A stretch of 64,000 nucleotides of DNA from a virus. Lineage: Duplodnaviria > Heunggongvirae > Uroviricota > Caudoviricetes. Below the pieces are notes generated by a model, which was not told the origin of the DNA, did not search any database, and saw nothing but the letters and a program-made list of their open reading frames with translations. A program made the translations under genes and the position numbers. Positions within the stretch are counted from its first letter, which is position 1. The number at the start of each line of letters is the position of its first letter. The stretch spans positions 70,287 to 134,286 of IMG/VR virus record IMGVR_UViG_3300042286_000208. One strand, given 5' to 3'. Positions 1 through 64,000 of this stretch are shown here, one piece after another.

Positions 1-740
1 TTACTGAAGAAGGGGCTAATAACTTTTCACTTAACGAAGATGTTGAGATTGTATCTGTTACTAACTATGAGATCGATTATTCACCCGAGTATGAAAACGA
101 AGATGATGAAGATGGAGACTCTGTAGTAACTGAGTCAATTCACTTAACAGGATTATCTTCATCTGAAGACAAGTTCTCGGTTATAACTTATAAAACAAAG
201 GGCGAAACCAAAGAATATATACTTGATAATGATATTTATTTAGTACTCGATAGAGATATCGATATAGACTATAGTTTAGAAAACAATAAGTTTTTAGACT
301 TGTCTAATTATGAAGTTGTGGCTGCTTATTTTATTATACAAAACAATGAGTTAGCTACAGGTATGAAGAAAATTCTAGCTGTTATAGACAATAATACTTT
401 TATAAAGCAGTTGAACGATAACATGGATATGACAGAGATTGAAAAAGCTTCAGCCTTACTTGAAAAATTTAACAGTTTGCTAATTTATTATAAACTAGAT
501 TTCATTAGAAGCTGGAATGTAGAAATGATATTATCAAACCTATTCTTTGACATAAACAAAGAGAATTTTGATTTCAGCGATACAACTAAAGCTATGGAAA
601 TCTACCCAGTGCCTAAAGCATTGAGAGAACACAGAAGTTTAGCCGTAAGCTTGAGTTACGAAAGACTTAAGGATCAGTTTTCAGATCCATATACTTTTAC
701 TAAAAACAGAAAGAGCAATATCGACAATTGGTTCAAATAA
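1..740 (+). CDS. hypothetical protein, 5'-truncated at window edge
   Basis: Open frame runs from position 3 with no stop into listed ORF 300-740; acidic N-terminal region. Confidence 0.5.
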   Translation, partial: TEEGANNFSLNEDVEIVSVTNYEIDYSPEYENEDDEDGDSVVTESIHLTGLSSSEDKFSVITYKTKGETKEYILDNDIYLVLDRDIDIDYSLENNKFLDLSNYEVVAAYFIIQNNELATGMKKILAVIDNNTFIKQLNDNMDMTEIEKASALLEKFNSLLIYYKLDFIRSWNVEMILSNLFFDINKENFDFSDTTKAMEIYPVPKALREHRSLAVSLSYERLKDQFSDPYTFTKNRKSNIDNWFK

Positions 741-810
741 TATTATATATTATAACGATGTTAAAAGAAGATATTATAATAAATTAAACGAAAGGAAGAA
801 TATTAATATT

Positions 811-1428
811 ATGAAAATTCAACAAAAAACTTATGACAGAATTTTAGTTAATCTACATGCTGTCGAAACTATGTTCAACAGAGACAAAACTGAATACGAT
901 AAAGAAGATTTCAAAGAAGTATCTCGAGAAATGGGTATCAGTGTTTCCAGAATCAAGAGAGCTTATGAAAACTTATCTGAATTTGGTTTTGTAAACCTCA
1001 GTCTAGGAGAACTATCTAATGCAGAGATTGTTCCAAACAAACCTACAGTACAAAGAAGAGTTACTAGAAGAAATGTAACCAATACTTACATCAAGCGTAA
1101 AGATGAAGGATATGTAGAAGCAGCTAAACATATTATTCACGACAGAATCTTTACTAATATGACAGTACAAGAAATCGCAAACAGATGGAATTGTTCTAAA
1201 GGTAGAGTTAATAGTTTGGTATCTGAAGTTGCAAGATATGGAGCTATCAAGCTACCTAAGTTCAGAAAACATATACTAATTGATATTAGTAAATATAGAG
1301 ATGTAAATGTAAGAGATACAATTAATGCAATTAAGCATGATATCGAATACAATCATTCTCTAGAGAAAAAACTGAGACACAAGTTGTTAACGAAGGTTCT
1401 TAGAGAGGCTTTATCATTTAATGCCTAA
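811..1428 (+). CDS. hypothetical protein with two HTH-like segments; possible transcription regulator
   Basis: Segments [13 protein letters not shown] and [18 protein letters not shown] resemble helix-turn-helix. Confidence 0.4.
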
Positions 1429-1654
1429 GGATACTAGTCTAACATTTGAAGGAGTAGTTACCGGAATCCAGAAAACGTTCTATCTAATAGAAATTCAGGA
1501 TGTTCCAGCCCTTGAAGGAAAGCCTATCAGGGGCACTCTCTCCGGAAAAATGAGAATGAATAAAATAAGAGTTATCGTTGGCGACAAGGTTTCTGTTGAA
1601 TTAGACCCTTATGATTTATCTAAGGGAAGAATTGTTTATAGATCAAAAAATTAA
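1421..1654 (+). CDS. infA: translation initiation factor IF-1
   Basis: [36 protein letters not shown] aligns nearly residue for residue with bacterial IF-1 ([36 protein letters not shown]). Confidence 0.85.
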
Positions 1655-1681
1655 AAAATAAAATTAGAAAAGAGGACAGTT

Positions 1682-2056
1682 ATGTTAAACAATGTATCAC
1701 TAGTCGGTAGACTGACAAAAGACCCAGATATTAGAGTATTGCAACAAAGTGGAAAAGTCGTGGCTTCTTTCACACTAGCAGTTCAGAGAACAAAAGATGA
1801 TGTTGATTTCATTCCTTGTGAAGCATGGAACAAAACAGCAGAGTCAGTGAGAGATTACGTAACCAAGGGATCCCTAATTGGCGTAGAAGGTTCAATTAAA
1901 GTTGATAGCTATGACACTGAAGAAGGTAGACGTACGTTTACTAAAGTCGTAGCAAATAAAGTTCATTTTATTGTTCTTAAATCTGCAACTGAGGGTGACA
2001 CTGATGGTGACGGACCTGAAAGATTTATGACAGACGAAGAACTAGCACAAAGATAA
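1682..2056 (+). CDS. ssb: single-stranded DNA-binding protein (OB fold)
   Basis: N-terminal MLNNVSLVGRLTKDPDIR...ASFTLAV...CEAWNKTAE typical SSB OB fold; acidic C-terminal tail DGDGPERFMTDEEL. Confidence 0.8.
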   Translation: MLNNVSLVGRLTKDPDIRVLQQSGKVVASFTLAVQRTKDDVDFIPCEAWNKTAESVRDYVTKGSLIGVEGSIKVDSYDTEEGRRTFTKVVANKVHFIVLKSATEGDTDGDGPERFMTDEELAQR

Positions 2057-2095
2057 ACATGAAATAATTGGGTGATGATTACGGGTGATATAGAG

Positions 2096-2114
2096 CAGCT
2101 GTCAAAAACAGCTG
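2096..2114 (+). terminator. hairpin cagctg-tcaaaaa-cagctg after ssb; weak terminator candidate
   Basis: Palindromic 6-bp stem directly downstream of the stop codon. Confidence 0.3.
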
Positions 2115-2245
2115 TCGCTATATTTCATAAAGTTAGTTGTTAAGATAGCTAACAAAATGAAAACCCAGCATCATTAATGTGAAGACAATTCTAACAGCCC
2201 ATTTGTTTTTTTAAAAAAAAAGAAAATATAATATATAAGGAGACG

Positions 2246-3079
2246 ATGATAAATATGAGACAAATAACTAGAGATCTTTACACTTCAGGACGAGTTTGGT
2301 TATCCTTATCACATAGTTTTTCACAAAACACAGGAGACGGAAATTCATTTGATTTAGTTAAAGTTAACGGGGATTTTGTGACATTTAATGCAGGAGCATT
2401 ATTTGTTTTAAGTCTTTGGGGAGCAGGAAAAAAGACTCCCGATAAGTTTTATATACCAGAGTATAAAATTGAAGAATTTAGAATGATATTATCCGCTTTA
2501 AATGAACTTAAGGAAGATGAAAGATATGTCAGAGACGGCGAGCTAACTGAAGCCGGGAAACCGTCTAATCTGTATTATAGATTGGCATTAAATAATAAAA
2601 AATATATCGATTTATACTTTGTAGAAAATGACTATAACGGTGATAAATCAATAAACATCGCTATCGAAATGGCTTCGGATTCAGGTAACACTGTATACGC
2701 TATGTATGATTCAAATGTAGTCGATTTGATTGATGTAATACCAAGACCAGCTGAAATTGTCAGATATAAACAATCTGCTGCCGAATTGTTTTATTTAGAA
2801 AACTTTGTAATGGGTGGCTCACAACCTCAACAAACCACAAGTAAATCAGGTAGCGGTAAATATACATCTAAGAAAACAGCTCCCAGAACAGTTAATAAAG
2901 TTGATAGAACTAGTATGAGCAAAGAGACTGTATCTTATGTAGTTGATACTCCTAGTGAAGAAAAAACACTGGAGCCGATAAATAATGAAACAGTTCAAGA
3001 AGATAGTATACAAAAAGAAGAGACAAGTAATACAAATCAAAGTGGATATGATTATAGTAACTTACTAGAAGATGAATAA
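2246..3079 (+). CDS. hypothetical protein
   Basis: 277-aa ORF, RBS aaggaga upstream; S/T/E-rich C-terminal tail. Confidence 0.5.
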   Translation: MINMRQITRDLYTSGRVWLSLSHSFSQNTGDGNSFDLVKVNGDFVTFNAGALFVLSLWGAGKKTPDKFYIPEYKIEEFRMILSALNELKEDERYVRDGELTEAGKPSNLYYRLALNNKKYIDLYFVENDYNGDKSINIAIEMASDSGNTVYAMYDSNVVDLIDVIPRPAEIVRYKQSAAELFYLENFVMGGSQPQQTTSKSGSGKYTSKKTAPRTVNKVDRTSMSKETVSYVVDTPSEEKTLEPINNETVQEDSIQKEETSNTNQSGYDYSNLLEDE

Positions 3080-3092
3080 TGAGAACTAAAAT

Positions 3093-3323
3093 ATGATTGA
3101 ATTTTATTTAAGTCTCTCATTATTTGCACAAATATATTTCGGTTTGTTTATATTTTTAATTGTATCTATATTTATCCTGATGTATATAGATGATGTATAC
3201 GGGATAGAAAACAATACAATAATGACCATACTTGGATTTATGCAATTGATTCTTTTAATTGCATATTTCCCTGTATCGGCATTTGTATTTGCTGTTCTAC
3301 TAAGCATATTTGGAGAACAATAA
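3093..3323 (+). CDS. small membrane protein (two predicted TM helices)
   Basis: Highly hydrophobic 76-aa ORF. Confidence 0.4.
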   Translation: MIEFYLSLSLFAQIYFGLFIFLIVSIFILMYIDDVYGIENNTIMTILGFMQLILLIAYFPVSAFVFAVLLSIFGEQ

Positions 3324-3344
3324 AACAGAAAGAAGGTGACTATT

Positions 3345-4067
3345 ATGTTAGAAGACAAAGATAAAGTAATATCAAATGATCTTTCTGATACTGAAGATGA
3401 TTGGAATGATGATGACTATGGTATGGAGTATGAGGATCTGAGTGCTGAAGAAGCAAACATGTTATCAGAAAAAATGCTAGAGGAATCAATAAAAATTAGA
3501 GAATCAATAGTATATAATGAGACTTCGGAAGAAGACACGGTTAATTATATTGAGCTTAGATCTCCAGCAGACGAAGATGAATCTCCTTTAAAGAGAAAAG
3601 TCAAAGAGCTGGTCAATAAGGGAAAATATGAAAGAAAGACATTTATTGATTATTTAGATGGTGACAGTGAGCAAGCTAGAAAAATGATCAACACATATCC
3701 GAAGAAAAAAGACTTCAAGATGGAAGAGTTCATCATGTGGATAAACTTTCTTGATTATGATATTAAAGTAATTAAAGACAGAAATAGATATGAACTCGGT
3801 GAATTAAGACAGACAGACGGTGATGATAAAATAGTTTCTTTCGAAAATAATGAAAGTTTTGTTCCGATAAAACAACTACTAGTAGAACTAATCAATTCGT
3901 CTAACCTAAAGATTTCGAATATCAAATTCTTTTATAGTGAGAAGCCATCAAATGCTTACAATATTATTGAGCGTTTTAAGAAAAACAATACAATGACAAC
4001 AGATACTTTCGCATTGTGGTTGACACTAATCGGATATACAATAAAATTAGTTAAGAGGGAATCTTAA
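3345..4067 (+). CDS. hypothetical acidic protein
   Basis: ORF with RBS agaaggtga 8 nt before ATG at 3345. Confidence 0.5.
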   Translation: MLEDKDKVISNDLSDTEDDWNDDDYGMEYEDLSAEEANMLSEKMLEESIKIRESIVYNETSEEDTVNYIELRSPADEDESPLKRKVKELVNKGKYERKTFIDYLDGDSEQARKMINTYPKKKDFKMEEFIMWINFLDYDIKVIKDRNRYELGELRQTDGDDKIVSFENNESFVPIKQLLVELINSSNLKISNIKFFYSEKPSNAYNIIERFKKNNTMTTDTFALWLTLIGYTIKLVKRES

Positions 4068-4744
4068 TGGTAACCTTAACTAAAAAAGAAAGAAGTACAG
4101 AACTAAATGAACTAAAGAGAGTTCTTATAGATTTTAAGTCGCTGGTCGAAGAAGATAGTTTTATCATCTACAAAAACAGCGGCTTAATATTCTATATATT
4201 TGATCAAAACGGATTTACTAAAATCATAAAAACTTCAAATTTTCTAAAGATTGAAGACTTTCTTGATAATGATGAATACGTTGATGTAAAATACAGTTTG
4301 TTAAAACAAACAGCGGATCTAAAAAAAGCAGAAGTAACTGAAATTTTCTATGATAGTGACACTTATTCAGTCCAAACAAATATAGATGAAGTCGTTGATC
4401 TTTTACTTATTAAAAAAAAGAAAGATTCTGATAATTTGTTGAAAAATATTATATACAGTACATCTCAAGAAAAATTATTAGAGAATTTTATAGAAGCTAA
4501 TTATAGAGAAAAGGAACAAATCCTGGTATCTACCATCGACAATAAAGTATATCCATATAAAATAACATTTTCAGACGATATCAATTTCAAATTAAAGATT
4601 GAAAACCCTGAGAGTAAATACTATATGAGAACCTTAAATGATGGAGCTTTTATACAAGTAATTACAATAAGTAAATACAAAGAAATATATCACGCCCAAA
4701 CAATTTTGTTTGTTTTTAACTACTTAAACAAAAAAGAGGTGTAG
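4067..4744 (+). CDS. hypothetical protein
   Basis: 225-aa ORF; start overlaps upstream stop (taATGg). Confidence 0.5.
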   Translation: MVTLTKKERSTELNELKRVLIDFKSLVEEDSFIIYKNSGLIFYIFDQNGFTKIIKTSNFLKIEDFLDNDEYVDVKYSLLKQTADLKKAEVTEIFYDSDTYSVQTNIDEVVDLLLIKKKKDSDNLLKNIIYSTSQEKLLENFIEANYREKEQILVSTIDNKVYPYKITFSDDINFKLKIENPESKYYMRTLNDGAFIQVITISKYKEIYHAQTILFVFNYLNKKEV

Positions 4745-4745
4745 T

Positions 4746-5279
4746 ATGAAATTAGTAATGGATACACAAGTTCGATTAACAGAATTCAAGACACCCTTAA
4801 AAAAGAAAATCTTTATCGAATCACTAAAGACAAAAAACAATTATATAGAACTAAATGATAAAACACTATTTATATGGGATTATTTAGGGGTATTGGATAA
4901 CGAAAGGGTGTTTGATTCATTCTGTCAAATAGACAACATTACTATATTATTGGACACCGAGACACAAATATTTGAAGCATATAGAGATGGTGTAAAAATT
5001 GACCACGTTATATTTAATGATATCATGAAGTGGATAAAAATAAAACATGATAATGATAAAAGAAGACTACTGAGAAAAATGAAAAAATTCAGAGAGGATT
5101 TTCTTGATCATAAATTAAAATATACGTATTATAGAGGTATATTCAGTGATAGATTTTCAGTATTCATGAAGGGCAAGGAGCTTCTTTTACCTGCTTGAAA
5201 TAAAGATGATGATATAACTCTTCTTGGAATGGAAGAGAATTTCAGTTTCTTTTTAAAATTATGTAAACTTGTTTTATAA
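4746..5279 (+). CDS. hypothetical protein (contains one in-frame TGA at 5196)
   Basis: Listed ORF 4746-5198 continues in frame through TGA to TAA at 5277-5279. Confidence 0.45.
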
Positions 5280-5292
5280 ATTTTATTATATT

Positions 5293-5322
5293 AAGAACAT
5301 ATATTTACTATGTTCTTTTTTT
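5293..5322 (+). terminator. rho-independent terminator
   Basis: Stem aagaacat/atgttctt with 9-nt loop followed by T6. Confidence 0.6.
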
Positions 5323-5335
5323 CCTTCATGTCCTT

Positions 5336-5351
5336 TGAATAATTAATTATA
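5336..5351 (+). promoter_or_regulatory. conserved motif TGAATAATTAATTATA (promoter class 1), copy 1
   Basis: Exact 16-mer present 6 times in the window, always intergenic and upstream of a gene; here 22 nt before ATG 5374. Confidence 0.6.
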
Positions 5352-5373
5352 TTAATGTGAGGAGGTAACAGCC

Positions 5374-6120
5374 ATGCCAACTATACACAAATGCCCTCTT
5401 TGTAGTTATTCATTCAAAGAAAAGACTAAGCTTTATGACCATATAAATTTTGAACATGGTGACGAATTACAAGGTTTATCTCCAGCACACCTATATTTCA
5501 ATTATAGAAATAGAGCAAGATATTCATTGTATAATATGTTTGGTAAATCTGTTGTTTCCAATAAACCCACTTTATTTGATGAGGTTACAGAAACATATCA
5601 AAGATTTGCTGATCAAGCAGATAAAGACCTAAATACAAAGATATTTGAAGCAAGAATGATGAAAGTTTATGGCAAGAAAAGATTAACAGACGATATTGAG
5701 AAACAAAGAGAAATGTTACACAATAGGTCAATCGCAGGAAAGTATATGTTTACAGATGGTGGTGAAGTTCCTTATATAGGATCATATGAAAGAAGATTTT
5801 TGGAACATCTTGATTTAGACTTACATATAAGTAGTAACGATGTGTTAGCAGACCCATTACAAATGGTCGTCAACTATGACGATAAAGGTGTTAAAAGACA
5901 ACATTTACCTGACTTTTACATCATACCTATGGAATGTATAATAAATATAAAAAACGACTCTAAGCCAAGAAGAGACCTAATTGAAAGAGAGTTCGCACAA
6001 GATAAAGCTATAGTAAACACCTTATTAAAAGGTAAAGGAAAAAATAGAAAGTATTTAAAAATAGTAGAAAATAATTTTAAAGAATTTGATAAGCTATTTT
6101 ATAAGATGAAGTCTGAATAG
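5374..6120 (+). CDS. C2H2 zinc-finger protein with possible PD-(D/E)XK nuclease-like C-terminal region
   Basis: N-terminal CPLCSYSF...HINFEH zinc finger; C-terminal LPDFYIIPMECIINIKND resembles restriction-endonuclease-fold motif. Confidence 0.4.
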   Translation: MPTIHKCPLCSYSFKEKTKLYDHINFEHGDELQGLSPAHLYFNYRNRARYSLYNMFGKSVVSNKPTLFDEVTETYQRFADQADKDLNTKIFEARMMKVYGKKRLTDDIEKQREMLHNRSIAGKYMFTDGGEVPYIGSYERRFLEHLDLDLHISSNDVLADPLQMVVNYDDKGVKRQHLPDFYIIPMECIINIKNDSKPRRDLIEREFAQDKAIVNTLLKGKGKNRKYLKIVENNFKEFDKLFYKMKSE

Positions 6121-6130
6121 GATTAAACAC

Positions 6131-6165
6131 GATGAAGTTTTAAAGCTTCATCTTTCTATCTTATT
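6131..6165 (+). terminator. terminator-like hairpin gatgaag...cttcatc followed by T-rich tract
   Basis: Inverted repeat immediately after stop of 5374-6120. Confidence 0.4.
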
Positions 6166-6225
6166 TTATATATTATATTAGTGTAAATGCAAACAAATCT
6201 ATATAAATAATAAGGAGAGTAAATT

Positions 6226-6501
6226 ATGGCACAAACTAAATTTGAACCAATAACCAAAGAAATTTCATTTGAACATAAATGTTCTAGATGTAATTTCACT
6301 AATCATACCACATATAATTGGCCAGTTAAAGTATATGAGAGACAGGGATATAAGTTTGATACTTTTTGTGTCGAGTGTGGTAGTCCTTATACATATACTT
6401 ACATTGATAAGATTGACGTAGAAGTAAAAGTAGATGAAGACATTCCTGAAGAACAAAAGGAAGATGAACTAAATGAAAAAGAAAATGAGGAGGATCAGTA
6501 A
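6226..6501 (+). CDS. hypothetical zinc-ribbon protein
   Basis: CSRCNF...CVECGSP cysteine pairs; acidic tail. Confidence 0.45.
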   Translation: MAQTKFEPITKEISFEHKCSRCNFTNHTTYNWPVKVYERQGYKFDTFCVECGSPYTYTYIDKIDVEVKVDEDIPEEQKEDELNEKENEEDQ

Positions 6502-6502
6502 T

Positions 6503-6721
6503 ATGACAAATGAAAGAATGAAAAGACTTAATGAAATGAGCTTAGATGAACTCAGAAAAGAATCAGATGAAGTTTACAGCGCGATACAGAATGAAAAAAT
6601 ATGGATGTTTGGATCAGCTGGAGACTCTGATACAGAGATAATGCATTCAAACAATGTCGATAAACTAAGAGAAGAGTCAAGATATATTTTTGATCTAATC
6701 GAAAAAAGAAAAGGAGAATAG
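6503..6721 (+). CDS. hypothetical small protein
   Basis: ATG 6503 preceded by RBS gaggagg; listed ORF 6473 overlaps the upstream gene. Confidence 0.45.
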   Translation: MTNERMKRLNEMSLDELRKESDEVYSAIQNEKIWMFGSAGDSDTEIMHSNNVDKLREESRYIFDLIEKRKGE

Positions 6722-6730
6722 TGAACTTAT

Positions 6731-9382
6731 ATGAAAATAACAAAACTTTATTTAAAGAATTTCAGTAGAGTTAAATCAGCTTTGGGTGTTGATGAAGTGA
6801 CTATAGATTTGACATCGGCTCAAAGCTTATTTCTATTCCTTAAAGGAGGAAATGGCTCGGGTAAGTCAACTCTTTTAAATCAAATGCATCCTTGGAGAGA
6901 CTCTTATGATGGGAACGGATCACAAACTTATGATGAAGCCGTAAAAGAAGTAACAATTCATCACGAAAATGGTGAATATTTAATCAGACATCAATATGGT
7001 AAAGTATCTAAAACATTTGTTTATAAAAATGGAGATCTTTTAAATTCTAATGGTAATACTAGAGCAGCAGAGGATCTTATAAATAACGAATTAGGATATA
7101 CGCCAGAATTCTTAGAACTATCAAGAATATCATCAAGTATGTCAGGATTTCTAGACAAAAAATCAACAGAGAGAAAAAAATTTATTACATCTTTAATGCC
7201 TTCTATTGATTTCTATATAAATGCTTTCGATAAAGTAAAAGCAAGAATTCTTGAAGAAAATAAAAAACTAAGATCTATTGAGGCAGAGATTGCAAAATTA
7301 GATTCATTTAGTGAAGAAGACTTAACGTTACAAAAAGAAAATGTTACTAAAACAAACAAATCAATAGAGGAACTGTCTAATAAAATAGCAGTGGCTAATG
7401 CGAAGCTAGACGAAATGCAAAAAAACCTAAAAGAATTAGTATTTGTATCCGACTTGGATATAAATAAACAAAGTGAAAAAATAAATTCTTTCGGTGAAAG
7501 TCTAGTTAAATTTATTGATGTTTATGGCAAGAAATCCATAGCATTAGCAAAAGAAGAACTTGATTTAGTTAAAGAAACTCTAATTAAAACAAGAGTAAAT
7601 ATCACAAACCTAGAATCCAAATTAAAATCAACAAACGAAAAAATAGGGTCCATTAATAACTCTATTGCTGAAGATGAAACATTCTTATCTAAGTTAAGTT
7701 CAGTTGATATAAAATCTATAGAAGACAGTATTAGTAAATATGAAAACATTATAAATTCTATAGATGTAGAGGATACGTATTATAAATATGTATTAAATAA
7801 AGAAGTTACAACAACAGAGTTAATGGGGTTGGAAAACTTTATACAATACACTGTAAATACTAAGAGTATATTAGGTAAACTGTATAAGGAGATATCTTCA
7901 ATTGGTATTATCAATATTCAAAACAAAGAGACAGAGCTTAAAAACAAACTTATTCCTCTTGGAACAGAGATAAAAGCACTTGAGAAAAGCATAAACGAAG
8001 ACTCCCTACATTATAATGAGTTTATGAAATCACAACACGGAAACAAAAAACATTGTGATGATCCAAACTGTCCTTATGAAAAAGAAGTCCAAGAATATGA
8101 AAAGTTAGGGTCTGTTATTGAACAAAATAATTTAAAATTAAGAGATCTCAACAAACAATTAGAGGATTTAAAAGATGAGATATCTGATGTCTCTTTAACT
8201 AAATCAAAAGCTGAAGAGTGGCTAACACTAAAAAGAAAATATTCAACAAATACTTTTGAAATATTTACAAAACACTATGATTTTTACGAGAGTGATGACT
8301 TAATTTCCGATTATAAGAAATTTTACTCAGATATAACAAATGCTATTGAAGATTCATCCCTTCTAATAACATCAACCAAGAGCTTAGCTGATGCTAAAAA
8401 AAGCTTAGACGAATCCAAAGATAGAATATCCTTGGTAGATAATATAAATACAAAGATAGCAAATCAAAAGGAAGAATTAGAGACTTTAAAAGGCGATGTT
8501 ATAACATTAAAATTTGATATTGAACAAGATAAAACAAAAGAAACAGAAACAGAAAAAGCTGTTCAGATGTATAATGATTTTATTGCAGCTAAAGAAGGTT
8601 TAAAGTTAGCCATTGAAGAAAAAACTAAAATGGAAGAAGATCAAAAGAAATGGAACGATATTTCAGAGGAAATCAAAAGAATGGGTGACGAAATTTCAGA
8701 AATGAGAACTAGAAAATCTAAAGAAGAGTCTGATTTATCGACATATTCAAACAATGTTAAACAACTAGAAAGACTTAAAATTAATAAAGAAATTTTAGAC
8801 GGAAACCTAGAGACAATTAGAAATAACTTGAATACATATTCACCAATAAATAACGCTTTGGATCCAAAGAAAGGTATTCCTGTTGTATTTCAAAGAGTTT
8901 ATTTAAAACAAACGGCGTTTCTTGTAAACAAACTTCTTAGAGTTGCTTACGGTGAAAAATTTGAAATTAGTTTTGAATTAACTGATAATGATTTTTTCAT
9001 TAGAGTTGTTGATAGTGAAGGAAATGTTCGTGATGATGCAAGATCTCTATCGGATGGTGAAAAATCAGTTGTTGGTTTAAGCTTAAGTCTTGCTTTAATT
9101 GAACAAACAGGAAATCGAGACAAGATACTTTATCTTGATGAAGCAGATGGTGTATTAGACAGCAAGAACAGAAGATCTTTCATTAATATTCTTGAAAATC
9201 AATTAGTTCTTCTTGGTATTGAACAGTGTATTATTATTTCTCATAATGATTCATTTAAAGATACTGAGGCTGATGTAATTTTATTAAAAGACGAAGATGC
9301 CGATGAAAGTCATATTGAACAAACAAAAGCATTTTTAGAAAACAAAAAAGTGATTTTTGATTACAAGAAATTGCTAGAATAA
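6731..9382 (+). CDS. sbcC: SbcC/Rad50-family ATPase (T4 gp46-like)
   Basis: Walker A GGNGSGKST, long coiled-coil middle with zinc-hook-like CDDPNCP, signature LSDGEKS, Walker B ILYLDEAD, H-loop IIISHND. Confidence 0.8.
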   Translation: MKITKLYLKNFSRVKSALGVDEVTIDLTSAQSLFLFLKGGNGSGKSTLLNQMHPWRDSYDGNGSQTYDEAVKEVTIHHENGEYLIRHQYGKVSKTFVYKNGDLLNSNGNTRAAEDLINNELGYTPEFLELSRISSSMSGFLDKKSTERKKFITSLMPSIDFYINAFDKVKARILEENKKLRSIEAEIAKLDSFSEEDLTLQKENVTKTNKSIEELSNKIAVANAKLDEMQKNLKELVFVSDLDINKQSEKINSFGESLVKFIDVYGKKSIALAKEELDLVKETLIKTRVNITNLESKLKSTNEKIGSINNSIAEDETFLSKLSSVDIKSIEDSISKYENIINSIDVEDTYYKYVLNKEVTTTELMGLENFIQYTVNTKSILGKLYKEISSIGIINIQNKETELKNKLIPLGTEIKALEKSINEDSLHYNEFMKSQHGNKKHCDDPNCPYEKEVQEYEKLGSVIEQNNLKLRDLNKQLEDLKDEISDVSLTKSKAEEWLTLKRKYSTNTFEIFTKHYDFYESDDLISDYKKFYSDITNAIEDSSLLITSTKSLADAKKSLDESKDRISLVDNINTKIANQKEELETLKGDVITLKFDIEQDKTKETETEKAVQMYNDFIAAKEGLKLAIEEKTKMEEDQKKWNDISEEIKRMGDEISEMRTRKSKEESDLSTYSNNVKQLERLKINKEILDGNLETIRNNLNTYSPINNALDPKKGIPVVFQRVYLKQTAFLVNKLLRVAYGEKFEISFELTDNDFFIRVVDSEGNVRDDARSLSDGEKSVVGLSLSLALIEQTGNRDKILYLDEADGVLDSKNRRSFINILENQLVLLGIEQCIIISHNDSFKDTEADVILLKDEDADESHIEQTKAFLENKKVIFDYKKLLE

Positions 9383-9393
9383 AAAGGTATTAT

Positions 9394-9430
9394 AAAGACA
9401 GGCTTTAAATAAAGCCCGTCTTTATACTTA
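9394..9430 (+). terminator. rho-independent terminator
   Basis: 13 of 14 bp stem aaagacaggcttta/taaagcccgtcttt followed by T-rich tract. Confidence 0.55.
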
Positions 9431-9450
9431 TCAGAAGGAGAAATAAAAAT

Positions 9451-10260
9451 ATGTTTATTACAAAAGAAAATGTAAATAAAGTAATAGAGAAGCTAAAATT
9501 AGATGATTTTATTGTCTATGTAGATATGAAATTCTTTTTAAAAGATATATGTAATCCGTACCATACATCTCCTCTAAGATATATGGAAAAGATTGATCTA
9601 CATAAATATTTTATTGACCTACATAGTATAATGTCTAACTTTTTTAAGAAGCCAGTTTATTTTGTATATTCAACGAAAAAAATAAATATCGAGGGCATGC
9701 CGTCATATAAAGAAGTTTATTACAGTAAATATTTTGATGATGATGAAAGAGCTGAGATTTTAGAAAATATAAAAGATGTTTTTGAGACTCTAAAGAATTC
9801 CTCGATAACATCTGGAGATGAAAAATTCATAGATAGTTCTGATACTTCTATAAGCTTAAAAGACGAATTTGGCTTTATAAAGGGAAATCATGGTGATAGA
9901 ACTGCTGTGGTTATTACCAGAGATAAAATATTCAATGCTTATTCAGATATTGTGACAATTGATCCATATGATTTAACAATAGGAGAATTAAAACCAAAGA
10001 GCATTCCTGATTACTATAAGATTGTTTTATCCATAGCAGGTTACCCAGAATATTCAATTCCTGGAATCCCTGGGATTAAAGAAAAAACAATTTCAAAAAT
10101 ATTGTCAAAGATCGTTGACAAAGGAGAATATATATATTATAATACTACCAGTAGAAGTCAACCTGTGTTCCCTATAACTTACGAGTTATTATCTGAAGTC
10201 TCTGATATATCAAGAGAAGAATACAACATGATTTTAATAAACTGGAAGTTTTTAAACTAA
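9451..10260 (+). CDS. 5'-3' exonuclease / flap endonuclease (RNase H-like, H3TH)
   Basis: SIPGIPGIKEKTISKILSKI helix-hairpin-helix typical of FEN/Pol I 5' exonuclease; VVITRDKI resembles the vS.DkDl block. Confidence 0.5.
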   Translation: MFITKENVNKVIEKLKLDDFIVYVDMKFFLKDICNPYHTSPLRYMEKIDLHKYFIDLHSIMSNFFKKPVYFVYSTKKINIEGMPSYKEVYYSKYFDDDERAEILENIKDVFETLKNSSITSGDEKFIDSSDTSISLKDEFGFIKGNHGDRTAVVITRDKIFNAYSDIVTIDPYDLTIGELKPKSIPDYYKIVLSIAGYPEYSIPGIPGIKEKTISKILSKIVDKGEYIYYNTTSRSQPVFPITYELLSEVSDISREEYNMILINWKFLN

Positions 10261-10269
10261 GGAGAATTT

Positions 10270-10890
10270 ATGATAAATAAAGATAAGAATTGTAAAAGTT
10301 GTGCCCACCTAGACGGAGCACATTGTAAAAAATGAGACATTGATATTCCGAACATCCATTCTTTTTCATGCTCCAATTACAGTTTTAAAAAGGAGTTTGA
10401 GAACAAAGGTAAGGTCATATTTGACAGACCAACCCAAGAATTAAGATATGAATACGACTCTTTTAGAGTAGCAGATATGGAGTATCCAAACTATATTACA
10501 ATGGAGTTATATACAGAGGGATCTGATTGGTTTAGATTTAATTACTACTATGTTTTAAAAGATACAGGTCTTAGAGATGGTCATGTCTTTAATGTCATTG
10601 GTAATTTATCTGTGGGAAGAATGATTCGAAATAAAAAAATTGGATCGGGTACATATGTCGATAAACCATATTGGTCTTGGAAATTTGATGATGAGAATAT
10701 AAAAATATCAGACGGATATCTTAAATCAAGAGGTGATGAAGACAATGAGTTCTCTATTAAGATTGAAAAATTGAAAACCATCATAGAGTTGGTTGAAAGA
10801 GTAGAAAAAAGCGGAAATCCGTTGAATGTACCAGACAACGTTAAAGTTCAGTTTATTAGAAGTGAAACATATAACGATCTAGTAAAATAA
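10270..10890 (+). CDS. hypothetical protein (in-frame TGA at 10333)
   Basis: ATG 10270 after RBS ggaga; frame continues through TGA into listed ORF 10477-10890; N-terminal CKSC...HC cysteines. Confidence 0.45.
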
Positions 10891-10904
10891 AAAGGAGAAC
10901 GACC

Positions 10905-11273
10905 ATGAATAAAGAAAAGTTTCTAAAAGAGTTAAAAGATCAATTGATGCAAGGCGATCAATCTGGTATCTATCTAACAGATAAAGCAAAAGAGCTAATC
11001 GAATATGCAGATAATTGTCTATTGTCGGCAAAAGAGCTTAAAAACTTCGATAGATTTATTGAAGAAAATTCAAATTTGACTTTGGGTCAACTGAGACAAA
11101 AAGAAATTGAATTATACATTAAGAATTTTAAAAATATTAGCAGTTCAGAGGAAATAGATCTTGATGAAGACGAAACCGTTGATGTGGTATTTGATTTTCC
11201 AGGACAGTTTGAGACTTATACTATAACCCCTACTGTTGCTGCAATTCTTATAGATATCATTAATAAAGAATAA
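10905..11273 (+). CDS. hypothetical protein
   Basis: 122-aa ORF with RBS aaggaga. Confidence 0.45.
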   Translation: MNKEKFLKELKDQLMQGDQSGIYLTDKAKELIEYADNCLLSAKELKNFDRFIEENSNLTLGQLRQKEIELYIKNFKNISSSEEIDLDEDETVDVVFDFPGQFETYTITPTVAAILIDIINKE

Positions 11274-11610
11274 ATGGGAGAAGATATTATGAATGAAGAA
11301 AGATTGAAGGTATTGTTATACAATGCTCTGGTGTGTTTAGAAGAAAACGGATATGATATAGAACAACTAAAAGAATCCATTGGAATTAAATCTGATGAAT
11401 ATGAAGAGATTATGGATATTTAACTATGAAATATTATTATGGAAATAGTTATAAAGACGCACTCAGAAACGGTCCTGTTGAAATTAAAACCACAGATGCA
11501 CTGAGATCTTATGAAGAAAATTACAGTGTGGTAATACCTGCAGATGAGATTGATCTCGATGAAGATGATGAATCAGAAGAAATTGATTAAAAATAAAAGG
11601 AGGTCTAATT

Positions 11611-13146
11611 TTGAAATTAGTTTATTACAATAAAGACAAAAGTGAATTTCACAAAAAGAACGGTGAGTTCCAAGGAAACGAAATAACAAAAGAAAAAGTA
11701 TTCGGTAGAGTTGATAATGATTTAGCCTCGCTAGAGTTTACTGATATTAAAAGAAAATCTTTTCAAAAGGGTTCGATATTAGATCCTAACATTTTTGGAA
11801 ACTTCATGATGACCTCCAACTATAGTTGTAAATGCGGTATGACAACTGGATGGGTCAATGAAGGATTAAGCTGCAACCACTGCAACACAACAGTATTACC
11901 AGTGGGTACGAATTTAGAACAATGGGGGTTTATAGATTTAGATCCTTTTCATATTATATCTTATCCCAAATACTTTATATTAGAAAAGATAATTGGAATA
12001 AATGTTCTAAAAAGTATAATTAGAAAAAGTGATTTAATTAACTTAGATGGACAGGCAGTTGAACAAGATGACGATGGAACTTTTAAGAGGTTAAATGACG
12101 CATACCTTCAAACAAAGTTAAAAAATCATAATTATAAAAATCTAGGGTTGAAGAATTTCTATATTTACTATGAAGATATCATTAACTTTTATGCTAGAAA
12201 ATATATATCGAAACAATTTAACGTTGAGCTACCTGATGAATGGTGTTTGTATGATTTCCTATCCGATCCTAAAAATGAAGGAAAAGACATGAATATGTTT
12301 AAATCAGTGGCAACAAAAGAAGACGTATTCATTGATAAAATAATCGTAGCACCAATATCATTAAGACCTATACATAGAACAAAAGATGGTATACAACAGG
12401 ATGAGATGGGAAACCTATATACAAAGATCGTTGCTGAAAAAGTAATTCTTGACGGACACGACCATGTTTTAGATTCTTATATTGAAGAAGCTTTACTGAC
12501 TATCCAATTAAAATATTTTGAATTAGCAAACTATATTGTTAAAGACAAATTGGCTGGAAAAGAAGGTTACATCAGAGATAAGATTAATGGTACTAAACTT
12601 AACTATACAGCTCGTTTAATCTTGTCACCCTCAGATGTATCCAAATATAATGTCGGGGACTGTATACTGCCTTATTTTGTTGCTGTAAACTTTTTAAAAT
12701 ATGAGATCATCAGTATATTATCTTCAATTAAGAACATCAACTACCAAAAAGCATTAGATTATTATACTTTACATCAATATGATTTCAATCAAGAAATATA
12801 TTTGATTATGAAGAAGATTATATCTGATAATGAGGTTGGTGTATTATTAAACCGTGCTCCAACATTGAACTACGGTTCAGTAGTTTATTTAAAATTTGCT
12901 GATATAAAAGACATTTATGAAGATCAAACCTTAGCTGTACATCCATTGACATTCTCATTATATAACGGTGATGTTGATGGAGACGTTGTTACTATCGTTT
13001 TACTTCATGATAAAGAGTTGATCGAAAAAATGAAAAATTCTTTAGGTGTAGAACAAATGTTAACAGATCCCAATAATGGTAAATTGTCTAAAAAACTAAA
13101 TATTAGCAAAGACATTTTATATGGTCTGTGGAAACTTATAGGGTAG
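11611..13146 (+). CDS. multisubunit RNAP beta-prime subunit, N-terminal fragment
   Basis: Zinc-finger CKCG...CNHC; LLNRAPTL matches beta-prime NRAPTLH; YNGDVDGDVV is the catalytic NADFDGD motif; ends at equivalent of beta-prime LGLYY; TTG start with RBS aaaggagg. Confidence 0.8.
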   Translation: MKLVYYNKDKSEFHKKNGEFQGNEITKEKVFGRVDNDLASLEFTDIKRKSFQKGSILDPNIFGNFMMTSNYSCKCGMTTGWVNEGLSCNHCNTTVLPVGTNLEQWGFIDLDPFHIISYPKYFILEKIIGINVLKSIIRKSDLINLDGQAVEQDDDGTFKRLNDAYLQTKLKNHNYKNLGLKNFYIYYEDIINFYARKYISKQFNVELPDEWCLYDFLSDPKNEGKDMNMFKSVATKEDVFIDKIIVAPISLRPIHRTKDGIQQDEMGNLYTKIVAEKVILDGHDHVLDSYIEEALLTIQLKYFELANYIVKDKLAGKEGYIRDKINGTKLNYTARLILSPSDVSKYNVGDCILPYFVAVNFLKYEIISILSSIKNINYQKALDYYTLHQYDFNQEIYLIMKKIISDNEVGVLLNRAPTLNYGSVVYLKFADIKDIYEDQTLAVHPLTFSLYNGDVDGDVVTIVLLHDKELIEKMKNSLGVEQMLTDPNNGKLSKKLNISKDILYGLWKLIG

Positions 13147-13155
13147 GTGAATAGA

Positions 13156-13836
13156 ATGAATCAAACACGAGAAGAATTTATTAAAAATATTAAGCTTGGG
13201 GTCCCTGGAGACAAAGATGGAACTCCTTTAGATTTTAATGTATTACAAAAATCAGTCGCAAATAGCTTTGATAAAAGGGAGAGTATTTTGGTACTCTCTC
13301 CAAGACAATCAGGAAGAACTTTGTCTATAGTATTGAATATCTTGTATGATGTATTTGTTGATGACTGCATTGATACTATAATTGTATCCGATACAATTTG
13401 GCAAACGAATTCGATACTCGATAGAGTATTTAGTTACTTAATCGGACTTAATTCGTTCATGACTGATAAATTAGTTAAATCATTTAGAAAAAAAGTTAAG
13501 GTAAAATCAGCGAACTATGTCGCTAAATTAGACAAAGTAGTTAGATCTAATAAACGATTAGTGATCATGGAAGCTGCACATATCACAGAGAGATATAGAC
13601 TGGATAAATTGGTCGATGGATGGGATTGTTTAATTGTAGAGACCACCGCAACATCTATGACAAAATCCTTTAACAGTTTATTTTTCAAAACCAGGCTAAT
13701 GGATTTAAATGTAATGAACCTTAATATTATAAGATATAAATGGGACGAACTATTCGATGAAAAGTGGTTTAATTTACAAAAAAAACTAGTACCTGAGTCC
13801 ATATTTAAAAGAGAAATATTGCTTGAGTGGGACTAA
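13156..13836 (+). CDS. hypothetical P-loop-like protein
   Basis: Walker A-like SPRQSGRT and Walker B-like LVIMEAAH; same frame as upstream gene but separated by TAG. Confidence 0.3.
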   Translation: MNQTREEFIKNIKLGVPGDKDGTPLDFNVLQKSVANSFDKRESILVLSPRQSGRTLSIVLNILYDVFVDDCIDTIIVSDTIWQTNSILDRVFSYLIGLNSFMTDKLVKSFRKKVKVKSANYVAKLDKVVRSNKRLVIMEAAHITERYRLDKLVDGWDCLIVETTATSMTKSFNSLFFKTRLMDLNVMNLNIIRYKWDELFDEKWFNLQKKLVPESIFKREILLEWD

Positions 13837-13850
13837 GAGGTGATAAGATT

Positions 13851-14228
13851 ATGCAAATAAAAGATATAAAAACTAACACCGTTATTGTTAACGAAGACAT
13901 GGAAGTGAAAGGTAATCTTGAAGTTGTAGGCGATTTAAAAGTTGGTGGTGATATCATCGTAAGTGGTACATTAACAACTGTACATCACGAAACTATAGTC
14001 AAAGAAGATATTAAACAGAAAAAAGTATTAATTTGTACAAAGTGTGGTGGAAATAAATTCACTCCGACTGGACGAGGCATACAACTTACAGTATATATAG
14101 AGAATGGCTCAGCAGGAGGATCTAATGAATATAGATGTTCCAAGTGTGGCAATACTGAATGGGTGTCTTATCCGCCTACATATAATAAAGTCGAACCACG
14201 AGAAATAGAATTACCAGAAGATAAATAG
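13851..14228 (+). CDS. zinc-ribbon protein with N-terminal short beta-repeats
   Basis: Two CxxC pairs (CTKCGG, CSKCGN); repeats VKGNLEVVGDLKVGGDIIV; sits between RNAP subunit genes. Confidence 0.4.
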   Translation: MQIKDIKTNTVIVNEDMEVKGNLEVVGDLKVGGDIIVSGTLTTVHHETIVKEDIKQKKVLICTKCGGNKFTPTGRGIQLTVYIENGSAGGSNEYRCSKCGNTEWVSYPPTYNKVEPREIELPEDK

Positions 14229-14241
14229 GAGGAAGATCTAA

Positions 14242-16299
14242 TTGAAGAAAAGTAAAAACAGAATACTGGGAGAAGAATTATTAGTACCGAGTGGAGCAAC
14301 CAGAGTCGATCCTTATCGACTAATAATGTGGGCTGCTAATACAAGTCAAATAGTTCCACTAAAAGAAACTGATATACCCCGTATATTTACAGGTTTTGAA
14401 AATCAAATTGGTGAGAGATCAAAAGGTATAGCTTATATTACAGCGCCACAATCTGGTAAAGTAATTAAGAGAATAGATAAATATCCTAATTCAGGATACT
14501 ATGATTTAATCATTGAGCTTGATGAAACAGTTAAAAAACCATTCACGAAGGATGGTAAGACAACACCAATGAACAAAAAGGCTTATACAGTTATTTCTGT
14601 AAGGCCAGTGAATAAATTAACAGAAAACTATGGTTATAAAATGAACACAATCAACAGTAAAGATGTCGGTGACGTGATCAAAAAAGACGAATTAATAGTC
14701 TCTTCTGCAGAATATGACGAGCAATTAAACATGAAATTTGGAAGAAACGCCATGGTTGCTTATAGTCCTTTTAATAATGGAACATTTGAGGATGCTATTG
14801 TTGTAAGTAAATCGTTTTCAGAAAAAATGACTTCTTATAAAGTTGAAAAGACGGTAGCTCTAGTTCCAGCAAATGCTATTTTGATTAATCACGAATCAAC
14901 ACAAAGAGCATTATGGAAAATAGGGGAACAAATTGACGATAACTTGATTTTAATATCAAGACCTTTAAACGACAATCTATTAGTGTCACTATCCAATAAT
15001 AATGCCATCAATGAGACCAGATATTCAGATAGAAAAACTTATACAAATGGTGGGAAAGTCGTAGATATAGAAATTTTCGCAAAAAGAGACCAAATCGAAG
15101 GATTCAAATCCAAAGGCGGATTCTATAAAGAAATATTGGATATTTACGAAATGAATAAAAAATACTACTTATCTATTATAAACACAATTGAAGAGTTAGA
15201 CCTATACCCAAGAGAATTGGATGAAAAAGGTAACCCAAATGGTAGATTTATCGATAAGGATAAACTTAAATTCTATACACATGTTGAATTGGATTTCTTA
15301 TATAAAGAAGCAAAGGAGTGGCTAAATGAAGATAGCGTATGGTTGACTGCGAAGAGTGAACCAATTAATACTATAGCATTAAGATATACTATTCTTAAAG
15401 AGGCTTCTTTGGAAACCGGTGGTAAACTTGTTGGTAGATATGGTGACAAGGGTGTTACGTCGATGATTATAAAAGAAGATGAAGAAATGCCTTACTTCTA
15501 TAATCATTTAGGTGAGAAAAGAAATATAGACGTATTCTTAAACGTGTTTGGTATATTCAACCGTGAAAATCCAAGTCAGTTATTTGAGCAACACCTGAGC
15601 TTCATATTAAATAACCTAGCTGATAAATGTAGAACTATGCAAGACATTACAGAAAGACAAAGTTATTTCTTCAGTGTTCTACAAACTTTAGATCGCGATT
15701 ATGGCAAATTTATGTTCGAAGAATACAAAACTCTATCTCAAAAAGATAGAGAGTTATTTTGGAAAGATGTATATGACTATAAATTTCCATTTGTCATGGA
15801 TCCGTTTGAATCAAGTATTAAATGGGATGATATTGTAGAAGTTCAGAAAGAATTCCCTGAGCTTTCAGAATTATATAAGATGGAAGACGGAAGAGAGATC
15901 GTTGCTGGAGATCGCTATATTGTTAGATTAAAACATGACTCTCAAAATAAATCTAGTGTTAGATCTACTGGTAAAAATGATATCGCTGGAAACTTGCCTA
16001 CCGATGGTAAGAAAGAAAGAAAAATTAAACAAGCATTGTTATCAGACAAATCAGCTAAATTCGGTGTAATGGAAAAACTAAACTTAGAGATATTGAATGA
16101 TCCTGATATTATCAGAAAATTCTATGCTATAAATAGCTTATCTCCAGAATCCAGAGTAGAGTTAGTGAAGGAAATCCTTGAAAGAGGGGAAGTATTTAGC
16201 ACCACTCTTGAAATTGATGAATTCCTAAAAGATAGTTCTAATAATAGAAAAGTATTAGATGCTTATTTAGATGTATTAAATCTAAAAATAGAAGATTAA
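14242..16299 (+). CDS. multisubunit RNAP beta subunit, C-terminal fragment
   Basis: RVDPYRLIMWAANTSQIVPL ~ beta NDANRALMGSNMQRQAVP; NNGTFEDAIVVS ~ NGYNFEDAI; GGKLVGRYGDKGVTS ~ GDKxAGRHGNKGV; NIDVFLNVFGIFNRENPSQLFEQHL ~ [22 protein letters not shown]. Confidence 0.8.
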   Translation: MKKSKNRILGEELLVPSGATRVDPYRLIMWAANTSQIVPLKETDIPRIFTGFENQIGERSKGIAYITAPQSGKVIKRIDKYPNSGYYDLIIELDETVKKPFTKDGKTTPMNKKAYTVISVRPVNKLTENYGYKMNTINSKDVGDVIKKDELIVSSAEYDEQLNMKFGRNAMVAYSPFNNGTFEDAIVVSKSFSEKMTSYKVEKTVALVPANAILINHESTQRALWKIGEQIDDNLILISRPLNDNLLVSLSNNNAINETRYSDRKTYTNGGKVVDIEIFAKRDQIEGFKSKGGFYKEILDIYEMNKKYYLSIINTIEELDLYPRELDEKGNPNGRFIDKDKLKFYTHVELDFLYKEAKEWLNEDSVWLTAKSEPINTIALRYTILKEASLETGGKLVGRYGDKGVTSMIIKEDEEMPYFYNHLGEKRNIDVFLNVFGIFNRENPSQLFEQHLSFILNNLADKCRTMQDITERQSYFFSVLQTLDRDYGKFMFEEYKTLSQKDRELFWKDVYDYKFPFVMDPFESSIKWDDIVEVQKEFPELSELYKMEDGREIVAGDRYIVRLKHDSQNKSSVRSTGKNDIAGNLPTDGKKERKIKQALLSDKSAKFGVMEKLNLEILNDPDIIRKFYAINSLSPESRVELVKEILERGEVFSTTLEIDEFLKDSSNNRKVLDAYLDVLNLKIED

Positions 16300-16305
16300 A
16301 TTTAA

Positions 16306-16345
16306 TAAATAATGGGTAGTGATCAAACATTACCCATTATTAAAA
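16306..16345 (+). terminator. hairpin aataatgggtaa/ttacccattatt after RNAP beta-C gene
   Basis: 12-bp perfect inverted repeat with 11-nt loop directly after stop. Confidence 0.45.
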
Positions 16346-16397
16346 TATTAATTAAGTAAGAAAATATTCGAAATTAAAACAACGGAGGTATGACAGT

Positions 16398-16709
16398 ATG
16401 GAAAAAATAAGTGTTCATGTAATGTTTGACGGTGAGGCTGTATTCACTACAAATAGCGCAGTAGAAGCATTTTTCTACACCCAAATGAGAAGCTTTAACG
16501 AGCTAACTCATGAAGATGCCTTAAAGGCAAAATCAGTGGCAATGGAGATGTACCTAAAAGATTCGAACAATACACCGATGGGCCATCTTTCTGACTATGT
16601 TGGAAAACATTTTGAAAGACTTGAAAAAATGAATAGTCGTTGGGAAATGTTAGATGATTTCTACTCAAATTATGAGAGTGAAAATTACGAGACCGTAAAT
16701 CAGTATTAA
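16398..16709 (+). CDS. hypothetical protein
   Basis: 103-aa ORF with RBS aacggaggt. Confidence 0.45.
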   Translation: MEKISVHVMFDGEAVFTTNSAVEAFFYTQMRSFNELTHEDALKAKSVAMEMYLKDSNNTPMGHLSDYVGKHFERLEKMNSRWEMLDDFYSNYESENYETVNQY

Positions 16710-16738
16710 CAGTAATCTTTTTCACAAAAATTATTCCA

Positions 16739-16754
16739 ATGAATAATTAATTAT
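16739..16754 (+). promoter_or_regulatory. motif TGAATAATTAATTATA, copy 2
   Basis: Exact 16-mer; followed by hairpin gcttccacc/ggtggaagc, then gene 16822. Confidence 0.55.
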
Positions 16755-16821
16755 ATCAGATAGCTTCCACCTTAATGATGGTGGAAGCATTTCTGGTTTA
16801 TTTAAAAAGGAGACAAACATA

Positions 16822-17175
16822 GTGTTTAAATTTAAAAGATTAAATATAAATCGTATAAAAGAAGATTTAGAAAAGATAGAGATATTGAACAATAAAGAAG
16901 ATAAAACGGAAGAGGATTTACTTGAGGGTCATAGAATATTTAGAGTTTTTTCTAATTTTATTAAATTAAATTATGGAAAGTTTAAAAGATTTAAAAAAGA
17001 AGATAGAAACATGTATGTTAATATTTATGACTGAACAGAAAGACAGAAAAGCGTAGTATCTTCAATAAGAAAAATTGGTTTTAGAGAAGTGATCGATGGC
17101 GATGAAGAAGAATCCGATTGGATCATTTACGAAGCCTGGCTTCTTGGTTATTTAATTGTAAAATATAAAAAATAA
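16822..17175 (+). CDS. hypothetical basic protein (in-frame TGA at 17032)
   Basis: Listed ORF 16822-17034 continues through TGA to TAA 17173-17175. Confidence 0.4.
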
Positions 17176-17187
17176 GGAGATCATACA

Positions 17188-17682
17188 GTGAGAATAAATT
17201 GTATTCCTGTAGAATATTTAACAGATCAACATTTAAGAGCGGAATGGGTGGAAATGCTCATGCTCCCAGCTTTCATGAAGAGAACACTAAAAGCAAAAGG
17301 TTATATTGATATTGACGAAAGTATCGTCTATAAATTAAACACGGGACACGCCAAATTTTTTTACAATAAATTAAAGTATGTCGAGAATAGATATAAACAA
17401 ATTCAAACAGAGATGAGAAGCAGGGGTTTTGAAGCCAATCCATCTTTAGATCTTAGTATGTTTCCTAAAGAGCTATTTAATAGCTGGAAACCTAGTAAGG
17501 AAGATATGAAAGTCAATGCGAACAGGATTTTGACCAGAATTAGTGAAAAACCGCTGTGGTATACTTTTTTTCAACTAGAAGAAAAGAATACAGGTTATCA
17601 ATTTGAAAAATGAGTGGAATTTTACGAAGAGTGGTTAGATTTTAAATACGAATTAAAAGAATCAGATTTAAAAAGAATTTAG
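17188..17682 (+). CDS. denV: pyrimidine-dimer DNA glycosylase (T4 endonuclease V, DenV-like); in-frame TGA at 17611
   Basis: RINCIPVEYLTDQHLRAEWVEMLMLP matches T4 endoV [27 protein letters not shown]; C-terminal EKPLWYTFF ~ QRPTWYKYY. Confidence 0.75.
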
Positions 17683-17693
17683 GAGAATATAAT

Positions 17694-17903
17694 ATGGAAT
17701 ATATCGAATTATCGGATGGTAGAGTTGGATACATTGAAAATCCAAATCATCCTAAATTTATAGAAGATTTAAAAAGAAATGGTCTAAGTTACAAAACAAC
17801 GACAGAAAATCATTATGCAAATTATATGATAATGACTAAATTATCACCTGAACAAATATATCGTCAAGTTGGCGGAAAAAAGAGTTTCGGAAATTGTTAT
17901 TAA
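17694..17903 (+). CDS. hypothetical small protein
   Basis: 69-aa ORF with RBS aggaga. Confidence 0.4.
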   Translation: MEYIELSDGRVGYIENPNHPKFIEDLKRNGLSYKTTTENHYANYMIMTKLSPEQIYRQVGGKKSFGNCY

Positions 17904-17918
17904 ATAAAGGAGAAAAAC

Positions 17919-18173
17919 ATGAAAATATTATTTAATTATTGCACTCAGTCTAGAAGATATGCTGATAGTTATGGAGAATGTTTAGTTCTCCTTGAAGAAG
18001 GCGACGATAAAGAAGAGATCAAAAGAGAATTCCATAAAGAGAGAGCTTGGTATGAACAAAGTTATTCTTTTGATAGAGAATGTAAGGAATATGTCGAGAA
18101 AAAATATAGTGGTGATGTTGTTCATACCGGCAATATGTTACTATTTAAAACTCGTAGAGCATATTTGGATTAA
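17919..18173 (+). CDS. hypothetical small protein
   Basis: 84-aa ORF with RBS aaggagaaaaacATG. Confidence 0.4.
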   Translation: MKILFNYCTQSRRYADSYGECLVLLEEGDDKEEIKREFHKERAWYEQSYSFDRECKEYVEKKYSGDVVHTGNMLLFKTRRAYLD

Positions 18174-18191
18174 ATGAAGGAAACCAAATAA

Positions 18192-18632
18192 ATGAAATTT
18201 TTACTATTGAGAACAGATCAAGTAAATCTAAACGGTAGAGTTTATCCAAAAGATTTAGTTACTGAAGTAATAAATGATGAAAATTTTCAAAAAAGATTAA
18301 GAAACAGAGAGTTATTGGGATACATTGGTCAGTCATCAAATGAGATGGAGAGAGACATCAGTAAAGCTTCTCACGTTTTAACCAATGTATATTTCGAAGG
18401 AAATGATTTAATTGGTGACGTAGACATTTTAGAAACACCCGAGGGAATGGCTTTACTAAGCTCTTTACGGGATGGAAGTATAGATTTTGGAATGGCATTA
18501 AGAGGATATGGGGATGTTGAGTGAAATGATAACAAAGAACAAGTAATAACAACTCTAAGTATATCTTCTTTTGATTATGTGTATAGACCATCCCATCTAG
18601 ATAAAAAAAATAAAAATTTAGAAAGAGAATAG
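18192..18632 (+). CDS. possible prohead protease (HK97/S78-like); in-frame TGA at 18522
   Basis: Weak resemblance to prohead protease core (ASHVL..., GMALLSSLRDGSIDFGMAL ~ LVKRGDLNGVSFGF). Confidence 0.3.
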
Positions 18633-18642
18633 GTAAAACAGA

Positions 18643-19746
18643 ATGAAAAAATTATTCACATTGATGCTAGTTTTACTACTAGCTATTGCATTAACTGGTT
18701 GTGTTCTTGATGAAACTGACCCAGACAACACAGATCCTATAATCAACACACCAATATATACCGTAGCTTTTGACTCAGACGGTGGTAGCGTTGTAGAACC
18801 GTTAACCGTGGAGGAAGGAGATATGATAAGCAGGCCACAAATTCCAATGAAAAAAGGATATATGTTTGTTTATTGATATTCAACAAATCCAGAAACAGAA
18901 TATGATTTTACAACAATAATAACAAACAGCATTACCCTTACAGCTTTATGAGAAGAGATTGATTATTCTTATGATATCAACGATATTCCAGAAGAAATAC
19001 AATACTATTTAGGCGAATCTAGCTTCAATCATATAAGCGATTGGATTATAAGCGATGATAATTTAGATGGAGAAATATCTGAAGAAGAAATACTGTCTGG
19101 TTATGAACTAGTGGATGAGATGTTTGGTGGATATGATCATAATGTAGTTTTAAATTCGGAAGATTTATCTGATATGCAATGGTGTATTGACGGAAGCATG
19201 GATCAAGAATATATTGATGCTGCGATTTATGCCATTTCTTATTTTAATGGTATTGAATGGGTTAACGCATCTTATATTATTGAAGATGATTTTGAAAACA
19301 ATTGCTCTTCTTATAAATTTACATTTACTTGAATAACAGTAGAAGACTTATATGATGAGTTGTATGATTCATATATTTATGAAGGTTATGATGAGGATTT
19401 AGCTCATCAAATGGCTATGGACTTTTCAATGGGAGCTATTGCATTTAATAGTTTGGGATTAGATTATGAAAACGAAGACTATTATCATTACGGAAGTACT
19501 GGTATATATTTTATATTTGAGGCGATGGAAGAGTTAACTCAAACAGAAAAGAACTTTGTTGCTCTACATGAAATGGGGCATAGTTTTGGTCTAGATGATA
19601 TTTATGACATTGAATTTGCTGGATATACTTTAATGTTTGGATCAGCAGAAGGACAAGATGAATTACTTCCTATTTTGAGACCATTTGATTTATGGAATTT
19701 AAACTATATTTATAATAATACCGAAGAGGAAGAAGTAGTAGAATAG
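18643..19746 (+). CDS. lipoprotein with Listeria-Bacteroides (Flg_new) repeat and HExxH zinc-metallopeptidase motif; 4 in-frame TGA
   Basis: Signal peptide plus lipobox LTGC; PIYTVAFDSDGG...GYMFVY(W)YSTNPETEYDFTT...ITLTAL(W) fits the Flg_new repeat with TGA at both invariant Trp positions; HEMGHSFGLDD; listed ORFs 18643, 19111 and 19360 share one frame with no TAA/TAG between. Confidence 0.65.
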
Positions 19747-19770
19747 AAGATAAAATAAGGAGATGGAATA

Positions 19771-20181
19771 ATGAAAATATCAGAATTTATTGAAGCAGAA
19801 AAAGTCACTAAAGATGATATAATTATCTTTAAAGTAGATATAGATATGTTTAAGGATAATGACTTATATTCAGGTATGATGTCTGTAATAAATGAAACTA
19901 AAGAATTTTTACAAAAACATGAAATTCAAGCATTATATATTCCATATAAAAATGGTATAGAGGTTGAAATTTCAAATGATATAACAGAAGAGGGATTAAA
20001 AAAAATATACAACGAAAAACAAAGCACAGAAGGATTCAGAGATGGTTTTATAAAGGCATTATCTGATAGTGATGAAAAATTAGAATATGATGATTCACAT
20101 CCCACAAAGAGCGAAATTTATAGTGAAAATTATAAATTAGCATATAAAATGGCATGGGAACATAGAAATGAGGAGAATTAG
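19771..20181 (+). CDS. hypothetical protein
   Basis: 136-aa ORF with RBS aaggagatgg. Confidence 0.45.
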   Translation: MKISEFIEAEKVTKDDIIIFKVDIDMFKDNDLYSGMMSVINETKEFLQKHEIQALYIPYKNGIEVEISNDITEEGLKKIYNEKQSTEGFRDGFIKALSDSDEKLEYDDSHPTKSEIYSENYKLAYKMAWEHRNEEN

Positions 20182-20182
20182 A

Positions 20183-21226
20183 ATGAGAAAACAGTTGACA
20201 GTAGTAATACCTCAATACTCAGAAACACCTGATATGATTGAGTCTACACTAATGAGCATCAAACATCAAGTTGGATATGACTTAAATAAGATCGAGTTAA
20301 TTATCGTAAATGATTGTGGTCCTTCTGAATTAACACCAGAGAATCTCGCTCATATGCGATTATCATTCGATGTTAAGTTTGAAAAAACGCCTGTTAACTC
20401 AGGCCCCGGAGTCTCACGTCAGCATGGGATAGATTTAGCAGAAGGCGAATGGGTGGTTTGTATCGATGCAGATGATATATTTGCACCAGATGCATTTGCT
20501 AGCTTCCAATTTTCCTTAGATCAAAACCCAAACTTGAAATGGATTAATTTCAGCGGAAAAGTTGTTGGATTAGAGAACCAAAGAGCAGTTATTCAAGATC
20601 ATAGATCAGAATTAGTTTGGTCTTTTGGTCATTTTATTAATACAGACTGGCTAAGAAGAAAGAAAGTCAAATATCACCCAGAAATCAGATCAAACGAGGA
20701 ACAAGTGTTCTTTCAAGCATTATGGGCAAGAACTAAACCTCAATTAGAATTCGCACATGTTGAATATCCTGTTTATTACTGGGATCAAAAATCAACCAAC
20801 ACCATCACTAGATATAATGGTGGAGAATATAGTAGAACTTGTGTTCCAGAATTCTTTAAAGGAAGAAATATTGTATTAGATGATCTAGATTCTCTAGGGA
20901 AGAAAGATGAGCTAATTCAATTAGCATACGGATCAGTAGTACATGGTTACTACACAGTTCACCAAACTATTTTTGATGATTATCCAGAGTGGAAAAAGAA
21001 TTCAGAAGAGTGGATTGGATGGATACTCGGGAAATATGGTGATTTGATCAATATGTTGGATGAAAGATATCGCTTACAAGTTTTATTACAAGGAGCAGTA
21101 TCTTGTGATAGACAAGTTCCCATTACATTTGATAAGTGGACACAAAAGGTAACAAGAACAGAAGAACCTAAAAAATGCCTACTTCCTAAGGAAGATATGG
21201 ATAAGTCCAAAAATAGGCCAGAATAA
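20183..21226 (+). CDS. family 2 glycosyltransferase (GT-A fold)
   Basis: LTVVIPQYSE...DCG...CIDADD (DxD) motifs; ATG 20183 after RBS aggaga. Confidence 0.65.
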   Translation: MRKQLTVVIPQYSETPDMIESTLMSIKHQVGYDLNKIELIIVNDCGPSELTPENLAHMRLSFDVKFEKTPVNSGPGVSRQHGIDLAEGEWVVCIDADDIFAPDAFASFQFSLDQNPNLKWINFSGKVVGLENQRAVIQDHRSELVWSFGHFINTDWLRRKKVKYHPEIRSNEEQVFFQALWARTKPQLEFAHVEYPVYYWDQKSTNTITRYNGGEYSRTCVPEFFKGRNIVLDDLDSLGKKDELIQLAYGSVVHGYYTVHQTIFDDYPEWKKNSEEWIGWILGKYGDLINMLDERYRLQVLLQGAVSCDRQVPITFDKWTQKVTRTEEPKKCLLPKEDMDKSKNRPE

Positions 21227-21280
21227 GTAGGGAGGATAAACTTCCTCCCTCAATCATTATACCAAGGAAGGAGGGATTAT

Positions 21281-22669
21281 ATGTTTTCAAAATCAGAATA
21301 CGGAAAATACCTCGAAGGTTTAACAGACGGTCAAAATGTTGCATTTCATATGATAACAGAGTGACTTTTTAACTTTTATTCTCTAGATATAGAAAAAAGA
21401 AGAGATAAACAAGTCTTTGTGTTATCAGGATATGCTGGAACAGGTAAATCTTACCTCATGGGCATAATAGACAAGTTTTTAAGAGAATATTACAGAAACG
21501 ACATGGCTGTTCAAGCATGTGCATATACAGGTAAGGCAAGCACAGTCTTGGCTGAAAAGAATATGAATTCTACGACACTACACCATTTATTATACATACC
21601 AATGGTAAAAGAGACTAACGGTATCAAAAAGGTTATTTGGAAAAGACGTGGTAATTTAGATGATAGAGTTAAACTAATCGTAGTTGATGAATCTTCTATG
21701 ATGCCTTCAAAACTATTCGAAGATTTAAAACTATTGAAACTTCCTATATTAGTTGTTGGTGATGGATTTCAACTACCATCAATAGATGTTGGAACCAATC
21801 TTCTAGATAATCCCGATTATACCTTAACAGAGATCACTAGACAAGCATTAGATAATTCAATTATTAGATTATCAATGTTAGTTAGAGATGGTGGAGAAAT
21901 ACCATATGGTGATTATGGCGATAACGTTCAAGTAATCTCAAAAAGAGGACTTTATGCCGGAGATTATATAGAAATAATGAATAACTATGATCAACTCCTA
22001 GTTGGAACAAACAGGAGTAGGCTATATTACAATACTCTATATAGACAACATTTACTAGGTGAACATTACGATAATAACCCACTTCCGTGTGTAGGAGAAA
22101 AAGTAATTATAACCCAAAATAATTGAGATTTTGAAATTGATGAGGCAGGGGAATACAATCTATTTAATGGACTTGTAGGTATAGTCGAGGATGCCGAGTC
22201 GACAAATATGGAAGAAATTGATAGAATAAAAATAAAAATTAATTTCGGCAAAAAAGAGTATATAACTGATTGATTTATATATGATACCGGTATTTTCAGA
22301 GAGGCACTAGATAATTCTATAAGGAGACCTTATTTTGAAAATGATGTATTGGCTTTAGTAGATGAAAATGGTAAATATTTAATTAAAAAAGAGATCAGTG
22401 AATATAAAAAAATGAGTCGTGAAGAAAAAATGGAATATATTGATATAATGTATAATTCCACTTTTGATTTCATGAATCAAGGGATAAAAATTAATCAATT
22501 AGATTTCGGATATGCAATATCTGTACATAAGTTTCAAGGAAGTGAGGCAGACAATGTTTGTGTTATAGATGAAAGTTATGTGTTTGATAGGGACGAGACC
22601 GAGAACAAAAATAGATGGCTATATACGGCCATAACAAGAGCAAAAAAATTCTTGTTACTAATTAAATAG
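21281..22669 (+). CDS. dda: Dda/RecD-like SF1 DNA helicase; 3 in-frame TGA (21362, 22124, 22271)
   Basis: N-terminal LTDGQNVAFHMITEWL ~ T4 Dda LTEGQKNAFNIVMKAI; Walker A GYAGTGKS; DEAD-like VVDESSM; C-terminal VHKFQGSEADNVCVIDES and TAITRAKK motifs; three listed ORFs stitched in one frame. Confidence 0.8.
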
Positions 22670-22682
22670 ATAAGGCGGTATT

Positions 22683-23141
22683 ATGAAAATTATAAACGGA
22701 GATTTATTAAACGTAAAAGAAGGAATAATTTGTCATCAAGTGAATACATATGGAATAATGGGAGCCGGATTGGCACTCAGTTTAAAAAATAAATTTCCAA
22801 ATGTGTATAAACAATATAACGAACATTGTCGTATAAACAAATGTGATGAACGAACTTTACATGGAAGTGTATTATATGTATATGCCACTAATAAACTTAT
22901 AGTTGCAAATGTATTTAGTCAATTATCCTTTGAAACAGACTTATCAAGAAGAACTGATCTGTCTCTAATATGAATGGCTTTTGAAGACATTTTTAAAATA
23001 GCAGATCAAGAGAATCTAAATATATACATACCTTATAAATATGGTTGTGGCCTAGCGGGTGGTGACTGAAATAAAGTGAGTCAAGTATTTTTAGATTTGG
23101 AGAAAAAATTTGGAAAAGAAATTATAGCATTAAAGATATAG
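22683..23141 (+). CDS. macro-domain protein (ADP-ribose binding/processing); in-frame TGA at 22971 and 23067
   Basis: MKIINGDLLNVKEGIICHQVNTYGIMGAGLALSL matches macro-domain N-terminal motifs; GCGLAGGD(W) phosphate-binding loop. Confidence 0.65.
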
Positions 23142-23150
23142 GAGGGCTAT

Positions 23151-23453
23151 GTGTTAAATCAAGTAATTTTAGTCGGTAGAATATCCGATATAATCAAAAA
23201 AAATGGTTGTATTATTTCTATGAGAGTAAATGTGACCAGAAGAAATGATGATAAAACAATAGATAGACCGAAGGTTGCCTTACCAGAGGCAATGGGTAGA
23301 AGTTTATTTGAAAAAATAAAAGATAAAGATGGCGTGATGATTGGTGTTAAGGGAAGAGTAGAAACAGAATTAAAAGGTAGATATGGAACCATATCTAATA
23401 TAGTTGCAGAAAAAATCACATTACTAGAAGATGACACCCAATCAAATGAATAA
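23151..23453 (+). CDS. OB-fold SSB-like protein
   Basis: MLNQVILVGRISDI...GVKGRVETE pattern of short SSB-like OB fold. Confidence 0.45.
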   Translation: MLNQVILVGRISDIIKKNGCIISMRVNVTRRNDDKTIDRPKVALPEAMGRSLFEKIKDKDGVMIGVKGRVETELKGRYGTISNIVAEKITLLEDDTQSNE

Positions 23454-23462
23454 TTAATTATA
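23447..23462 (+). promoter_or_regulatory. motif TGAATAATTAATTATA, copy 3
   Basis: Exact 16-mer overlapping stop of 23151-23453; 24 nt before ATG 23487. Confidence 0.55.
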
Positions 23463-23486
23463 AAATATACCGAGGAGGTGTTGATT

Positions 23487-25100
23487 ATGCAAGTAGAAGC
23501 TAATAAAGAATTTGTGTTCCTAAACCAACATGTTGGAACTTTCTATACTGGTATAAGTTCCATATTAGGACAGGTGAAGGAATATATACTAAATCAATTT
23601 CCTCAGGAGTTTTTTAAGAGAGTTACAGTAGAAACTGCAGCACCATCTTCACTTACAAATCAGAATATGCAAGATGGTTTAGTAAAAATGTATTATCCTT
23701 TTTTAAATATTGGGGTAAACATTCCTCATGAATATGAAGAAAAAACAACAAGACCTTTATTAGAACGTTCTGAATTATTTATACAGCCTCTTATAAGACA
23801 AAATTACCCAAGAGTCTTGATTGACCCAGATGATAATTTTACTGTAGGTTTTACATATGAATGAGTAAAATCTTCTTATGATTTCAGAATAACGACAAAT
23901 ACCTTTATGAACTCCATAGATGTGATGAACTGAATAAGAACTAAACTTCCACTAAATTTCATAGGATATTTAAATGATTCTCCTTTGGAGTTTGAATTAC
24001 CTCAGAGTATTGTTAAAACAATAGCAGAGCTTCAGGGATATGATTTAATGACAAAGGAAGGTGTTAAAAATCTTGATAGATATTTAATGTCTGTAGGTAG
24101 GATGTTTTCCTTAATTAAAAGAAAAACAAGTGCTACATCAGGTCAAGAGTCCTATTTCATGTCTATAAATTCAGACATTCAAGTATATATAGACAATCTA
24201 GATGCTCCGACTTCAGTTGTTAGAAGTGGTCACACCGAGGGCGAGTATGTTGTAAGTTTTACTGTTACAACAGGAGCATATTTTCCTGTTAGCTATTTAA
24301 TGAAAATAAGAAAAGATTATTTAGTTGCTAGAGTAGAACAAAAAGACTTTCTGGATATCTATGATACACCTAATCAACCACTTGTTGATGGACTGATTTC
24401 AATAGGTGTGGATATTCCTTTAGCGAACAAGAAAGATATTATAAACTACACTACATCGGATGGGAAAAAAGCAATAGGCCACTTGGTTGATGAATGAAGA
24501 TTCGTATACGGGTCCGAACAAACAGAACCACCTATTGTTTCAATCTTCAGCTTAATCGATGATCCAGAATTAAAAAGAGTTCATGCTTATGCAGTAGAAC
24601 ATAGTATTAATCTAGAAAATCTTTTTCATTTTGAAGGATATAAGGTGGCATACACCCAAGATGATATCAATTTTGTCATGAACTATGAAGATTTTGAAAT
24701 CAATATAGAAAACGCTGAATTTAGTGAGGTTTTGATAAGGTTCTATGTAAATAGAGCAACCTATGATGCACTTCAGTTTGCTATGGAGACAGATACTTAT
24801 TACTTTAATAAGAACGTACTGTGTTTCACAGATGTTATTTTATGGGACAGTAAGACAAACATGAATGTCACTAAGAAAGTACAAGTTAATTTCTTTAAAG
24901 ACTCGATTGAAATGTACGATGAAAACCCATTGAAAGCTCTTAAGATCGTAACAAAATATGGTTATGGATATCTCAATATCAAGCCATATGTTGAAGATCC
25001 AGACAGAGAAGATGATGTGATGTTAGTGGTTCTTGGTTATGAGAGCAAGTTGATAGATGGGAAACCTGTTCCAATACTTTATGAAATAATTTTCTCATAA
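23487..25100 (+). CDS. hypothetical 537-aa protein; 3 in-frame TGA (23862, 23931, 24495); possibly virion structural
   Basis: Listed ORFs 23478, 23985 and 24645 share one frame; intervening sequence re-translated with no TAA/TAG. Confidence 0.45.
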
Positions 25101-25134
25101 AATTATATATTATTTAAAATGTATTCTAATAAAA

Positions 25135-25165
25135 ATAGACTAGTCGTTATAATACGGCTAGTCTA
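25135..25165 (+). terminator. hairpin tagactagtcg/cggctagtcta
   Basis: 10 of 11 bp inverted repeat downstream of stop. Confidence 0.4.
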
Positions 25166-25204
25166 TAAAACTTAAAAATAAAAAACGAGAGGAGCTACAC
25201 AATT

Positions 25205-25732
25205 TTGGATTTATTAAAAAATGAACAAATACCTAGTGGGTTATACACGCTTATTGACATTGACAGAACGAATTTAGGTGTCAAACCAATAGCAAAGATC
25301 AGAGAGATTTGCGAGGAAAACGAATATGATTGTGTTTTAGTCAATTCTAATGTTAGACCTGGTATTGTTAAACTCGAAGAGCGTATGGATGAAAGTAAAA
25401 GAAAATATCAAGAAGCCAAAAACGCGAAAAAGAATAAACAAAAAGAAATAAAATCTAAATCATATACAGTGGATAAACCATTAACCATCCAAGAAAATGA
25501 TTTAAACAGAAAAATGAACGAAGTAATAAATGCAGTTAGAAAGAATTATTCAGTAACTTTTACATTTAAAGCCATGGGAAGATATGCAGATCAACATCAC
25601 TGGAAAGATGTAGTGAAAAGATTTGATACATGTTATGATTATATTATGAGTCATGAAAACATAACTTCTCAAACAAGAAAAGAAAATGAAAATACTATTT
25701 ATGCTGTCTTTAGATATACAACAAAAAAATAA
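25205..25732 (+). CDS. infC: translation initiation factor IF-3
   Basis: N-domain IDIDRTNLGVKPIAKIREICEENEYDCVLVNSNVRPGIVKL ~ IF-3 [42 protein letters not shown]; C-domain KEIKSKS...TFTFKAMGRYADQHHW ~ KEIKFRP...TLRFRGREMAHQQ. Confidence 0.7.
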   Translation: MDLLKNEQIPSGLYTLIDIDRTNLGVKPIAKIREICEENEYDCVLVNSNVRPGIVKLEERMDESKRKYQEAKNAKKNKQKEIKSKSYTVDKPLTIQENDLNRKMNEVINAVRKNYSVTFTFKAMGRYADQHHWKDVVKRFDTCYDYIMSHENITSQTRKENENTIYAVFRYTTKK

Positions 25733-25748
25733 AGGGGATTTATAAATT

Positions 25749-26474
25749 ATGGATGAATCAAATAAAAAGGGAACGTATTCATTTGGTATTGAAGTAAACG
25801 GAGACGAAAGAGTTCAATATCTAGAACCGAGTGAGGGACAAGATAAATTTAGAAACAGAATTTACATTAGTAAAGCAAAAACGATGGAAGATATTCTAAA
25901 AGAAGTAGATTCATTTTGTACAAAGTACTATAAGGCAAGTGAACATGGAGTTAGTGCAGATATGATAGATGTCTTCAAAGATTTCAATAAAGTGTATCAC
26001 GCATTAAGAAACCTAACGAAATCCGATGGAAGGAAAATAAGAGGTTTTGAAAAGATAGAAAAATATGGGGATGTTAATATTCCTAAAAGAGGGACCAACA
26101 AAAGTGCCGGTTACGATATCGAATCTATAGAAGATGTTGATATAGAACCAGGAACAACTAAAGTGGTTTTAACTGGATTAAAAGCATATATGATGGATGA
26201 TGAAGTTCTAAAATTATATATAAGATCATCTTTAGCAATAAAAAAAGGCTTGACTTTAGCAAACAACGTAGGTATAATAGATGCAGACTACTATAATAAT
26301 CTGTCTAATGAAGGACATATTATGGTGGCACTAACAAACCTCTCAGATTCAACAGTAACCATCAAAAAAGGTGATAGAGTAGCCCAGGGTATATTTGTTA
26401 AGTATCTAACAGCAGACGATGATCAAACTCTTTCAAGCGAGAGAATTGGTGGAATTGGTAGTACAAATATTTAA
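25749..26474 (+). CDS. dut: dUTP pyrophosphatase
   Basis: dUTPase motifs GYDIESIED, TGLKAYMM, IIDADYYN, C-terminal GGIGSTN; about 90-aa N-terminal extension. Confidence 0.7.
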   Translation: MDESNKKGTYSFGIEVNGDERVQYLEPSEGQDKFRNRIYISKAKTMEDILKEVDSFCTKYYKASEHGVSADMIDVFKDFNKVYHALRNLTKSDGRKIRGFEKIEKYGDVNIPKRGTNKSAGYDIESIEDVDIEPGTTKVVLTGLKAYMMDDEVLKLYIRSSLAIKKGLTLANNVGIIDADYYNNLSNEGHIMVALTNLSDSTVTIKKGDRVAQGIFVKYLTADDDQTLSSERIGGIGSTNI

Positions 26475-26487
26475 AAGGAGAAATGAA

Positions 26488-26760
26488 ATGAAAAAAGATG
26501 TTTGGAATATAGTGATGTTTTTTCTTATAGATTTAATTATTTTCGTTGTTGTATGGATGGCAGTATTCGAGGTACTTGAATATGCAAAAGATGCAATAGT
26601 GGATCAAAGGGATAAAGTAATTATGGTAGTTTCTGCTATGATTACATTTCTAGTTGTGTTTATTGGTCTTGAATCAATATCTAGATATATTAGTAGTAAA
26701 TTTAGAGTAAAAGAAAAAGTTTCAACGATTAGAAACAAGAGGGGTAACAAAAATGATTAA
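26488..26760 (+). CDS. small membrane protein
   Basis: Two hydrophobic helices, basic C-terminal tail; RBS aaaggagaaatgaaATG. Confidence 0.4.
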   Translation: MKKDVWNIVMFFLIDLIIFVVVWMAVFEVLEYAKDAIVDQRDKVIMVVSAMITFLVVFIGLESISRYISSKFRVKEKVSTIRNKRGNKND

Positions 26761-26991
26761 AAATTGAAAAGCTTTTTCCTTAGAATTATTAGCTTTTGTT
26801 TTAGTAATTCTATCTGCAAACGTAACTTATAATGTAGTAAGATTTGCATTTCCTGTTATGACAGAAGAAATTGGGAAAGCAACAACTATTTTAGTAATTA
26901 TATTACTATGTGTCTTTGAAGCAGTGGGTGCAGCATTTATCTATAGTTATATAACGACTAAAAATAAAACCCCTCAAACTAAAGAGGACTA
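26752..26991 (+). CDS. small membrane protein (in-frame TGA at 26764)
   Basis: 79-aa hydrophobic ORF overlapping the previous stop; not in the standard-code track. Confidence 0.3.
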
Positions 26992-26993
26992 AT

Positions 26994-27404
26994 ATGGAAA
27001 AAGTAAAAACATTAACAGTGGATTTATATGAGCCATCTGATAACGAAAAAATTTTATATGTTATTGAGAAATCAAGACCAAATAACGGTATAATGACTTA
27101 TTTCTATAGTACAAGTTCTAAATATAAAGTTTATCTTAACTTATTTAATAGACTAGAATCTGGTATAGAATATTTTAATAGCGATTCCACCTATAGCACA
27201 AAAACAATATTTATAAAAGATGGGAAAATGGAATTGGAAGATACTATCTATTACTGCACCTTCGATATAATTGACGCAGAAGAAAAGTTGTTAGAGTATA
27301 AAAAAATAGCTCTTGAAAAGAGGAAGAAATCTTCTGAAGAACATTATCAAGCTATGTATGAAGAAATAAAAGAAAAGTATTCGGATAAGGACTGGTTTAA
27401 ATAA
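26994..27404 (+). CDS. hypothetical protein
   Basis: 136-aa ORF. Confidence 0.45.
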   Translation: MEKVKTLTVDLYEPSDNEKILYVIEKSRPNNGIMTYFYSTSSKYKVYLNLFNRLESGIEYFNSDSTYSTKTIFIKDGKMELEDTIYYCTFDIIDAEEKLLEYKKIALEKRKKSSEEHYQAMYEEIKEKYSDKDWFK

Positions 27405-27587
27405 TCATGAAAGCAATTACAGTAACAGTAGAGACAGATGATAGTGAAATGACGCTTGAATTTAATACATATTCTGAATTAGGCATTTGATTCTTAACAA
27501 ATAAAGAACTTGTGTCTGATGATGAATTTAAGGTATCTTTAAAAAAGTTAAACGATATAGATATAAAATAAAAAGGAGGAATCATAC

Positions 27588-29546
27588 GTGATTGAAGTTT
27601 TGTACAATAAATATCAAAAAACGAAGGCAGTAAAAGAGCCCTTCAATAAAGAACTATTGTATATTAGAGATGACTATCAGATTTATACGCTGTTAGACTC
27701 TATATTTAAACAGTACGAAAATGATCCTAGAGTAATAGAAGTAAGAACCTACTGGGAAGACGATGAGCCAATGAAGCAATATCGTACTAGAAGCAGACGT
27801 GTTGAAAAAACAAACATTAATGTTTTTAGATATGAGATTGATATTTGGATTGTCAAAGAAGATACTACTGAAGATATAAAAAATAAAGCTTTAGCTAAAT
27901 CTCGCAGACGTAAAAAATCTGAGAAAAATAAAGAATATGTTTTCAGAAAAGTATTTGATAGACATAGTAATATTAAAATAAAATATGATGAGTCAAAGTA
28001 TAAAAAGTATACCGTATATGGCAAACTATTCATGCCTAAACTTGTAAATAATCTGTTCTATTTGATTGAAGGAAGTAGATATTTCACAAGAATGCAGATT
28101 GTGGATAAAATTGTTTATCCTGTTGACCAAAATCATAATAAGAAAATTAAAGCTGTAAATTACAAAAACGAAAGATCTGGTGAAAGAAGCCTATCTTTAA
28201 CAACTCGGTTGCCAAAAATGCAACTAAGTATGTCAAATAGTTTAATTTATGAATTTACGGATATGGATACTGATGAGGCATACTTCGCACCATACTTCAA
28301 CTTATTATTATTTAATAAGAATCAAAATATAATTCAAATATTATTAACTATGTACGCATTCAATATGATAGTTGAAGAGTTTGGGTTAAATGAACCAACT
28401 AGCAATATTTCTATAACCGACGTATACGATGATGAGAATAGACTCATATCAAGAGGACATAGAAACTTAAGAGATACATATGACTCAATGCTACAGGAAT
28501 TAAATACATTCCTTGGAACAAACGTGGTTGTTACAGATGAGGATTATAGTGTAGAGGGTTATCTAAATCTCAGACTGCAATATAAAGAATTTCTTGGACC
28601 TTATGTTAAAGTAGAGAAAGAAGAATTTGAGAACAATGTATTAACTAAAACATTGATATCAGGTCTTCAAAAAATGTTTGAGTCTTATTGTGAGATATTA
28701 ACTTTCAGAGAAACAGACAACTTAAACAAAATGGATAAGAGAAGTCTTGAAGAATTAGGTGGTTCAAAAATTACTGTCAAGGAATTAGAAAACAGTAGAA
28801 TTGATGAGGTTGGTTTTAAATATCATACAATAGACGAGCAAAAAGTCGTTCTAAATGAAGACATCTTTAGAAATCCAGCCTTATTAGTCCATATGTTTGG
28901 TGGAATTATTTTCAAGAAGAATGACTATGTTGAAAGATTGAATAGAACCTTCTTGATGTTCTTATCTATGGAAAGATTAAATGATGAGAACTTGCTAGAC
29001 GAATATGTTATTGACAAGGATGAAGATCCTAATTTAATGACATTTCTTAAATTCTTAATTGTGAACTTTAATGAAATTAAAAAGAGCAATACAAGCAATC
29101 TTTATAATAAGAGAATCAGGGTTTCTGAGAATGTCATCGCACCTATTCGTGTTTTAACATCTCAGGTCTTATTCGCTTTAGTTAAAGAAAATTATTTAGA
29201 TTATGACAGAGTTAGACAGATATTTAATCCTGTTGTAAGTAATAAGAACATGCTAATTAAAGATATTCTTAAAAATGACTTGATTCTATACGACAACAGT
29301 ACTAATGACTCTATAACAAACCATTTTACTTCATTGAAATATACTTTAGCTGGTAACGGTGGGTTGAATTCTAAGAGAATTCCATTCAAATATCGAAGAA
29401 TTGATCCTTCTTATCTGGGCAACTTGTCGCTGGTTAGTTCTAGTGCAACAAATCCAGGTATCACTGGAACAATCATTCCTTTTGCTAAAATAATACTCAA
29501 TGAAAAAACAAGCTCGTTTGAATTTCATCGTTCAAACAATAACTAA
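27588..29546 (+). CDS. multisubunit RNAP beta subunit, N-terminal fragment
   Basis: MPKLVNNLFYLIEGSRYFTRMQIV ~ beta [25 protein letters not shown]; C-terminal YLGNLSLVSSSATNPGITGTIIPFAKI ~ HYGRVCPIETPEGPNIGLI; true TAA stop. Confidence 0.7.
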   Translation: MIEVLYNKYQKTKAVKEPFNKELLYIRDDYQIYTLLDSIFKQYENDPRVIEVRTYWEDDEPMKQYRTRSRRVEKTNINVFRYEIDIWIVKEDTTEDIKNKALAKSRRRKKSEKNKEYVFRKVFDRHSNIKIKYDESKYKKYTVYGKLFMPKLVNNLFYLIEGSRYFTRMQIVDKIVYPVDQNHNKKIKAVNYKNERSGERSLSLTTRLPKMQLSMSNSLIYEFTDMDTDEAYFAPYFNLLLFNKNQNIIQILLTMYAFNMIVEEFGLNEPTSNISITDVYDDENRLISRGHRNLRDTYDSMLQELNTFLGTNVVVTDEDYSVEGYLNLRLQYKEFLGPYVKVEKEEFENNVLTKTLISGLQKMFESYCEILTFRETDNLNKMDKRSLEELGGSKITVKELENSRIDEVGFKYHTIDEQKVVLNEDIFRNPALLVHMFGGIIFKKNDYVERLNRTFLMFLSMERLNDENLLDEYVIDKDEDPNLMTFLKFLIVNFNEIKKSNTSNLYNKRIRVSENVIAPIRVLTSQVLFALVKENYLDYDRVRQIFNPVVSNKNMLIKDILKNDLILYDNSTNDSITNHFTSLKYTLAGNGGLNSKRIPFKYRRIDPSYLGNLSLVSSSATNPGITGTIIPFAKIILNEKTSSFEFHRSNNN

Positions 29547-29610
29547 TGCTTTAAAAAAATTATATATTATAAAACAGTAGTAATAGTCAATTATAATCTG
29601 ATGTATTACT

Positions 29611-29638
29611 TGAAAGAGCCGCTTTTTCTCTGGCTCTT
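29611..29638 (+). other. hairpin aaagagcc-(11 nt)-ggctcttt immediately upstream of the tRNA
   Basis: 8-bp inverted repeat between RNAP beta-N stop and tRNA. Confidence 0.35.
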
Positions 29639-29645
29639 TACTGTT

Positions 29646-29722
29646 GGACCCTTAGCTCAGTTGGTCAGAGCTCCCGGCTCATAACCGGGTGGTCGAAGGT
29701 TCGAGCCCTTCAGGGTCCACCA
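29646..29722 (+). tRNA. tRNA with anticodon CAT (Met, fMet or Ile2), CCA encoded
   Basis: Acceptor stem ggaccct/agggtcc, D-arm agctcagttggtcagagc, anticodon stem cccgg/ccggg with loop ctCATaa, T-arm gaagg-ttcgagc-ccttc, discriminator a, CCA. Confidence 0.85.
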
Positions 29723-30175
29723 TGAATAATATCAATAATCCTGTAGCCGTACACTACAGAGGACACGTTGCCTGACTAGCGTCCACAGGTTAGCAAGTAT
29801 AAGAGGATGTAGGGCTGGAGCGCATAAGTAGGCCACTTTGTTAGTCGCTCAAAACGGAAGATATCGGGTTTTACCCTAGAGCTCTTCGAGTATAAGAAAC
29901 GTAGATTGTTGGTATTATTGATGGTATTATTAATCATCAAGGTTTTAATCCTGGTCTATCAGGTTAAAATAAGGCGAATAGCCTTCATAGCGTGCACCTC
30001 CTCTAAATATAGCCGCCACAATAAATAGAATGAGTGGTGGCTAACTTATTAAAATCAAATATGTTAAATAGAACCGTTACTTACTTCATTCTTACAGTAA
30101 AAGGATCAGGTGTTGCTGGGAAACCAGTAACCTGAAATATTAGTACGGTCAATATAATAAAAAGACTAGTTAATA
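29723..30175 (-). ncRNA. GC-richer structured non-coding region (3' part of the intron-like element, or an independent RNA)
   Basis: No ORF over 57 aa on either strand even allowing TGA; about 42% GC versus about 28% in neighbours; many short stems. Confidence 0.35.
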
Positions 30176-31099
30176 CTAGTCTTTTTTTATTTCTTTTTTT
30201 AGAATGTTTTCTATGTTTTTAAATTCTGTATATGGTATTCTGATAAGTTTTATATTATTATCTTTACAATATTTTGTTTTTATAGAGTCTTTTATTTTTT
30301 GTTTTTTTAGTTTATTAATTGCTTTTTTTTCATCATTAAACACCCATGGTTTATAATGTTGCATTCCATCATATTCTATACATGTGTTACTTTTAGGTAA
30401 ATAAAAATCAAATCTTAAAAGCTCTTTATTCTTACATTCATCAAATGTATATTCTTCTATATAAGATATATGTTTACTTTCTAAATATGATTTTACTTTT
30501 AACTCACCTTTAGAATTCCTACAAGAGGGACATCCCCCACCACGTAAATGATTGTCTGGAGTTGTATTTCAGGGACCGTGTTTACTACATATTATTTTAA
30601 CTTTTGTCCGAGCGTTTATATAATCAACTTTTGAATAGTCATATTTATTTCCATGAATTTTAATAGCTTTTTCTACAAATTCATCAGTAGATGGTTTTTT
30701 AACATTAGAACATTCAGGACAACCATGTCCTCCTAAGTGTGAATTTGGAGATTGAAGAAAATCACCATGCTCATTACATGTAATTATTACTTTTTCTACT
30801 GCTTTTTTGTATATTGTTTTAGAGTAATCATATTTATTATTATGTATAATATTAGATTTTTCTATAAAATCATTTGTGTTTAATGTTCTTTTTTTAGATC
30901 TAGATTTTAAACTACATTTAGGACAGCCATGACCCTTTAAATGAACTGATGCTCTTTGATAAAACTCTCCATGTTCTGGGCAAATAATCAATATTTCTTT
31001 ATGATATGTTGTTATTTCAGATTTAGAATAGTCATACTTATCATTGTGTATTTCTTTAAATTTGTTGATATAAAAAGAGGTATCATGTTTTTTTGGCAT
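30176..31099 (-). CDS. homing-endonuclease-like protein: three tandem Cys-His zinc-ribbon repeats plus C-terminal Vsr/DUF559-like PD-(D/E)XK nuclease; in-frame TGA at 30569
   Basis: Repeat NKYDYSK-x-Y...IIC.EHG.F...HL.GHGCP.CS occurs three times; C-terminal LRFDFYLPKSNTCIEYDGMQHY fits DUF559/Vsr core; RBS aaaggagg; listed ORFs 30569-31099 and 30176-30364 join across TGA. Confidence 0.55.
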
Positions 31100-31269
31100 A
31101 TAATACCTCCTTTCATCTAGCTGTTATCTTTGTTATCTCTTATTTCTCCTATTTTTCGACCTAATTCAATTAGTAATTTGTTTGTGAACATTAAATAAAA
31201 TATATCCCGATATTATTGAACAGGTTCTCACACCCGTCTGATTTATACTAAAGATAAACCATTTCTTAT

Positions 31270-31499
31270 ACTTTCATATAAGCGTAGACTATATCATCAT
31301 CTCTTTCGAGAGCAGCTTACTTCGGGAAATGAGATTTCTTTCCCTACTCCCTTACGGGATAGTCGTTGGGGCTGGAACTTAGAAAGATCCCTGCCTGCTG
31401 ATTGCCCAATCTCTCAACTTTTCAAACCATGGCTTCGACTCACGTCTCGCAGTGGTATGAGAGCTCTAAGGGGTTTCCAGCATATCAAGCTGTTTTAAC
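31270..31499 (-). ncRNA. group I intron-like catalytic core (P4/P7 elements) on the minus strand
   Basis: Minus-strand CAACGACUAU (plus 31359-31368) matches R element GUUCAACGACUA; GAUAUAGUC (plus 31287-31295) matches S element AAGAUAUAGUCC; the GACUA/UAGUC halves pair as P7; CAAUCAGCAGG (plus 31390-31404) resembles Q element AAUCCGCAGC. Confidence 0.5.
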
Positions 31500-34400
31500 C
31501 TATAATCTCACAATTATAGGGCACTGTTTTAATCGTCAATGCGTCATTCTGGAAAACACACCGGTAGGTGTTAACACAGATTCAATTTCTTCATTAGGTC
31601 TATATTCAGAGTATGGGGCTTCTTTATCATCTAAAACATTAGATATTACACCCTTTAAAGCAGTATCATAACTTAATTTATCACCGATACCAAGAGGAAC
31701 GTTTGATTGAATATAATATTTAATCATTACGCCTTCATAACCTTCGCCATCTTCTTTTGCAGTTAAGCTCTGTTTCTCAGGTCGTTTTTGTTTTAGAAGG
31801 TATGAATTATTTTCCCCAACAAATTTCAATTTCTTTTCATATTTTCCACCGAAATCATTTATTAATTTTACAAGTGAAGGGTTTAAGTCTTCCTTATCAA
31901 CATTATAGAACACTTCTATTTCTTTAATTACCCCGTGGTAGTTAGGATATTTTGTAGATGATGGAAGAATATCTTCAACATCACCATATTTATCTGTGAA
32001 GCTATTTGTTAAGAATCCTTCAATACTGTTATCACCGAAATCGTCATATTCTATAACAGGAGTCGTTTCGTCAACATGATCGCCTATTTTGCTCATACTC
32101 TTAATCTTAGTTGTAGGTGTTAATCTTACCATTTCTGCAATTACAACTCTACTCATGCTCTTCTTACTTAGATTTTTGGTTATTATGGTACTATCTTCGA
32201 AAGAGTTATCTATAGGCGCAATTGCCATTTTAGCTAAGGTACCAACAAGCAACTCAACTTTTCCGTCATCAAATGCCTTAAAGAATACATCATTATAGGC
32301 GATGATATCGTCTTTTTTAAACATGTCTTTTTCTCTTAGTCTCATAATCAGCTTATTAGGTGTGTAGAACGCATTGGCGGAGTTTCTTATAAATGTAGTT
32401 GATAGATCGATGAAATCTTTGGTTCCATCTAAATACTCTAATTCAACTATGTTTGTATCCCTGTTAAAGGTTTTTACAACACCATCTTTTTTTGCTTTAA
32501 ATATGAAATCACTACTTAGAAGGCCTGGAACCACTTGTTCAGCTCCTGTGCTCCATAGTCTAACAGAACCTTTATTAAGAGGCATGTTATGTTTAAATTG
32601 TCCAATTGTCATGGATTGTCTTGATGCATCAGCATGTCTTGATAAGAATGGAGAAAGTAATTCGGAAGCAGATAACATTCTAGTATCTGGTGTATTTTCA
32701 ATGTCTTCTATCTCAGAAATATAACCTCTGATACCTTTAATATGTGGTTGATATGTAAGAGATCTGGTAATACCTGATGATCCACCAAAAGCAGTAGCAC
32801 CAGCAGAATATACAGAAAGTTTATTATTATTAAACTCACGCGTAGCTTGTGAGAATGATGCAGCTTTTTCAAGACCCATGAACCCTTTTTGAGAGGTTCT
32901 GGAATATGTCTCAAGTTCCAACACAGGACTTAATGCAGAATAAGTATTTACAGAAGATATCTTAAGAAGATTGAATATAACAGCATTTTCATTTACATCA
33001 AATGTGTTTCTAGTATTCCCTCTAAGATATCCATTCAGATAATCAATATAGGATTTTATTAGTATTTGATTTAGCATACCTGCTATTTGTTCATAGTTTC
33101 GTAATCTGTAGTTTAATACATTACCAAGCTGTCTATAGCTATTATCTGCTAAAAGAGTATTACAATATAATAGTAAATCTAGAATATTACTTGGTATTTT
33201 TTGTTCGTGTAGTATTTCTTGAGTTATCGGATCGACTAAAACGTTTAGTGTTATCTTCATTGTGTTCTTAAAGTGGGTTTTAGTAGATGTAGATATTTTT
33301 TTAATTAAACCTATTCATTCATCATAAGGTTCTGATGTATTGAAGGAACTTAGGTTAAAGTCATGAGGCTTAGCAAAATATAAACCATTCATAAGAACTT
33401 GATTTTCTATAGTTTCTTTGTAATATAGGTATACGTCTTTGAACTTAATTTCAACATATCCTGGTCTAGGATCTCTATCTTTTGATATTGTGTATGCTAT
33501 TTTATATCTATTCATTGTATTTTTCAAACCATATATCATACCAAGAATAAGAATTAGCGGATAATGAGACCCAGCTATTTTAACTTTACTATATCCCATC
33601 TTATTACCAGTATCAGGAAGATCCTCGAATCTTGTATCATAGATATCCCTATACAAGAATTCAGATAAAGTTTCACTGATAAGTGTGTCCGTCTTATAGT
33701 CTGTCGAGTATACTTTATGTTTGTAAATGAATAAAAGTCTATTGGATCCATCAATAAGTTTGTATCCTATTGGTATAAGATCTTCAGGATATTTCCAATA
33801 TTTTGTAGGAACATCGTTTAATTTTAATTCAGTTGAAATATCATCATAGTTAAAGTTTAATGAGTATCCATTTTTTTCTATAGAGTATATGTTTTTACAA
33901 ACTTCACTATATTCTATATTCTTGATGTTGTTTTCTGAATATGATATTAGATTATCCCCATATTTAACCTTTACTTTTGGATCATTCTTTTTGTTATCTA
34001 TTAGTTTTAATACTTGACTTATAGTTTTAGACAAATAACCCTTTTCTCTATCAATAAATAGAATAGAGTAGTTTGTTGTTATTTTGACTGAATCTGGTGC
34101 AGTTTTGGTCACTGGCAAGAAAGCTAATTGATTGTCTACTGTTCATCTGTTACCATTCAAATAAAGGAAATGATTGTCGATTATTTTTGGAATATTAACG
34201 CTGAATCTTATATCTTTATTAGTACCATTGATATTTACTGTGTAAGCCAAATTTAATTTATAGAGTTGATTGTTTGCATTTGAGGTATCCTCAAAATCAA
34301 TCTTCTTCATAGTTAAAGGTAGAATAGAGTTGTTAGATAAACTAGATGTTATATTAATTATATCATCTTTAAATTGTTTATCTATATATTCTTTTGAAAG

Positions 34401-35651
34401 TATTGCGATTGGGGTGTGTGATAATTCTTTTAGTCTTATATCATTAGCAGCTCTTTGATCTATTTGTTCTTCTATAGATGAGTATTTTTCTACATCTACT
34501 TCTGGTAATTTTTTGAATTCATTATATAGAATTTCCATTTCTTCAGCTACATTTTCTTCTGCCTTTAATATGTTTTGTGACTCTTTTTTCTTAAGACCAG
34601 CATATCTTGTAAGATTGGCCTTTATGGTTGGATCCTCTATCAGTTTATCAACTTCAATTTGACCACTGTCTTCTCTTCTCTTTATGTTCTCTACGATGGA
34701 TAAATATATATTGTCTTGTGGATCAGTATTCGGTTCCACTTCAACGTTTTTAATTTTATTCACTTCATAGAATTTTTTAACTACCTCTTCGAATTTAGTT
34801 TCTACAACAATATCTTTAGAATCAAGGGTTTTATCATTGATTGCATCTTCTTCGCTATACACTTCATCTTGTGAAAGAGGCTCTTGTCCTTTACCGCCAA
34901 GCTTGTATAACTTAAAAAGTCTTTGCATATGTTTGCTTTTTAGTTCATTTATGTCAATGTTATCTAGATCAAATTTAATCATAGAGTGAACTTTAGTGTT
35001 ATAAAAAACAACATATTTTATACCTCTGAAGAAGGCTTCTCTTGTTCCTTCGTCATAATTTCAAAAAGCTTTTGTTATTATTGTCGCAGGATCTACTAAG
35101 AATTCTGTATCACCAACAAAACTTCTTTTTCTTACAAGAATGTGGAAATTGTCTACAGACCCATCATAAGGAACAACCAATATATTGTTTAAATACCCTG
35201 CGTTTTCTATAGATTCTTTTAGCATAGTGAAAAGATATTGAGAGATATACTGTGTTGATCTTGGATTTTCTCCTCTTAATTTCTCTACTAATTCTATAGT
35301 CTGTCTTCACTCATTATTAAAATCATATATAAGGTTTTTATTGCTATATGCCAATATATTTTTACGACCTAAATTTATTTTCTTATTTGTTTTTGAGAAT
35401 ATGTCGTTATAATATTCTTTTAGAGGAATAACAACACGTCTTCTTTTCATAGGAGTAATTCTGAATGGTGTATAAATAGATTTGATATTAGCTCCTCTTA
35501 AAAGTTTAGAATTGATAACATCAATCATAGTTTGCTCTTTTAAGCTAGGTATTAAAATCAAATTGTCCTTATTTTTGTTTTGTGTTTCGAAAAATATAGT
35601 CGGATTCTTATAAACAAGACCATTTCTCGCTTTTGAAAGTTTTAAAATCAT
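31500..35651 (-). CDS. multisubunit RNAP beta subunit (second copy, N-terminal plus middle regions, about 1383 aa); 5 in-frame TGA
   Basis: Listed ORFs 35307, 34143, 33315 and 31536 are one frame joined by TGA at 35307, 35061, 34143, 33315 and 31536; motifs IPKIIDNHFLYLNGNR(W)TVDNQ ~ NGTERVIVSQL; DASRQSMTIGQFKHNMPL ~ NDANRALMGSNMQRQAVPL; APIDNSFEDSTII ~ NGYNFEDAI; IGDKLSYDTALKGVISNVL...VLTPTGVFSRMTH ~ GDKMAGRHGNKGVISKI...VLNPLGVPSRM; ends 12 codons later at TAG 31500 with no C-terminal 250 aa. Confidence 0.7.
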
Positions 35652-35672
35652 AGCCGTCACCTACCTATCTCT

Positions 35673-35688
35673 TATAATTAATTATTCA
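35673..35688 (-). promoter_or_regulatory. motif TGAATAATTAATTATA, copy 4 (minus strand), upstream of RNAP beta gene
   Basis: Reverse complement of plus-strand tataattaattattca; 22 nt before ATG 35651. Confidence 0.55.
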
Positions 35689-35719
35689 AAGGCAAAATTA
35701 CCAAAAGAAAGTATATTTA

Positions 35720-35731
35720 TATATATTATAA
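35720..35731 (+). promoter_or_regulatory. class-2 motif TATATATTATAA upstream of 35783
   Basis: One of about 10 intergenic copies of TTATATATTAT(A/T)A, each 45-90 nt before a start codon. Confidence 0.4.
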
Positions 35732-35782
35732 TACTGTAATGAATGATAAGCAATCAAAAAATATGAAGAGGAGAATTAAAAA

Positions 35783-36268
35783 ATGTCAAAAATCATGCTT
35801 AAAAAAGTGTTTATTAATCCGAAAGAAAACTACAGTTTAGTTGATGAATCAAATCCTAACCTTTTCAGAGATGATGAAGGAAATGGATATCTCAATCTAA
35901 ATAATGGAAGTATCAACTTTCAAAAACTTGTTTCCACTTTCATGGTGGATGATCCAAAAGCTGTAAGTCCTATTTGGTACAAAAAGCTCAAGGAATTGGG
36001 CATTAATATCCCTCAGGACGCTGTTGAATTAGAAGTTGAATCTATTGATGAAGAAGAGTATTCTTACAGAGTGAAAGATGGATCTTTTGTAAAAGTTCCT
36101 GCTGAAAAAGTTTTCACTAGTAATGATGGTTTTGTTGCTCTAATTGATGGTATTATCAAGAAACTAAACAAGAGAACTATCAAGAAATACAGTATTTCTG
36201 GTGTCAATGTAGGTAGCGAATACTTCTACAACAAATTACTCGGATTAGAACAAAAAACAAAGAAATAG
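35783..36268 (+). CDS. hypothetical protein
   Basis: 161-aa ORF with RBS gaggagaa. Confidence 0.45.
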   Translation: MSKIMLKKVFINPKENYSLVDESNPNLFRDDEGNGYLNLNNGSINFQKLVSTFMVDDPKAVSPIWYKKLKELGINIPQDAVELEVESIDEEEYSYRVKDGSFVKVPAEKVFTSNDGFVALIDGIIKKLNKRTIKKYSISGVNVGSEYFYNKLLGLEQKTKK

Positions 36269-36274
36269 AAATTG

Positions 36275-36300
36275 GATGGTTATATACCATTCTTTTTTTG
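36275..36300 (+). terminator. terminator hairpin plus T7 tract
   Basis: ggatggtt-atat-accattc followed by tttttttg. Confidence 0.5.
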
Positions 36301-36312
36301 TCTGTTTTTCAT

Positions 36313-36328
36313 TGAATAATTAATTATA
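36313..36328 (+). promoter_or_regulatory. motif TGAATAATTAATTATA, copy 5
   Basis: Exact 16-mer 31 nt before ATG 36360. Confidence 0.55.
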
Positions 36329-36359
36329 ACGGAAATTGCTGAAAGAGGGGTGACTTATC

Positions 36360-39314
36360 ATGAAATATAGATTACCTGGTATTTATCTTGGAAATATATC
36401 TATGGATTTATTCATGGAATATATGTCTAATGAAGAATTGAGCAATCAGACAATCACTAATGATTATTATCAAACAAATAATAGAACTCAAAATGTTAAA
36501 GTATTTAAAGTAGAATTCACTTATAATTCAGTGGATTATAATTTTTATACTTATAATATTCTTGATACAGTAAATATTAGAGAAATAATAAGAACTTATT
36601 TTAGAGATATAATTAGTGACACGCCAGACTATGATCAAAATGTAGATGCTATAACTTTTACAGTTCAGACTGCTGATTTTATAGAGAATCCTGTTTTGTT
36701 CGACACACTGGGACAACCATCTATTTATAGTACTTATATGATAAACGACATCGGTGAATATAAATATATGATATCTGTTGAAGGTGAGTTGAATGAAGAC
36801 CTTAACAATTACACCGATCTAAAACAATATGTTGACTCTTCAGAACTAGAATTAGTTCCTGTAAATATATATGATCTCAGATACGCAACAAAAGATTTAA
36901 TAACAACACTTTACGTTGATAAAGATGTTTTTAACGAATCATCTGTTAATTTAATGGAGTTCGTGCTAGATGTTAACGAAGAAATTCAAGAGGTAAAGGA
37001 AAACGTTCTTTATTTTGGTCGAAAAAGTCTACTTAACTACATAGGGGCTGACGGCCTATTTTATTTTAAAGATAAGTTGGGAGGACTTACGAAGTCTCCT
37101 TATAAAAATGTGATGATGTGGGATATCGAAAATAATAGGAATCTACTAGATCAATCAATACAAATAAAGATGCTCTCTCCTGAAAATTCTAGAAATTTCA
37201 GTGGCATCACTGGTGTTGTAAGAACACAGACGGAAAATAACGATAAAGTAGAATTAAACTTTACTAAATATGATAAGTATAGTATAACTAAACAATTTAA
37301 AGAGGTATCTAGCATACCTGGTGGCGAAGAGGATATTAGATTTGAAGATATTGAGCCAAAAATAATAAATACTATAGAGAATGCAGTAAACCAAACACAT
37401 GTTTTTAATGAAAAAAGCATGATAGTATATACTGATTTAGTAAATACATCAACCCTACCCAAATTTAAAGCTATATATAATTGAAATGTTAATGGTGATA
37501 AGAAATACTATATTTTTGATACAATAAGAGGTAGAGTTCCAGAGTTTAGAAATACCGAATTGGATTCTGATAGTCCCACTTTATGTTTATTAGATGTGTA
37601 CCCAAATCCAAAAATTAAAGTAGAATCAATTGGTTCTAGTAAAAATCATAGATTGATTTATGATGTGCACTATGATTCAGAAAGATATGAACATTTTGTT
37701 TTTAGAACTGTCGTTTTTGATAATAAAACATATTACATAAAACTAGCTGATAGTGAAAATGAATTGACTGGTTATATAATAATGACATCCAACACACCAA
37801 ATGCGACTTATACAACATCAGAAGATTTAATTAATGATTTTTCTTTTTCGGAAATGGGTTTAAATGTTGGTTTGAATGACGTTTATCCCCTTTCTTATGA
37901 CAAGATAAATGGTATTGATACCGTTGTAAAATGAGGGCTGGATATTCAGATAACTCCCGAAGAAAAATTCTCAACAGAACTTAAAAAAATAGAAAACGGT
38001 TCAAATGAGATGTTCTATACATTTATGGATCAAAGCACTCTGGATGGAAAGTTATATTTTAAATTCCCTGTAAAACTAGATATTAATAGTACAGAAAAAA
38101 TAGATAACGTCATGGTTACTATGAGAGCAAAAAAGGTAATATCAGCCAATGATTATGAGTTTGAATCATCTGGCTATTGAACAACAACTTTTACAAGTGA
38201 CTATCTTATAACAATACCCGTGTTCTCAGAGTATAACACAGAAGATACGAAACCATACAATAATATATCTCAACATCTAACTCTGAATAATTTTGAGTGA
38301 GTCGTCTCTGATGAAAATTATTCCAAAAAGTACTATGTTATAAACAAATATGACCAAAGCAAAATATATGAGGTTACTGAAATATTAAGTCATGAAAATT
38401 CTCCTCTGAACCCTTATCCTTACAACAACACATTTTCCAAAATAAACAGCAAACTGAGCACAGGCATAAACGAAAACAACACAAATGAATTTGTTGCGAG
38501 ATTAGGTACTAGCATAACAGTAGATGATCGCGGTGAATTGGTTAACTCTGATATAATGGGAACTGACTTAATAGAAGCACTAACGGATGACTTCAAGAGG
38601 GGCTTCAATAATATATTTTACGGAATAGGAAATTATACCTATAACTACACCCTAGATGAACTAGATGATAAACAAAAGACAAGTTTCCTAAGAGATTCTT
38701 TGGTAAATTTTGATAGTTTGAATAAAATGTTAACAGCTTTCCTGAGATATAATTTCATATCTACAAACGATTATCTATATACAATAGATAAAGACTTTAG
38801 AATGGGATTCTTTACTAAAAAAGAAGACAGAGGAATAAGCTCAAACAATATATTCACAAATTGATTAGCTGCAGTTCCTTTGGGGGAAGTTGACGCTGAT
38901 AACTTCAATACATTACAAAAGATTAAAGAGTACGAAAAATTAACATCAGATGAAGATATATCTAAAAGAGAGAGAATTAACTGAATCAAAAATCACCTAC
39001 TTTACAGCAGAGATAAAAATACAACAACAGGATATGCTTTACAAAGAACAAAAACAACAAATCTAAAAGATATTAACAATAAAGACACGGTTGAACAAGC
39101 ATTTTCAATGTTGATGGATCAGAGATATAATGTGACTAAAGTTATTGGATCTTTTTCGAACACAAACATAAGCAATCTTGTTATAATGGATACAAAAGAG
39201 AAGGATCTTTTTTCAGGATCTCATGAACAAGTAAGATTTATTAACTCAAACCAGAAAATAGACGTCATGGTAAACACTTATTTGGATGGTTTTGTTAAAA
39301 AGGTAGGTGAGTAA
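36360..39314 (+). CDS. large hypothetical protein (984 aa, 6 in-frame TGA); candidate virion structural protein
   Basis: Listed ORFs 36360, 37560, 38538 and 39108 share frame 0; junctions re-translated with TGA at 37482, 37932, 38178, 38298, 38862 and 38982 and no TAA/TAG. Confidence 0.5.
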
Positions 39315-39591
39315 TATGATCAATGATGCACAAACAAACAATACACAAACTGTTGATATCAGTAGTATGATAAGTAATATTGAAACAAAATTATCTGAAA
39401 ATAAAGATATATATCAAATATTAAGATCATCTGAGATAAAGACAAACATTTCTTATATTTTAAACGTAATAAATCAGGGAGCATATTCTTATGTCCTTGA
39501 TATCAACGACTTCATTAGAAATAATATAAGGGATGCTTCATTTCTTAAAAAGACACTAATAGAGAAAATTCAGTCGAATATGGGTGATTAA
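39307..39591 (+). CDS. hypothetical protein
   Basis: 94-aa ORF overlapping upstream stop. Confidence 0.4.
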   Translation: MSNMINDAQTNNTQTVDISSMISNIETKLSENKDIYQILRSSEIKTNISYILNVINQGAYSYVLDINDFIRNNIRDASFLKKTLIEKIQSNMGD

Positions 39592-40243
39592 AATGTTATT
39601 GACAATTTTAGTACAGACGATCAATTCTGTAATAAACGATATAGAGCCGGCAGATGTTAGGGTAACAACAGGATGTTTGCTATATTCATATCTAAACAAC
39701 CAACCAAACAAAGTCGACCTAAGAAACAAAGCATTATCTTTTAAAGACTACTATTATTCTCAGTGTATTGATAAAAAAATAAATAACAGAACAATAGGTT
39801 TTATTAGCATAGAGAACCTAATCAGAAACAAAAAAATAAACAGTCTGAACGACTTATCTATTTCAGATTATGAATCCATATTAAAATCATACAATAACAC
39901 TGATCTAGAGTTAAAGTTTGATCCAAAAAATATGGATCCGAAAACATATGGCAAAATATCATTTAGTAGTAATTTAGAAAGATCTAAGTTTTCTGTTCTT
40001 CATAATGAGTACCTAAAACCGATATCTTTATATTACAATAATAAATACTCTATACCATATAGCAATCTAAGAATAGTGAGTATATCAGAAACAGTAGTAC
40101 CTGCTAGAGAAATAACTTTCTTTATATCTGATTATCCTTCGGATAGAATAGTTCAAGATATAAAGCAAGGATTAATATTATTTAAGAAAAATCCTAGTGT
40201 AATTAGACTAACACCAGACTCTTTTGTGTATATGATAATTTAA
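39584..40243 (+). CDS. hypothetical protein
   Basis: 219-aa ORF. Confidence 0.45.
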   Translation: MIKMLLTILVQTINSVINDIEPADVRVTTGCLLYSYLNNQPNKVDLRNKALSFKDYYYSQCIDKKINNRTIGFISIENLIRNKKINSLNDLSISDYESILKSYNNTDLELKFDPKNMDPKTYGKISFSSNLERSKFSVLHNEYLKPISLYYNNKYSIPYSNLRIVSISETVVPAREITFFISDYPSDRIVQDIKQGLILFKKNPSVIRLTPDSFVYMII

Positions 40244-40402
40244 ATATATTTATATATTATTAAGTCGAACGGAATAGAATTTTTTTCGTATTAAAAGACT
40301 GAGGCATATTAATGTCTTCGTCTTTTTATGCACAAAAACTAGGAGGATGTGAATAATGAGATTAGATTTAGATAAAAAGATAAAAGAATTGGAGATGATA
40401 TA

Positions 40403-42424
40403 ATGAAAGGAACTTTGATCAAAGTATACAATCACGACGATGAAACAGCTGTAATAGTATATCGTGATGAGAATTTACAGAAAAAGAAGATTGTTAAAAC
40501 AAATATGTTGGTCGATTATTTTCTTTTAAAAGAAGGTAACAGTCCAGATATATTTGTAGAACAAAAAAACACAGTTAGATTCGAAACACAATACAATAAC
40601 TTAGTGAATGATATAGTTGACAATCTAGACGTGGTTGATCCAGTGTTTAAGCAAAAAGCAGACGCCTATCTTAAACTCATTGATATAAATTATCAAGGAG
40701 ATGAGAGACTCAAGAAAAATATATTTAGGTTACCGGGGATATATGGTGCAGATGAACCTTTAGAAAACAGAGCTATTGAATGGTTCTATAATAACTTTGA
40801 AGAGGATATGAATTATAAACCGCACGAATATACAGCGTATTTCGATATAGAAAGTGATTTGATGTTCGATGGTAAAAAGAAAAGAAATGGTGCAATTGAT
40901 TTGATTAACACACCAGATCCGATAAACATCATATCACTATACTATCAAGACAACATGTATGTTTTTGCCTATAATTATGGGACTAGAAATCCATCATTTA
41001 AAGAATTCATAACAAACTTTCCAGAAATGAAGGATAAAATAATACAAAAAGTATATGAGAGAAATAACTCAACTTATGTAAGAAAAGGTAAGACCATCAA
41101 AGGTAAAGAGATAAAATTAGATGATATCAAGTTATATCTGTTCAGTACAGAAAATGAACTTATCAGAGGATTCTTCAATAAGCTTCATGAACTAGACCCC
41201 GATTTTCTTTTTGCTTGGAATGCTTCTTTCGACGTTAGAACTATATTCGGTAGAGCAGAAAAAACACAAAAAGAGATATTAAAGTTAGAGGGAGAAGAAC
41301 ACGGAAAGTATGATGTGCAGAAGTATACAAAATCCTATATATCAGATAGCAAATATTGTACTGACGAAGAAGGAAACTCCTTCCTACCAAACTATTATTA
41401 TTATATTAGTTCTGAAGGGGATTATACTGATGCCAAGAACAGAAGAGACTATTGTGAAATATGTGATGGTATAAACTGGCTAGATCAATTAATCATGCAC
41501 TCTATATTGAATAATAGCGAGGCCAACGATTCAGATGCACTTGATGCAGTAGCAAACGAAATGTTTGATATTGGTAAAATTGAATTTGAAATCGGTGAAA
41601 CAATATTCAATTTAGCTTGGTTGAATTACTTAAAGTTCTTTATATATAACATTCAGGACGTTATGTTGCTGAAAAAGATTGAACAAGAACTTCATAATGC
41701 AACAGAAGTATACGAACTATCGGCACTTTATAAGTGTCCGGCAAAAGATGCCTTCGCACAAACTAAATCAACAAAATCATTTATGTCTTATGAAGCTAAA
41801 AAAATTGGATACGTTTTAAGAAACAACGTAAATGCTTTATACAGCTCTTACAGAGATAGAACTAATGCAGCTAGAAAAGAATTTGACAATTCTTTCGGTA
41901 TGGATGTAAGAAGACAACTTCTAGAAGAAATAACTGGTTCCGATGAAAAACTTTTCAGAGTCATGTTAGATAAAGATAACTTTGGTGGTATTGTTGCCGA
42001 TAGCACTTTAAATACAAATAAAAATGGCATAGAGCTCTATGAGGGCATAAGAAGCAATAAGATATTCGGATCTTCATTCGACAAGGACTATTCATCTCTA
42101 TATCCTTCTACAAAGCATGCATTATCCATTGATGATGATGGTGCTGTGGCTAGATACGTTATATATGATGAAGAAATTCTGAAAAAACAAAGACAACGAG
42201 GTTATGAAAAAGCGTATACTTGGAAATCTAGCTCTAGCTTCAAAAAAGCTGATATTCAACCACACTGGGAATTAACAGATAGTGGTGATATCGAGGATCA
42301 AAATCTAATGATTAGATTGTGTGACTACTTGGCTTCTAAAACATTTTCTAAAATTGGGGAAGATTTTATGTCCTTACCTAATACAACAGAGTTAATAACA
42401 GAATTAATTAAAGGAGGAAAATAA
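40403..42424 (+). CDS. family B DNA polymerase, N-terminal part (3'-5' exonuclease domain through polymerase motif A)
   Basis: Exo I YFDIESD, Exo II AWNASFDVRTI, Exo III YNIQDVMLL, Pol motif A FDKDYSSLYPS; ends at TAA 42422-42424. Confidence 0.75.
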   Translation: MKGTLIKVYNHDDETAVIVYRDENLQKKKIVKTNMLVDYFLLKEGNSPDIFVEQKNTVRFETQYNNLVNDIVDNLDVVDPVFKQKADAYLKLIDINYQGDERLKKNIFRLPGIYGADEPLENRAIEWFYNNFEEDMNYKPHEYTAYFDIESDLMFDGKKKRNGAIDLINTPDPINIISLYYQDNMYVFAYNYGTRNPSFKEFITNFPEMKDKIIQKVYERNNSTYVRKGKTIKGKEIKLDDIKLYLFSTENELIRGFFNKLHELDPDFLFAWNASFDVRTIFGRAEKTQKEILKLEGEEHGKYDVQKYTKSYISDSKYCTDEEGNSFLPNYYYYISSEGDYTDAKNRRDYCEICDGINWLDQLIMHSILNNSEANDSDALDAVANEMFDIGKIEFEIGETIFNLAWLNYLKFFIYNIQDVMLLKKIEQELHNATEVYELSALYKCPAKDAFAQTKSTKSFMSYEAKKIGYVLRNNVNALYSSYRDRTNAARKEFDNSFGMDVRRQLLEEITGSDEKLFRVMLDKDNFGGIVADSTLNTNKNGIELYEGIRSNKIFGSSFDKDYSSLYPSTKHALSIDDDGAVARYVIYDEEILKKQRQRGYEKAYTWKSSSSFKKADIQPHWELTDSGDIEDQNLMIRLCDYLASKTFSKIGEDFMSLPNTTELITELIKGGK

Positions 42425-44427
42425 TGGAAGTCCAAACTTTTAAAGATAAATGAATGAGCGAACAGTTTGATAAAATAAAAGCTGTTGTTGGAAATGATTT
42501 CAGTGATGATCTGATAAGAGATCTACTTAAAAAACACTGGGATAAAAGAAAAGAACCTGCTCACACCTTTATGTTAACAAAAGACTCAGTATCGACATCC
42601 TCAGTTGAGAGCATGATTGATAGATTTCTAAACAGTAATTACATATTGTCTGCTTATGGTGTTATGTATAAACAACCCACCGAACATGTATCTATTTTTA
42701 ACGACGTTATATGGAAAGTAATTAAAGAGCGTAAAGATATTCGAAAATTTATTGCCAAACAACGTAAGGAAGTTGGCGAAGACTTTATGCTTAACCAATT
42801 TACTAGATATAACTCTAAGCAAAAAAACAGAAAGATTGTAGTTAATGCTGCATATGGTGTTATTGCATCATTTATCTCAGTATTCTTCAATAACGGTCCT
42901 CTAATGGCAAGCTCCCAGTGTTCTATTACCAAAACTGGTCAAACTCTGACCACGATCGCGATAAGCAATATCGAGAATTGGTTAGAAAACAATATAAGTT
43001 TCGATAATGTTAGTGATCTTCTAGACTATGTGGTTTGGTGTAAGAAATATTACTGGGAACATAAAGAAGTAAATGAGAAACACTTAGCCAAACTAAAAGA
43101 TGTAACTACCGAATATTTCATAGACTATTTGACATCAAAGTTAAAAGATCCAAAAAAAGTTGATATAAATTATCTGAAATTAGTTTCTCGAAGACTATCT
43201 GATATTGAGATTAAATCTATTTATTATAGAAATAATATACCAGCTATAATCGATCAAGATTATTGGTTTACTATGACTAAACTTATACTAGAATCTAGTG
43301 TAAAAGACAACATACCGGAAGAATTAGAGAACTATAATAGATATATGGCAGAGCTAGACGATTTTGTATTTCATACAACAGCGGTTGATTTCATTCATCC
43401 ACAGAGATATACAAGACAGTTTACTGAAACTAGAGATGCAGCAATCATTTCCGATACAGATTCCGTTTTCATTAGCGTACATAAATACTTAACTGACATT
43501 AAGAAATATTTTCATACAGATGTTATACCAGAAAGAGATTTAGATCTTAAGATTACTAAAATATTCATTCACATTAGTGATAGATATATTAAGTATGTTC
43601 TGGATGAATATCTTGATTTCATTCACGTTTCCGATGAAAGAAAAGGAGACATCAGCATGAAATCTGAGTTTGACTATAGCAAAATATTAGTAGACGGAAA
43701 GAAAACATATGCTGGTTGGAAGATTGGAGAACTATCTATCCCTCTTGGTGATGAGTCAGAAATTGACGTTAAAGGTCTATCAATCAAGAAGTCTACTGTC
43801 GTTAAGCAATTAAGAGAGAGTTTTAGTGATATACTTGAAAACAACGTATTAAATACAAACAGAATAGATACATTGGAAATATTATATAGGTTCGATAAGA
43901 TTGAAAATGATATCAGAACTAATTTACATGCAGGAAATACAACATATTTACAGCCAGCAAGTGTATCTGGTGATGGAGCATACGCTTTTCCAGAGAGAAT
44001 ACCTGCTTGGCGCGGAGTTCAAATATGGAACAATATACATCCTGAACAAACAATAGACTTACCGGGTCGTGTGATGCAAATTAGAATGAAACCGCTTGAT
44101 GACTATAGTTATCTAAGTGAAGAGTATCCTGAAGTCTATGAAAGAATTCAAGATATCTTGAACAACAGGGTAAATCTATTGGGTTCTAAATATGACGGAA
44201 ATTCTAAAATGAAGAGCAATAAACAAAATGTCCTTGATATTATATGTATACCTTATCAATTAGAAAAAATACCTGAGTGGATCATACCTTTAATAGATGT
44301 AGATCTAATTGTAGACAGGCTTATGAAACCAGGTCAATTTATTTTAAACGCCATTGGTGTAAGCACACCAGATGACTATGTGACCAACGTAGTTGACAGA
44401 AAAATTATAAACCAAATTTTGATTTAA
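42424..44427 (+). CDS. family B DNA polymerase, C-terminal part (motifs B and C)
   Basis: Motif B KIVVNAAYGV (KxxxNSxYG), motif C IISDTDSVFI (YGDTDS); ATG 42424 overlaps the upstream stop, RBS aggagg 8 nt upstream; different frame from part 1. Confidence 0.7.
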
Positions 44428-44433
44428 AGGCAA

Positions 44434-44465
44434 GGGAAGATATAAATCTTCCCCTCGTTTTTTTA
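44434..44465 (+). terminator. rho-independent terminator
   Basis: gggaaga-tataaa-tcttccc followed by T8. Confidence 0.6.
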
Positions 44466-44477
44466 TTAATATTCGCT

Positions 44478-44493
44478 TGAATAATTAATTATA
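44478..44493 (+). promoter_or_regulatory. motif TGAATAATTAATTATA, copy 6
   Basis: Exact 16-mer 48 nt before ATG 44542. Confidence 0.55.
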
Positions 44494-44541
44494 AGCGGGA
44501 AAATACTGCTTTAAATCTAAGATATAGAAGGAGAATTTTAC

Positions 44542-45414
44542 ATGAAATTAATAAAAGTACAAGACGGAGTTGGCATTAAGGAAATACACTGAGATTTAGA
44601 TGGTGATACACCAATCAATAATTTTGAGTTAGTTCCTATTGGAGACTCCCACATAGGTTCGCCTGTTTGCAATATAGAAGAAATCAAAAGAACAGTTAAA
44701 TATGTTCAAGAGGGTGAAGGGCGCTATGCAATCCTGCACGGAGATTTCATTGATAACGGGATTCCTAGCAGTAAAACAGATGTAATCGGTCAAACAATGA
44801 CCATGCAAGAACAGCTGAATCTCGCTGTAGAGTTATTTATGCCTATCAAGGATAAAATCTTATGTATTCTTGATGGTAATCACGAACAAAGAACTAGACG
44901 TGTAGCTGGGGTAGATATTACTTCATTCATGGCACTTAGATTAGGTGTAGAAGAAGTTTATTCAACAGGTACAGGAGCTGTTTTACTTGATCTTAAATTT
45001 GGTAAAGGAAGTAGATCTGGAGTAAAAACGGCATCTCATCACTTTACTGTAGTAGTGGCTCATGGAGCAAGAAGCGGTGTTTCCACTGGTTCAGCAGCAA
45101 CAGGGCTAGAGGGTTTACAAAAAATTATCGTCAATGCCGACCTATATGTAATAGGGCATACGCATAAAATTCTAAACTTTATCAAAGAAGTTTATTTTGT
45201 AAATTCATATGGTTATTTAGAAACAAAAGTTCAGTATTATGTAAATACAACAGCGTTTTTAAGATATGGTGATTACGGTAAGGATAAACTATATCCACCG
45301 ACTACAATTAAACCTCAGGCTATTCAAGTCAGAGCATCAGAAATTAAGAAACTTCGTATCGGTAATACTAGCAGAACAAAACAGCAATTTATTTGCGATA
45401 TCAAAAATATTTAA
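44542..45414 (+). CDS. calcineurin-like metallophosphoesterase (in-frame TGA at 44593)
   Basis: Motifs VPIGDSH, GDFIDNG, GNHE, GHTH; ORF from ATG 44542 joins listed 44797-45414 in frame. Confidence 0.6.
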
Positions 45415-45448
45415 TAAAAATTACAAAAGAAAAGAGACTGATTAAAAA

Positions 45449-45679
45449 ATGGGAAATGAAATTGCAAAAAATTGGGAAACCAAAAAAGAAGAAACACCAG
45501 AACAAAAGTTTTCAAAAATGTACGAAGAGTTTAAACTTGACGTCATAAGAAGTGGTGTATTAAAAGAATATAGAGATCATGAATATTATGTTAAACCTAG
45601 TCAAAAAAGAAGAATGAAAATAGCTGAGTCTAGAATGAAAGCTAAACAGAATCAAAAAAGAAATAAAAAGGGTAAATAA
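45449..45679 (+). CDS. hypothetical basic protein
   Basis: 76-aa lysine-rich ORF. Confidence 0.4.
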   Translation: MGNEIAKNWETKKEETPEQKFSKMYEEFKLDVIRSGVLKEYRDHEYYVKPSQKRRMKIAESRMKAKQNQKRNKKGK

Positions 45680-45682
45680 TAT

Positions 45683-46111
45683 ATGGATTCAGTAAAAGTT
45701 TTGCCAAAGGGATTATCTGTAATTAAAGAAGTAATGAACGAGCTTCATACATTAATAAGAGATTATAATATCAATATAGAAAAAAATACTATTATTAACG
45801 TTACAGAACTAATAAAAGAAGTATACACTGAAGACGTAACTAAGTTTAAGGTTATTACTTCGAGTATAGGTATCTTAATCGCATACACAAACGATAAATC
45901 CTACACAGTGCTTGTATTTTCAGACAATAGTATTGAAAAATTAGCACCTGTTAACATGACTGATACGCTAGGTTTACTAGATGTTGATATGACTAAATTC
46001 GCTTATTTATCAAAATGTACATTTCATTTTAATAAGCTTTATTTACCTAATCAACTAGATATGATCCCATCGTTTGAATATGAATATGAAATCAACGATG
46101 AATTAGAATAA
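45683..46111 (+). CDS. hypothetical protein
   Basis: 142-aa ORF. Confidence 0.45.
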   Translation: MDSVKVLPKGLSVIKEVMNELHTLIRDYNINIEKNTIINVTELIKEVYTEDVTKFKVITSSIGILIAYTNDKSYTVLVFSDNSIEKLAPVNMTDTLGLLDVDMTKFAYLSKCTFHFNKLYLPNQLDMIPSFEYEYEINDELE

Positions 46112-46225
46112 CTTAACAAATTAAAAAGAAGGACTTATATCCTTCTTTCTTAAACAGATTTTGAAATATACGGGTCTGTTTAATAAAGAAGGAAATAAAA
46201 TATAGTTAAAAGGAGATGGTATTCC

Positions 46226-46687
46226 ATGAAATTGGAGACTTTAGAGAGATTCTTAGGTAAAGATCAAGACCTATGAAGTCGTGAAGATTTAGAAAAACTT
46301 ACCGAGAAATATGGTAAAGCTGCCATTTTCTATGATACTGACGGTATAAATAACAGACTTGTTTTGTTATTTAAGTATAGACATATGTCTGAAAATGACA
46401 GAATTATTGTAGATTTTATGTCTGGTAAGAATAGGGAATATGAGTATATTATAGAATATGTAAGTAATTATGTTGATTCAATAGAGTTCGTTTTCTGGCC
46501 GTCAGAGATAGCTCTGCATACAATATACAAGATACTCTGTGAGAGTATTATAAATGATCAAGAATTAAAAGAAGATTCAAATATATATCTTAAGTTGAAA
46601 GAACTGGCTAAAAAGATTTCTTTACTTAGATATGACTGGGTAATAAAGATGCAAAAAAATAAGGAGGTTTCAGATGAAAATAAATAG
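46226..46687 (+). CDS. hypothetical protein (in-frame TGA at 46274)
   Basis: ATG 46226 with RBS aaaggaga joins listed ORF 46364-46687 in frame. Confidence 0.4.
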
Positions 46688-47810
46688 TTTATATTTGGCA
46701 GATGTTCACTTTGGTATTGGGCAGACCCCTCATTTATATGATGAGTTGATTGCAATTATACCAAAGACTATAACAGAAAGAGAAATTAAAATAGTCTTTA
46801 TATCTGGAGACTATTTTGATAAAGAATTGGTTGGTTCACACAAGTATTATGCAACAAAATTCTTTGCTGAATTGGCTGCAATATGTAATGAAAATGGTAT
46901 AGTATTAAGAATGATAAAAGGTACAAAGAGCCATGATCAAAATCAATTAGTGGGTTTCTTTGGGAGTACCAATACCCTTCTACCAGAATTAGATTTTAAA
47001 ATTATTAATACAGTAGAAGAAGAAGAGATTCTTGGTTTAAAAATACTATACATCCCAGAAGAGGAAGTGCAGAATCAAATTGAATACTATGAAGCTTATA
47101 GAAACAAGTCATATAATATGATAATTGGTCATGGGACATGGGATTTCGTTGATAGATCGTCATTCTTACTTGGAAACAACTCGATTGAAAAAGTTGCATC
47201 ACCCGTACATTTAGTAAAAGATTGGATTAACTCTATCAGAAATGGATTTTGTGTTTTTGGTCATATTCATAATGGTCCCAAACATAAAGATAAATTCTTT
47301 TATACAGGCAGCTTCTCTAGATGGAAATATGGGGAAGAAGAACCAAAAGGATTTTTAGTATCAGAAATGGATAATGAAACATTTGAATATAAAGTGGAAT
47401 TCATCGAGAATACTTTGGCTCCAAAATATGACACAGCTTCTTTTGAAAGCGTGATAGGATCAGGTGGACTAAAAGATCAATCTCTATTGGATGTTAGAAG
47501 AAAACTAAAAGAATTAGTCGAAAAGAATTCGGGTAACAAAGTCAGAATTAATGTCACCGACCTGACGTCAGCTGAGATAGTTTTACTACAAAAGGCAGCA
47601 AGCACTTTAGATTATATTGATTTATCCATAGAGTCTAAAAAACTTGAAGAAGTTCTTTTAGAAGAACAAGAAGAAAATAACATACATGATTATGTAATCC
47701 ATCCGGAAAAATATGGATTAACAAGTGAAGATGTTATAATTAGATTTGCAAAAGAAAATAATAACGAAGATATACTAATGTCAGACTTAGTAGAAATAAT
47801 AAATAGTTAG
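46674..47810 (+). CDS. sbcD: SbcD/Mre11-family nuclease (T4 gp47-like)
   Basis: Phosphoesterase motifs LYLADVHFG, ISGDYFD, GTKSHD, IIGHGTWD, FGHIHNG. Confidence 0.75.
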   Translation: MKINSLYLADVHFGIGQTPHLYDELIAIIPKTITEREIKIVFISGDYFDKELVGSHKYYATKFFAELAAICNENGIVLRMIKGTKSHDQNQLVGFFGSTNTLLPELDFKIINTVEEEEILGLKILYIPEEEVQNQIEYYEAYRNKSYNMIIGHGTWDFVDRSSFLLGNNSIEKVASPVHLVKDWINSIRNGFCVFGHIHNGPKHKDKFFYTGSFSRWKYGEEEPKGFLVSEMDNETFEYKVEFIENTLAPKYDTASFESVIGSGGLKDQSLLDVRRKLKELVEKNSGNKVRINVTDLTSAEIVLLQKAASTLDYIDLSIESKKLEEVLLEEQEENNIHDYVIHPEKYGLTSEDVIIRFAKENNNEDILMSDLVEIINS

Positions 47811-47820
47811 GAGATATAAT

Positions 47821-48315
47821 ATGGAAAGAAAAGATTTTAGAATTATAAATTCAGTAGAAGAACTAAATAACGTAAAATATGTTAGAACTAAAGCTCTGAA
47901 AGTTTGTTTTGGTAAGGAAACTTTGATCCTAGAAAAAATGTACTTAGGAACAGAAAGTGATAATTTTGAGTATGTTGTATCAGAACTTGAAGAAGCCCTA
48001 AGAACCTTTAAATCGCTAGATGAAGCGAAATCCTTTGTTATTGATACATTGGTTAAAGATGAAACAGAAAGTGTTCTAGAAGAATCAGAACCAGAGATCA
48101 TCTTGGAAGAACAAGAAGTGCTCGTATATGAAGACGATGATATTGAAGAAGTAGAATTGACCAAAGAGGAAAGAAAAGAAGCTAAAAAAGCATTAAGAAG
48201 ATTTAAAAGAGAGATAAGAAGAGCAAAGATTAAAAGATTTTTCATAATCCTTCTGAACGTGATTGTTGCTTTAGTAATATTAGGAATTATTATAAAACTT
48301 ATAATCAATAGATAA
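47821..48315 (+). CDS. acidic protein with C-terminal transmembrane anchor
   Basis: E/D-rich body, KR-rich segment, then hydrophobic FFIILLNVIVALVILGIIIKLII. Confidence 0.4.
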   Translation: MERKDFRIINSVEELNNVKYVRTKALKVCFGKETLILEKMYLGTESDNFEYVVSELEEALRTFKSLDEAKSFVIDTLVKDETESVLEESEPEIILEEQEVLVYEDDDIEEVELTKEERKEAKKALRRFKREIRRAKIKRFFIILLNVIVALVILGIIIKLIINR

Positions 48316-48348
48316 AAAAATATACTTATAGAAATAGGCGGTGAAAAT

Positions 48349-48858
48349 ATGAAAAAGCAAGAAACACAACAATTAATTGATATGATCAATGAAAATGAAG
48401 AGGGTCATGTTTTTAACGAAGAAGACTGAATAGTTAAAACCGTAGATGATATTTTAGATGACTATATAATTGATACTATCAATATATACGGAAAAAAAGA
48501 AGCAGATTCCTTAAGAGAAGACATTTCTTCTTTAGGTACTGAAATTGTTATCGATGTGGATAATAAATTTACTTCTGCTAGAACATCTAAAATAGAGCTG
48601 TACTCTAAGACTGATAAGCAGTACTTGGACTTTGAAGTTACAAACGTAGTATCGTTTTCATATAAAGACAATCCTATTCAAATCATCAACGATGAAAAAG
48701 AAACAGATGAAGTTTTATTTGATATGGAAGAGGAAATGATCATACTAAAAACAGATTTTGTATACACCTCCGATAGAGGATTGGATACGAAAAAAATATT
48801 AGATATTTATATACCGTATAATTTAATAGAAGTTCTAGAAGAGGAGGCAGATTACTAA
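48349..48858 (+). CDS. hypothetical acidic protein (in-frame TGA at 48427)
   Basis: ATG 48349 joins listed ORF 48556-48858 in frame. Confidence 0.4.
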
Positions 48859-50450
48859 TGAAGTTTGATTTGACAAAATCATTCCTTGATAAAATCAATA
48901 GAGTAGTTATGTCTGAAAATACTCCTTTTGATGTTATTAAAAAAGCCTACGAGTTAACTGAAAGAATTGAGACTCAAGATAAATTTGGTAGAAAATACAA
49001 CATAAGAGAAGATTTGTTGGTTCGATACTCTGCTCTAAAAAGACTAGTTAAATTACAGGTAGAGGATAAAATACTAAGAGGAAGAGAAAAATTCAGTGAG
49101 TTTTTTAATGACCTCAATGAATTCGAAAAACAAATAAAGACCTATGTTGAAAAACAAGAAGTAGTATCAGCATCAGAAAATGATATAAAATATGTTGAGA
49201 AAACAATAAATATTAAATTAAAATATAATATAATCAACACACAGGCAAATAAACTAATCGACTTCCTTCAAGACTTCAAAGATGATAGCACAACTTCTGA
49301 TATCGAAGAACTGGTTGAAGAATATAGCGATTTGATAGCTAGAACAAACAATGACTTCATAAAACTCAGAAACTCATTTGATGATAAAAAGAAATCGTTT
49401 ACGATGGAAGATCCAGAGAAATTAAAAGAACTTCTATCAGATTATCTTAGATCAATTAACAATAAATCTAGATTCATTAAATCAGGTGTTAAATGGTTTA
49501 ACGATACTTTTGGTGGATGGGAAAGAGATAGATTCTATCTTCTTCTAGCCGCTTCTGGTCGTGGTAAATCAGTAGTCTTATTAAATTCAGCTATATGGGC
49601 TGTAAAATACAATACTTATGAGGAAGTTACAAAATCAGGACAGGTTCCGATAGTTTTATATTTAACTTTAGAAAATACTATTACAGAAACACTTGTCCGA
49701 CTTTTAGGTTATACTGGCGGTAAGAAAATCACAGAGGACTTCAAAAAGGGAAGAATCTCCATAGATGAAGTAACAAAAGTAATCAATAGTGAGGTTGTCA
49801 ATTCAAAAGATCCAGCTAATTCTGCTAAACTGGCTATAGAGTATAGAAATAAAGGTACTCAGTCTATGGAGGATATCGACAAAATTATAGATGATATAGA
49901 AGCAGATGGAAAACACAAAGTTGTATTTATTGCAATAGACTATATTGAAAATATTAAGTCTGACTATATAAAGAAAGACGATGTCAGAATGGGCTTGGCT
50001 CAACTTGGTACAGCTTTTTCTAATATGGCTAAAGACAGATCAATTCCAGTAGTTTCTGCAATGCAGTTAAATAGAGATGCAACAGTAAAAATTGAAAATG
50101 GTTCGGACAATATAGAGGAATACTTCAAGAGTATAAAATCTGTAGGTGCATCCAACGTCGCTGAATCATTGAAACTAATACAGTTAGTTGACTTAGCTTT
50201 ATTTATAGACAAAAGAAAATCAGAGATTCCTGGTGACCCAGACTCTCTTACTTTTAGAATAGTGAAAAACCGTGTTGATTTAAATGGACCAAATCCTACT
50301 AGAATGCACACTCATAGCTTTATAAAAGATAACGGCATGAGATTACAAGAAGATATTTATGATGCAGTGAGCAAATCAACACCTATTATGAATCAAGAAC
50401 CAGGAGTTAATAGAGGAACATCAGCACCTGCTCTAAAACCAAGAAAATAA
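48858..50450 (+). CDS. DnaB-family replicative DNA helicase
   Basis: C-terminal RecA-like domain with Walker A AASGRGKSVV and Walker B VFIAIDYI; N-terminal 200 aa unassigned. Confidence 0.65.
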   Translation: MKFDLTKSFLDKINRVVMSENTPFDVIKKAYELTERIETQDKFGRKYNIREDLLVRYSALKRLVKLQVEDKILRGREKFSEFFNDLNEFEKQIKTYVEKQEVVSASENDIKYVEKTINIKLKYNIINTQANKLIDFLQDFKDDSTTSDIEELVEEYSDLIARTNNDFIKLRNSFDDKKKSFTMEDPEKLKELLSDYLRSINNKSRFIKSGVKWFNDTFGGWERDRFYLLLAASGRGKSVVLLNSAIWAVKYNTYEEVTKSGQVPIVLYLTLENTITETLVRLLGYTGGKKITEDFKKGRISIDEVTKVINSEVVNSKDPANSAKLAIEYRNKGTQSMEDIDKIIDDIEADGKHKVVFIAIDYIENIKSDYIKKDDVRMGLAQLGTAFSNMAKDRSIPVVSAMQLNRDATVKIENGSDNIEEYFKSIKSVGASNVAESLKLIQLVDLALFIDKRKSEIPGDPDSLTFRIVKNRVDLNGPNPTRMHTHSFIKDNGMRLQEDIYDAVSKSTPIMNQEPGVNRGTSAPALKPRK

Positions 50451-50462
50451 GGGGGTATAATA

Positions 50463-51095
50463 ATGAAATATGTATTTCAGTATAACACTATTGTAAATAG
50501 AGATTATAACATATACAAAGAAATTATAATAAACCCCTTTATATTTTCTTTTCTAGGAGTATTTGACCCAACGTCAATCAAAGATATAGTCGATTATTCC
50601 AAAAATAAAGACGTTAATATATTAAAAAACATAATACTTGGTAGAAACATAAATACCGCAGTATTTGTTACTATATATAAGATATTGCTTGATTTTAAGT
50701 TTTTCGAAACAGAACCATTCAATATATATTCTAAATATATTGACAAATTGTTATCTTCTAGCAAGGTTGAAGAGGTTATTATTTTAGTAAATGATATAGA
50801 CGATAAAATCGAAGAACAAGAAATAAAAAATCTAAAAGAGAGATTCAATTCACATATCAAACTAAAAATAATCAGGACAAAATATCCTTTTGTCTCAAGT
50901 AACCTAAAAGAAATAGACTGGGACTGCGTGAGTCTAAGGGATGTTGAACAAGCTATAGAGTTAATAAATAGTGATGTTTCAATTAAAAATAAAGACATTA
51001 TATTAGATGAATCCCCTTTCAATAAAATTGATCCTGTGAACTATATAGTTCTACAGGAAAAAGAGGGAAGGGTAGATTATAGATCTATGATTTAA
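50463..51095 (+). CDS. hypothetical protein
   Basis: 210-aa ORF. Confidence 0.45.
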   Translation: MKYVFQYNTIVNRDYNIYKEIIINPFIFSFLGVFDPTSIKDIVDYSKNKDVNILKNIILGRNINTAVFVTIYKILLDFKFFETEPFNIYSKYIDKLLSSSKVEEVIILVNDIDDKIEEQEIKNLKERFNSHIKLKIIRTKYPFVSSNLKEIDWDCVSLRDVEQAIELINSDVSIKNKDIILDESPFNKIDPVNYIVLQEKEGRVDYRSMI

Positions 51096-51104
51096 GAGAA
51101 GGCT

Positions 51105-51129
51105 TGTTGCCTTCTTTTTTTGATATTTT
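51105..51129 (+). terminator. rho-independent terminator
   Basis: agaaggc-ttgtt-gccttct followed by T7. Confidence 0.6.
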
Positions 51130-51141
51130 ATTTTTATATAT

Positions 51142-51154
51142 TATAATATTAGTA
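51142..51154 (+). promoter_or_regulatory. class-2 motif TTATATATTATAA upstream of band-7 gene
   Basis: Copy of recurrent AT-rich 13-mer, 34 nt before ATG 51188. Confidence 0.4.
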
Positions 51155-51187
51155 ACAAAAAGAAAATATTATAGAAGGAGAAAAATT

Positions 51188-52306
51188 ATGTTTTTAATTA
51201 TTTTTGCAGTAATATTATTTATTGGAGCTGTAGCAGGTCTAGGTTTCAGAATGGAAAGAGTCCCTCAAATGAAAGAGGAGAGACGACTAAATGAATCAGG
51301 TACCGGATATGTTAAGGTAATGGTTGAGAGTGGTTATACTAATGATAAATTAGTATGGAAGCCCAGAAAATTACAATTACTTTCACCACTAGCCTTCATT
51401 TTTATTCTATTTGGTATGTTTACAACAGTAAACGCTAATGAAGTTGGTATTGTTTATGATCCTTTCAATGGCGGTCTTCAGCAAGAGAGTTTTGATGAAG
51501 GTCTGCATGTCAAAGCACCTTGGATTAAAGTTACAAAGATCTCAACAAAACTTAGAGAATCCAGTTTTGAAGTATATGCTCAAACTGGTCAAATCTATGA
51601 TAACAATGGAAATCCTACAGGTGGTGGGCAATGGGCAACATATGATGTTACTCTTCAATACCGTGTTGTTGTAACAGATGCATTCACTTTCTACAAGACT
51701 TTTGGATCTAATGAGATACCTGAGAGTACTTTAGAAGCTAGAATTCGTGAATCATTACAAAACACATCTACTGATTATGACGTATTCAGTATTCTTAAAG
51801 GTTCATTAAATGATGTTCGTTTAGATACTGAGGAAGATCTTCGCGAATCACTTGCTGAACTCGGTGTCTATGTAACATCTTTCATTATTAGAGATGTTGA
51901 CGCTGGTCCAGAAATTGAAGGCGTAGTAGAAGATGAAGCCACTGCAGCAAAACAAAAAGAAATTGCTATCAAAGAACAAGAAGCTGCGCTAATCAGAGAA
52001 GAAACACTTAAATTACAAGCTGAGATCCAAGCCGAAAAGCTTATCATCCAAGCAACAGCAGAAGCAGAAGCAGCAGCACTACTTAAATCAGTAACTGTTA
52101 ATGCAATCAATACTATGTATCTTGGTCAATTTGATGATGATGCTGAAAAACTTGCTTTTGAAACTAGCGGGACAGGCGGATTCTTAACAATTCAAGAAGT
52201 AGCTGATATTGTCATTGAACAACTTTTCTATGATACTTGGGATGGGATTTTACCTGAAGTTCTTGCTGGAGAAGATGGTTTAAGTATAATCTTACCATCT
52301 GAGTAA
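51188..52306 (+). CDS. SPFH/band-7 family membrane protein (stomatin/HflKC-like)
   Basis: N-terminal TM FLIIFAVILFIGAVAGL; band-7 core NANEVGIVYDPFNGGL...HVKAPWIKVTKISTK; coiled-coil A/E-rich C-terminus. Confidence 0.65.
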   Translation: MFLIIFAVILFIGAVAGLGFRMERVPQMKEERRLNESGTGYVKVMVESGYTNDKLVWKPRKLQLLSPLAFIFILFGMFTTVNANEVGIVYDPFNGGLQQESFDEGLHVKAPWIKVTKISTKLRESSFEVYAQTGQIYDNNGNPTGGGQWATYDVTLQYRVVVTDAFTFYKTFGSNEIPESTLEARIRESLQNTSTDYDVFSILKGSLNDVRLDTEEDLRESLAELGVYVTSFIIRDVDAGPEIEGVVEDEATAAKQKEIAIKEQEAALIREETLKLQAEIQAEKLIIQATAEAEAAALLKSVTVNAINTMYLGQFDDDAEKLAFETSGTGGFLTIQEVADIVIEQLFYDTWDGILPEVLAGEDGLSIILPSE

Positions 52307-52323
52307 TTAAAGTTCATTAAATA

Positions 52324-52356
52324 AAGAGGGGTTAATAGCTCCTCTTTATTTTTTAT
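52324..52356 (+). terminator. rho-independent terminator
   Basis: aaagagg...cctcttt hairpin followed by attttttatt. Confidence 0.55.
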
Positions 52357-52379
52357 TAAAAATTAAATAAGGAGTAAAT

Positions 52380-53024
52380 ATGAGTATATTACAAGAATAT
52401 GAAAGCATTAGAAAACGTCTAAAACCAGGCGAATTTGAAGCAATAGAAAGATATCTAGACATTAATACTGATATTCTTCTTTCTGATATATACTATAAAG
52501 AAGAAGAATACAAGAAATTCTTTGACTGGTGGAAAAAAGAATTATCATCAGAAGAAACCAAAGAAGTAAAAATTGACGAAAATATTCAAATATATGTTGA
52601 TGGTTCATATAATAAATCAAACAACCTGACTGGTGCCGGTGTAGTTATTATTTACGGTGACAAGGTATATAAAAAGTCTTTTATTGTTCCGACTGAAGAA
52701 GGTCATTCGTGGAATATAGATGGGGAATGTCATGCAACTCTAGAAGCTCTGAAAATATGCTCAGGGGAATCACTTATAGAGGAAACCAGAATAATAGCAA
52801 AAGATATAACAATAAATTATGATTATATGGGCATAGAGAAATGGGCAACCAGGGAATGGAAAGCCAAATCAGATATATCGAAGTTATATATAAAAGAATT
52901 TGATAAACTTATCGATAAGCATAATATTAATGTGAGTTTTAATAAGATTAAGGCTCATACGGGCGATAAATATAATGAGATCGCAGATGGCTTAGCATAT
53001 GGAGCAACACAAAAAGCTTCATAA
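52380..53024 (+). CDS. rnhA: ribonuclease H1 with N-terminal extension
   Basis: IYVDGSY, ECHATLEAL, INYDYMGIEKW, KIKAHTGDKYNEIADGLA match RNase H catalytic DEDD motifs. Confidence 0.7.
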   Translation: MSILQEYESIRKRLKPGEFEAIERYLDINTDILLSDIYYKEEEYKKFFDWWKKELSSEETKEVKIDENIQIYVDGSYNKSNNLTGAGVVIIYGDKVYKKSFIVPTEEGHSWNIDGECHATLEALKICSGESLIEETRIIAKDITINYDYMGIEKWATREWKAKSDISKLYIKEFDKLIDKHNINVSFNKIKAHTGDKYNEIADGLAYGATQKAS

Positions 53025-53056
53025 TAATAAAGGCATAATAATAAAGGAGATAGTAA

Positions 53057-53361
53057 TGGGCAAAAGAATAGATCCTATTATCGTTGAGAAAATCGTATCT
53101 CTTTTTAAGACTGATATGAATGATGGCGATATAGCAGGAGAGTTTAACGTTTCTGTTTCTTATGTAAATAAATTAAGAAATAATTACAAAAATTTTGAAG
53201 AAAACACAAAACCGTCTTTAGAAAAAGAGTTTGTTGTAGTAGAAGATACTTCGGCAATTGATGAGATTGATGTTTTAGAATTAAAAATAAACTCTTTGAA
53301 ACAAACTTTAAAATGGTATGAAGAGTTGTTAAGTATTAAAAAAGAAAAATTCAAAAAATAA
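53057..53361 (+). CDS. small HTH DNA-binding protein (sigma-70 region-4-like)
   Basis: DIAGEFNVSVSYVNKLR helix-turn-helix; RBS aaaggaga. Confidence 0.45.
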
Positions 53362-53644
53362 AATAAACTATAATAACAATCGCTGCGGTAACGCAGCACG
53401 CTTAGAGTAATTCTAAGTGTCCGTTGACAAAGATAAATCCTGTCATAAATCACGTGATAAAATATGAATCAAGTTTTATGAATTGTGTTTTATAGGCAGT
53501 AAAACCGGGTTAATGGGTATAAGGTTGGTGAGATCGATCGCCTCCTTTAGCCGACTTTAAAAATAAATAAAAACCAGGGTCTTTCCTTTTAAACCATGTT
53601 ATTATAGACATAAAAAAAATAAATATAGAAGAGGAGATATCGAT
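53362..53644 (+). other. GC-richer non-coding region with hairpins and a sigma70-like TTGACA
   Basis: gctgcg-gtaa-cgcagc perfect hairpin (53385-53400); TTGACA at 53426; gatcgcctcctttag resembling the 16S rRNA 3' end. Confidence 0.3.
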
Positions 53645-54304
53645 ATGTATTATTTAATTGTTGGTCCTACCTGCACGGGAAAGGACAAGATTGCAAACTA
53701 TATTGTAGAGAACTTTGAGAGTATAAAAACAATAACATCAACAACCTCAAGACCTATTAGACCAAAGGAAAAAGATGGTCAAGAATATTATTTTATTACA
53801 TCAGATGAATTTAGAAAAATATTAGATGAGGATGGTTTTGTTGAGTATAGAGTTTACAATACCACTGTAAAAGGTGTTCCAGATACTTGGTATTATGGGA
53901 TTGAGAAATCAAAAGTCTCTGATGAAGACAGTGATTACGTTGTAGTAATAGACTACAAGGGAGCTATGGAATTTGCTGAGTATTTCGGCAGAGAAAAATG
54001 TATTTTGATTTATGTCAAATCTTTATATTATGAAAGATATATAAGAAACATTTTAAGAGGCGATTTTGATAAATCAGAATGGTTAAGAAGAAACAAAGAA
54101 GACTCTAAATGGCTGAAACAAGCAGAGGAGTCAGCTGATATCATTATAGAAAACTATGGATACGATCATCCGCAAAATCCAAATCCTGATAGCTTAGGTA
54201 TAGACATTGTGGAATCTGATAGAGATGTTCAAAAAAATAGCTTTGAAGATACTAAAAATGAAATCATGAACATAATAGGACATCTATCAAAAAAGAATTT
54301 ATAA
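53645..54304 (+). CDS. guanylate kinase-like P-loop nucleotide kinase
   Basis: P-loop IVGPTCTGKD; TSTTSRPIRPKEKDGQEYYFITSDEFRKILDEDGFVEYRVY ~ Gmk [23 protein letters not shown]...EF(L/V)E. Confidence 0.6.
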   Translation: MYYLIVGPTCTGKDKIANYIVENFESIKTITSTTSRPIRPKEKDGQEYYFITSDEFRKILDEDGFVEYRVYNTTVKGVPDTWYYGIEKSKVSDEDSDYVVVIDYKGAMEFAEYFGREKCILIYVKSLYYERYIRNILRGDFDKSEWLRRNKEDSKWLKQAEESADIIIENYGYDHPQNPNPDSLGIDIVESDRDVQKNSFEDTKNEIMNIIGHLSKKNL

Positions 54305-54367
54305 AACTTATATATTATAGTGATGTATAAGTTCAAAATCATTATAATAGAAAAAGGAGAATAAAAC

Positions 54368-55168
54368 ATGGCAGATATATTAGAGAGAGCTTTAGATTGT
54401 GAACAAAATCTTATAGCTAGTATTTTAGAAGAAAATAGATCGTTAAAGGAAATAATAGATAATACAAAAAAACCACCAAAACCATTGACTTTAAAGGAAA
54501 AGAAAATGGTTTTATCAGAACTAAAGGAAATATACAATATAGAATTTGTTCAACAAAATGGTCAGCAACAGGTTATATTTTATTTTAATAGAATTAACTT
54601 GTATCTTGACCCAGGGACAAGAACAGGCGCTATTGAGTATAGAAAAATTCCCTTCTACTATTTATGGAAGTTGGGTTTTATTAATTTTAGAACATCAAAA
54701 TCAAAAGTGGTTATGACAATACATGATAGCGGTCTCACTAATTTTTATTCCGTTTATGAAAATGACAACCAAAAGAATTTTCATGACTGGGGTTTAAATT
54801 GTTGGGGAGGTTGGTCCACAGTGATAAATCAACTAATAACAGAAAAGAAATTTTATGATGCTGCACTACATATAGTTTCTAGAATGAAACAAGCCACAGT
54901 TAATGATGGAGTTTCTTCTTTTGAGAAAATGTGTCAGTTCCAATACGAGTCAAAACCTTATGTTCTTTTAAATGATCAAGAGGCTGAATTCTTTAAAGAC
55001 GAGATATGTTGGTTAACAGATAACAACCTTGAAAGGGAATCACCGGATATTAAAAATTTTGTAAAAGATACAGAAAATGATCTATATTATGTAGATATTC
55101 ATTTTAGGGGGAATAACTATAGACTAGCTATTTCAAATGAATCTTATGAAAGGATAGTGAGTAGATAA
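54368..55168 (+). CDS. conserved-Cys protein, paralog A of 57019-57894 (motif HDWGLNCWGGW); candidate E2-like or other thiol enzyme
   Basis: Shares H-D-x-G-[LI]-N-C-W-G-G-W-x(8)-L-x(7)-[RQ]-M-[KQ]-Q and upstream block with 57019-57894; lies in the E1/JAB cluster. Confidence 0.35.
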   Translation: MADILERALDCEQNLIASILEENRSLKEIIDNTKKPPKPLTLKEKKMVLSELKEIYNIEFVQQNGQQQVIFYFNRINLYLDPGTRTGAIEYRKIPFYYLWKLGFINFRTSKSKVVMTIHDSGLTNFYSVYENDNQKNFHDWGLNCWGGWSTVINQLITEKKFYDAALHIVSRMKQATVNDGVSSFEKMCQFQYESKPYVLLNDQEAEFFKDEICWLTDNNLERESPDIKNFVKDTENDLYYVDIHFRGNNYRLAISNESYERIVSR

Positions 55169-56323
55169 ATGTTATATGATAAAGCTTGTGCAATAGCTTT
55201 AATTAATAGAATACAATCAAACGGTCCTTTATATATTGAGGATCAGTACACAAAAAGTGATTATATATTCTATAAATTTAAGGGTTCAAATATAGCTGTA
55301 ACTAAAAAATTAAACCATCTAGATCTATCTATTCTTTCAGAAGAGGATCTAAATTATCTTTTGGATACAGTAACAAAAGAATTTATTGAGGAAAACGAAG
55401 AGGAATTTGAGAAACTATCTTTGCAATATTATTCTATAATAAAAAAATGGAATGACGAACACTCGATGATTTCAAAAATGTTTAAGTTTGTAAACAATAG
55501 CGCTTTGAATGACAGAACTCTAGTTGAGACAGAAAGAAAACTTTCGACGAATAAAGCTATTTTAGATTTATTACTAAACAATAGATTAACAATATTAAAA
55601 AACATTAGAGTTGTAGAAGAAGAAGATAATTCAATTACCTTAGATGTTAATATTGAAAAAAAATTAACAAGGGATCACAGAAATACATCGGACGCATTAA
55701 AAATAGAACTAATAGTTCAACCAACGGATTCCAACATAGAGGAATTTAGACGAGTAGTTTATCGTGAGATGGGAACTGATTTTGAAGAGAATTCTATATT
55801 TGTAAATAGAGTTAATCTATTAATTAGTATACTGATAGCTAAATATAATAGAAACACAACAAATGTACCATTTGATTTACATAAAACCAATTTATTCAGA
55901 ATCAAATCAAATAACCTAGTTAGTGACAGAGAAAATGATGAAATCTTTATGAGAAATTATAAAAATATCTTGATCGGTATTATCAACTCACCATCTAGTA
56001 GTATAATGCAAATGTTATTCGGTGGATATTATTATTACAGTATATGGGATCTAAGAAGAGGTATCGGAGATAATGTTGCTGATCTTGATATTGATTATGC
56101 TTCTATGTCGAATGAACATTTGATTATGTTCAGGGACTTAGTTACTTGGTTAATAAATAGACATGCTAGATACATCGGTGTAAACGAAAAAGATAGAGAA
56201 AGTTATTGTATGTATCTTGGTTCAAATATATTAAAAGGAAAAAAAGATACGAAGGAAGTTCTGACAAGACACTTAAATCTATCAGAAATGAATTCAGAAA
56301 TTCAAAGAAGACAAATAGGATAA
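55169..56323 (+). CDS. hypothetical protein, paralog A' of 57894-59027
   Basis: Shares EFIEENEEEFEKLS / EYIEENELLSEEDLEEKF region and similar length (384 vs 377 aa) with 57894-59027. Confidence 0.4.
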   Translation: MLYDKACAIALINRIQSNGPLYIEDQYTKSDYIFYKFKGSNIAVTKKLNHLDLSILSEEDLNYLLDTVTKEFIEENEEEFEKLSLQYYSIIKKWNDEHSMISKMFKFVNNSALNDRTLVETERKLSTNKAILDLLLNNRLTILKNIRVVEEEDNSITLDVNIEKKLTRDHRNTSDALKIELIVQPTDSNIEEFRRVVYREMGTDFEENSIFVNRVNLLISILIAKYNRNTTNVPFDLHKTNLFRIKSNNLVSDRENDEIFMRNYKNILIGIINSPSSSIMQMLFGGYYYYSIWDLRRGIGDNVADLDIDYASMSNEHLIMFRDLVTWLINRHARYIGVNEKDRESYCMYLGSNILKGKKDTKEVLTRHLNLSEMNSEIQRRQIG

Positions 56324-56335
56324 GGAGATAAAATA

Positions 56336-57007
56336 ATGGACTTAACAAAATTAGAAGCTTGGTTTAATCCAATTAAAATAACAAATACAATTACTGTGAT
56401 TGGATCTGGAGCTTTAGGCTCTTGGATGATTGAAGGTTTAGTTAGAATGGGATTTACAAATATTAACATTTATGATGATGATGTAGTAAATCCTCATAAT
56501 ATTAGCAATCAAAACTTTCTTGAGTCACAAATCGGCGAAGGAAAGATTGAGTGTATGATCGAAAGAGCTAAGGCTATCAACCCTTTTGTAAAAATCAATG
56601 GTCACGGAAGATATAACTTTGATAAAGACAACCCTAATTATTTATCTGGATATGTTTTCTTGTGTCTTGATAATATCGATACAAGACGTATGATTGTAGA
56701 AAACAACCCTTATGTTATGTTTTGGACAGATATCAGAATTGGTTTAGAAGAGGGTCAGGTATACTCTGCCTCTAGAAAAGAAAGACAAGACCTTCTAAAT
56801 ACAATGCAATGGAAACAAGATGATCCCGACAGAGTTGTTAAATTAAGTGCTTGTGGTAGAGAGTTGGGTATTCTCCCTACTGTTTGGTTGGTAATTAGTC
56901 AAGCATTAAATAATTTCGTTCTATACCTGAAACAAAACGAGGGCGAGAAAAACTTTAAAACTATTATTTCAGACTCAGTAGCTATGAAAACAGTGGCCTT
57001 CAAGTAG
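56336..57007 (+). CDS. ThiF/MoeB-type E1-like adenylyltransferase
   Basis: Rossmann ITVIGSGALGSW; YDDDVVNPHNISNQNF (E1 D.D.V..SNLNRQ); CLDNIDTR; C-terminal SACGRELGILPTVWLVISQALNNF matches MoeB cysteine-loop region. Confidence 0.7.
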   Translation: MDLTKLEAWFNPIKITNTITVIGSGALGSWMIEGLVRMGFTNINIYDDDVVNPHNISNQNFLESQIGEGKIECMIERAKAINPFVKINGHGRYNFDKDNPNYLSGYVFLCLDNIDTRRMIVENNPYVMFWTDIRIGLEEGQVYSASRKERQDLLNTMQWKQDDPDRVVKLSACGRELGILPTVWLVISQALNNFVLYLKQNEGEKNFKTIISDSVAMKTVAFK

Positions 57008-57018
57008 AGGTCACTGTC

Positions 57019-57894
57019 ATGGAAGAAAATAATAGAATAAATCTTTTTGATTCTGACATATTTTTTGATTCTATAGCTGAGAGAATGGATATTGTTGATG
57101 AATTAAAAAACAGACAACCTAAAGAAAAATTTAACGATAAAATTAGTTTTGTTGATAAATCTTTATTTAAAAGGGTTCTTAAGGATATAACCGATATAGA
57201 AGTTCAAGGAGAAACATTAAAAGTGTATTTCCTAAGGGGAGTTACAATGCATATTGATAGCGCCGGAACGAGTGTTGAAGAATATAACCAAAGAATCGTA
57301 AGAGAAGACTACAGAGTTCTTAAGATTATCGAAGAATTGGTAAATATGGGCGAAATAAGTTTGAGAACATCTCCATTTGTTGTTGAAATGAATAAGGATG
57401 ATTTGAGAGCACGTTACCATAGATCTTTAGATGAAGAAATTATGGGTTGGGATGCTATTAAAAATTTACATGATGAAGGAATTAATTGTTGGGGCGGCTG
57501 GGGTGGTCCGGTTAGATCGAACTATGACAGTCTTAATATGGAAAACAGTTTAATGTTCATGACACAAAGAATGCAACAGCTTAACATCGATGATTTTTCA
57601 GGTGATGTAAATAGAATGTCTGCTCTAATTGTCAATGTTTATAAAAATAAACCTCTCGTTATAAACCCAATTATTTTGGCTAGACTTGTTGTTGAGTATG
57701 ACTTAGATAGAAGGGTTATAGAGGACGAGGATTATGCTTACTTCAGTAAAGATTTTCGGAGTAAAAATCTAAATATCTTACTCGGCGTTAAGACTAATAT
57801 CGATTATTCTATATTTGTTGGTCTGGTTAAAAAAATTAGAGATACACATAGCGGCGAAAAAACTAAGATTAAATTGAAAAGAAGTGATACATAA
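57019..57894 (+). CDS. conserved-Cys protein, paralog B (motif HDEGINCWGGW)
   Basis: See 54368-55168. Confidence 0.35.
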   Translation: MEENNRINLFDSDIFFDSIAERMDIVDELKNRQPKEKFNDKISFVDKSLFKRVLKDITDIEVQGETLKVYFLRGVTMHIDSAGTSVEEYNQRIVREDYRVLKIIEELVNMGEISLRTSPFVVEMNKDDLRARYHRSLDEEIMGWDAIKNLHDEGINCWGGWGGPVRSNYDSLNMENSLMFMTQRMQQLNIDDFSGDVNRMSALIVNVYKNKPLVINPIILARLVVEYDLDRRVIEDEDYAYFSKDFRSKNLNILLGVKTNIDYSIFVGLVKKIRDTHSGEKTKIKLKRSDT

Positions 57895-59027
57895 TGGCAA
57901 AAGTTTTTAAAATAGACAAGACATCAAAAAAGAAAATAATAGCAGCTTATGATGTATATCATCTTGATTCAAAAATATTATATGTGGTAGACTCTTATAG
58001 AAAAGGAATTTATAATGTATATACTTTTTCAGATAATTTTCATATAGGTATAAACATTGATGGAGATACAATTAACCAAGTATTCATTAAACCAGATATA
58101 GAAAACATTGCCACAGAACGATATTCAGAATTAGAAAAAGAATATATTGAAGAAAATGAATTGCTAAGCGAAGAAGACCTAGAGGAAAAATTTAAAAATG
58201 CTAGTATGAAAATAAACCTAGCAATAGAGGAATTCATAACCAGAAAAAACTTATATAACAACTATAAGATAGCTAAAGAAAATCAAATTAAAGCTTTAAA
58301 AGGAAGACTAACAAACAGAATAAAAGAAGAGGAAGATCTTATTGAGAGAATGAGAAGCAAAAAAATGCGATTCGTATTAACTGGAACAGAACCTTCTTCA
58401 AATGTAAATGTTGATTTAAAAATATCGGCATATCTAGTAAACAACAACACTGGAAGACCGTTTTTAAGCTGGTCAATCAGTAAAAATAGAGAGAATCTAG
58501 ACAAGTTGTTAAACAATACAAATGCTATTTTCCCTAATGATGAATTAGCTAGGGCACTATATGAGTATATCGTGATAACAACATACTACATAGATAACGA
58601 ATCTTTATTTGAAAATCTTTTTAGTACAGTTGAATATGTCGCTAATGAAGAAGATGCTATAAATTCTCTTCGTCGTTTATTTGAGCGTGATCCTCGATAT
58701 CGAGGAGATATGCGTGCAATTCATAAACCTATAAGAGAAACATATAGGGTTCAAGAAGAAATAAGATCTGGTCTACGTCCTAGAATTTTAAATTATGATT
58801 TGATTGATGATATTGATCATCTCAATAGAATCTATAATTTATATTTATTATTGGTAGAGAGACATAAAAAATATATCACCACTCAGATTAAAGATATAGA
58901 ACAAGATTTCTTCGGTTTGAATGTTCCTTTAGCTGGGTCAAAATCTACGAAACAGATTTTAAATAGTGTTCTTCAAATAGAAAGATTATCTGAAAGAATT
59001 AGAATATTAGAAGAACAAAACAACTAA
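57894..59027 (+). CDS. hypothetical protein, paralog B'
   Basis: See 55169-56323; start overlaps upstream stop. Confidence 0.4.
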   Translation: MAKVFKIDKTSKKKIIAAYDVYHLDSKILYVVDSYRKGIYNVYTFSDNFHIGINIDGDTINQVFIKPDIENIATERYSELEKEYIEENELLSEEDLEEKFKNASMKINLAIEEFITRKNLYNNYKIAKENQIKALKGRLTNRIKEEEDLIERMRSKKMRFVLTGTEPSSNVNVDLKISAYLVNNNTGRPFLSWSISKNRENLDKLLNNTNAIFPNDELARALYEYIVITTYYIDNESLFENLFSTVEYVANEEDAINSLRRLFERDPRYRGDMRAIHKPIRETYRVQEEIRSGLRPRILNYDLIDDIDHLNRIYNLYLLLVERHKKYITTQIKDIEQDFFGLNVPLAGSKSTKQILNSVLQIERLSERIRILEEQNN

Positions 59028-59106
59028 AAATATACAACATCTCCTCCAGATAATGTTATAGAATACAATTATCTGGAGAAGATAAATATAAACTAATCGT
59101 TTTTAT

Positions 59107-59119
59107 TTATATATTATAA
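59107..59119 (+). promoter_or_regulatory. class-2 motif TTATATATTATAA upstream of JAB gene
   Basis: Copy of recurrent 13-mer, 51 nt before start 59170. Confidence 0.4.
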
Positions 59120-59169
59120 GTTTGAATTAAAGAAATATTTTTAACAAAAAAGAAAGAGAGGGCAAGCAA

Positions 59170-60351
59170 TTGAATCAAGAAAACGAAAAAGTGAACAAGA
59201 CAGAAGAAAAAGATCTGGCATATCTTCTTGGTATTGAGGCTTTTAAAGAAATATTAAGAGCATCTAATCAAGATAAAGATCCGTCAACAAAAAGAACTCT
59301 GTTAGATGATCCCGAAATCGTATTTGAATATTTATATTTAGAAATACCCACAAATCATCCAACAAAAGTAGGAGAAGAAGTCATTCTTATTGAAGAAGAC
59401 AGAGTTGGATTCTTAAAAGGTTGGGAAGAGGAAGAAGAAAAATATCAACTTCAAATAGATGCTGAAATTGAAGAGGCTTATAGATCTAAGGAATTATACC
59501 CTAGAGAGGGTATTTTTACCTTTGACAATGATTCCGGTAAAAAAGATGAAAAGGCTTACGACTATAGCAAATATAGATATGTGGAGCCTAAACTTATCTA
59601 TGATAGGTTCAATAAGGTTGAGACATCTACTAAAAAAATAGTTTTTCCCAAAGATTTATCTGAGTTATTTTGGAACATATTTCAAACCGCATCGGGCAAA
59701 GAAATCATGTTTTATGGAGAAATGATACAATCTGAAGAAGATAAAGATCTATACACTGTCTCAGGTATGAATTTCCCACCACAAAAAAATTATGGTGGTT
59801 ATGTAGAGACTGTTGATGGAAAATATGAAACATGGGTATTTAATGAAATTATACTTAAAGGAAAAAAGATTCCTCTGCATGTTCATACTCATCCAGATTT
59901 TAGTGCTTTCTCATCATCTGTTGACGAAAGACAAATTAAACAATATATTGAAGATAACGAAGGAAACCCTTTTGTTGTTCAACTAATAGTATCTAACCCT
60001 AGAAAAGGCAGCTATTTTATTAGATGGTTTGATTTAGAGAATGATACATGGGAAAGACCTAATGTGGAATTTACTTTTGATAAATATGATGTAGAAGCTG
60101 AATTCCCAGGAATATTCCAATTTGATGCACCACCTAGAGTCACAAGTTCTCCTTCGTCGAGACTTAGTGATTTCAACTATAAGTCTTGGTATAGTGACTT
60201 CAAAGGTAGAGGTTTCTATGAAGATGACGAAGATGAAGATCATGAAGAAGCTAAAGACTTATATCATGATGAAGATGGTGAAGACTTGTCAGATCCAAAA
60301 GAATTCGACAAATATTTTAGCAAGAATTATAAAAAATTAATTAAAAATTAA
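59170..60351 (+). CDS. JAB/MPN(+) JAMM-family metalloprotease
   Basis: Perfect JAMM motif H-T-H-PDFSAFS-S-SV-D (HxHx7Sx2D) in HVHTHPDFSAFSSSVD with upstream Glu; acidic C-terminal tail. Confidence 0.7.
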   Translation: MNQENEKVNKTEEKDLAYLLGIEAFKEILRASNQDKDPSTKRTLLDDPEIVFEYLYLEIPTNHPTKVGEEVILIEEDRVGFLKGWEEEEEKYQLQIDAEIEEAYRSKELYPREGIFTFDNDSGKKDEKAYDYSKYRYVEPKLIYDRFNKVETSTKKIVFPKDLSELFWNIFQTASGKEIMFYGEMIQSEEDKDLYTVSGMNFPPQKNYGGYVETVDGKYETWVFNEIILKGKKIPLHVHTHPDFSAFSSSVDERQIKQYIEDNEGNPFVVQLIVSNPRKGSYFIRWFDLENDTWERPNVEFTFDKYDVEAEFPGIFQFDAPPRVTSSPSSRLSDFNYKSWYSDFKGRGFYEDDEDEDHEEAKDLYHDEDGEDLSDPKEFDKYFSKNYKKLIKN

Positions 60352-60367
60352 AAGGAGAAAATAGAAT

Positions 60368-61111
60368 ATGTATACAGAACAGATTGATCTACCTGCATTA
60401 CTTAGACAGATTTTAACAAATTTCTTGATGTCTATCGCTTCTGGTAATTCAGTTGATGCTTTTATTTCTAATAGTGTGGAAGTTAGAAGATTATTAACAG
60501 AATTTGATGAATTAAGAGATCAAAATGCTACTATGAGAGAAACTATATCATCTTTAGAAGATCAACTAAATAGAGCTACTGATATCATGACAGCACAAGA
60601 AGAAAGAATGAATAGAAACACAAATCAAGAAGCAGTATCTTTACTCCTAAGAGCTGTTGAAATTTTAGGTGGAACCTCTGAACCATCAGAAGTAGTATAC
60701 CAAACAGGAGAACAAATACATGAGACCGTTCAATCAGCACAGGAAGTAGAACCAATTACAGCTTCTGATATCGATGATTTCGATGATATGTATGAATCTG
60801 ATGAAGTTGAAGATGAAAATTTAGTTTCTGAAGATAGTGTCCTTGAAGATGAGGATCTTGATAGTCTTTATAGTGATGAATTTGATTTAGAAGATGAGGA
60901 TCTAGAGGAAGAGGATGTAGTCCAACCAACACAAGAGATTGTAATAACTAAACATCCTGAAATCACAGATAACTTTGTTAATCCTAGAGATCCACATATG
61001 AACACACTTATCTTTGTTAGATATTCACACCTTCCATATCATTATATTTCTGAAGGAATCAGATATAAATTAGTATTGAATGGGAGCGAAATTGTTTCAT
61101 CAAGAGTTTAA
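60368..61111 (+). CDS. hypothetical acidic coiled-coil protein
   Basis: 247-aa ORF, E/D-rich middle. Confidence 0.45.
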   Translation: MYTEQIDLPALLRQILTNFLMSIASGNSVDAFISNSVEVRRLLTEFDELRDQNATMRETISSLEDQLNRATDIMTAQEERMNRNTNQEAVSLLLRAVEILGGTSEPSEVVYQTGEQIHETVQSAQEVEPITASDIDDFDDMYESDEVEDENLVSEDSVLEDEDLDSLYSDEFDLEDEDLEEEDVVQPTQEIVITKHPEITDNFVNPRDPHMNTLIFVRYSHLPYHYISEGIRYKLVLNGSEIVSSRV

Positions 61112-61166
61112 TTTAAATCAACAAGGGGTATAATATATGATCGAATATCATACCCCTAAAAATATT

Positions 61167-61177
61167 TTATATATTAT
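61167..61177 (+). promoter_or_regulatory. class-2 motif TTATATATTAT upstream of 61256
   Basis: Copy of recurrent motif; followed by A13 tract and strong RBS caggagga. Confidence 0.4.
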
Positions 61178-61255
61178 TAAGTTGTATTAAAAGAGGAATT
61201 ATGTTAATATAACATAATATTCTCAAAAAAAAAAAAAACAGGAGGATTCAAAATT

Positions 61256-61474
61256 ATGGTAGTTTATGTAGGTACAGCATTTAACAATTCACAAGTAGAG
61301 GTAGCTCCAACATCTGTTAGAGTTAGCGAATTAGGATTAACAGGTACAGTCACCCTTAACGGTATAGTTCTTCTTAACGTTGGGCAAACTGTACAATCAG
61401 CAATCGATTCAACTGGAGCTCAAGCTCCATATTATTTCTTATCAGTTAGCAAACAAGCTAATGGCGGGAAATAA
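61256..61474 (+). CDS. small protein ending in GGK; candidate ubiquitin-like beta-grasp (ThiS/MoaD-like) modifier
   Basis: 72 aa; C-terminus ...SKQANGGK; internal TVTLNGIVLL resembles the ThiS v.vNgeiv strand; strong RBS; codon usage GC-richer than neighbours. Confidence 0.3.
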   Translation: MVVYVGTAFNNSQVEVAPTSVRVSELGLTGTVTLNGIVLLNVGQTVQSAIDSTGAQAPYYFLSVSKQANGGK

Positions 61475-61503
61475 TTAAAAGTTAAAAAATAAATAGTATA
61501 GAA

Positions 61504-61545
61504 TAGGGAATCTTCGATCAGATTCCCTATGATACTGTTTTACTT
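61504..61545 (+). terminator. terminator hairpin tagggaatc/gattcccta plus T-rich tract
   Basis: 9-bp perfect inverted repeat followed by tgatactgttttactttaatc. Confidence 0.5.
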
Positions 61546-62345
61546 TAATCATCAAAAATATTACTAATTTAATCTTTGTTTTAATAACAGATAATAACCC
61601 TGTTTGCGGACTGCAAGCAAGGAATTAAGGTCGGGATGACCGAAGTTACACGGGTGTTGACAATTGTTAATATTAGAAAATAATTAACGCCGCGGGTGAA
61701 GCTGCATTAATATTAGTTCTAGAACTTTTACGATTCGGTTATTTTAAATTTATAAATTTTAAACCAGGAATCTCTTCAGTTTTTCTAGATTTGTTACAGG
61801 ATCCAGGACGACCGAGTGACATATTTATGGGATTGGACCTTTATAATTTTAAGAAACAGGATGGACACTGCAAAGATTCATTTGGATCCAGATACATTTG
61901 GTGGATTACAACAGATTTATCTTGACTTTTCCCCATATTTAAGTTAAAATATATGTCTGGCAGATGATTGTCTCCAAGACAAATCGCCATTGCAGGTTGC
62001 CTCCATGTAACAAGGAGGATAAATTTTTTCGAAATGAATGCCAGTATCCTCAGTTCCGAATCTATATTTTGGATATGGATGTAACAGCTGGTTTATTTTA
62101 TTTCGCTAGAACATCGATGCACAATTCATTATTTCTTGAATGAGAAGACGTAGCGTCTACAGTTTTTTGCCTGATGCGCTTAATTATTTTTAAATTTAAC
62201 CCAGGCCAGGGTAATTTTGTGCAAGCTCATCACCATGATCCAGAAGGATATTTAAATTTATTTATTGGAGCACGTACTCCGTCATCCTATTATATTACAT
62301 AAATTAGTAAAAAAAATTAGAATTTAAAAAATTCAGAAAAGAAGG
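61546..62345 (+). ncRNA. long GC-richer non-coding region upstream of RT (candidate retron-type ncRNA or other RT-associated RNA)
   Basis: No ORF of 60 aa or more on either strand; about 38% GC; 11-nt TTACTAATTTA (61561-61571) is exactly complementary to TAAATTAGTAA (62300-62310) just upstream of the RT RBS. Confidence 0.3.
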
Positions 62346-62354
62346 TTGACTTAT

Positions 62355-63533
62355 ATGTCTAAGCAAAGTTATTATTATATTAAAAGTAGACCTTATAATG
62401 AAATGTTATGGTGGAAAAGCCATGGCAAAAGTCCGTTTGTAAATTTTATCGAGTTTAAACCAATTACAAAATGGTCCAAATTTAGATTAAACAAAGACTT
62501 TGACAAAAAAATAGATGATATATATGCTATTCATCAAATCATTAAAGATCTACCAGAATACAGATTTTATAATTCTTCAACAAAAGAATATTATATTAGA
62601 AACACACCCACTAATACTTTTAGACTAAGAAAAAGAAAAGGTGGATATAGAGAAATTACTGTATTCTCTGAAGAATACAAACAGATGCACTCTATGCTTA
62701 TGGAAATATATCAGGATTTATTTCCGGCATTTCCTGAGTCAACAAGTGCTTACATCAAAGGAAAATCACAACTAGATACAGTAAAAAAACATAAGGATGC
62801 TAAAGTTCATTTGTCATTAGACTTGGCTGAATTTTATCCTTCTATTAAAACAGAAAATTTAGCTTCTGTTCTTAAAAGTTTGGCAATTGTTGTTGCAAAC
62901 ATGACTGAAATCTCTATTGATAGACTTGCTGAGATATCCACATTTGGTGGATCTTTAGCGCAGGGAAGTTCTATCAGCCCTATTCTATCAAACATATTTT
63001 CTTTACCTTTGGACTATGAGCTATACGAGTATGTTAAAAATACTAACATTACATATACAAGATATGCTGATGATATTAGTTTATCTAGTCCCAATATTAT
63101 TGCATTACCAAGAAAGAAAGAGTTGGAGCCATTCGTAAATCGTTTTCAAGAAAGACTTGATAGATTATATGGTGGGGATCTAAAAATTAATAAATCAAAA
63201 ACAAAATTACAGTTTGAAGGTCAGATCAAAGTATTGGGTATATGTATCAATCATGATGAATCCGGAGAAGCACACTTAAGTGTTGGCAAATCCAGAAAAC
63301 AAGAATACGGTAGAGAACTATTTCAATTACTTTGTGAAATAGCTGACGATCAAGTAGATGACAAACTAATTGACTATCAAACAGTAAGAGGTAAGATTGA
63401 ATATTTAAAACAGTTTGAGCCAATTTGGTTTGAAAAGCAACAAAGTAAATTAAGAGTAACTTTTAATTTTACAGGGGATGTTTGGAGATATATATTAAGC
63501 AGAATAACAATCCCAGAAACAGAAAATGAATAA
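62355..63533 (+). CDS. reverse transcriptase, retron/Abi/DRT-like, RT domain only
   Basis: RT motifs RKRKGGYREITVFS (1), HLSLDLAEFYPSIK (A, F/YPSI typical of retron-type RTs), AQGSSISPILSNIF (B', QGxxxSP), YTRYADDISLSS (C), IKVLGICIN (VTG-like). Confidence 0.75.
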   Translation: MSKQSYYYIKSRPYNEMLWWKSHGKSPFVNFIEFKPITKWSKFRLNKDFDKKIDDIYAIHQIIKDLPEYRFYNSSTKEYYIRNTPTNTFRLRKRKGGYREITVFSEEYKQMHSMLMEIYQDLFPAFPESTSAYIKGKSQLDTVKKHKDAKVHLSLDLAEFYPSIKTENLASVLKSLAIVVANMTEISIDRLAEISTFGGSLAQGSSISPILSNIFSLPLDYELYEYVKNTNITYTRYADDISLSSPNIIALPRKKELEPFVNRFQERLDRLYGGDLKINKSKTKLQFEGQIKVLGICINHDESGEAHLSVGKSRKQEYGRELFQLLCEIADDQVDDKLIDYQTVRGKIEYLKQFEPIWFEKQQSKLRVTFNFTGDVWRYILSRITIPETENE

Positions 63534-64000
63534 AGAATAGCATCGTTTCAAAATAACAAAAAATAACGATCTTTTGTTTAATACAAAAACGAGCACAATA
63601 CATCTTATGTAAATAAGATGAAAATAAAGTTGGGATGACGTACAACGTCATCGATATCTAGATGACCAATCTCTTCGAAGTTTGTTGATTAATTACCAGG
63701 AGCTGGCGCGTAAATTTTTTTATTTCGACACGGCGACTTTAAAGTATACAGCTTCCCAGGTTTTCGAGAAAGAGATCTACTCAACTAGGGATACTTTGCC
63801 AGTAATAAGGGGCACCTCGATAAGGTCATGTATTCCCACACGAATACCTTAACCAAGTTGGGCATACAATAATAAAAAAAAAAAATTACCGGGGTCCCTT
63901 CAGAGTTTTCTTCAGTTTTCGCGAACGCCAATCAGGGTGAAAGGGTGCTAAGAATCTTAAGCCTCTAACAACGTTGGCCGAAGTCAACTTTATGAAACTC
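63534..64000 (+). other. GC-richer non-coding region downstream of RT, continuing past window end
   Basis: No ORF; hairpins catctta/taagatg and gatgacgt-aca-acgtcatc; CCWGG-like motifs. Confidence 0.3.

Follow-up and report, generated by a model that had tools for sequence, protein, structure and literature searches.

The window, a stretch of 64,000 nucleotides of viral DNA, carries on its minus strand a split gene (gene A), which is followed by an endonuclease gene, a terminator-like hairpin and about 450 nt of structured intergenic DNA that reaches a tRNA gene on the plus strand. Gene A is predicted to encode the beta-like subunit of a jumbo-phage-type multisubunit RNA polymerase. It aligns with the bacterial RpoB motifs GDKxxxRHGNKG and LNPLGVPSRMN, and its first exon matches Pfam RNA_pol_Rpb2_6 (profile positions 141-269 of 373). 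Exon 1 (31539..35660) comprises 1374 codons, four of them in-frame TGA, and ends in ...LTPTGVFSRMTH. The phage reads TGA as tryptophan, and the corresponding code-4 ORF spans 31503-35660, that is, exon 1 plus a read-through into the intron. Exon 2 (31117..31206) consists of 29 codons, DIFYLMFTNKLLIELGRKIGEIRDNKDNS, and a TAG stop at 31119-31117. The nearest cultured relatives are AR9/PBS1-like phages with approximately 30% protein identity. The gut 'Jug' jumbo phages were rejected as the source because their genetic code is the standard one. The comparisons below were made with about a dozen related contigs of metagenomic phages; a scan of the viral contig set for relatives returned none, and a scan of metagenomes returned one distant locus only.

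The two exons are separated by a group I intron of 332 nt without an ORF (31207..31538), recognised by an Rfam match and delimited by intron-less alleles. The insertion lies 29 codons before the stop of gene A, inside the equivalent of the PSRMN motif (FSRMTH|DIF). The intron is precisely absent from the alleles of L001-L004, L009, L010, L012 and L017, and comparison with these eight alleles by blastn and MAFFT gives breaks at 31539 and 31206. The bases flanking the junction permit no sliding of the boundary, and removal of the intron restores the reading frame of gene A. The ends are CAU|UGA...UCGG|GAU, with the 5' splice site after U31539 and the omega-G at G31207.

The Rfam model RF00028 (Intron_gpI) matches positions 31550..31265 of the minus strand in full (model 1-253; 60.4 bits, E=5e-15; gathering score 50) when 451 nt are searched. 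Rfam runs on the full window and on a 2.3-kb piece did not report the intron. This failure in the larger search spaces is an artefact of the speed filters, given the 82-93 bits that Rfam assigns to three homologous phage introns. Scans of whole contigs can consequently overlook introns in AT-rich phage genomes, since the match here survives the filters only in a search of a short stretch. The core DNA is 72-82% identical to phage introns that are annotated or Rfam-positive. On the minus strand, straight after the beta-like ORF, the R element CAACGACUAU is found at 31368-31359, the S element GAUAUAGUC at about 31295-31287 and the Q element AAUCAGCAGG at about 31404-31395.

The predicted fold begins with P1 (31542-31537/31526-31521), a pairing of GCAUUG with CAGUGC in which the last exon base, U31539, forms a U.G pair. 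It continues with P2 (31520-31513/31506-31499), P3 (31492-31487/31318-31313), P4 (31481-31477/31401-31397), P5 (31473-31470/31408-31405), P6 (31395-31388/31377-31370), P7 (31364-31359/31292-31287), P7.1 (31358-31356/31351-31349), P7.2 (31344-31339/31329-31324), P8 (31311-31308/31303-31300), P9 (31282-31277/31270-31265), P9.1 (31260-31254/31246-31240) and P9.2 (31237-31232/31225-31220). A minimum-free-energy fold recovers all of these helices but the P7 pseudoknot. An RNAalifold analysis of five related introns yields 57 pairs, 25 of which show compensatory changes, and the two-sided changes fall in P3, P5a, P5b, P6, P8 and P9. P4 and P7 are invariant across the five sequences and therefore uninformative on covariation. 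The P7.1 and P7.2 hairpins (31358-31349 and 31344-31324), present in the fold, are an insert relative to the Rfam consensus, and their position between the 5' strand of P7 and the 3' strand of P3 would assign the intron to subgroup IA.

As far as sequence can tell, this is a genuine group I intron that is predicted to self-splice. The group I core that the earlier note had proposed for the 3' end of a minus-strand rpoB-like gene is thus upheld by its R, S and Q elements and by a covariance-model score above the Rfam threshold. The folding expected there is borne out for P1, the omega-G and P3-P9, but no convincing P10 was found by visual inspection. The intron-less alleles, also named there as a comparison, set the bounds exactly at 31538-31207.

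The same note had seen no 3' exon, but the 29 codons of 31206-31117 lie between the ribozyme and the endonuclease ORF. They agree with the C-termini of the homologues P0001-P0003 and P0006, and the alleles of L004, L009 and L012 run unbroken across the exon junction; the L009 homologue is an uninterrupted call of 1398 aa. Over the first 24 codons of exon 2, 10-14 codons differ synonymously from the relatives and 1-5 non-synonymously, a pattern of purifying selection, which indicates that the exon is translated. The proposal of a real intron with a tiny 3' exon was therefore essentially right, except that the endonuclease ORF comes after this exon and not before it. Trans-splicing or a distant 3' exon was also considered and was rejected because the homologous proteins end 29 residues past the junction. 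When all six frames of the window were searched for the C-terminal RpoB motifs still missing, among them GEME and HAR..G, nothing relevant emerged. A gene A product made without the use of exon 2 would end ...RMTHWRLKQCPIIVRL.

The endonuclease gene (30176..31099, minus strand) was characterised with Pfam, PHROG, AlphaFold2 and Foldseek. Its start is separated from the stop of gene A by 17 nt and from the site of the intron by 107 nt, and is preceded by a Shine-Dalgarno sequence, AAGGAGG, at 31112-31106. The adjoining homing-endonuclease-like gene of 307 aa that had been described is confirmed as intact, given that TGA encodes tryptophan: the ORF contains an in-frame TGA at 30571-30569, has its full length only if this is read as Trp, and at this codon aligns with a conserved W of the homologues. 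The protein has three treble-clef zinc-finger modules, with three matches to Pfam DUF4379, and matches PHROGs 559, 9084 and 7140 (endonuclease, homing endonuclease, intron-encoded nuclease). Its AlphaFold2 model has a pLDDT of 90. The best Foldseek match of the nuclease domain in the PDB is 3r3p (3r3p_B), the catalytic domain of I-Bth0305I (E=7e-4, probability 1.00), and a second match is Vsr (1cw0; query-normalised TM-score 0.66). The C-terminal domain is accordingly modelled as a Vsr-like nuclease fold of the I-Bth0305I (EDxHD) type. Residues E14, D46, E57, G60, H63 and D86 of this domain are invariant in 29 homologues and include candidates for the catalytic E, D, H and D of the EDxHD enzymes. 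Searches of the PDB by sequence and by profile gave only marginal matches to T7 endonuclease I.

The endonuclease gene is missing at the 3' position of gene A in L001-L004, and there is no second copy in the window. It is a free-standing gene outside the intron, inserted between the gene A stop and the terminator. The earlier note had likened the layout to that of phage introns with the ORF 3' of the core, a likeness that fails since the 3' splice site at 31207 and exon 2 both precede the ORF.

The unit of gene A and the endonuclease gene is closed by a bidirectional terminator-like hairpin with a 12-bp stem (30159..30186), identified in a terminator scan. In L004 and L001 a hairpin at the homologous position directly follows the gene A stop, with different stem sequences. 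Beyond it lie two intergenic modules. Module 2 (29941..30088) is conserved and structured, with two covarying hairpins; its minus strand has an invariant Shine-Dalgarno and ATG, followed by a non-conserved ORF of 4-16 codons. It was found by nhmmer in eight related loci, some without intron or endonuclease. Module 1 (29724..29940) is G+C-rich and is closed by a 16-nt imperfect inverted repeat. It adjoins the 3' end of the tRNA-Met gene (CAU; 29646..29722, plus strand; ARAGORN, Rfam 71 bits) and is present only in the window, L004 and L012.

The 450-nt region belongs to no Rfam family, nor does the equivalent region of L002; a phage database search with it gave no match, and neither did a search of the viral contig set with a DNA pattern from the intergenic module. 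It had been described as G+C-richer and structured, which is correct (G+C of 40-50% at 29600-29999 against 30.7% overall). It is not part of the intron, as it is found in relatives that lack both intron and endonuclease. The region is kept in L004, L012, L001, L009, L015 and L019 regardless of intron and endonuclease. The approximately 450 nt between the endonuclease gene and tRNA-Met form intergenic modules that are conserved and separate from the intron. A second R/S-like core suspected within 29765-29870 was detected neither by Rfam nor in a search of the window.

The association of intron and endonuclease among the relatives is loose. Both occur together in the window, in L016 and in L012, where they belong to gene B, a convergent beta-N-like gene. 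L018 has the intron without the endonuclease, L009, L010 and L017 have the endonuclease without the intron at the gene A position, and L001-L004 have neither. The intron in gene A of L018 is of the same family and is inserted 7 nt upstream of the site in the window. L012 carries an intron of this family in gene B with its own endonuclease beside it, and in L016 the intron of gene A is accompanied by a convergently oriented endonuclease gene. At each of the three sites of the family, the P1 guide is complementary to the 5' exon found there, and the splice site is marked by a U.G pair. The endonucleases of the related loci are paralogues that are only 45-54% identical. Across the relatives, this intergenic region contains at least four divergent paralogues, which occur in both orientations, and L009 has a further copy elsewhere in its genome.

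Taken together, the locus very probably consists of an intron without an ORF, a free-standing endonuclease outside it that probably acts in trans homing, and an unrelated 450 nt. The gene A pre-mRNA would fold into P1-P9.2, and an external guanosine would attack after U31539. The freed exon 1 would then attack after omega-G31207 and join CAU to GAU, giving a protein of 1403 aa. The endonuclease would be co-transcribed with gene A, because it is inserted upstream of the terminator of gene A, and translated from its own Shine-Dalgarno. In a mixed infection it probably cuts the alleles of relatives that lack both intron and endonuclease, at or near the intron site. Repair templated by the donor would transfer the intron and the endonuclease gene as one block, with the short exon 2 between them, and the resident intron would split the target and thereby shield the donor. 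Trans ('collaborative') homing is the likeliest mode of mobility. A dimeric EDxHD enzyme would be expected to recognise pseudopalindromes, but those at the insertion sites do not exceed chance.

A different view is that intron and endonuclease are independent selfish elements which happen to lie side by side, the gap between the two convergent RNA polymerase genes being a general landing pad for free-standing endonuclease genes. Cleavage by the endonucleases would then take place elsewhere, for instance in some other gene or between genes, and the intron would spread or persist alone. This is a substantial possibility, although we lean somewhat against it. It accounts for the occurrence of all four presence/absence combinations, for the variety and both orientations of the paralogues and for the L009 copy elsewhere; since the endonucleases are such divergent paralogues, the region may be a mere insertion hotspot. 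However, the two fully resolved pairs, in gene A of the window and gene B of L012, share an unusual geometry, with an ORF-less intron 28-29 codons from the gene end and an endonuclease just downstream. Such proximity is what co-conversion requires, and cleavage beside the insertion site of an intron is known from EDxHD enzymes (PMC3239194).

The remaining readings concern the intron itself. That it is a decayed, non-splicing remnant, with a polymerase subunit that works without its last 29 residues, is very unlikely. The weak P10 and the Rfam score of 60 bits, compared with 82-93 bits in relatives, agree with decay, but the core helices and the U/omega-G boundaries are intact, the helices covary and exon 2 is open with mostly synonymous differences. 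Moreover, with TGA read as tryptophan the unspliced gene A RNA gives an aberrant 12-residue tail that stops at the TAG of 31505-31503. The degenerate intron considered in the earlier note is argued against by the same intact covarying core and by the purifying selection on exon 2. Hardly credible at all is one long intron of the T4 sunY type that includes the endonuclease and the 450 nt, or a ribozyme that processes or caps the endonuclease mRNA, with a 3' exon that is missing or tiny near the tRNA. It is true that core and ORF share a strand, in this order, and that the region downstream is structured. Yet the 29 codons straight after G31207 reproduce the conserved C-terminus, intron-less alleles join exactly at the G31207 end, the endonuclease gene is closed by a terminator hairpin, and conservation of the 450 nt does not depend on intron or endonuclease. 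The sunY layout, with an ORF in the 3' part of the intron, is inapplicable because the endonuclease is free-standing between the gene A stop and the terminator. A GIR1-like capping ribozyme finds no support either: there was no GIR1 match at E<=10 and no second group I match, the endonuclease mRNA does not start in the intron, and only 107 nt, occupied by exon 2 and the Shine-Dalgarno, separate intron and ORF.

A layout in which an intron without an ORF lies beside a free-standing endonuclease gene is already known from other phages. It was reportedly described in 2009 (Zeng, Bonocora and Shub; Bonocora and Shub) for the psbA intron of cyanophage S-PM2 and the free-standing F-CphI, and for a DNA-polymerase intron of a T7-like phage and a neighbouring endonuclease. 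As in those systems, intron and endonuclease lie here at the same gene and are both polymorphic among relatives. F-CphI has an Endo VII-type motif whereas the present enzyme is EDxHD/Vsr-like, and the gene interrupted here encodes a beta-like RNA polymerase subunit and is neither psbA nor a DNA-polymerase gene. Unlike the precedents, the relatives here include intron-only and endonuclease-only states, and cleavage at the site is only putative. Collaborative homing has been reviewed (PMC3984707).

The prototype EDxHD homing endonuclease, I-Bth0305I, comes from the recA intron of Bacillus phage 0305phi8-36 (PDB 3R3P) and cuts next to its own intron insertion site (PMC3239194). Both enzymes are phage-borne, multidomain, group I intron-associated and have an N-terminal DNA-binding part. 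However, I-Bth0305I is encoded inside its intron, the three treble-clef zinc-finger (DUF4379/DUF723) repeats are particular to the N-terminus of the enzyme described here, and sequence identity is only about 20%. In the nucleus-forming jumbo phage PhiPA3, the gp210 intron lies in a virion RNA polymerase subunit gene, and its endonuclease targets an RNA polymerase gene of jumbo phages (PMC11620839). Both introns interrupt a multisubunit RNA polymerase gene of a jumbo phage within a conserved motif and are accompanied by a homing endonuclease, a likeness that suggests a possible role when co-infecting relatives compete. The PhiPA3 enzyme, gp210, is an HNH nickase whose gene lies within the intron, in contrast to the free-standing EDxHD enzyme, and PhiPA3 belongs to another lineage than the phage of the window, which is closest to AR9/PBS1-like phages among cultured ones. 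With the T4 introns of td, nrdB and nrdD (sunY) the intron shares the P/Q/R/S core, P7.1/P7.2, a stop codon at the intron start and a site within a conserved motif of an essential gene. Unlike them it has no ORF in any loop, and the endonuclease gene follows exon 2.

A more speculative and rather unlikely extension is that one intron family was retargeted to three sites in two convergent beta-fragment genes, beside a hotspot of EDxHD endonucleases. Within the family the P1-P2 region is exchanged and the P3-P9 core is approximately 88% identical, and the sites lie within 30 codons of the ends of the split genes. If the endonucleases cut those sites, the locus would show, within one lineage, several stages in the assembly of a mobile intron (none, endonuclease only, intron only, both adjacent). 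If the extension is true, it would lend concrete support to the hypothesis, quoted in PMC7598289, that introns and endonucleases shaped the split sites of jumbo-phage RNA polymerase genes. The locus contributes a case from the EDxHD family to a known layout; the gene concerned codes for an RNA polymerase subunit, and the phage, an uncultured one, decodes TGA as tryptophan. The relatives of the phage form a small natural presence/absence series on which collaborative homing, and interference among related phages, could be tested. For annotation, the beta-like subunit is to be given as the 1403-aa spliced product and not as a truncated ORF, and the endonuclease as a separate gene.

Gene A, the minus-strand gene for a beta-like RNA polymerase subunit (exon 1 31539-35660, exon 2 31117-31206), is shown at the level of sequence to be interrupted by a group I intron of canonical type that has no ORF and whose splice sites are defined. 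The earlier note had recognised a ribozyme core here and proposed that the gene had no 3' exon. Homologues matched by the 593 C-terminal residues of gene A, namely P0001-P0003 (86-92% identity) and P0006 (33%), continue past ...SRMTH for about 27-29 more residues, DIFYLMFTNKLL.ELG..I..IRD..., and then end. The window encodes the missing part, DIFYLMFTNKLLIELGRKIGEIRDNKDNS*, at 31206-31117, directly behind the ribozyme and ahead of the endonuclease ORF. Comparison with the intron-less contigs L001-L004 (blastn and MAFFT) places the break at 31539/31540 and, in L004, the resumption at 31206; the identical intron-less junction occurs in L009, L010, L012 and L017. The CAT|GAT junction is conserved, the last exon base and first intron base are both U, and the last intron base and first exon 2 base are both G. 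On this alignment the position of the junction cannot slide. The junction in intron-less alleles thus defines an intron of 332 nt (31538-31207) with U at -1 and an omega-G. The TGA previously taken as the gene stop is the first three bases of the intron. Because TGA is Trp in this phage, translation of unspliced RNA would run 12 codons further, to the TAG at 31505-31503. Splicing would join ...AUGACGCAU to GAUAUAUUUU. Over its first 24 codons, exon 2 differs from six relatives synonymously at 10-14 codons and non-synonymously at 1-5, a pattern by which it is under purifying selection. It must therefore be translated, and we infer that splicing is required and that self-splicing restores a subunit of 1403 aa.

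The window, phage-like DNA with a G+C content of 30.7%, translates TGA rather than stopping at it, most likely as Trp (genetic code 4), to judge from its ORFs. With TGA as Trp the long ORFs sum to 16,677 aa instead of 14,068 aa, and three to four minus-strand ORFs merge into one of 1386 codons at 31503-35660, which is gene A. Translated TGA is exemplified by this ORF, by those at 36330-39311 (+) and 23454-25097 (+), and by the codon at 30569-30571. There is no suppressor tRNA in the window, where the sole tRNA is a tRNA-Met (29646-29722, +). The C-terminal part of gene A matches Pfam RNA_pol_Rpb2_6 only at profile positions 141-269 of 373, and can be aligned with bacterial RpoB at GDKxxxRHGNKG and LNPLGVPSRMN. 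The gene (31117-35660, -) terminates 29 residues beyond the SRM motif. A motif search of the whole window did not find the rest of the beta subunit (Rpb2_6 positions 270-373 and Rpb2_7, with the GEME and HAR motifs); on that search, it must either have diverged strongly or have its coding sequence elsewhere. The convergent gene B (27588-29546, +) matches the beta-N subunit of the non-virion RNA polymerase of Bacillus phage AR9 (PDB 7s00 chain c, E=5.5e-19). The closest cultured relatives are the AR9/PBS1-like jumbo phages, at approximately 30% protein identity.

The sequence does contain the R, S and Q strings given in the earlier note. Rfam searches of the whole window or of 2.3 kb gave no intron match, even at E<=10. 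When only 31150-31600 (451 nt) was searched, RF00028 (gathering score 50) matched 31550..31265 (-) over the full model with 60.4 bits and E=5e-15, so the wider negatives are filter artefacts. Further introns in this AT-rich window could have escaped Rfam in the same way, given that the match was lost at both 64 kb and 2.3 kb. In phage records the intron DNA has 488 matches, which are 72-82% identical across the core. Among them are an annotated Intron_gpI interrupting an RNA polymerase gene of Pseudomonas phage Pa_WF01 and, in Acinetobacter phage Herod, an intron of the RNR-beta gene; Rfam gives those introns 82-93 bits. With a few exon bases included, the minimum free energy fold of the intron yields P1, P2, P3, P4, P5, P5a, P6, P7.1, P7.2, P8, P9, P9.1 and P9.2, while P7 (GACUAU/AUAGUC) forms the expected pseudoknot. 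In an RNAalifold analysis of five related introns, compensatory changes accompany 25 of the 57 predicted pairs.

The endonuclease ORF (31099-30176) encodes 307 aa with TGA as Trp. Its in-frame TGA (30569-30571) stands where homologues have the conserved W of '...HGEFWQTP...'; homologues number more than 8000. The protein contains three treble-clef zinc-finger modules (Pfam DUF4379) and hits PHROG families whose annotations are endonuclease, homing endonuclease and intron-encoded nuclease. Its C-terminal 122 residues were modelled with AlphaFold2 from an alignment (pLDDT 90). The top PDB match of the model is the I-Bth0305I catalytic domain (3r3p), with Vsr next, which suggests a member of the EDxHD / Vsr-like homing endonuclease family (PMC3239194). 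The ORF had been read as intron-encoded, but it lies outside the intron. In L004 and L001 a terminator hairpin is found directly 3' of the stop codon of gene A. The window has the homologous hairpin at 30186-30159, and the endonuclease gene, preceded by an AAGGAGG of its own, occupies the space between it and the stop codon (31117). The gene is therefore a free-standing insertion, apparently intact, and is presumably co-transcribed with gene A. A search by tblastn under code 4 found no second copy in the window. A further zinc-finger/Vsr-like paralogue lies upstream of a glycosyltransferase gene in relatives (L009 774-1880, L011 1-333).

Relatives' contigs, gathered through gene B homologues, reveal a polymorphic hotspot at this locus. 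The window has the gene A intron, the 307-aa minus-strand endonuclease and no gene B intron. L001-L004 have none of the three, with L004 not informative for gene B. The intron-less gene A is followed by a minus-strand endonuclease of 374 aa in L009/L010 and of 379 aa in L017, and gene B is uninterrupted in these. L018 has no A-B endonuclease and no gene B intron, and its gene A intron lies 7 nt upstream (AGAAU|...G|GACACAC). In L016 the gene A intron is at the -7 or -6 site (the contig ends inside it), with a plus-strand endonuclease of 388 aa and no gene B intron. L012 has no gene A intron and instead has a 310-nt intron in gene B (7359-7668), within the conserved ...ATNPGI|TGT... motif and 28 codons before the stop. 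Its free-standing plus-strand 240-aa endonuclease gene (7827-8549) follows the terminator-like hairpin downstream of gene B. L011, L013 and L014 also have the gene B intron, inside which the contigs end, and any gene A intron and A-B endonuclease would fall beyond the contig ends. The L012 intron is of the same family as the window intron: its core shows 88% identity, approximately the genome-wide divergence between the two phages. Its P1-P2, however, is unlike that of the window and can pair with the new exon. The guide pairs as GCAU/GUGC in the window, as GGAAUU/AGGUUCC in L012 and as GUAGAAU/AGUUCUAC in L018.

Phage group I introns that have a free-standing homing endonuclease beside them are already known, and this is a further example. 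The original observation is confirmed in part, and the interpretation given to it also stands in part. We consider the chances evenly balanced that the two move by trans, or collaborative, homing, in which a free-standing endonuclease mobilises an ORF-less intron in the adjacent gene. In this scheme intron-less alleles would be cut near CAT|GAT by the endonuclease, and during repair a stretch of about 1.4 kb, made up of the intron, exon 2 and the endonuclease gene, would be co-converted. Collaborative homing fits the recurrent geometry, with the intron less than 30 codons from the gene end and the endonuclease adjoining, and it fits the precedents (PMC3984707, PMC11620839, PMC3239194). That intron and endonuclease are independent elements is a live alternative in view of the intron-only and endonuclease-only relatives and of the divergence of the endonucleases, which are paralogues only 45-54% identical to one another. 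Scanning the insertion sites for palindromes gave nothing above chance and was uninformative.

The approximately 450 nt of structured RNA that the first reading assigned to the intron is, by comparison with relatives, not part of it: L004, which has neither intron nor endonuclease, retains 83% identity to 30092-29653. Nor was the suspected second intron core detected there. The region comprises two modules. Module 1 (29724-29940, 217 nt) is G+C-rich (approximately 45%), begins right at the tRNA-Met 3' end, and an imperfect inverted repeat of 16 nt, AATAATATCAATAATC / GATTGTTGGTATTATT, closes it. Only three related loci have it (the window, L004 and L012), so it resembles an insertion or accessory RNA. 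Module 2 (29941-30088), a conserved element, is found in eight loci and contains two covarying hairpins. Its hairpins include CCACCAC-N14-GTGGTGG. The minus strand carries an invariant Shine-Dalgarno and ATG that open an ORF of 4-16 codons with non-conserved sequence, which by inspection itself forms a hairpin in most relatives. Both the ORF and the element end in an invariant hairpin, TTTAATCTGATAGACCAGAnTTAAA, with TAA, TGA and TAG, giving stops in all frames. The 450 nt matched no Rfam family and nothing in the phage database, and they fold better on the plus strand (z = -3.0 vs -1.75 for minus). The content of the tRNA-adjacent region differs between relatives; in L002 (2296-3030) and L003 (2182-2916) a tRNA-Leu(UAA) and approximately 570 nt of unassigned sequence take the place of both modules.

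Follow-up and report, generated by a model that had tools for sequence, protein, structure and literature searches.

A putative phiKZ/AR9-type virion RNA polymerase N-beta gene with a group I intron and in-frame TGA codons

We analysed a 64-kb window (the whole stretch of 64,000 nucleotides studied here) from a Caudoviricetes genome that is probably larger than 200 kb, and found that the minus strand at 31500-35651 holds a homologue of the RNA polymerase (RNAP) beta subunit. Judged from its sequence, the gene is the intact N-beta subunit of a phiKZ/AR9-type virion RNAP, a type of enzyme in which C-beta has a gene of its own. Very probably, it yields a virion-packaged N-beta chain of 1400 aa whose expression needs the removal of an intron and the reading of four UGA codons as Trp.

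Gene architecture and identity

The gene consists of two exons separated by a group I intron, and the following features were located in it and beside it:

31539-35651, minus strand: exon 1 of the virion-RNAP N-beta gene, 1371 codons, with the ATG at 35651-35649 preceded by AGGTAGGTGA
31647-31685, minus strand: double-psi-beta-barrel motif of beta, GDKLSYDTALKGV, with both lysines kept (spacing 8) and R, H and N replaced
31207-31538, minus strand: group I intron of 332 nt without an ORF, starting with UGA and ending with G (31207)
31117-31206, minus strand: exon 2, with 29 codons (DIFYLMFTNKLLIELGRKIGEIRDNKDNS) at 31206-31120 and the stop codon TAG at 31119-31117
30176-31099, minus strand: free-standing homing-endonuclease gene, 307 aa, with zinc-ribbon repeats and a C-terminal nuclease domain
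29646-29722, plus strand: tRNA-Met (CAT) adjoining the gene, the sole tRNA in the window, at a locus conserved in the related contigs L005 and L007

A first-pass annotation of this DNA had described a second beta paralogue on the minus strand that extends as a single chain from the N-terminus as far as SRM, and we located its NSFED block (32190-32207), IGDKLSYDTALKGV (31647-31685) and FSRMTH (31539-31556). It had also correctly reported the first copy as split, and the N-beta piece of that copy lies at 27588-29546, its C-beta piece at 14242-16299. Exon 1, which contains no frameshifts, was colinear from M1 with the proteins P0001, P0002 and P0003 (89, 82 and 65% identity, respectively), and also with the homologues of SA1, LPJP1 and phiR1-37. 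Exons 1 and 2 together encode a 1400-aa protein, and exon 2 matched the C-terminal tails of SA1 and LPJP1 (TDIYLMLFTNKALIELKRK...). In the tblastn search 300 phage records were matched, the best of them being Staphylococcus, Listeria and Yersinia jumbo phages at about 32% identity (SA1, E=3e-84; phiR1-37 g099, E=2e-77); the DC4 homologue was also matched, and several Staphylococcus relatives showed the homologous region in 2-3 tblastn pieces. The full-length homologues (SA1, phiR1-37 g099 and LPJP1) were single genes of 1393-1436 aa. In its record, phiR1-37 g099 is annotated as 'phage structural protein', and the DC4 homologue has been detected by LC-MS in virions (PMC10638138). P0001, the 89% relative, aligned end to end with phrog_14872 (5e-135) and phrog_3148 (profile positions 1390/1393 and 1422/1424), and Pfam RNA_pol_Rpb2_6 covered only model positions 84-273 of 373 in the same protein. 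Among 50,697 phage records, Megablast found nothing that matches 29500-36300, and scans of IMG/VR and GTDB genomes (185,579 species genomes) gave no relatives; a JGI metagenome scan recovered one short contig, of the L007 lineage. The dN/dS against the 89%-identical relative was 0.024 over 1398 codons; with a ratio of about 0.02 to its closest relative the gene is not a pseudogene, an option that had been left standing before.

The intron was recognised by Rfam RF00028 (match at 31550-31265, 60.4 bits against a gathering score of 50, E=6e-15). Its borders were fixed by blastn against the intron-less contig L005: the aligned blocks stop at 31539 and restart at 31206, and L005 positions 5305 and 5306 abut, marking an exact insertion. 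The spliced junction SRMTH|DIFYLMF is the sequence present in the intron-less P0001 and P0002, and the end of exon 1 (...GCAU, last base U) pairs with GUGC of the intron in the P1 stem of the Rfam alignment. Splicing just after the SRMTH codons, predicted to be self-splicing, would join exon 1 to exon 2. L007 (65% relative) has a group I intron 8 codons upstream of this site and does not share the site of the window. Neither the Rfam gathering scan of the whole window (default filters) nor an 11-kb scan at E<=1 detected the intron, which emerged only in a 500-nt scan, so other introns in the window may be missed. The Rfam search of 61000-64000, where a group II intron had been considered near an RT-like ORF, returned nothing.

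These borders change the reading of the 3' end. The 12 codons that had been counted after SRMTH are intron sequence, and the true C-terminal 29 codons are those of exon 2. What had been called an intron-like element (29723-31500), and suspected of having removed about 250 aa of beta, turned out to be the intron, exon 2, the homing-endonuclease gene, an insert of about 200 nt flanked by inverted repeats, and the tRNA-Met; the intron only separates the last 29 codons. The homing-endonuclease gene matched phrog_559 (4e-79), phrog_9084 (homing endonuclease; 6e-31), phrog_7140 (intron-encoded nuclease) and Pfam DUF4379, contains one in-frame TGA (30571-30569; HGP-W), and has a homologous DUF723 gene at the same place in the intron-less L005. 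Folding of the GC-rich segment 29723-29935 was unremarkable (z-scores -1.1 and -1.4), and Rfam detected only the tRNA in 29540-30200.

The divergence from GDKxAGRHGNKGV that had been noticed in the catalytic region is real and not an alignment artefact. GDK...K without RHGN was present in all the homologues examined, and the loss of R, H and N is thus family-wide: GDK-x7-K without RHGN was common to SA1, LPJP1, P0004, P0007 and P0008, and P0006 had one extra residue between the two lysines. The two conserved lysines of phiKZ gp71-73 are K386 and K394 (PMC8287921), and the N-beta chain, with the lysines of GDK...K, carries the beta half of the active site. In every homologue examined the chain ended 25-30 residues past the (S/A)R(M/K)T motif, and the spliced product has 29 aa after SRMTH. 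As had been reported, the last 250 aa or so of beta are absent from the locus, and we found no homologue of them beside the gene or within the 64-kb window, the rest of the genome lying outside it; tblastn of the C-terminus of the non-virion C-beta against the window returned only the self-match. In phiKZ/AR9-type phages the beta subunit of the virion RNAP is split into N-beta and C-beta genes, at a site that differs from that of the non-virion enzyme (PMC7598289). This split, together with the common end point of the homologues, makes a remainder encoded elsewhere the option that fits among those raised earlier. We rejected the SA1 gene annotated 'beta subunit', which lies beside the SA1 N-beta, as a C-beta candidate: it is beta-prime-like by sequence and in the second annotation column of the DC4 paper (PMC10638138), and it had no match in the window. 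By analogy with the relatives, N-beta would assemble with separately encoded C-beta and beta-prime pieces; homology also suggests that it would be packaged in the virion and that early genes would be transcribed by the enzyme after injection.

In-frame TGA codons and their decoding

The frame of 1387 codons contains five in-frame stops ahead of the TAG at 31502-00, all of them TGA (35309-07, 35063-61, 34145-43, 33317-15 and 31538-36). The single ORF claimed by the first-pass annotation did not hold up: under the bacterial code the ORF listing splits the gene into four pieces, and the claimed ORF reads TGA as sense. The TGA codons, the main oddity of the gene, had gone without mention there. 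By an estimate from base composition, the chance of finding no TAA or TAG in 1371 codons at 30% GC is about e^-86. The fifth TGA is formed by the first three bases of the intron, and the other four are listed below:

35307-35309, minus strand: TGA no. 1, codon 115 (NNE-W-RQT); TGG in L005 and L006, TGA in L007 and L008
35061-35063, minus strand: TGA no. 2, codon 197 (KAF-W-NYD), where the column varies among aromatic or hydrophobic residues; relatives have L, Y and F, whereas F and Y stand in SA1 and LPJP1
34143-34145, minus strand: TGA no. 3, codon 503 (LNGNR-W-TVDNQ), within a conserved beta motif; TGA in the window, L005 and L006, TGG in L007 and L008
33315-33317, minus strand: TGA no. 4, codon 779 (PYDE-W-IGL); TGG in L005, L006 and L007

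The alignments identify these four TGAs as sense codons for Trp. Comparison of the window with L005, L006 and L007 (relatives at 89, 82 and 65% identity) showed five homologous Trp columns in which TGA in one sequence is TGG in another, and in other genes of the window the residue at TGA aligned with a W that is conserved in the InlB B-repeat and in the macro domains 2fg1 and 5m3i. If Trp is inserted, peptides such as FLYLNGNRWTVDNQLAFLPVTK and ...PYDEWIGLIK would be expected across the TGA sites, within a whole N-beta of about 160 kDa.

Other readings of the interrupted frame fare poorly. A decaying pseudogene, with nonsense mutations and a truncated 3' end, would account for a frame that code 11 breaks into four ORFs and for an apparent end 12 codons past SRMTH; it is hardly credible given the dN/dS of 0.024, interruptions by TGA only (0 frameshifts and 0 TAA/TAG in the 1371 codons), the alternation of TGA and TGG that four independent contigs show at shared Trp columns, and a seeming truncation that resolves into a group I intron with a conserved exon 2 behind it. 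That the TGAs are true stops, dividing N-beta into four or five small polypeptides, finds a precedent in the split beta and beta-prime subunits that typify the family (PMC8287921, PMC7598289), and in the compound gene name of phiKZ gp71-73 (PMC8287921). However, the TGA positions vary between close relatives, which rules them out as conserved borders of subunits, one TGA falls within the conserved motif LNGNR-W-TVDNQ, the pieces all share one frame with no start codon or ribosome-binding site after the stops, and the homologues of standard-code phages are single chains, so that we regard such a division as wholly improbable too. Scarcely better are the chances that UGA stands for another residue (selenocysteine, or Gly as it does in code 25) or that programmed readthrough bypasses it. 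Distant homologues do have F/Y or K instead of W at TGA no. 2 and no. 3, and code 25 phages exist (Borges et al.), but close relatives exchange TGA directly for TGG at the five columns, the other genes align TGA with the W that InlB B-repeats and macro domains conserve, glycine was seen at no aligned position, and 31 TGAs over about 17 genes are not a selenoprotein pattern.

Distribution of TGA across the window and the host code

In the whole window TGA made up 31 of the 165 Trp codons (19%), in about 17 genes, or about one quarter of the genes. The region from 17 to 39.4 kb contained 25 TGA and 32 TGG codons (44% TGA) and the rest of the window 6 and 102 (6%), a clustering supported by Fisher's test (p=6e-9) and by per-gene permutation (p<1e-4). 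The TGA-rich genes were the N-beta gene, the head-protease gene and large unknown genes. No TGA was found in the pieces of the non-virion RNAP (12 TGG) or in the two DNA polymerase genes (16 TGG):

11587-13146: beta-prime N piece of the non-virion RNAP
14242-16299, plus strand: C-beta piece of the non-virion RNAP, with the near-canonical motif GGKLVGRYGDKGV; 0 TGA, 6 TGG
27588-29546, plus strand: N-beta piece of the non-virion RNAP, 83% identical to L005; 0 TGA, 2 TGG
40376-44427: split DNA polymerase B

The C-beta piece matched Pfam Rpb2_6 over positions 58-372 of 373 (E=6e-22) and phrog_3295; the N-beta piece was recognised as beta by reading its C-terminal sequence and matched no Pfam or PHROG family. 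TGA was also present in the genes for a Dda-like helicase, endonuclease V, a macro domain and an Mre11-like nuclease, which are not obviously late, and the presumed early/late partition is therefore imperfect. TGA was never required as a stop in the window, as each TGA-terminated ORF continues in frame. No suppressor tRNA(UCA), RF1 or TrpRS was found in the 64-kb window or in the L005-L007 contigs; permissive ARAGORN calls of suppressor tRNAs were implausible, intron-containing only, and were discarded. Suppressor tRNAs were detected in only 35% of the code-4 phage genomes of Borges et al.

We favour a phage-driven switch to code 4 in mid-infection of a standard-code host, because TGA is concentrated in the N-beta, head-protease and large unknown genes, and the genes for the non-virion RNAP and for replication have none. 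Such a switch would confine the synthesis of the virion RNAP to the late phase. The host itself might instead read UGA as Trp, as a Mycoplasmatota-type code-4 bacterium, in which case no phage switch would be needed and the TGAs would carry no regulatory meaning. In keeping with such a host, no gene of the window needs a TGA stop, neither the window nor L005-L007 yielded a suppressor tRNA, the GC content is low (about 30%), and the closest cultured relatives infect Bacillota. Code-4 Mollicutes are placed in Bacillota by GTDB. Nevertheless, 30% GC should then favour TGA throughout, whereas TGA remains a clustered minority and is absent from the non-virion RNAP and DNA polymerase genes. Recoded genes amount to 26-71% in recoded phages of standard-code hosts and to 90% in phages of recoded hosts (Borges et al.), against about 25% here, and no relative was found in the 185,579 species genomes. 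We consider a code-4 host unlikely, though it deserves more weight than the readings dismissed above.

Relation to known phages and implications

The comparison set comprised virion RNAP N-beta proteins of the phiKZ/AR9 type (the phiKZ set gp178/gp149/gp180/gp80; phiR1-37 g099; DC4 UFVDC4_00067; SA1 QPI17140; LPJP1 QXN67858). The window gene shares with them a full-length colinear chain of about 1400 aa, an end 25-30 aa past SRM, and GDK-x7-K without R-H-N. It differs in being only about 32% identical to any N-beta of the cultured phages, in the group I intron after SRMTH, and in needing four UGA-to-Trp readings, whereas SA1 and LPJP1 have no internal stops under code 11. With phiKZ/AR9-type genomes the window also shares a second, differently split non-virion RNAP, a split family-B DNA polymerase, SbcCD (SbcC and SbcD), a DnaB-like helicase and RNase H, the jumbo-phage core gene list used for comparison being that of PMC7598289. 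Intron mobility has been discussed for the origin of split RNAP genes (PMC7598289). AR9/PBS1-like phages are likewise two-RNAP jumbo phages with an interrupted polymerase gene adjoining endonuclease genes; here, unlike there, the intron lacks an ORF, and a free-standing endonuclease gene follows exon 2. The AR9 genome itself is reported to contain self-splicing introns of both group I and group II.

The TGA-recoded gut phages of Borges et al. (Jade clade, about 200 kb; Agate clade, about 127 kb) resemble the window in their in-frame TGA read as Trp, a minority of recoded genes, low GC, TGA unused as a stop, and recoding in virion-associated genes. In line with their pattern, the DNA polymerase, SbcCD and DnaB-like genes of the window avoid TGA, though the Dda-like helicase gene and three repair/nucleotide genes carry it; unlike those phages, the window has no suppressor tRNA, RF1 or TrpRS module. 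The word 'polymerase' occurs 0 times in the text of Borges et al. Mycoplasma and Spiroplasma code 4 shares UGA as Trp, but in the window TGA is a minority Trp codon (19%) and gene-class specific. In a narrow look at the recoded-phage literature, we found no report of stop-codon recoding in phiKZ/AR9-type phages.

Under standard-code annotation, an essential gene such as this one appears as four fragments with a 'truncated' end, and invites misreading as a pseudogene or as an exotically split gene. The two group I intron sites, no more than 8 codons apart in the best-conserved stretch of the subunit, form a hot-spot, and with the free-standing homing endonuclease they offer a compact natural setting in which to follow the turnover of introns and endonucleases at an active-site motif of a polymerase. 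The finding links phiKZ-like self-sufficient transcription with stop-codon recoding as a timing device, two subjects hitherto studied apart. We put at about even the chance that this is a two-polymerase jumbo phage lineage in which the virion RNAP and other virion genes are written in a code with UGA as Trp and the non-virion polymerase and replication genes in the standard one, so that the enzyme for the next infection would be gated by a code switch on top of the two-polymerase temporal programme. If the host uses the standard code, the progeny would receive their early polymerase only once the code has switched.

Reading frame of the virion polymerase gene

The bacterial code divides the minus strand at 31500-35660 into four ORFs, all in a single frame. 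Translation of this frame (that of N-beta) gave 1387 codons with five internal stops, every one a TGA. The first-pass annotation had reported one beta ORF (31500-35651), which does not exist under the bacterial code and stands only with TGA tacitly taken as sense; the beta motifs that it quoted were all found.

Features of the N-beta frame (minus strand)
35660-35307: ORF piece 1 (bacterial code, ORF listing)
34982-34143: ORF piece 2 (same)
34118-33315: ORF piece 3 (same)
33260-31536: ORF piece 4 (same)
35309-07, 35063-61, 34145-43, 33317-15, 31538-36: in-frame TGAs (translation)
31502-00: TAG ending the frame after the fifth TGA (translation)
32190-32207: NSFED motif
31647-31685: diverged catalytic-region motif, GDKLSYDTALKGV
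31539-31556: FSRMTH motif

A search of 5.8 billion proteins recovered three close relatives, each called as a single chain: P0001 (89% identity, 1398 aa, locus L005), P0002 (82%, 1396 aa, L006) and P0003 (65%, 1386 aa, L007). Their N-beta DNA also carried in-frame TGA, at positions partly other than those of the window, and the pattern at the tryptophan columns, which include a further relative locus (L008), is one of synonymous turnover between TGA and TGG.

Codons at tryptophan columns of N-beta
NNE-W-RQT: TGA in window, L007, L008; TGG in L005, L006
LNGNR-W-TVDNQ: TGA in window, L005, L006; TGG in L007, L008
PYDE-W-IGL: TGA in window; TGG in L005, L006, L007
KY-W-KYP: TGA in L005; TGG in window, L006, L007
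RL-W-STG: TGA in L005; TGG in window, L006, L007

In other window genes we substituted X for each TGA and ran the proteins against solved structures. X aligned to a conserved W of the InlB B-repeat in a lipoprotein (18643-19746), and to a conserved W of structures 2fg1 and 5m3i in a macro-domain protein (22683-23141). These two proteins independently support the conclusion drawn from the N-beta columns, namely that TGA encodes tryptophan in the window. Between the window and L005, N-beta showed a dN/dS of 0.024 over 1398 codons, and it is under strong purifying selection in all TGA-separated segments.

Assignment to the virion RNA polymerase

The last 574 aa of the frame matched 300 phage records by tblastn, the top matches (~32% identity) being Staphylococcus jumbo phages SA1, S6 and DC4, Listeria LPJP1 and Yersinia phiR1-37. 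The homologue is one gene of 1393-1436 aa in SA1, phiR1-37 and LPJP1, ending ~25 residues past the match; the phiR1-37 copy (g099) carries a phage structural protein annotation, and that of DC4 was detected in purified virions (PMC10638138). P0001 matched phrog_14872 and phrog_3148 (profile lengths 1393 and 1424), both labelled 'RNA polymerase beta subunit', over its whole length, and Pfam Rpb2_6 at model positions 84-273 of 373 only. According to PMC7598289, these phages build their virion polymerase core from N-beta, C-beta and three beta-prime pieces, and its beta split site differs from that of the non-virion enzyme. Pieces of the non-virion set were also found in the window:

11587-13146: beta-prime N piece, non-virion polymerase
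14242-16299: C-beta, non-virion polymerase (Rpb2_6 positions 58-372 of 373)
27588-29546: N-beta, non-virion polymerase

We assign the gene to virion N-beta because of its full-length homology, the split-site pattern and the presence of this other set. The lack of ~250 C-terminal aa relative to bacterial beta, pointed out in the first-pass annotation, is real and is a family property of virion N-beta, shared with homologues ending at a like point. Of the explanations offered there, a remainder encoded elsewhere fits best, N-beta and C-beta being separate in virion polymerases; Pfam, PHROG and tblastn searches found no virion C-beta within the 64-kb window.

The replacement of R, H and N in the GDK...K motif, for which alignment to homologues had been proposed, was common to SA1 (GDKISFYGACKTV), LPJP1 (GDKVTYYTALKTV) and the homologues P0004 (GDKLTFFTALKSI), P0006 (GDKLVFGPTGLKGV), P0007 (GDKISNYTALKGV) and P0008 (GDKSCSEFALKGI), and is family-wide. 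The two motif lysines were preserved across homologues, spaced by 8 residues (9 in P0006); the same two were highlighted for their conservation in the non-virion enzyme of phiKZ (PMC8287921). The non-virion C-beta of the window retains a near-canonical motif, GGKLVGRYGDKGV.

Intron, homing endonuclease and other elements

The window translation after SRMTH (W-RLKQCPIIVRL-stop) resembled no homologue, and DIFYLMFTNKLLIELGRKIGEIRDNKDNS-stop, ~330 nt downstream of SRMTH in a different frame, matched the SA1 and LPJP1 tails. A 500-nt Rfam scan detected a group I intron at 31550-31265 (60.4 bits, gathering score 50, E=6e-15). Exon 1 closes on a U that pairs with G in P1, and the intron itself ends in a G (31207); blastn against the intron-less L005 broke exactly at 31539 and resumed at 31206, and the junction reads SRMTHDIFYLMF in P0001 and SRMTHDIFYLLF in P0002. 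These three lines fix the gene as 35651-31539 joined to 31206-31120, with a predicted product of 1400 aa. The intron opens with the fifth TGA as its first three bases. The reported stop 12 codons past SRMTH rested on the same tacit sense reading of TGA, and those codons are intron. The original observation was partly confirmed; more notable than it are the TGAs within the frame and the intron with its exact borders.

In L007, a group I intron (6210-6478, 49.5 bits, E=1e-11) lies after TPTG, 8 codons upstream of the window's site, and the region encoding the active-site end of N-beta is an intron hot-spot. The window's 60-bit intron was missed by both the whole-window Rfam gathering scan and an 11-kb scan at E<=1; further introns may be hidden likewise in this intron-prone genome.

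31099-30176, minus: free-standing homing-endonuclease gene, 307 aa (phrog_559, 4e-79)
29725-29935: GC-rich (45-50%) segment, ~200 nt, directly after tRNA-Met

The endonuclease gene directly follows exon 2, outside the intron, and has its own in-frame TGA (HGP-W; sister repeats read HGEF and HGDF). In intron-less L005 a homologous DUF723 gene sits at the corresponding position (5484-6608), and L007 has none; the enzyme may target the SRM-coding region of other genomes. The GC-rich segment, bounded by ~17-bp inverted repeats (AATAATATCAATAATCC ... GGTATTATTGATGGTATTATT), looks like a miniature inverted-repeat insertion; its bulk (29743-29924) is missing from the 83%-identical L005, it had no Rfam match and no second copy in the window, and its fold z-scores were only -1.1 and -1.4. 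A reverse-transcriptase-like 'polymerase' ORF (62355-63533, plus; phrog_2825 at 2e-42, phrog_1423 RT at 1e-9) follows ~1.2 kb of sparsely coding sequence (61112-62354), and Rfam found no group II intron near it.

TGA distribution and a possible code switch

Virion N-beta with its split architecture, interrupted polymerase genes in these phages and TGA-to-Trp phage recoding are already known singly; here all three are combined in one phiKZ/AR9-type lineage, which shares only ~32% identity with any cultured phage and is not a new kind. The text of Borges et al. nowhere mentions polymerase. Of 10,754 jumbo phage genomes surveyed in a 2026 study, 385 were reported to use alternative codes, only two of them the second alternative code of that study, equated in its Results with TGA recoding; phiKZ is not mentioned there.

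We also observed dUTPase-like and guanylate-kinase genes (25749-26474 and 53645-54304, both plus). The closest cultured relatives are the AR9-like phages and phiR1-37, the latter with deoxyuridine DNA. Deoxyuridine DNA is likewise described for AR9 (PMC9209446). An IF3-like gene (25169-25732, plus; phrog_9787 at 4e-7), whose L005 homologue weakly matches PF05198 IF3_N, has no TGA; it may bear on translation control in a recoded phage.

The code-4 model of the window (about 67 genes) contained 31 TGA and 134 TGG tryptophan codons. TGA made up 25/57 of these in genes starting at 17-39.4 kb versus 6/108 elsewhere (Fisher p=6e-9; per-gene permutation p<1e-4). TGA occurred in virion N-beta, the homing endonuclease, a head-maturation protease, two unknown proteins (984 and 537 aa), a Dda-like helicase, endonuclease V, the macro-domain protein and an Mre11-like nuclease. 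TGA-free genes include the three non-virion polymerase pieces, both DNA polymerase genes, SbcC, SbcD, a DnaB-like helicase and RNase H, among others. The two large proteins are the most heavily recoded:

36360-39314, plus: 984-aa protein, 6 TGA and 1 TGG; no Pfam or PHROG family match
23487-25100, plus: 537-aa protein, 3 TGA and 1 TGG; only phrog_21946 (unknown function) in the PHROG search

Their relatives are called as single genes (L006:934-3888 and L005:9664-11277, respectively), and both may be virion components.

About 25% of the window's genes are recoded, and none requires TGA as a stop. This partial recoding resembles that of gut phages with TGA recoding whose hosts use the standard code, among them the ~200-kb Jade phages, with 26-71% of genes recoded; in phages of recoded hosts the figure is 90% (Borges et al.). 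No UGA-decoding agent was found in the window, where the sole tRNA is tRNA-Met(CAT). A host that itself uses code 4 is the less likely alternative. In phiKZ, early genes supply the non-virion enzyme, and the virion enzyme is injected together with the phage DNA when the next infection begins (PMC10612078). Because of the TGA clustering, this enzyme timing and the partial recoding of Borges et al., we favour a code switch, which would take place in mid-infection.

Follow-up and report, generated by a model that had tools for sequence, protein, structure and literature searches.

Can a bacteriophage carry a ubiquitin-like (Ubl) conjugation pathway of its own, and what would such a pathway be doing beside a retron? 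Both questions are raised by a gene cluster in a 64,000-nucleotide stretch of a Caudoviricetes genome (IMG/VR record IMGVR_UViG_3300042286_000208, positions 70,287 to 134,286), referred to here as the window. A preliminary description of this stretch, made without database searches, proposed a phage-borne Ubl conjugation system; it ended at position 61474 and missed the retron, an ncRNA and a reverse transcriptase (RT) gene, that lies just downstream. We propose, with a probability of roughly 0.6 and in the absence of any biochemistry, that the locus is a new type of retron with a Ubl conjugation pathway of the thioester kind as its partner module. What is shown below is the gene content, the modelled folds and catalytic residues, covariation in an RNA helix, and conserved linkage.

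Organization of the locus

The seven ORFs, two paralogous gene pairs, and quoted motifs of the preliminary description were all confirmed, on the + strand and at the positions it gave. Together with the retron, the features of the locus are as follows.

54368..55168, + strand: A1, 266 aa, predicted E2-like (UBC/RWD-fold) paralog 1, motif HDWGLNCWGGW
55169..56323, + strand: B1, 384 aa, helical, partner protein of A1, without known homolog
56336..57007, + strand: E1, 223 aa, minimal ThiF-family adenylating enzyme, Cys173 in SACG…G[IV]LPT
57019..57894, + strand: A2, 291 aa, predicted E2-like paralog 2, H151/C157/N189/D192
57894..59027, + strand: B2, 377 aa, partner protein of A2, paralog of B1
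59170..60351, + strand: JAB/JAMM metallopeptidase, 393 aa, N-terminally extended, tail acidic
60368..61111, + strand: X, 247 aa, coiled-coil, acidic, C-terminal domain conserved
61124..61157, strand not given: terminator-like hairpin between the X and Ubl genes
61256..61474, + strand: Ubl, 72 aa, modelled as beta-grasp, conserved end …SKQ[AS]NG, then a 2-residue tail (GK)
61503..61530, + strand: terminator-like hairpin after the Ubl gene, 11-bp perfect stem, kept in relatives
61561..62310, + strand: retron-like ncRNA (~750 nt), closed by a1/a2, with the RT gene downstream
62355..63533, + strand: retron-type RT, YADD active site

The cassette is surrounded by replication and nucleotide-metabolism genes. 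Conservation of the cluster in related phages, suggested earlier as a check, was found: the gene order of the window is kept in at least seven metagenome contigs, and the arrangement is therefore not due to chance. The window cassette is likely an expanded form, carried by a phage of the jumbo type. Simpler cassettes, with the order P130-Ubl-E2-like-JAB-E1-ncRNA-RT, recur in metagenome contigs from gut, rumen, and other sources. In relatives, conservation is 85-90% for E1, Ubl, and RT and only 38-70% for the A, B, and X proteins, a pattern that fits a stable core accompanied by specificity factors that diversify.

The E1-like enzyme and the JAB peptidase

The E1 protein matches Pfam ThiF well above the curated cut-off (E=2.1e-20; 73.3 bits versus 28.1), as well as the CBASS E1-E2 models of PADLOC (best E=8e-14), and its PDB matches include ThiF-type proteins, TcdA, Uba1, and Cap2. 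The Rossmann motif GSGALGS is present, with G23, G25, and G28 conserved, and an alignment of 12 sequences from five lineages shows G23, G25, D47, D49, N55, Q59, K70, D112(N113), R117, D132, R134, and C173 to be invariant. The Asp, Lys, and Asp-Asn residues among these we take to be ATP/Mg2+ ligands, their roles being assigned by analogy to MoeB. C173, in the sequence SACG, is retained in 12/12 sequences, the homologs of phage FpV4 and Xanthomonas phages included. The earlier reading of a minimal E1 with a GSGALGS motif and a Cys loop held; its second motif string was slightly garbled, the actual sequence being DDDVVNPHNISNQN. Lack of the ATP-binding arginine finger and Cys had been named as grounds for rejecting the E1 assignment: the Cys is present, and the N-terminal RY.RQ arginine finger of MoeB/ThiF is absent, only ~20 residues preceding the Rossmann loop. 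The invariant R117 and R134 might replace the finger, a possibility inferred from sequence alone.

For the JAB protein, the claim of a perfect JAMM motif was also borne out. The sequence HTHPDFSAFSSSVD is an exact HxHx7Sx2D, and E178, H239, H241, S249, and D252 are invariant in all 54 aligned homologs. Family-HMM scores are weak (Pfam Prok-JAB, E=0.14, below cut-off; PADLOC JAB, E=1.2e-4), and the protein is homologous to the JAB of locus L001. Its activity as a Ubl tail-trimming or deconjugating enzyme is inferred, without biochemistry.

Predicted E2-like proteins and their partners

That the genes flanking E1 form two tandem paralogous pairs is supported by BLASTP, in which A1 and A2 are recognizable as paralogs (E=2e-13) and B1 and B2 match over their C-terminus (E=2e-5), the B1 and B2 families aligning end to end with their relatives. 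The A family is defined by the invariants N.HD.G.NCWGGW…RM.Q….D; the block HD.G[LI]NCWGGW, singled out in the preliminary description, is invariant throughout the family, as are H151, C157, N189, and D192 of A2. The E2-like nature of these proteins, also suggested there, is an inference at the level of fold: A1 and A2 are modelled, weakly, as UBC/RWD folds, the E2-type fold whose presence had been in question. A1 further matches the E2-like domain profile of the gut-phage cassettes (E=1.4e-5), and the H-x5-C-x31-N spacing of the A proteins recurs unchanged in the E2-like proteins of gut phages, in 47-49 of 50 homologs. However, the A proteins lack the HPN tripeptide, their His-to-Cys spacing is 6 and not the 10 of E2, and neither A1 nor A2 has a match in Pfam, PHROG, or PADLOC, the E2 families UQ_con and Prok-E2 included. 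Only 21 clusters of this family exist in a set of 1.84 billion representative proteins, and its E2 identity is a model-based prediction at fold level, not a family match.

No homologs or folds were detected for B1, B2, or X in databases and profile searches, and B1 specifically has no Pfam, PHROG, PADLOC, or PDB match. Relatives with an E1 of 90% identity have a B1 of only 49%, and we infer that B1 may be a specificity or E3-like adaptor. X lies directly upstream of the Ubl gene, the position held by P130 in the simpler cassettes, without detectable homology to P130.

The 72-aa ubiquitin-like protein

The 72-aa protein was modelled as a beta-grasp fold, in agreement with what had been suspected. 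It does end in GGK, as described, but the Gly-Gly whose exposure was suggested there is not conserved: relatives end in NG, NGSK, NGKE, NGKN, or NGKK. The C-terminus shared by over 40 distinct sequences reads [N/S/G]-[G/A], with 0-5 variable residues after it as a tail. Some natural variants stop exactly at this point; others add 1-5 residues or a fused P130. Such Ubl-P130 fusions occur in six loci. By its modelled fold the Ubl is a beta-grasp protein of 72-95 aa. Removal of the tail to expose a C-terminal Gly or Ala is predicted from the sequences only. In the window, the Ubl gene comes with promoter-like and terminator elements of its own.

The retron-like ncRNA and reverse transcriptase

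The RT ORF was listed from a TTG at 62346, and the ATG at 62355 is the likely start. The protein matches Pfam RVT_1 (E=2.8e-20) and, over its full length, the PADLOC retron models RT_II-A (2.5e-42) and RT_III-A (9e-42); its best PDB matches are the RTs of retrons Ec83, Ec78, Ec67, and Ec86 (E=5e-15 to 2e-12), and its catalytic residues are invariant in 48/48 sequences. The retron model and PDB matches place the RT in the retron clade, with no phylogeny having been built.

Upstream of the RT gene, arm a1 (61561-61571, TTACTAATTTA) pairs with arm a2 (62300-62310, TAAATTAGTAA), the two being complementary at 11/11 positions and lying in two conserved blocks. The minimum-free-energy fold of the ncRNA closes on a1/a2 (z=-3.1). 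Within the window lineage the helix covaries: 5 variants show compensatory changes that affect 4 pairs, 91% of cells are paired, and the covariation score is reached by 3/500 shuffles. Msr-like hairpins are conserved at about 61574-61622, hairpin 2 being fully recoded in locus L008, and the interior of the ncRNA is hypervariable.

The simple cassettes show the same arrangement in more compact form. Their arms are 8-11 nt long and separated by 250-340 nt, with 7-35 nt left between their end and the RT gene; arms of at least 8 nt were found in 47/62 loci (25 distinct arm sequences), versus a shuffled mean of 6.2. A G directly follows a1, the hallmark of retrons, in 22 of 25 distinct a1 variants. 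In the window lineage, a1 is followed by ATCTTTG, so that the first G comes 7 nt later and not directly 3', and the ncRNA is about 650-745 nt long versus about 250-340 nt in simple cassettes. These two features, a length ~3 times that of known retron ncRNAs and an a1 without a directly following G, count against our main reading, as do the missing arginine finger of E1, the lack of homologs for B1, B2, and X, and the loci without an RT described below. Production of msDNA by the locus has not been shown.

Linkage of the Ubl cassette to the reverse transcriptase

In metagenome contigs, a scan with E1 picked up at least 536 related stretches. We studied 79 metagenome loci, which between them carry 64 distinct E1 sequences. 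An RT gene lies within 2 kb downstream of E1 in 57/59 loci with enough flank, the other two having none; JAB adjoins E1 in 65/67; and JAB, E2-like protein, Ubl, and P130 are all present in 40/42. E1 and RT neighbour each other in four divergent lineages, with E1 identity of 33-42%, and the linkage is kept on several phage backbones although gene order is fully rearranged between the window and simple types. An E2-like-JAB fusion occurs in locus L011, and this and the Ubl-P130 fusions indicate that the parts belong together. Within 7 kb, no RT was found near the E1 and JAB pair of Flavobacterium phage FpV4 or the E1 of Xanthomonas jumbo phages. No other retron effector gene is adjacent to the RT. 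What sets the locus apart most is its physical and evolutionary coupling to a retron.

Proposed mechanism

Every biochemical step that follows is inferred, as are the target and the role, whether inter-phage competition or counter-defence. JAB would cut the short variable tail of the Ubl (in relatives, the Ubl-P130 fusions) to expose a C-terminal Gly or Ala. The minimal E1 would adenylate the Ubl carboxylate and take the Ubl onto Cys173, from which it would move to the invariant Cys of A1 and A2. The fast-evolving B1 and B2 would steer each E2-like enzyme to a target, and JAB may also reverse conjugation. The RT and its ncRNA/msDNA would be an obligate partner, most likely a sensor or scaffold controlling conjugation, or otherwise a substrate complex. 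Such an arrangement would have parallels in retrons, where the RT-msDNA restrains an effector, and in type II CBASS, where the E1-E2 and JAB proteins tune a nucleotidyltransferase.

Alternative explanations

The alternative that survives best, and that we still consider unlikely, is an E2-independent Ubl system, SAMP/TtuB-like or of the sulfur-carrier kind (ThiS/MoaD/CysO/QbsE-like), in which the Ubl would be adenylated and then thiocarboxylated or conjugated directly by E1, the A and B proteins being unrelated phage proteins. Against this, no rhodanese, cysteine desulfurase, PP-loop ATPase, or sulfur-acceptor enzyme was found in ~90 loci; the Ubl end is N-A or N-G, often Ala, and not GG; 40/42 complete cassettes contain the H…C…N protein, which is fused to JAB in one locus; and the linear Ubl-P130 fusions indicate protein-level partners.

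The Ubl system and a stand-alone retron could also merely sit side by side, uncoupled, in an accessory region. The separate promoter-like and terminator elements of the window Ubl gene would fit this view, as would phages that carry E1 (with JAB in FpV4) without an RT and the two gut loci that lack one. We nevertheless regard it as very improbable: the RT is directly downstream of E1 in 57/59 loci, in a set spanning several phage backbones and 64 distinct E1 sequences, rearrangement has not broken the linkage, and no other effector accompanies the RT. Finally, MccB being a ThiF-family enzyme, E1 could adenylate a C-terminal Asn of a small protein in MccB-like peptide-nucleotide synthesis, in keeping with the strongly conserved Asn near the Ubl C-terminus, but this is all but ruled out since that Asn is penultimate (without a tail, natural variants stop at N-G or N-A rather than at N), is swapped for Ser, Gly, or Cys in several lineages, and belongs to a folded beta-grasp carrier of 72-95 aa and not a short peptide.

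Relation to known systems

The preferred reading, a retron partnered with a Ubl conjugation pathway, can be set against several known systems. Bil (BilA Ubl, BilB E2, BilC JAB, BilD E1) is a bacterial anti-phage defence operon without RT or ncRNA; the present system, in contrast, is phage-encoded, with a minimal 220-aa E1, duplicated E2-like proteins that have partner proteins and no sequence match to known E2 families, and a Ubl ending in N-G or N-A. Type II CBASS is similar in that our E1 scores best against its PADLOC E1-E2 models and matches Cap2 structures, in having a JAB (Cap3) as antagonist or processing enzyme, and in tying conjugation machinery to a polymerase-type nucleic-acid/nucleotide enzyme. 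In CBASS, however, E1 and E2 are fused in Cap2, the partner is a cGAS-like nucleotidyltransferase and not an RT, and there is no separate Ubl because the CD-NTase C-terminus itself is conjugated. Bub operons encode diverged E1, E2, Ubl, and a JAB-type peptidase that frees the Ubl from a fusion precursor, and work through oxyester intermediates with an E1 that lacks the catalytic cysteine (Ye et al. 2024, PMC11601596). The Ubl-P130 and E2-like-JAB fusions compare with that precursor, whereas the present E1 and E2-like proteins keep invariant cysteines and Bub has no RT. In lambda-type phages, TAPI (Ubl) and TAPK (JAB-NlpC/P60) provide a phage Ubl with a C-terminal Gly beside a JAB whose predicted role is its processing (Iyer et al. 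2006, PMC1779556), but that tail-module system has no E1, E2-like protein, or RT.

With retrons the locus shares a retron-clade RT, an upstream ncRNA with a1/a2 repeats, the G after a1 in simple cassettes, and accessory genes tightly linked to and co-varying with the RT; unlike catalogued retrons, it is carried by lytic-looking phage genomes. The classification of Mestre et al. 2020 (PMC7736814) recognizes retron types I-XIII and mentions no ubiquitin, ThiF, JAB, or MoeB partner. A phage-borne conjugation system, the central claim of the preliminary description, is supported in the absence of biochemistry, E1, JAB, and Ubl having passed fold or motif checks and the E2-like proteins agreeing only weakly, at fold level, with the arginine finger of E1 absent; the statement that the set is not a described system also stands insofar as no description, including of a retron-Ubl pairing, was found in the literature searched.

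Implications

Retrons and the Ubl systems of Bil, CBASS, and Bub, both under active study in the conflict between phages and bacteria, have so far been treated as unrelated. The cassette joins both, on the virus side of that conflict. If the coupling is functional, it would give retrons a new kind of effector or of regulatory logic, provide a new and very compact E1/E2/Ubl set (220-aa E1, 72-aa Ubl) for mechanistic study, and offer a testable case of phages using Ubl conjugation, for example, on host or rival-phage proteins or on the phage's own RT complex. The two fast-evolving E2-like/adaptor pairs of the window hint at target diversification. A bolder reading, which we think slightly more likely wrong than right, is that these loci form an unrecognised class of retrons, common in phages of gut and rumen and of the jumbo type, that have a Ubl cascade and not a toxin as partner. 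With no greater confidence, we suggest that the RT-msDNA licenses Ubl conjugation or is its substrate, for example, in the tagging of P130, the RT, or a protein of the host or a competitor phage. If true, reverse transcription would be tied directly to ubiquitin-type signalling, and by viruses, not their hosts.

Genomic context of the cluster

Eight ORFs on the + strand form the cluster, all at the positions assigned to them in the preliminary description.

Genes of the cluster (window coordinates, strand, gene)
54368-55168, +, A1, ORF for a putative E2-like protein
55169-56323, +, B1, ORF for the partner protein of A1
56336-57007, +, E1, 223-aa ThiF-type protein (Pfam ThiF, E=2.1e-20)
57019-57894, +, A2, ORF for the paralog of A1
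57894-59027, +, B2, ORF for the partner protein of A2
59170-60351, +, JAB, 393-aa protein with a JAMM motif
60368-61111, +, X, ORF for a 247-aa coiled-coil protein
61256-61474, +, Ubl, 72-aa ORF, beta-grasp by AlphaFold

The full order, guanylate kinase-A1-B1-E1-A2-B2-JAB-X-Ubl, then ~0.9 kb of non-coding sequence and a reverse transcriptase (RT) gene, is repeated in metagenome contigs (L004-L008, L012, L014, L016, and L017). Conservation, which the preliminary description had left to be checked, holds across these contigs, and the cluster is a real, selected gene set.

The window (30% GC) also carries phage genes for a split PolB, DnaB, SbcCD, and fragments of a multisubunit RNA polymerase, the last ~32% identical to their counterparts in Staphylococcus, Listeria, and Yersinia jumbo phages. 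PolB appears to be divided between two neighboring ORFs (673 and 657 aa; 40403-44427). A DNA similarity search found no DNA-level relative of the window among deposited phages, and an IMG/VR scan with E1 gave no confirmed relative. In relatives of this phage, a homolog of ribosomal protein S21 and a protease of the FtsH-like AAA+/M41 type are encoded close to the replication genes (L004 660-893; L008 3788-6058).

An RNase H gene lies three genes 5' of the cassette (window 52380-53024, +; L004 5908-6555; L006 1016-1678; L008 6060-6506), in the kept order RNase H, ~120-aa ORF, guanylate kinase, A1. Because RNase H is normally required for maturation of retron msDNA, it may functionally belong to the system.

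Linkage across phages and metagenomes

Among GenBank phages, the closest E1 (33% identity) is in MT835544.1, a human-fecal phage scaffold, where it sits in a cassette of a 141-aa protein of the ~130-aa P130 type, a 78-aa Ubl, a 491-aa protein, JAB, E1, ~300 nt of non-coding sequence, and RT. This simple cassette, P130-Ubl-E2-like-JAB-E1-ncRNA-RT, also surrounds the E1 homologs P0052 (L009) and P0047 (L011); L011 encodes a fusion of the 491-aa-type protein with JAB. Scanning metagenomes with an E1 alignment returned at least 536 relatives, of which about 80 loci were kept and annotated with HMMs built from our own alignments; these represent human gut, rumen, and other samples, lie on contigs as long as 301 kb, and include 64 distinct E1 sequences. 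Of the 59 loci with enough flank, 57 have an RT gene that starts within 2 kb after E1; JAB is adjacent in 65/67, and the complete set of JAB, E2-like protein, Ubl, and P130 is present in 40/42.

Distant E1 homologs, annotated "thiamine biosynthesis protein," occur in the cultured phages FpV4 of Flavobacterium (L003 5707-7642), with a JAMM protein directly upstream, and PhiXhv-12 of Xanthomonas (L002 7001-7684). For neither was an RT found within ±7 kb of E1; the E1 genes of Xanthomonas jumbo phages lack an RT in that range, with no JAB detected. By tblastn, 24 Bacteroides phage records match E1.

Some gut-phage cassettes have an extra ~270-aa ORF without a Pfam match between E1 and the ncRNA (L021 7707-8516; also L019-L039, L022, and L093). 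Separately, MT835544.1 (L001 1928-12280) carries roughly ten paralogs, each ~85-100 aa, that all end C-x-C-x-SLL or C-x-SLL (e.g., …ECFCVSLL, …CCCNSLL), a CaaX-box-like C terminus across a phage gene family.

Putative conjugation enzymes and their partners

A ThiF/MoeB-type E1 and a JAMM protease had been proposed, and both held, supported by the ThiF match, an invariant Cys, and invariant JAMM residues. Across 12 sequences from five lineages, E1 keeps its Rossmann glycines, D47/D49, N55, Q59, K70, D112-N113, R117, D132, and R134, as well as C173 in an SACG…G[IV].PT loop. Its best PADLOC matches are CBASS E1-E2 models (8e-14), and its PDB matches are ThiF-type proteins, TcdA, Uba1, and Cap2; the best structural relative is PDB 9egc, which the literature searched did not identify. 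Loss of the arginine finger and Cys had been named as grounds for refutation; the N-terminal arginine-finger helix of MoeB is absent, and C173 is invariant. JAB carries HTHPDFSAFSSSVD (the JAMM motif) and is only barely detected by library HMMs (Pfam, PADLOC), but 54 homologs all retain E178, H239, H241, S249, and D252.

The two paralogous gene pairs also held, for A1 and A2 (BLASTP 2e-13) and for B1 and B2 (2e-5, alignable end to end), as did the invariant Cys block, HD.G[LI]NCWGGW, present in A1 and A2 and in all family members. The suggestion that the Cys paralogs are E2s held only in part. Fold searches gave weak matches, mostly to the UBC/RWD/UEV superfold, including E2 enzymes (E2S, UbcH7, Ubc12, UBE2F, E2-J2, Pex4) and non-E2 proteins (Knl1, Spc24/25, Listerin, the RNF25 RWD, FANCL, VPS37A). 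Four strands precede the invariant H151, C157, N189, and D192, which lie on either side of a helix, an order resembling the UbcH5 layout HPN…Cys…helix…N..D. Because the evidence consists of superfold matches and residue layout, we term A1 and A2 E2-like at that level only; they belong to no described E2 family, and the model-based assignment remains weak. Neither has a Pfam or PADLOC match, and in a set of 1.84 billion representative proteins the family forms only 21 clusters. For A2, tblastn against phages found nothing, and comparing its fold with viral structures gave nothing significant.

The C-terminal domain of the 470-490-aa simple-cassette protein is homologous to A1/A2 (hhalign probability 80%, E=1.4e-5), although that value needed larger alignments, small ones giving E=0.034. 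The H-6-C-32-N spacing is identical in both, with H, C, and N kept in 47-49 of 50 sequences.

Database searches, including Pfam, detected no relatives or folds for B1, B2, or X. The B family has no PDB sequence match and is unrelated to P130 and to the N-terminal region of E2-like proteins from gut phages; profile comparison found no relation between X and P130. B1 and B2 diverge fastest, at 46%-49% identity where E1 is at 90%.

The small beta-grasp protein

AlphaFold models Ubl as a beta-grasp fold whose tail is flexible (pLDDT 83.7), as had been anticipated. The proposed Gly-Gly end failed, in that the window protein ends GGK, yet GG is not conserved in its homologs. What 15 homologs keep is …SKQ[AS]NG, at which four end while the others extend by GK, SK, KN, KK, or KE; one tail-less gene was verified in a contig interior. 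Because the terminal small residue is conserved and the extension optional and variable, we infer, from sequence alone, that Ubl is matured by a peptidase.

Direct BLASTP between the window and MT835544.1 Ubl proteins gave no match, and the end-to-end homology of the simple-cassette small proteins to window Ubl was detectable only by profile comparison (E=3.6e-4). Their C terminus is K-x-[DGNE]-[NSGC]-[AG] plus 0-5 residues, most commonly exactly …KADNA-stop. At the sequence level, Ubl lies outside any described Ubl family. In six loci Ubl and P130 are fused head to tail, akin to a ubiquitin fusion precursor, with the junction …DNA|A…, more fully …K[AIMT]DNA|A…; the order is Ubl then P130, the reverse of that in unfused loci.

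Ubl-P130 fusions (locus, locus coordinates)
L045, 4116-4736
L048, 30-662
L072, 4012-4620
L087, 516-1181
L093, 3872-4513
L095, 4141-4749

Another locus, L090 (707-2254), has a duplicated, mirror-like Ubl-P130-P130-Ubl arrangement 5' of the E2-like gene.

Reverse transcriptase and noncoding RNA

The preliminary description stopped short of the retron downstream, missing both RT and ncRNA. The reverse transcriptase is encoded at 62346/62355-63533 (RVT_1 2.8e-20). It matches retron RT models across the whole length of the models (RT_II-A 2.5e-42) and solved retron RTs in the PDB (Ec83, 5e-15); YADD and the other catalytic residues are invariant in 48/48 sequences. In L008 (16185-16400), the first ~20 RT codons run into an in-frame stop, and gene calling starts the RT only at 16397, which could reflect pseudogenization, recoding, or misassembly.

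The 870 nt between Ubl and RT contain no conserved ORF. In relatives, this interval has a conserved 5' block, a ~600-nt hypervariable interior, and a conserved 3' block. The interior (61650-62290) is almost unalignable where the flanking Ubl and RT genes are 85%-90% identical, and G+C-rich segments are more frequent in it than around it. The 5' block contains an 11-nt arm, a1 (61561-61571, TTACTAATTTA), whose perfect complement, a2 (62300-62310, TAAATTAGTAA), lies in the 3' block, 44 nt 5' of the RT start; this helix closes the minimum-free-energy fold (z=-3.1). Between relatives, both arms vary in concert: they are TTTTAACTTA paired with TAAGTTAAAA in L008 and L012, and AAACTAATTTA paired with TAAATTAGTT in L016; those of L007 include one G·U pair. 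Across five distinct variants, 91% of cells are paired, with double substitutions at four pairs; the covariation score is attained by only 3 of 500 shuffles, and slid registers collapse. Hairpins directly after a1 are preserved despite recoding. With arms 644-744 nt apart in the window lineage, the architecture is that of an unusually long retron msr-msd RNA, although this is an inference from sequence and no msDNA has been shown.

Simple cassettes have inverted arms of 8-11 nt, 250-340 nt apart, the 3' arm ending 7-35 nt upstream of RT. Arms reach at least 8 nt in 47/62 loci (shuffled mean 6.2), and their 25 distinct sequences amount to large-scale covariation. A G immediately follows a1, at the position of the retron branching guanosine, in 22 of the 25; the window-type a1 has no G directly 3'. 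Apart from that G in the window lineage, the RT arm satisfies those retron criteria open to in silico testing, and msDNA production is inferred.

Discussion

The gene set, folds, conserved catalytic residues, RNA helix, and linkage are shown, the A1/A2 fold weakly; the mechanism is inferred. JAB would trim the Ubl tail or cut Ubl-P130; the exposed Gly or Ala would be adenylated by E1, form a thioester on C173, and be transferred with Ubl to the Cys of A1 or A2. The fast-diverging B1 and B2 may choose targets, for which there are no functional data. In simple cassettes, the fusions to Ubl make the functionally blank P130 the leading candidate for a direct partner or target. The RT-ncRNA/msDNA particle would serve as a sensor, scaffold, or substrate working with the conjugation arm.

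Two other readings are unlikely, and we judge them less likely than this one: an E2-independent or sulfur-carrier pathway, and mere juxtaposition of the Ubl system and the retron as two modules. Derivation of the RT from a group II intron or a DGR, also judged less likely, is rejected: an Rfam scan of 53000-64000 matched no family, neither retron nor group II intron nor any other, apart from a chance snoRNA hit (E=0.33), and there is no TR/VR repeat. MccB-like chemistry on a C-terminal Asn of Ubl is very unlikely because natural tail-less variants end N-G or N-A.

Like Bil and CBASS Cap2/Cap3, the conjugation arm is predicted to combine a cysteine-based E1 and E2 with a JAB; unlike it, Bub uses oxyesters, and the Bub E1 lacks a catalytic Cys. 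The retron types I-XIII of Mestre (2020) do not mention ubiquitin, ThiF, JAB, or MoeB, and the full-text literature searched, which did not cover subscription journals, describes no pairing of a retron with Ubl, ThiF, or JAB. Within the same limits, the earlier claim that the duplicated architecture is undescribed held. The individual components are familiar; the novelty is their obligate coupling, their location in phages, and the duplicated E2-like/adaptor architecture of the window. Biologically, the system may serve in phage-phage competition or counter-defense, or it may modify the RT complex of the phage itself.

Follow-up and report, generated by a model that had tools for sequence, protein, structure and literature searches.

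To our knowledge, the retrons that have been studied mechanistically are all bacterial immune systems, with RNAs of approximately 150–250 nt and an effector. Stand-alone (msr-msd)-RT cassettes also occur among retrons, and within the motifs NAXXH and VTG conservation is highest at H and G (Mestre et al., 2020; PMC7736814). In the Staphylococcus jumbo phages MarsHill, Madawaska, Machias, DC4, and S6, a retron-like reverse transcriptase (RT), gp206, is accompanied by a 1.2-kb upstream non-coding region (bioRxiv 10.1101/2020.12.14.422802). In the type VI retron, the template and an ORF are fused in a hybrid RNA (hyRNA), and translation of this ORF is derepressed when the template is reverse-transcribed (bioRxiv 10.1101/2025.10.22.683967).

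In the present study, we describe a locus at the end of a stretch of phage DNA of 64,000 nucleotides (the window), in which an RT gene is positioned between two related large structured RNAs of ~750 and ~820 nt, designated U (upstream) and D (downstream), an arrangement that has not been described for retrons. Both are several times longer than described retron non-coding RNAs. The duplicated RNAs have grown three- to four-fold, with the retron-like core being kept, and no recognizable effector accompanies them. The features of the locus are listed in Table 1.

Table 1. Features of the RT locus, in window coordinates.
Feature	Position	Strand	Remarks
Terminator-like hairpin	61503-61530	+	After the 72-aa gene; overlaps invariant CTATGATACT
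CTATGATACT	61527-61536	+	Invariant in 6/6 upstream alignments
RNA U	61561-62310	+	750 nt; P1 5' strand to P1 3' strand
U P1 5' strand TTACTAATTTA	61561-61571	+	11-mer of the first-pass annotation; a2-like position
U conserved 5' core	61572-61630	+	ATC, P2, P3, AATTAAGG
U P2 hairpin	61575-61591	+	Covarying
U P3 hairpin	61599-61622	+	Covarying
AATTAAGG in U core	61623-61630	+	
U hypervariable interior	61631-62294	+	664 nt; ~35% GC
TTACA junction of U	62295-62299	+	Conserved; directly before P1 3' strand
U P1 3' strand TAAATTAGTAA	62300-62310	+	a1-like position; exact reverse complement of TTACTAATTTA
Retron-type RT ORF	62355-63533	+	392 aa; N-terminal extension ~85 aa; YADD, QGSSISP
RNA D, 5' part	63560-64000	+	Cut by the window end
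D P1 5' strand AAAATAACG	63560-63568	+	Terminal G
D conserved 5' core	63569-63629	+	ATC, P2, CACAATAC, P3, GAAAATAAAG
D P2 hairpin	63572-63588	+	100% paired; 4/6 pairs changed on both sides
CACAATAC in D core	63594-63601	+	Invariant
D P3 hairpin	63602-63619	+	95% paired; 6/7 pairs changed on both sides
GAAAATAAAG in D core	63620-63629	+	

The reverse transcriptase and its phage setting

Regarding the RT, a first-pass annotation of the sequence had proposed a retron-type enzyme of 392 aa, and the translated ORF carries the motifs listed there (KGGYREI, DLAEFYPSI, QGSSISP, YTRYADDIS, and VLG), with RVT_1 as its sole Pfam domain. The retron assignment was upheld by PADLOC, NCBIfam, structural comparisons, and database neighbors. 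The best PADLOC matches were retron RT_II-A and RT_III-A (E ~1e-42), with the best 25 all being retron RTs, while a profile search of the PDB placed the retrons Ec83, Ec78, Ec67, and Ec86 on top (E ~1e-18), with group II and DRT2 entries only near 1e-4. Among 5.8 billion proteins searched, every named neighbor was retron-type. When an AlphaFold model of the RT (pLDDT 80) was compared with the PDB by Foldseek, the 17 best matches were retron RTs and group II enzymes came below them; DRT2 ranked 25th and DRT9 46th, and the DRT2, DRT9, and DGR structures were all below the retron RTs. Judged from these comparisons of sequence and predicted fold, in which type I-A and II-A retron RTs (Ec78, Ec83, and St85) were the closest, the enzyme belongs to the retron or retron-like lineage and not to the group II, DGR, or DRT lineages.

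The RT is nevertheless divergent. Its score with the NCBIfam model retron_St85_RT (158 bits) is below the cut-off of 235, and it stays under the curated cut-offs of all named retron families, which by this measure places it outside each of them. In an alignment with Ec83, Ec78, and Ec67, the NAXXH position reads TVKKH and the VTG position VLG, and unlike retrons, the protein has ~85 additional aa at the N terminus. Across the RT clade, region X invariably has the H and region Y the G, and N, A, and T are replaced. YADD is intact, and the RT is under clear purifying selection.

The genome is that of a lytic-type jumbo phage, the relatives of which read TGA as Trp; both points had been overlooked in the first-pass annotation. 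The RNA polymerase subunit encoded in the window is closest (~32%) to those of the above Staphylococcus jumbo phages, which are of the same type, with split multisubunit RNA polymerases. This phage clade has conserved the RT gene and inherits it vertically: the RT is 63–89% identical in 11 related metagenomic phage contigs, and both flanking gaps are retained. The scan of a single metagenome added only two loci. The order of a 72-aa gene, a gap of 535–880 nt, the RT gene, a gap of ~870–1160 nt, and a small gene is kept in 11 loci, and the genomic position of the ~3-kb unit is shared by all related phages. The gap between the 72-aa gene and the RT gene is conserved in L007, L010, L012, L015, and L016. 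A search of IMG/VR with RT peptide patterns found no relatives.

The contig L001 is 100% identical to the window and extends beyond it; the downstream gap measures 924 nt there and is followed by a gene for a 125-aa zinc-ribbon protein, in line with the previous proposal that the element reaches past the window end. Neither flank contains an ORF longer than 59 aa under translation table 11. Since the relatives read TGA as Trp, alternative codes also needed to be considered, and no ORF in the gaps was conserved between loci even when TGA, TAG, or TAA was taken as sense. The G+C content of the upstream region had been given as ~38% against a background of ~28%, which was overstated: we measured 33.4% at 61546–62345 and 37.7% at 63534–64000, compared with 30.7% for coding and 27.5% for short intergenic DNA. 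No effector gene was recognized among the neighbors on either side by Pfam, PHROG, or PADLOC, and what had been noted for the window also holds beyond its end.

RNAs U and D

A long-range helix, P1, closes the RNA domain predicted in each gap. In U, the strands of P1 are the 11-nt inverted repeat previously likened to retron a1/a2; the repeat is exact, and its strands lie 739 nt apart. Since ~21% of Markov simulations of an 880-nt AT-rich stretch yield a perfect 11-nt inverted repeat, this match is not significant by itself and becomes significant only because it covaries in homologs. Compensatory changes were found in L016 (TTAACTTA/TAAGTTAA), L010 (AACTAATTTA/TAAATTAGTT), and L015 (TTCGATTTAT/ATAGATCGAA), and the repeat therefore behaves as the a1/a2 analogy had suggested. 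The mean duplex energy of P1 was -9.0 kcal/mol for cognate strands and -5.0 kcal/mol for non-cognate strands, and the minimum-free-energy fold of U is closed by P1 (z = -5.4). Across helices P1–P3 in six loci, 96% of cells were paired and 18 of the 26 pairs had changed on both sides, as counted by script on a manual alignment. The position of the branching G is occupied by A in U.

The first-pass annotation had the upstream region begin after a terminator, and a terminator-like hairpin does precede U. The CTATGATACT element that overlaps it is kept even in L016, in which the surrounding hairpin differs, and the hairpin and element (61503–61536) may be a boundary or start signal of U. We rejected CTATGATACT and TTATTGTG as general promoter-like motifs; they are not general to this genome.

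The G+C-rich downstream flank, which had been read as the continuation of the same element, instead corresponds to another RNA, which is a paralog of U and has a closing helix of its own. The whole of D occupies 2336–3158 of L001 (823 nt), and the partner strand of its P1, CGTTATTTT, is beyond the window (L001 3150–3158). The terminal G of the P1 5' strand is present in all 11 distinct D copies examined and is predicted to pair with C. Compensatory changes in P1 were found in L018 (AAATAGCG/CGCTATTT) and L011 (TTTAAATG/CATTTAAA), and L013 has a helix of 18 bp. Over helices P1–P4, 93% of cells were paired and 25/32 pairs had changed on both sides; none of 500 shuffles equaled this pairing, and slid controls gave 36–53%. 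The P1 3' strand is preceded by the same TTAYA junction as in U. On the 3' side of D, two covarying hairpins, both of which display the invariant UUAUUGUG, stand immediately 5' of the RBS of the zinc-ribbon gene (L001 3234–3611). In the alignments of U and D, G-U cells outnumber A-C cells by ~22 to 4, an excess that points to RNA transcribed from the + strand; the helix alignments were made by hand, which is a bias toward pairing.

U and D are paralogs as judged with a covariance model, R1, which was trained on D alone and still finds U. In the window, R1 matched D at 63561–63638 with 96.6 bits and U at 61564–61639 over its full length (E = 0.006); U was matched full-length in five phages, and nothing else in the window was credible. 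Matches at 11318–11415 (E = 0.06) and 10869–10902 were rejected because they lie inside small coding ORFs. The P2 hairpin of U resembles that of D from the same genome. The relationship is visible only in the short conserved core and through the covariance model, and a direct local alignment of U and D was not significant (score of 31 against a shuffle maximum of 32). When the D core was searched for with a loose DNA pattern, at least 120 matches were obtained, which were judged to be mostly due to chance; L019, the sole locus from this pattern to be re-screened with R1, did not match.

The interiors of U and D (600–800 nt) have no sequence in common between phages, and their length and G+C content are kept. 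The U interior is 49.7% identical to that of L007, compared with 49.4% after shuffling and 80% at the nucleotide level for the RT genes. Faster-than-neutral evolution of the interior cannot be claimed from this because four-fold degenerate sites in the RT gene are near saturation (50% identity versus 40% for random sequences). A helix closing the interior in the manner of an msd stem (P5) was seen in L001, L007, and L012, but overall was no better than non-cognate controls (cognate -9.3 and -10.9 kcal/mol versus non-cognate -8.6 and -9.7 kcal/mol). The mean z-scores for the folding of the whole RNAs were ~-2.9 and -3.4, and an RT coding control was only marginally weaker (-2.2). No complementarity was found between the interiors and the rest of the window, and no diverged copy of any U or D segment was present in the 61 kb upstream or 9 kb downstream. 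No Rfam family matched the window at the gathering score, or positions 61400–64000 and L001 1–3800 at E ≤ 10 or 5; the search for Rfam families and group II domains V and VI that had been suggested for the two flanks thus returned no match on either.

Normal-sized relatives of U and D exist. The RTs of L140 and L141 are 31–33% identical to the present RT, and their RNAs are 230–270 nt in length, with a closing helix of 8–13 bp that is directly followed by an unpaired G in a retron-like manner. One of these RNAs is upstream of its RT gene and the other is downstream.

Relationship to described systems

Considering these results, the locus is probably a phage-borne, effector-less module derived from a retron, in which a single divergent RT of the retron clade is combined with two greatly enlarged cognate RNAs that are paralogs. 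The conserved core of each RNA comprises the closing helix P1 in the position of a1/a2, P2 and P3 in that of the msr, AAUAARG, and the UUAYA junction. The RT would bind this core in both U and D and start cDNA synthesis at the P1 junction in the fashion of a retron RT, and part of the variable interior may be copied into single-stranded DNA during infection. Candidate roles are a decoy or regulator on the side of the phage, or the exclusion of competing phages. An extended version, which we consider possible but rather doubtful, is that the RT and two kilobase-scale templates of this TGA-recoding jumbo-phage clade yield long ssDNAs in infection, with the template being free to diverge; such a "giant retron" would be an offensive, anti-defense, or competitor-exclusion device and not one of bacterial abortive infection. 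The altered NAXXH and VTG motifs, the sub-cut-off RT scores, the A at the branching-G site of U, the predicted pairing of the G of D with C, and the size of the RNAs were counted against the preferred explanation, as were the unsupported msd-like stem, the modest folding z-scores, the lack of an effector, and the hand-made alignments.

The likeness to retrons also extends to the layout: the non-coding RNA adjoins the RT gene on the same strand, a long-range helix replaces a1/a2, 5' hairpins take the place of the msr and a variable region would take that of the msd, and region X retains its H and region Y its G, with N, A, and T replaced. The lack of an effector is shared with the stand-alone cassettes. 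Unlike retrons, there are two paralogous RNAs of 750–820 nt each, one on each side of the RT gene; U is without the branching G and the G of D is pairable with C, and the module resides in a lytic-type jumbo phage and not in a bacterial defense island. The Staphylococcus jumbo phages also have a retron-type RT, no effector, and a non-coding gap of approximately one kilobase before the RT gene, but their RTs are only 27–30% identical over ~55% of the length. The RT of MarsHill has 501 aa, against 392 aa here, and differs in its N-terminal domain. The gap upstream of it consists of approximately five repeats that each contain the same hairpin, and not of one P1-closed domain, and the next gene follows the RT gene at once, with no downstream RNA in the place of D.

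An analogy may also be drawn with the type VI retron Retron-Vpa2, in which a structured RNA that serves as the RT template directly precedes a small ORF, as D precedes the zinc-ribbon gene and U the RT gene. In contrast to that system, no HTH protein or small toxin was recognized in the present locus, and the RNA is far larger and phage-borne. Similar to GOLLD and ROOL, large structured RNAs of phages and prophages with 600–800 nt, U and D are phage-borne and combine a conserved core with variable portions; unlike them, they have no Rfam match, are strictly tied to the RT gene, and carry a retron-like core. If the RT copies U and D, this would reveal the use that a virus makes of retron machinery, could provide a natural enzyme-RNA pair for much longer ssDNA than current retron editors, and would explain the RT genes and kilobase gaps of the Staphylococcus jumbo phages.

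Alternative readings

Two other candidates had been named for the element, an atypical group II intron carrying its ORF in domain IV and a DRT2/DRT9-like system, and neither withstood the comparisons. It is scarcely credible that the ~3-kb unit is a mobile retroelement, be it such an intron or another retrotransposing unit. An RT between two structured non-coding arms is in keeping with this idea, but the NCBIfam group II RT/maturase model TIGR04416 reached only 50.5 bits, with a cut-off of 300, and Rfam yielded neither a group II domain nor any other family even at E ≤ 10. Moreover, the arms are two independently closed, paralogous domains and not intron domains I–III and V–VI, the position of the unit is constant in all related phages, and a second copy is absent from the 64-kb window. 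A DRT2/DRT9-like (UG-class) or DGR-type system, which would produce concatemeric or homopolymeric cDNA or mutagenize a target, is also very improbable. It would account for a non-coding RNA beside a stand-alone RT in a phage, and DGRs are the best-known phage RT systems. However, the NCBIfam Drt2 model NF041746 gave 43.9 bits against a cut-off of 390, the PADLOC matches and Foldseek ranking described above favor retron RTs throughout, and no template/variable repeat pair of a DGR was found in the window or 9 kb downstream.

The remaining alternatives concern the RNAs. U and D may mainly be cis-acting leaders, i.e., the 5' UTRs of the RT gene, the translation of which U would control, and of the gene for the basic zinc-ribbon protein, respectively, a reading that overlaps with that of a retron-derived module and which we consider unlikely as the main function. 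The 3' strand of P1 in U terminates 45 nt upstream of the RT start codon, D is followed by the two UUAUUGUG hairpins directly before the next RBS, and the hyRNA of the type VI retron offers a precedent (bioRxiv 10.1101/2025.10.22.683967). The 5' core of D also contains an invariant CACAAUA that is complementary to UAUUGUG; however, neither side ever varies, and hence there is no covariation. Conserved pairing that sequesters either RBS was not found, an RNA of 750–820 nt with a free-running interior would be an unusual regulator, and the zinc-ribbon protein of L001 has no detectable homology to the zinc-binding protein beside the L141 RT. An independent function for U and D, as ornate large RNAs comparable to GOLLD and ROOL, is less likely still; in this case, they would have descended from a retron non-coding RNA and have ceased to serve as RT templates. 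Their length, conserved ends, and variable interiors fit this reading, as does the absence of a priming G in U, whereas the Rfam search matched neither GOLLD nor ROOL nor any further family, and the RT is under purifying selection with YADD intact. All loci show U and D in strict linkage to the RT gene, and their P2 hairpins change in concert; both observations favor a common protein partner that is encoded between the two RNAs. Should U and D not be copied by the RT, they would constitute a novel class of large, structured RNAs in phages. The self-complementary AU motifs UUUAAA and AAAUUU, which could mediate RNA-RNA contacts, are enriched four- to six-fold in their interiors.

Reverse transcriptase and its non-coding flanks

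This is a genuine, conserved element that represents a novel version of the retron theme; its anatomy, namely the lineage of the reverse transcriptase (RT), two paralogous RNAs each closed by a long-range helix, P1 (U upstream and D downstream of the RT gene), and conservation across a phage clade, is well supported. The first-pass annotation had proposed a retron, a DRT2/DRT9-like system, or a group II intron. RVT_1 was the sole Pfam domain of the RT, and its best 25 PADLOC models were all retron RTs (top E = 2e-42). A PDB search with a profile built from 13 members of its clade returned the retrons Ec83, Ec78, St85-family, Ec67, and Ec86 at approximately 1e-18, whereas group II and DRT2 structures were near 1e-4. 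Among the PDB matches of an AlphaFold model (pLDDT 80, pTM 0.74) in Foldseek, the best 17 were also retron RTs. Regarding NCBIfam, retron_St85_RT reached 158 bits, under the cut-off of 235; the group II RT/maturase (50 bits versus 300) and Drt2 (44 bits versus 390) identities were rejected. Rfam yielded no matching family, including group II domains, retron msr, GOLLD, and ROOL, and the group II and DRT2/DRT9 options were dropped on these grounds.

In residue-level alignments, the RT reads TVKKH where retrons have NAXXH, and VLG for VTG. The H and G of these motifs were the most conserved residues in the analysis by Mestre et al. (PMC7736814), and both are invariant throughout the RT clade. 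This tight clade comprised 21 clusters of 63-100% identity in a large protein database, outside which identity fell sharply to 33% or less. Sequence comparisons thus place the RT on a divergent, separate branch among retron-type RTs.

The exact RT protein was present on six metagenomic contigs. One of these (L001) matches the final 2776 bases of the window with zero mismatches and runs 9.5 kb further; on it, the non-coding stretch downstream of the RT is 924 nt and ends at a basic 125-aa protein with a CxxC...CxxC zinc-ribbon-like motif. In 11 further loci with RTs of 63-89% identity, the order of a 72-aa gene, a 535-880 nt gap, the RT, a gap of approximately 870-1160 nt, and a small zinc-ribbon-type gene was kept in all, as judged on whatever portion each contig reaches. 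Alignments of each gap showed conservation confined to its ends, approximately 110 nt on the 5' side and 60-110 nt on the 3' side. The GC contrast reported earlier (38% versus 28%) exists but is smaller, at 33.4% (61546-62345) and 37.7% (63534-64000) versus 30.7% in coding and 27.5% in short intergenic DNA.

In-frame TGA occurs at conserved Trp positions in the RT genes of relatives (L007 4001-5185, L012 1524-2702). TGA is the stop codon of 8 of the 42 long ORFs in the window, and several of these run on in frame for 130-880 codons when it is read as sense, which points to probable code-4-like recoding in this phage clade. The gaps were therefore re-read with TGA, TAG, or TAA treated as a sense codon; the loci shared no recurrent open frame, and both gaps are thus non-coding.

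Coordinates and sequence details of the features
Feature	Location	Strand	Detail
RT ORF	62355-63533	+	392 aa; motifs quoted in the first-pass annotation present
RNA U	61561-62310	+	Domain closed by P1
RNA D	63560 to L001 3158	+	Same build as U, then 3' extension
U P1, compensatory change	L016		5' strand TTAACTTA; 3' strand TAAGTTAA
U P1, compensatory change	L010		5' strand AACTAATTTA; 3' strand TAAATTAGTT
U P1, wholly different sequence	L015		5' strand TTCGATTTAT; 3' strand ATAGATCGAA
P2 likeness, U and D	L001		Loop UUAAU in both
P2 likeness, U and D	L016		Identical stems; loops GAAA and GAAAU
P2 likeness, U and D	L015		UCUGA/UCAGA stems in both
Candidate ubiquitin-like conjugation genes	56336-57007, 59170-60351, 61256-61474
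ORFs continuing past TGA	31536-34982	-
ORFs continuing past TGA	36360-39300	+

Two paralogous RNAs

As had been noticed, the 11-mer at 61561-61571 is perfectly reverse-complementary to 62300-62310. Approximately one fifth of Markov simulations of this stretch yielded a perfect inverted repeat of 11 nt, and so the observed repeat by itself proves nothing; the two segments form the closing helix P1 of U, with compensatory changes in related phages. Mean energies of P1 strand pairs were -9.0 kcal/mol for cognate versus -5.0 kcal/mol for non-cognate strands, a test that is independent of the alignment. P1 is followed by ATC, the small hairpins P2 and P3 (9 bp with a bulge), and AAUUAAGG, and a conserved UUACA directly precedes its 3' strand. 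Across six manually aligned loci, 96% of cells in the U helices were paired and 18 of 26 pairs had changed on both sides. The terminator described before the upstream region was recovered as a terminator-like hairpin at 61503-61530. CTATGATACT (61527-61536), 25 nt upstream of U P1, is invariant in all six phages having the region, even where the hairpin around it differs, and further exact copies in the window all fall within coding sequence; it could be a U promoter or processing signal.

In D, P1 is AAAAUAACG/CGUUAUUUU, covarying to AAATAGCG/CGCTATTT in L018 and TTTAAATG/CATTTAAA in L011 and reaching 18 bp in L013. It is followed by AUC, P2, an invariant CACAAUAC, P3, and AAUAARG, with UUAYA directly before its 3' strand. 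In nine sequences, 93% of cells in the D helices were paired and 25 of 32 pairs had changed on both sides; none of 500 shuffles attained the observed level, and slid partners paired at 36-53%. The alignment was made by hand, which favors pairing, with stems as ungapped blocks. G-U cells outnumbered A-C cells by approximately 22 to 4 in U and D combined, and the folded strand is therefore the plus strand. Two consecutive covarying hairpins 3' of D P1 (L001 3166-3217), each with an invariant UUAUUGUG in the loop, immediately precede the RBS of the zinc-ribbon gene. An invariant CACAAUA in the D 5' core (63594-63601) is complementary to UUAUUGUG; neither side varies, and the pair may serve as a protein operator or make contact through a kissing interaction or pseudoknot.

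A covariance model trained on nine D cores only recovered D copies outside its training set (L010, L016, and L017) and gave full-length matches to the U core at 61564-61639 (E = 0.006) and in L007, L010, L016, and L012, with no other credible match over the 64-kb window. These matches identify the two RNAs as paralogues. Within one genome, their P2 hairpins are more alike than either is to P2 elsewhere, as would be expected if a single factor, in the simplest case the RT, recognized both.

U interiors were 49.7% identical between phages versus 49.4% when shuffled, while RT genes were 80% identical at the nucleotide level. The four-fold degenerate RT sites are themselves near saturation (50% identity versus 40% at random), which fits drift free of sequence constraint, and accelerated evolution cannot be claimed. 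Interior length is kept at 600-820 nt (shorter in L015) and G+C at 33-40%, four-fold sites having approximately 11%. All 15 interiors (including window 61631-62294 and 63630-64000) show a 4-6 fold excess of the AU palindromes UUUAAA and AAAUUU (TTTAAA, AAATTT) and AATTTT; each RNA has several, and a CCCAGG- or CCGG-like run often comes next. Mean whole-RNA folding z-scores of approximately -2.9 (U), -3.4 (D), and -2.2 (RT coding controls) weakly favor structure in both RNAs. No helix closing the interior had general support across loci, and interiors matched nothing in the rest of the window. An A-run in D (63872-63886) varies by 1-3 nt among contigs with identical RT protein, reflecting either homopolymer assembly noise or genuine length variation.

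Distant relatives, known systems, and possible mechanism

On L140, a contig whose RT is 31% identical, an upstream RNA of approximately 270 nt is closed by GUCUAAUC/GAUUAGAC, directly followed by an unpaired G, a hairpin, and CAUUAAGG. On L141 (RT 33% identical), an RNA of approximately 230 nt downstream of the RT is closed by a 13-bp helix and then G. The wider lineage therefore includes both positions and the canonical "a2 + G" layout at normal size; both RNAs are present in the window's clade, each expanded approximately three-fold. The G after the P1 5' strand is kept in all 11 distinct D copies, and U has A at this branching position. By homology, the RT would bind the core common to U and D, initiate at the P1 junction, and copy the interior into cDNA; this inference is weakened because U lacks the G and both signature motifs of the RT are altered.

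A template/variable repeat pair was not found in the available sequence, and no effector was recognizable among the RT neighbors. The single fixed genomic position and lack of a second copy in the 64-kb window give no sign of mobility. Literature searches returned no description of an RT with paralogous kilobase-scale RNAs on both sides. The 'hybrid RNA' of type VI retrons, in which the RT template is fused to a downstream ORF (bioRxiv 10.1101/2025.10.22.683967), is a useful analogy. The Staphylococcus jumbo phage MarsHill (bioRxiv 10.1101/2020.12.14.422802) has an RT only 27-30% identical and, unlike the window's clade, no downstream RNA. Its 1.24-kb gap upstream of the RT (MW248466, 1645-2885) holds about five repeat units, each with the hairpin ATTATATGAATACGTATAATG, preceded in at least the last three by a TTCTATAATTAATTTATAGAC box; it resembles an array of small RNAs or promoters, unlike U and D.

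Genomic setting

Window genes include multisubunit RNA polymerase beta-subunit pieces, DNA polymerase, DnaB, and SbcC. The RNA polymerase piece is closest (approximately 32%) to Staphylococcus jumbo phages SA1, S6, and MarsHill, Listeria LPJP1, and Yersinia phiR1-37; no nucleotide-level relative was found in the phage collection. The 'split' minus-strand polymerase pieces resemble a single gene because TGA-ended ORFs stay open with TGA as sense.

A ThiF/E1-like protein shortly upstream of the RT (PADLOC E1-E2, 8e-14), a nearby JAB/JAMM protein with the motif HTHPDFSAFSSSVD (PADLOC JAB, 1e-4), and the upstream 72-aa protein, which ends in ...ANGGK, may constitute a ubiquitin-like conjugation set just upstream of the RT. 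ThiF (4019-4702) lies directly upstream of the ncRNA-RT on L140, and a 79-aa homologue of the 72-aa protein (2699-2938) lies 1.1 kb downstream of the RT on L141; the proximity may reflect either shared phage synteny or a functional link.

Other window gaps without an ORF of at least 90 aa (table 11) are 29547-30568, 18525-19359, and 31100-31535; the only tRNA in the window, tRNA-Met (29646-29722), lies within one of them, and some may be coding under TGA recoding.
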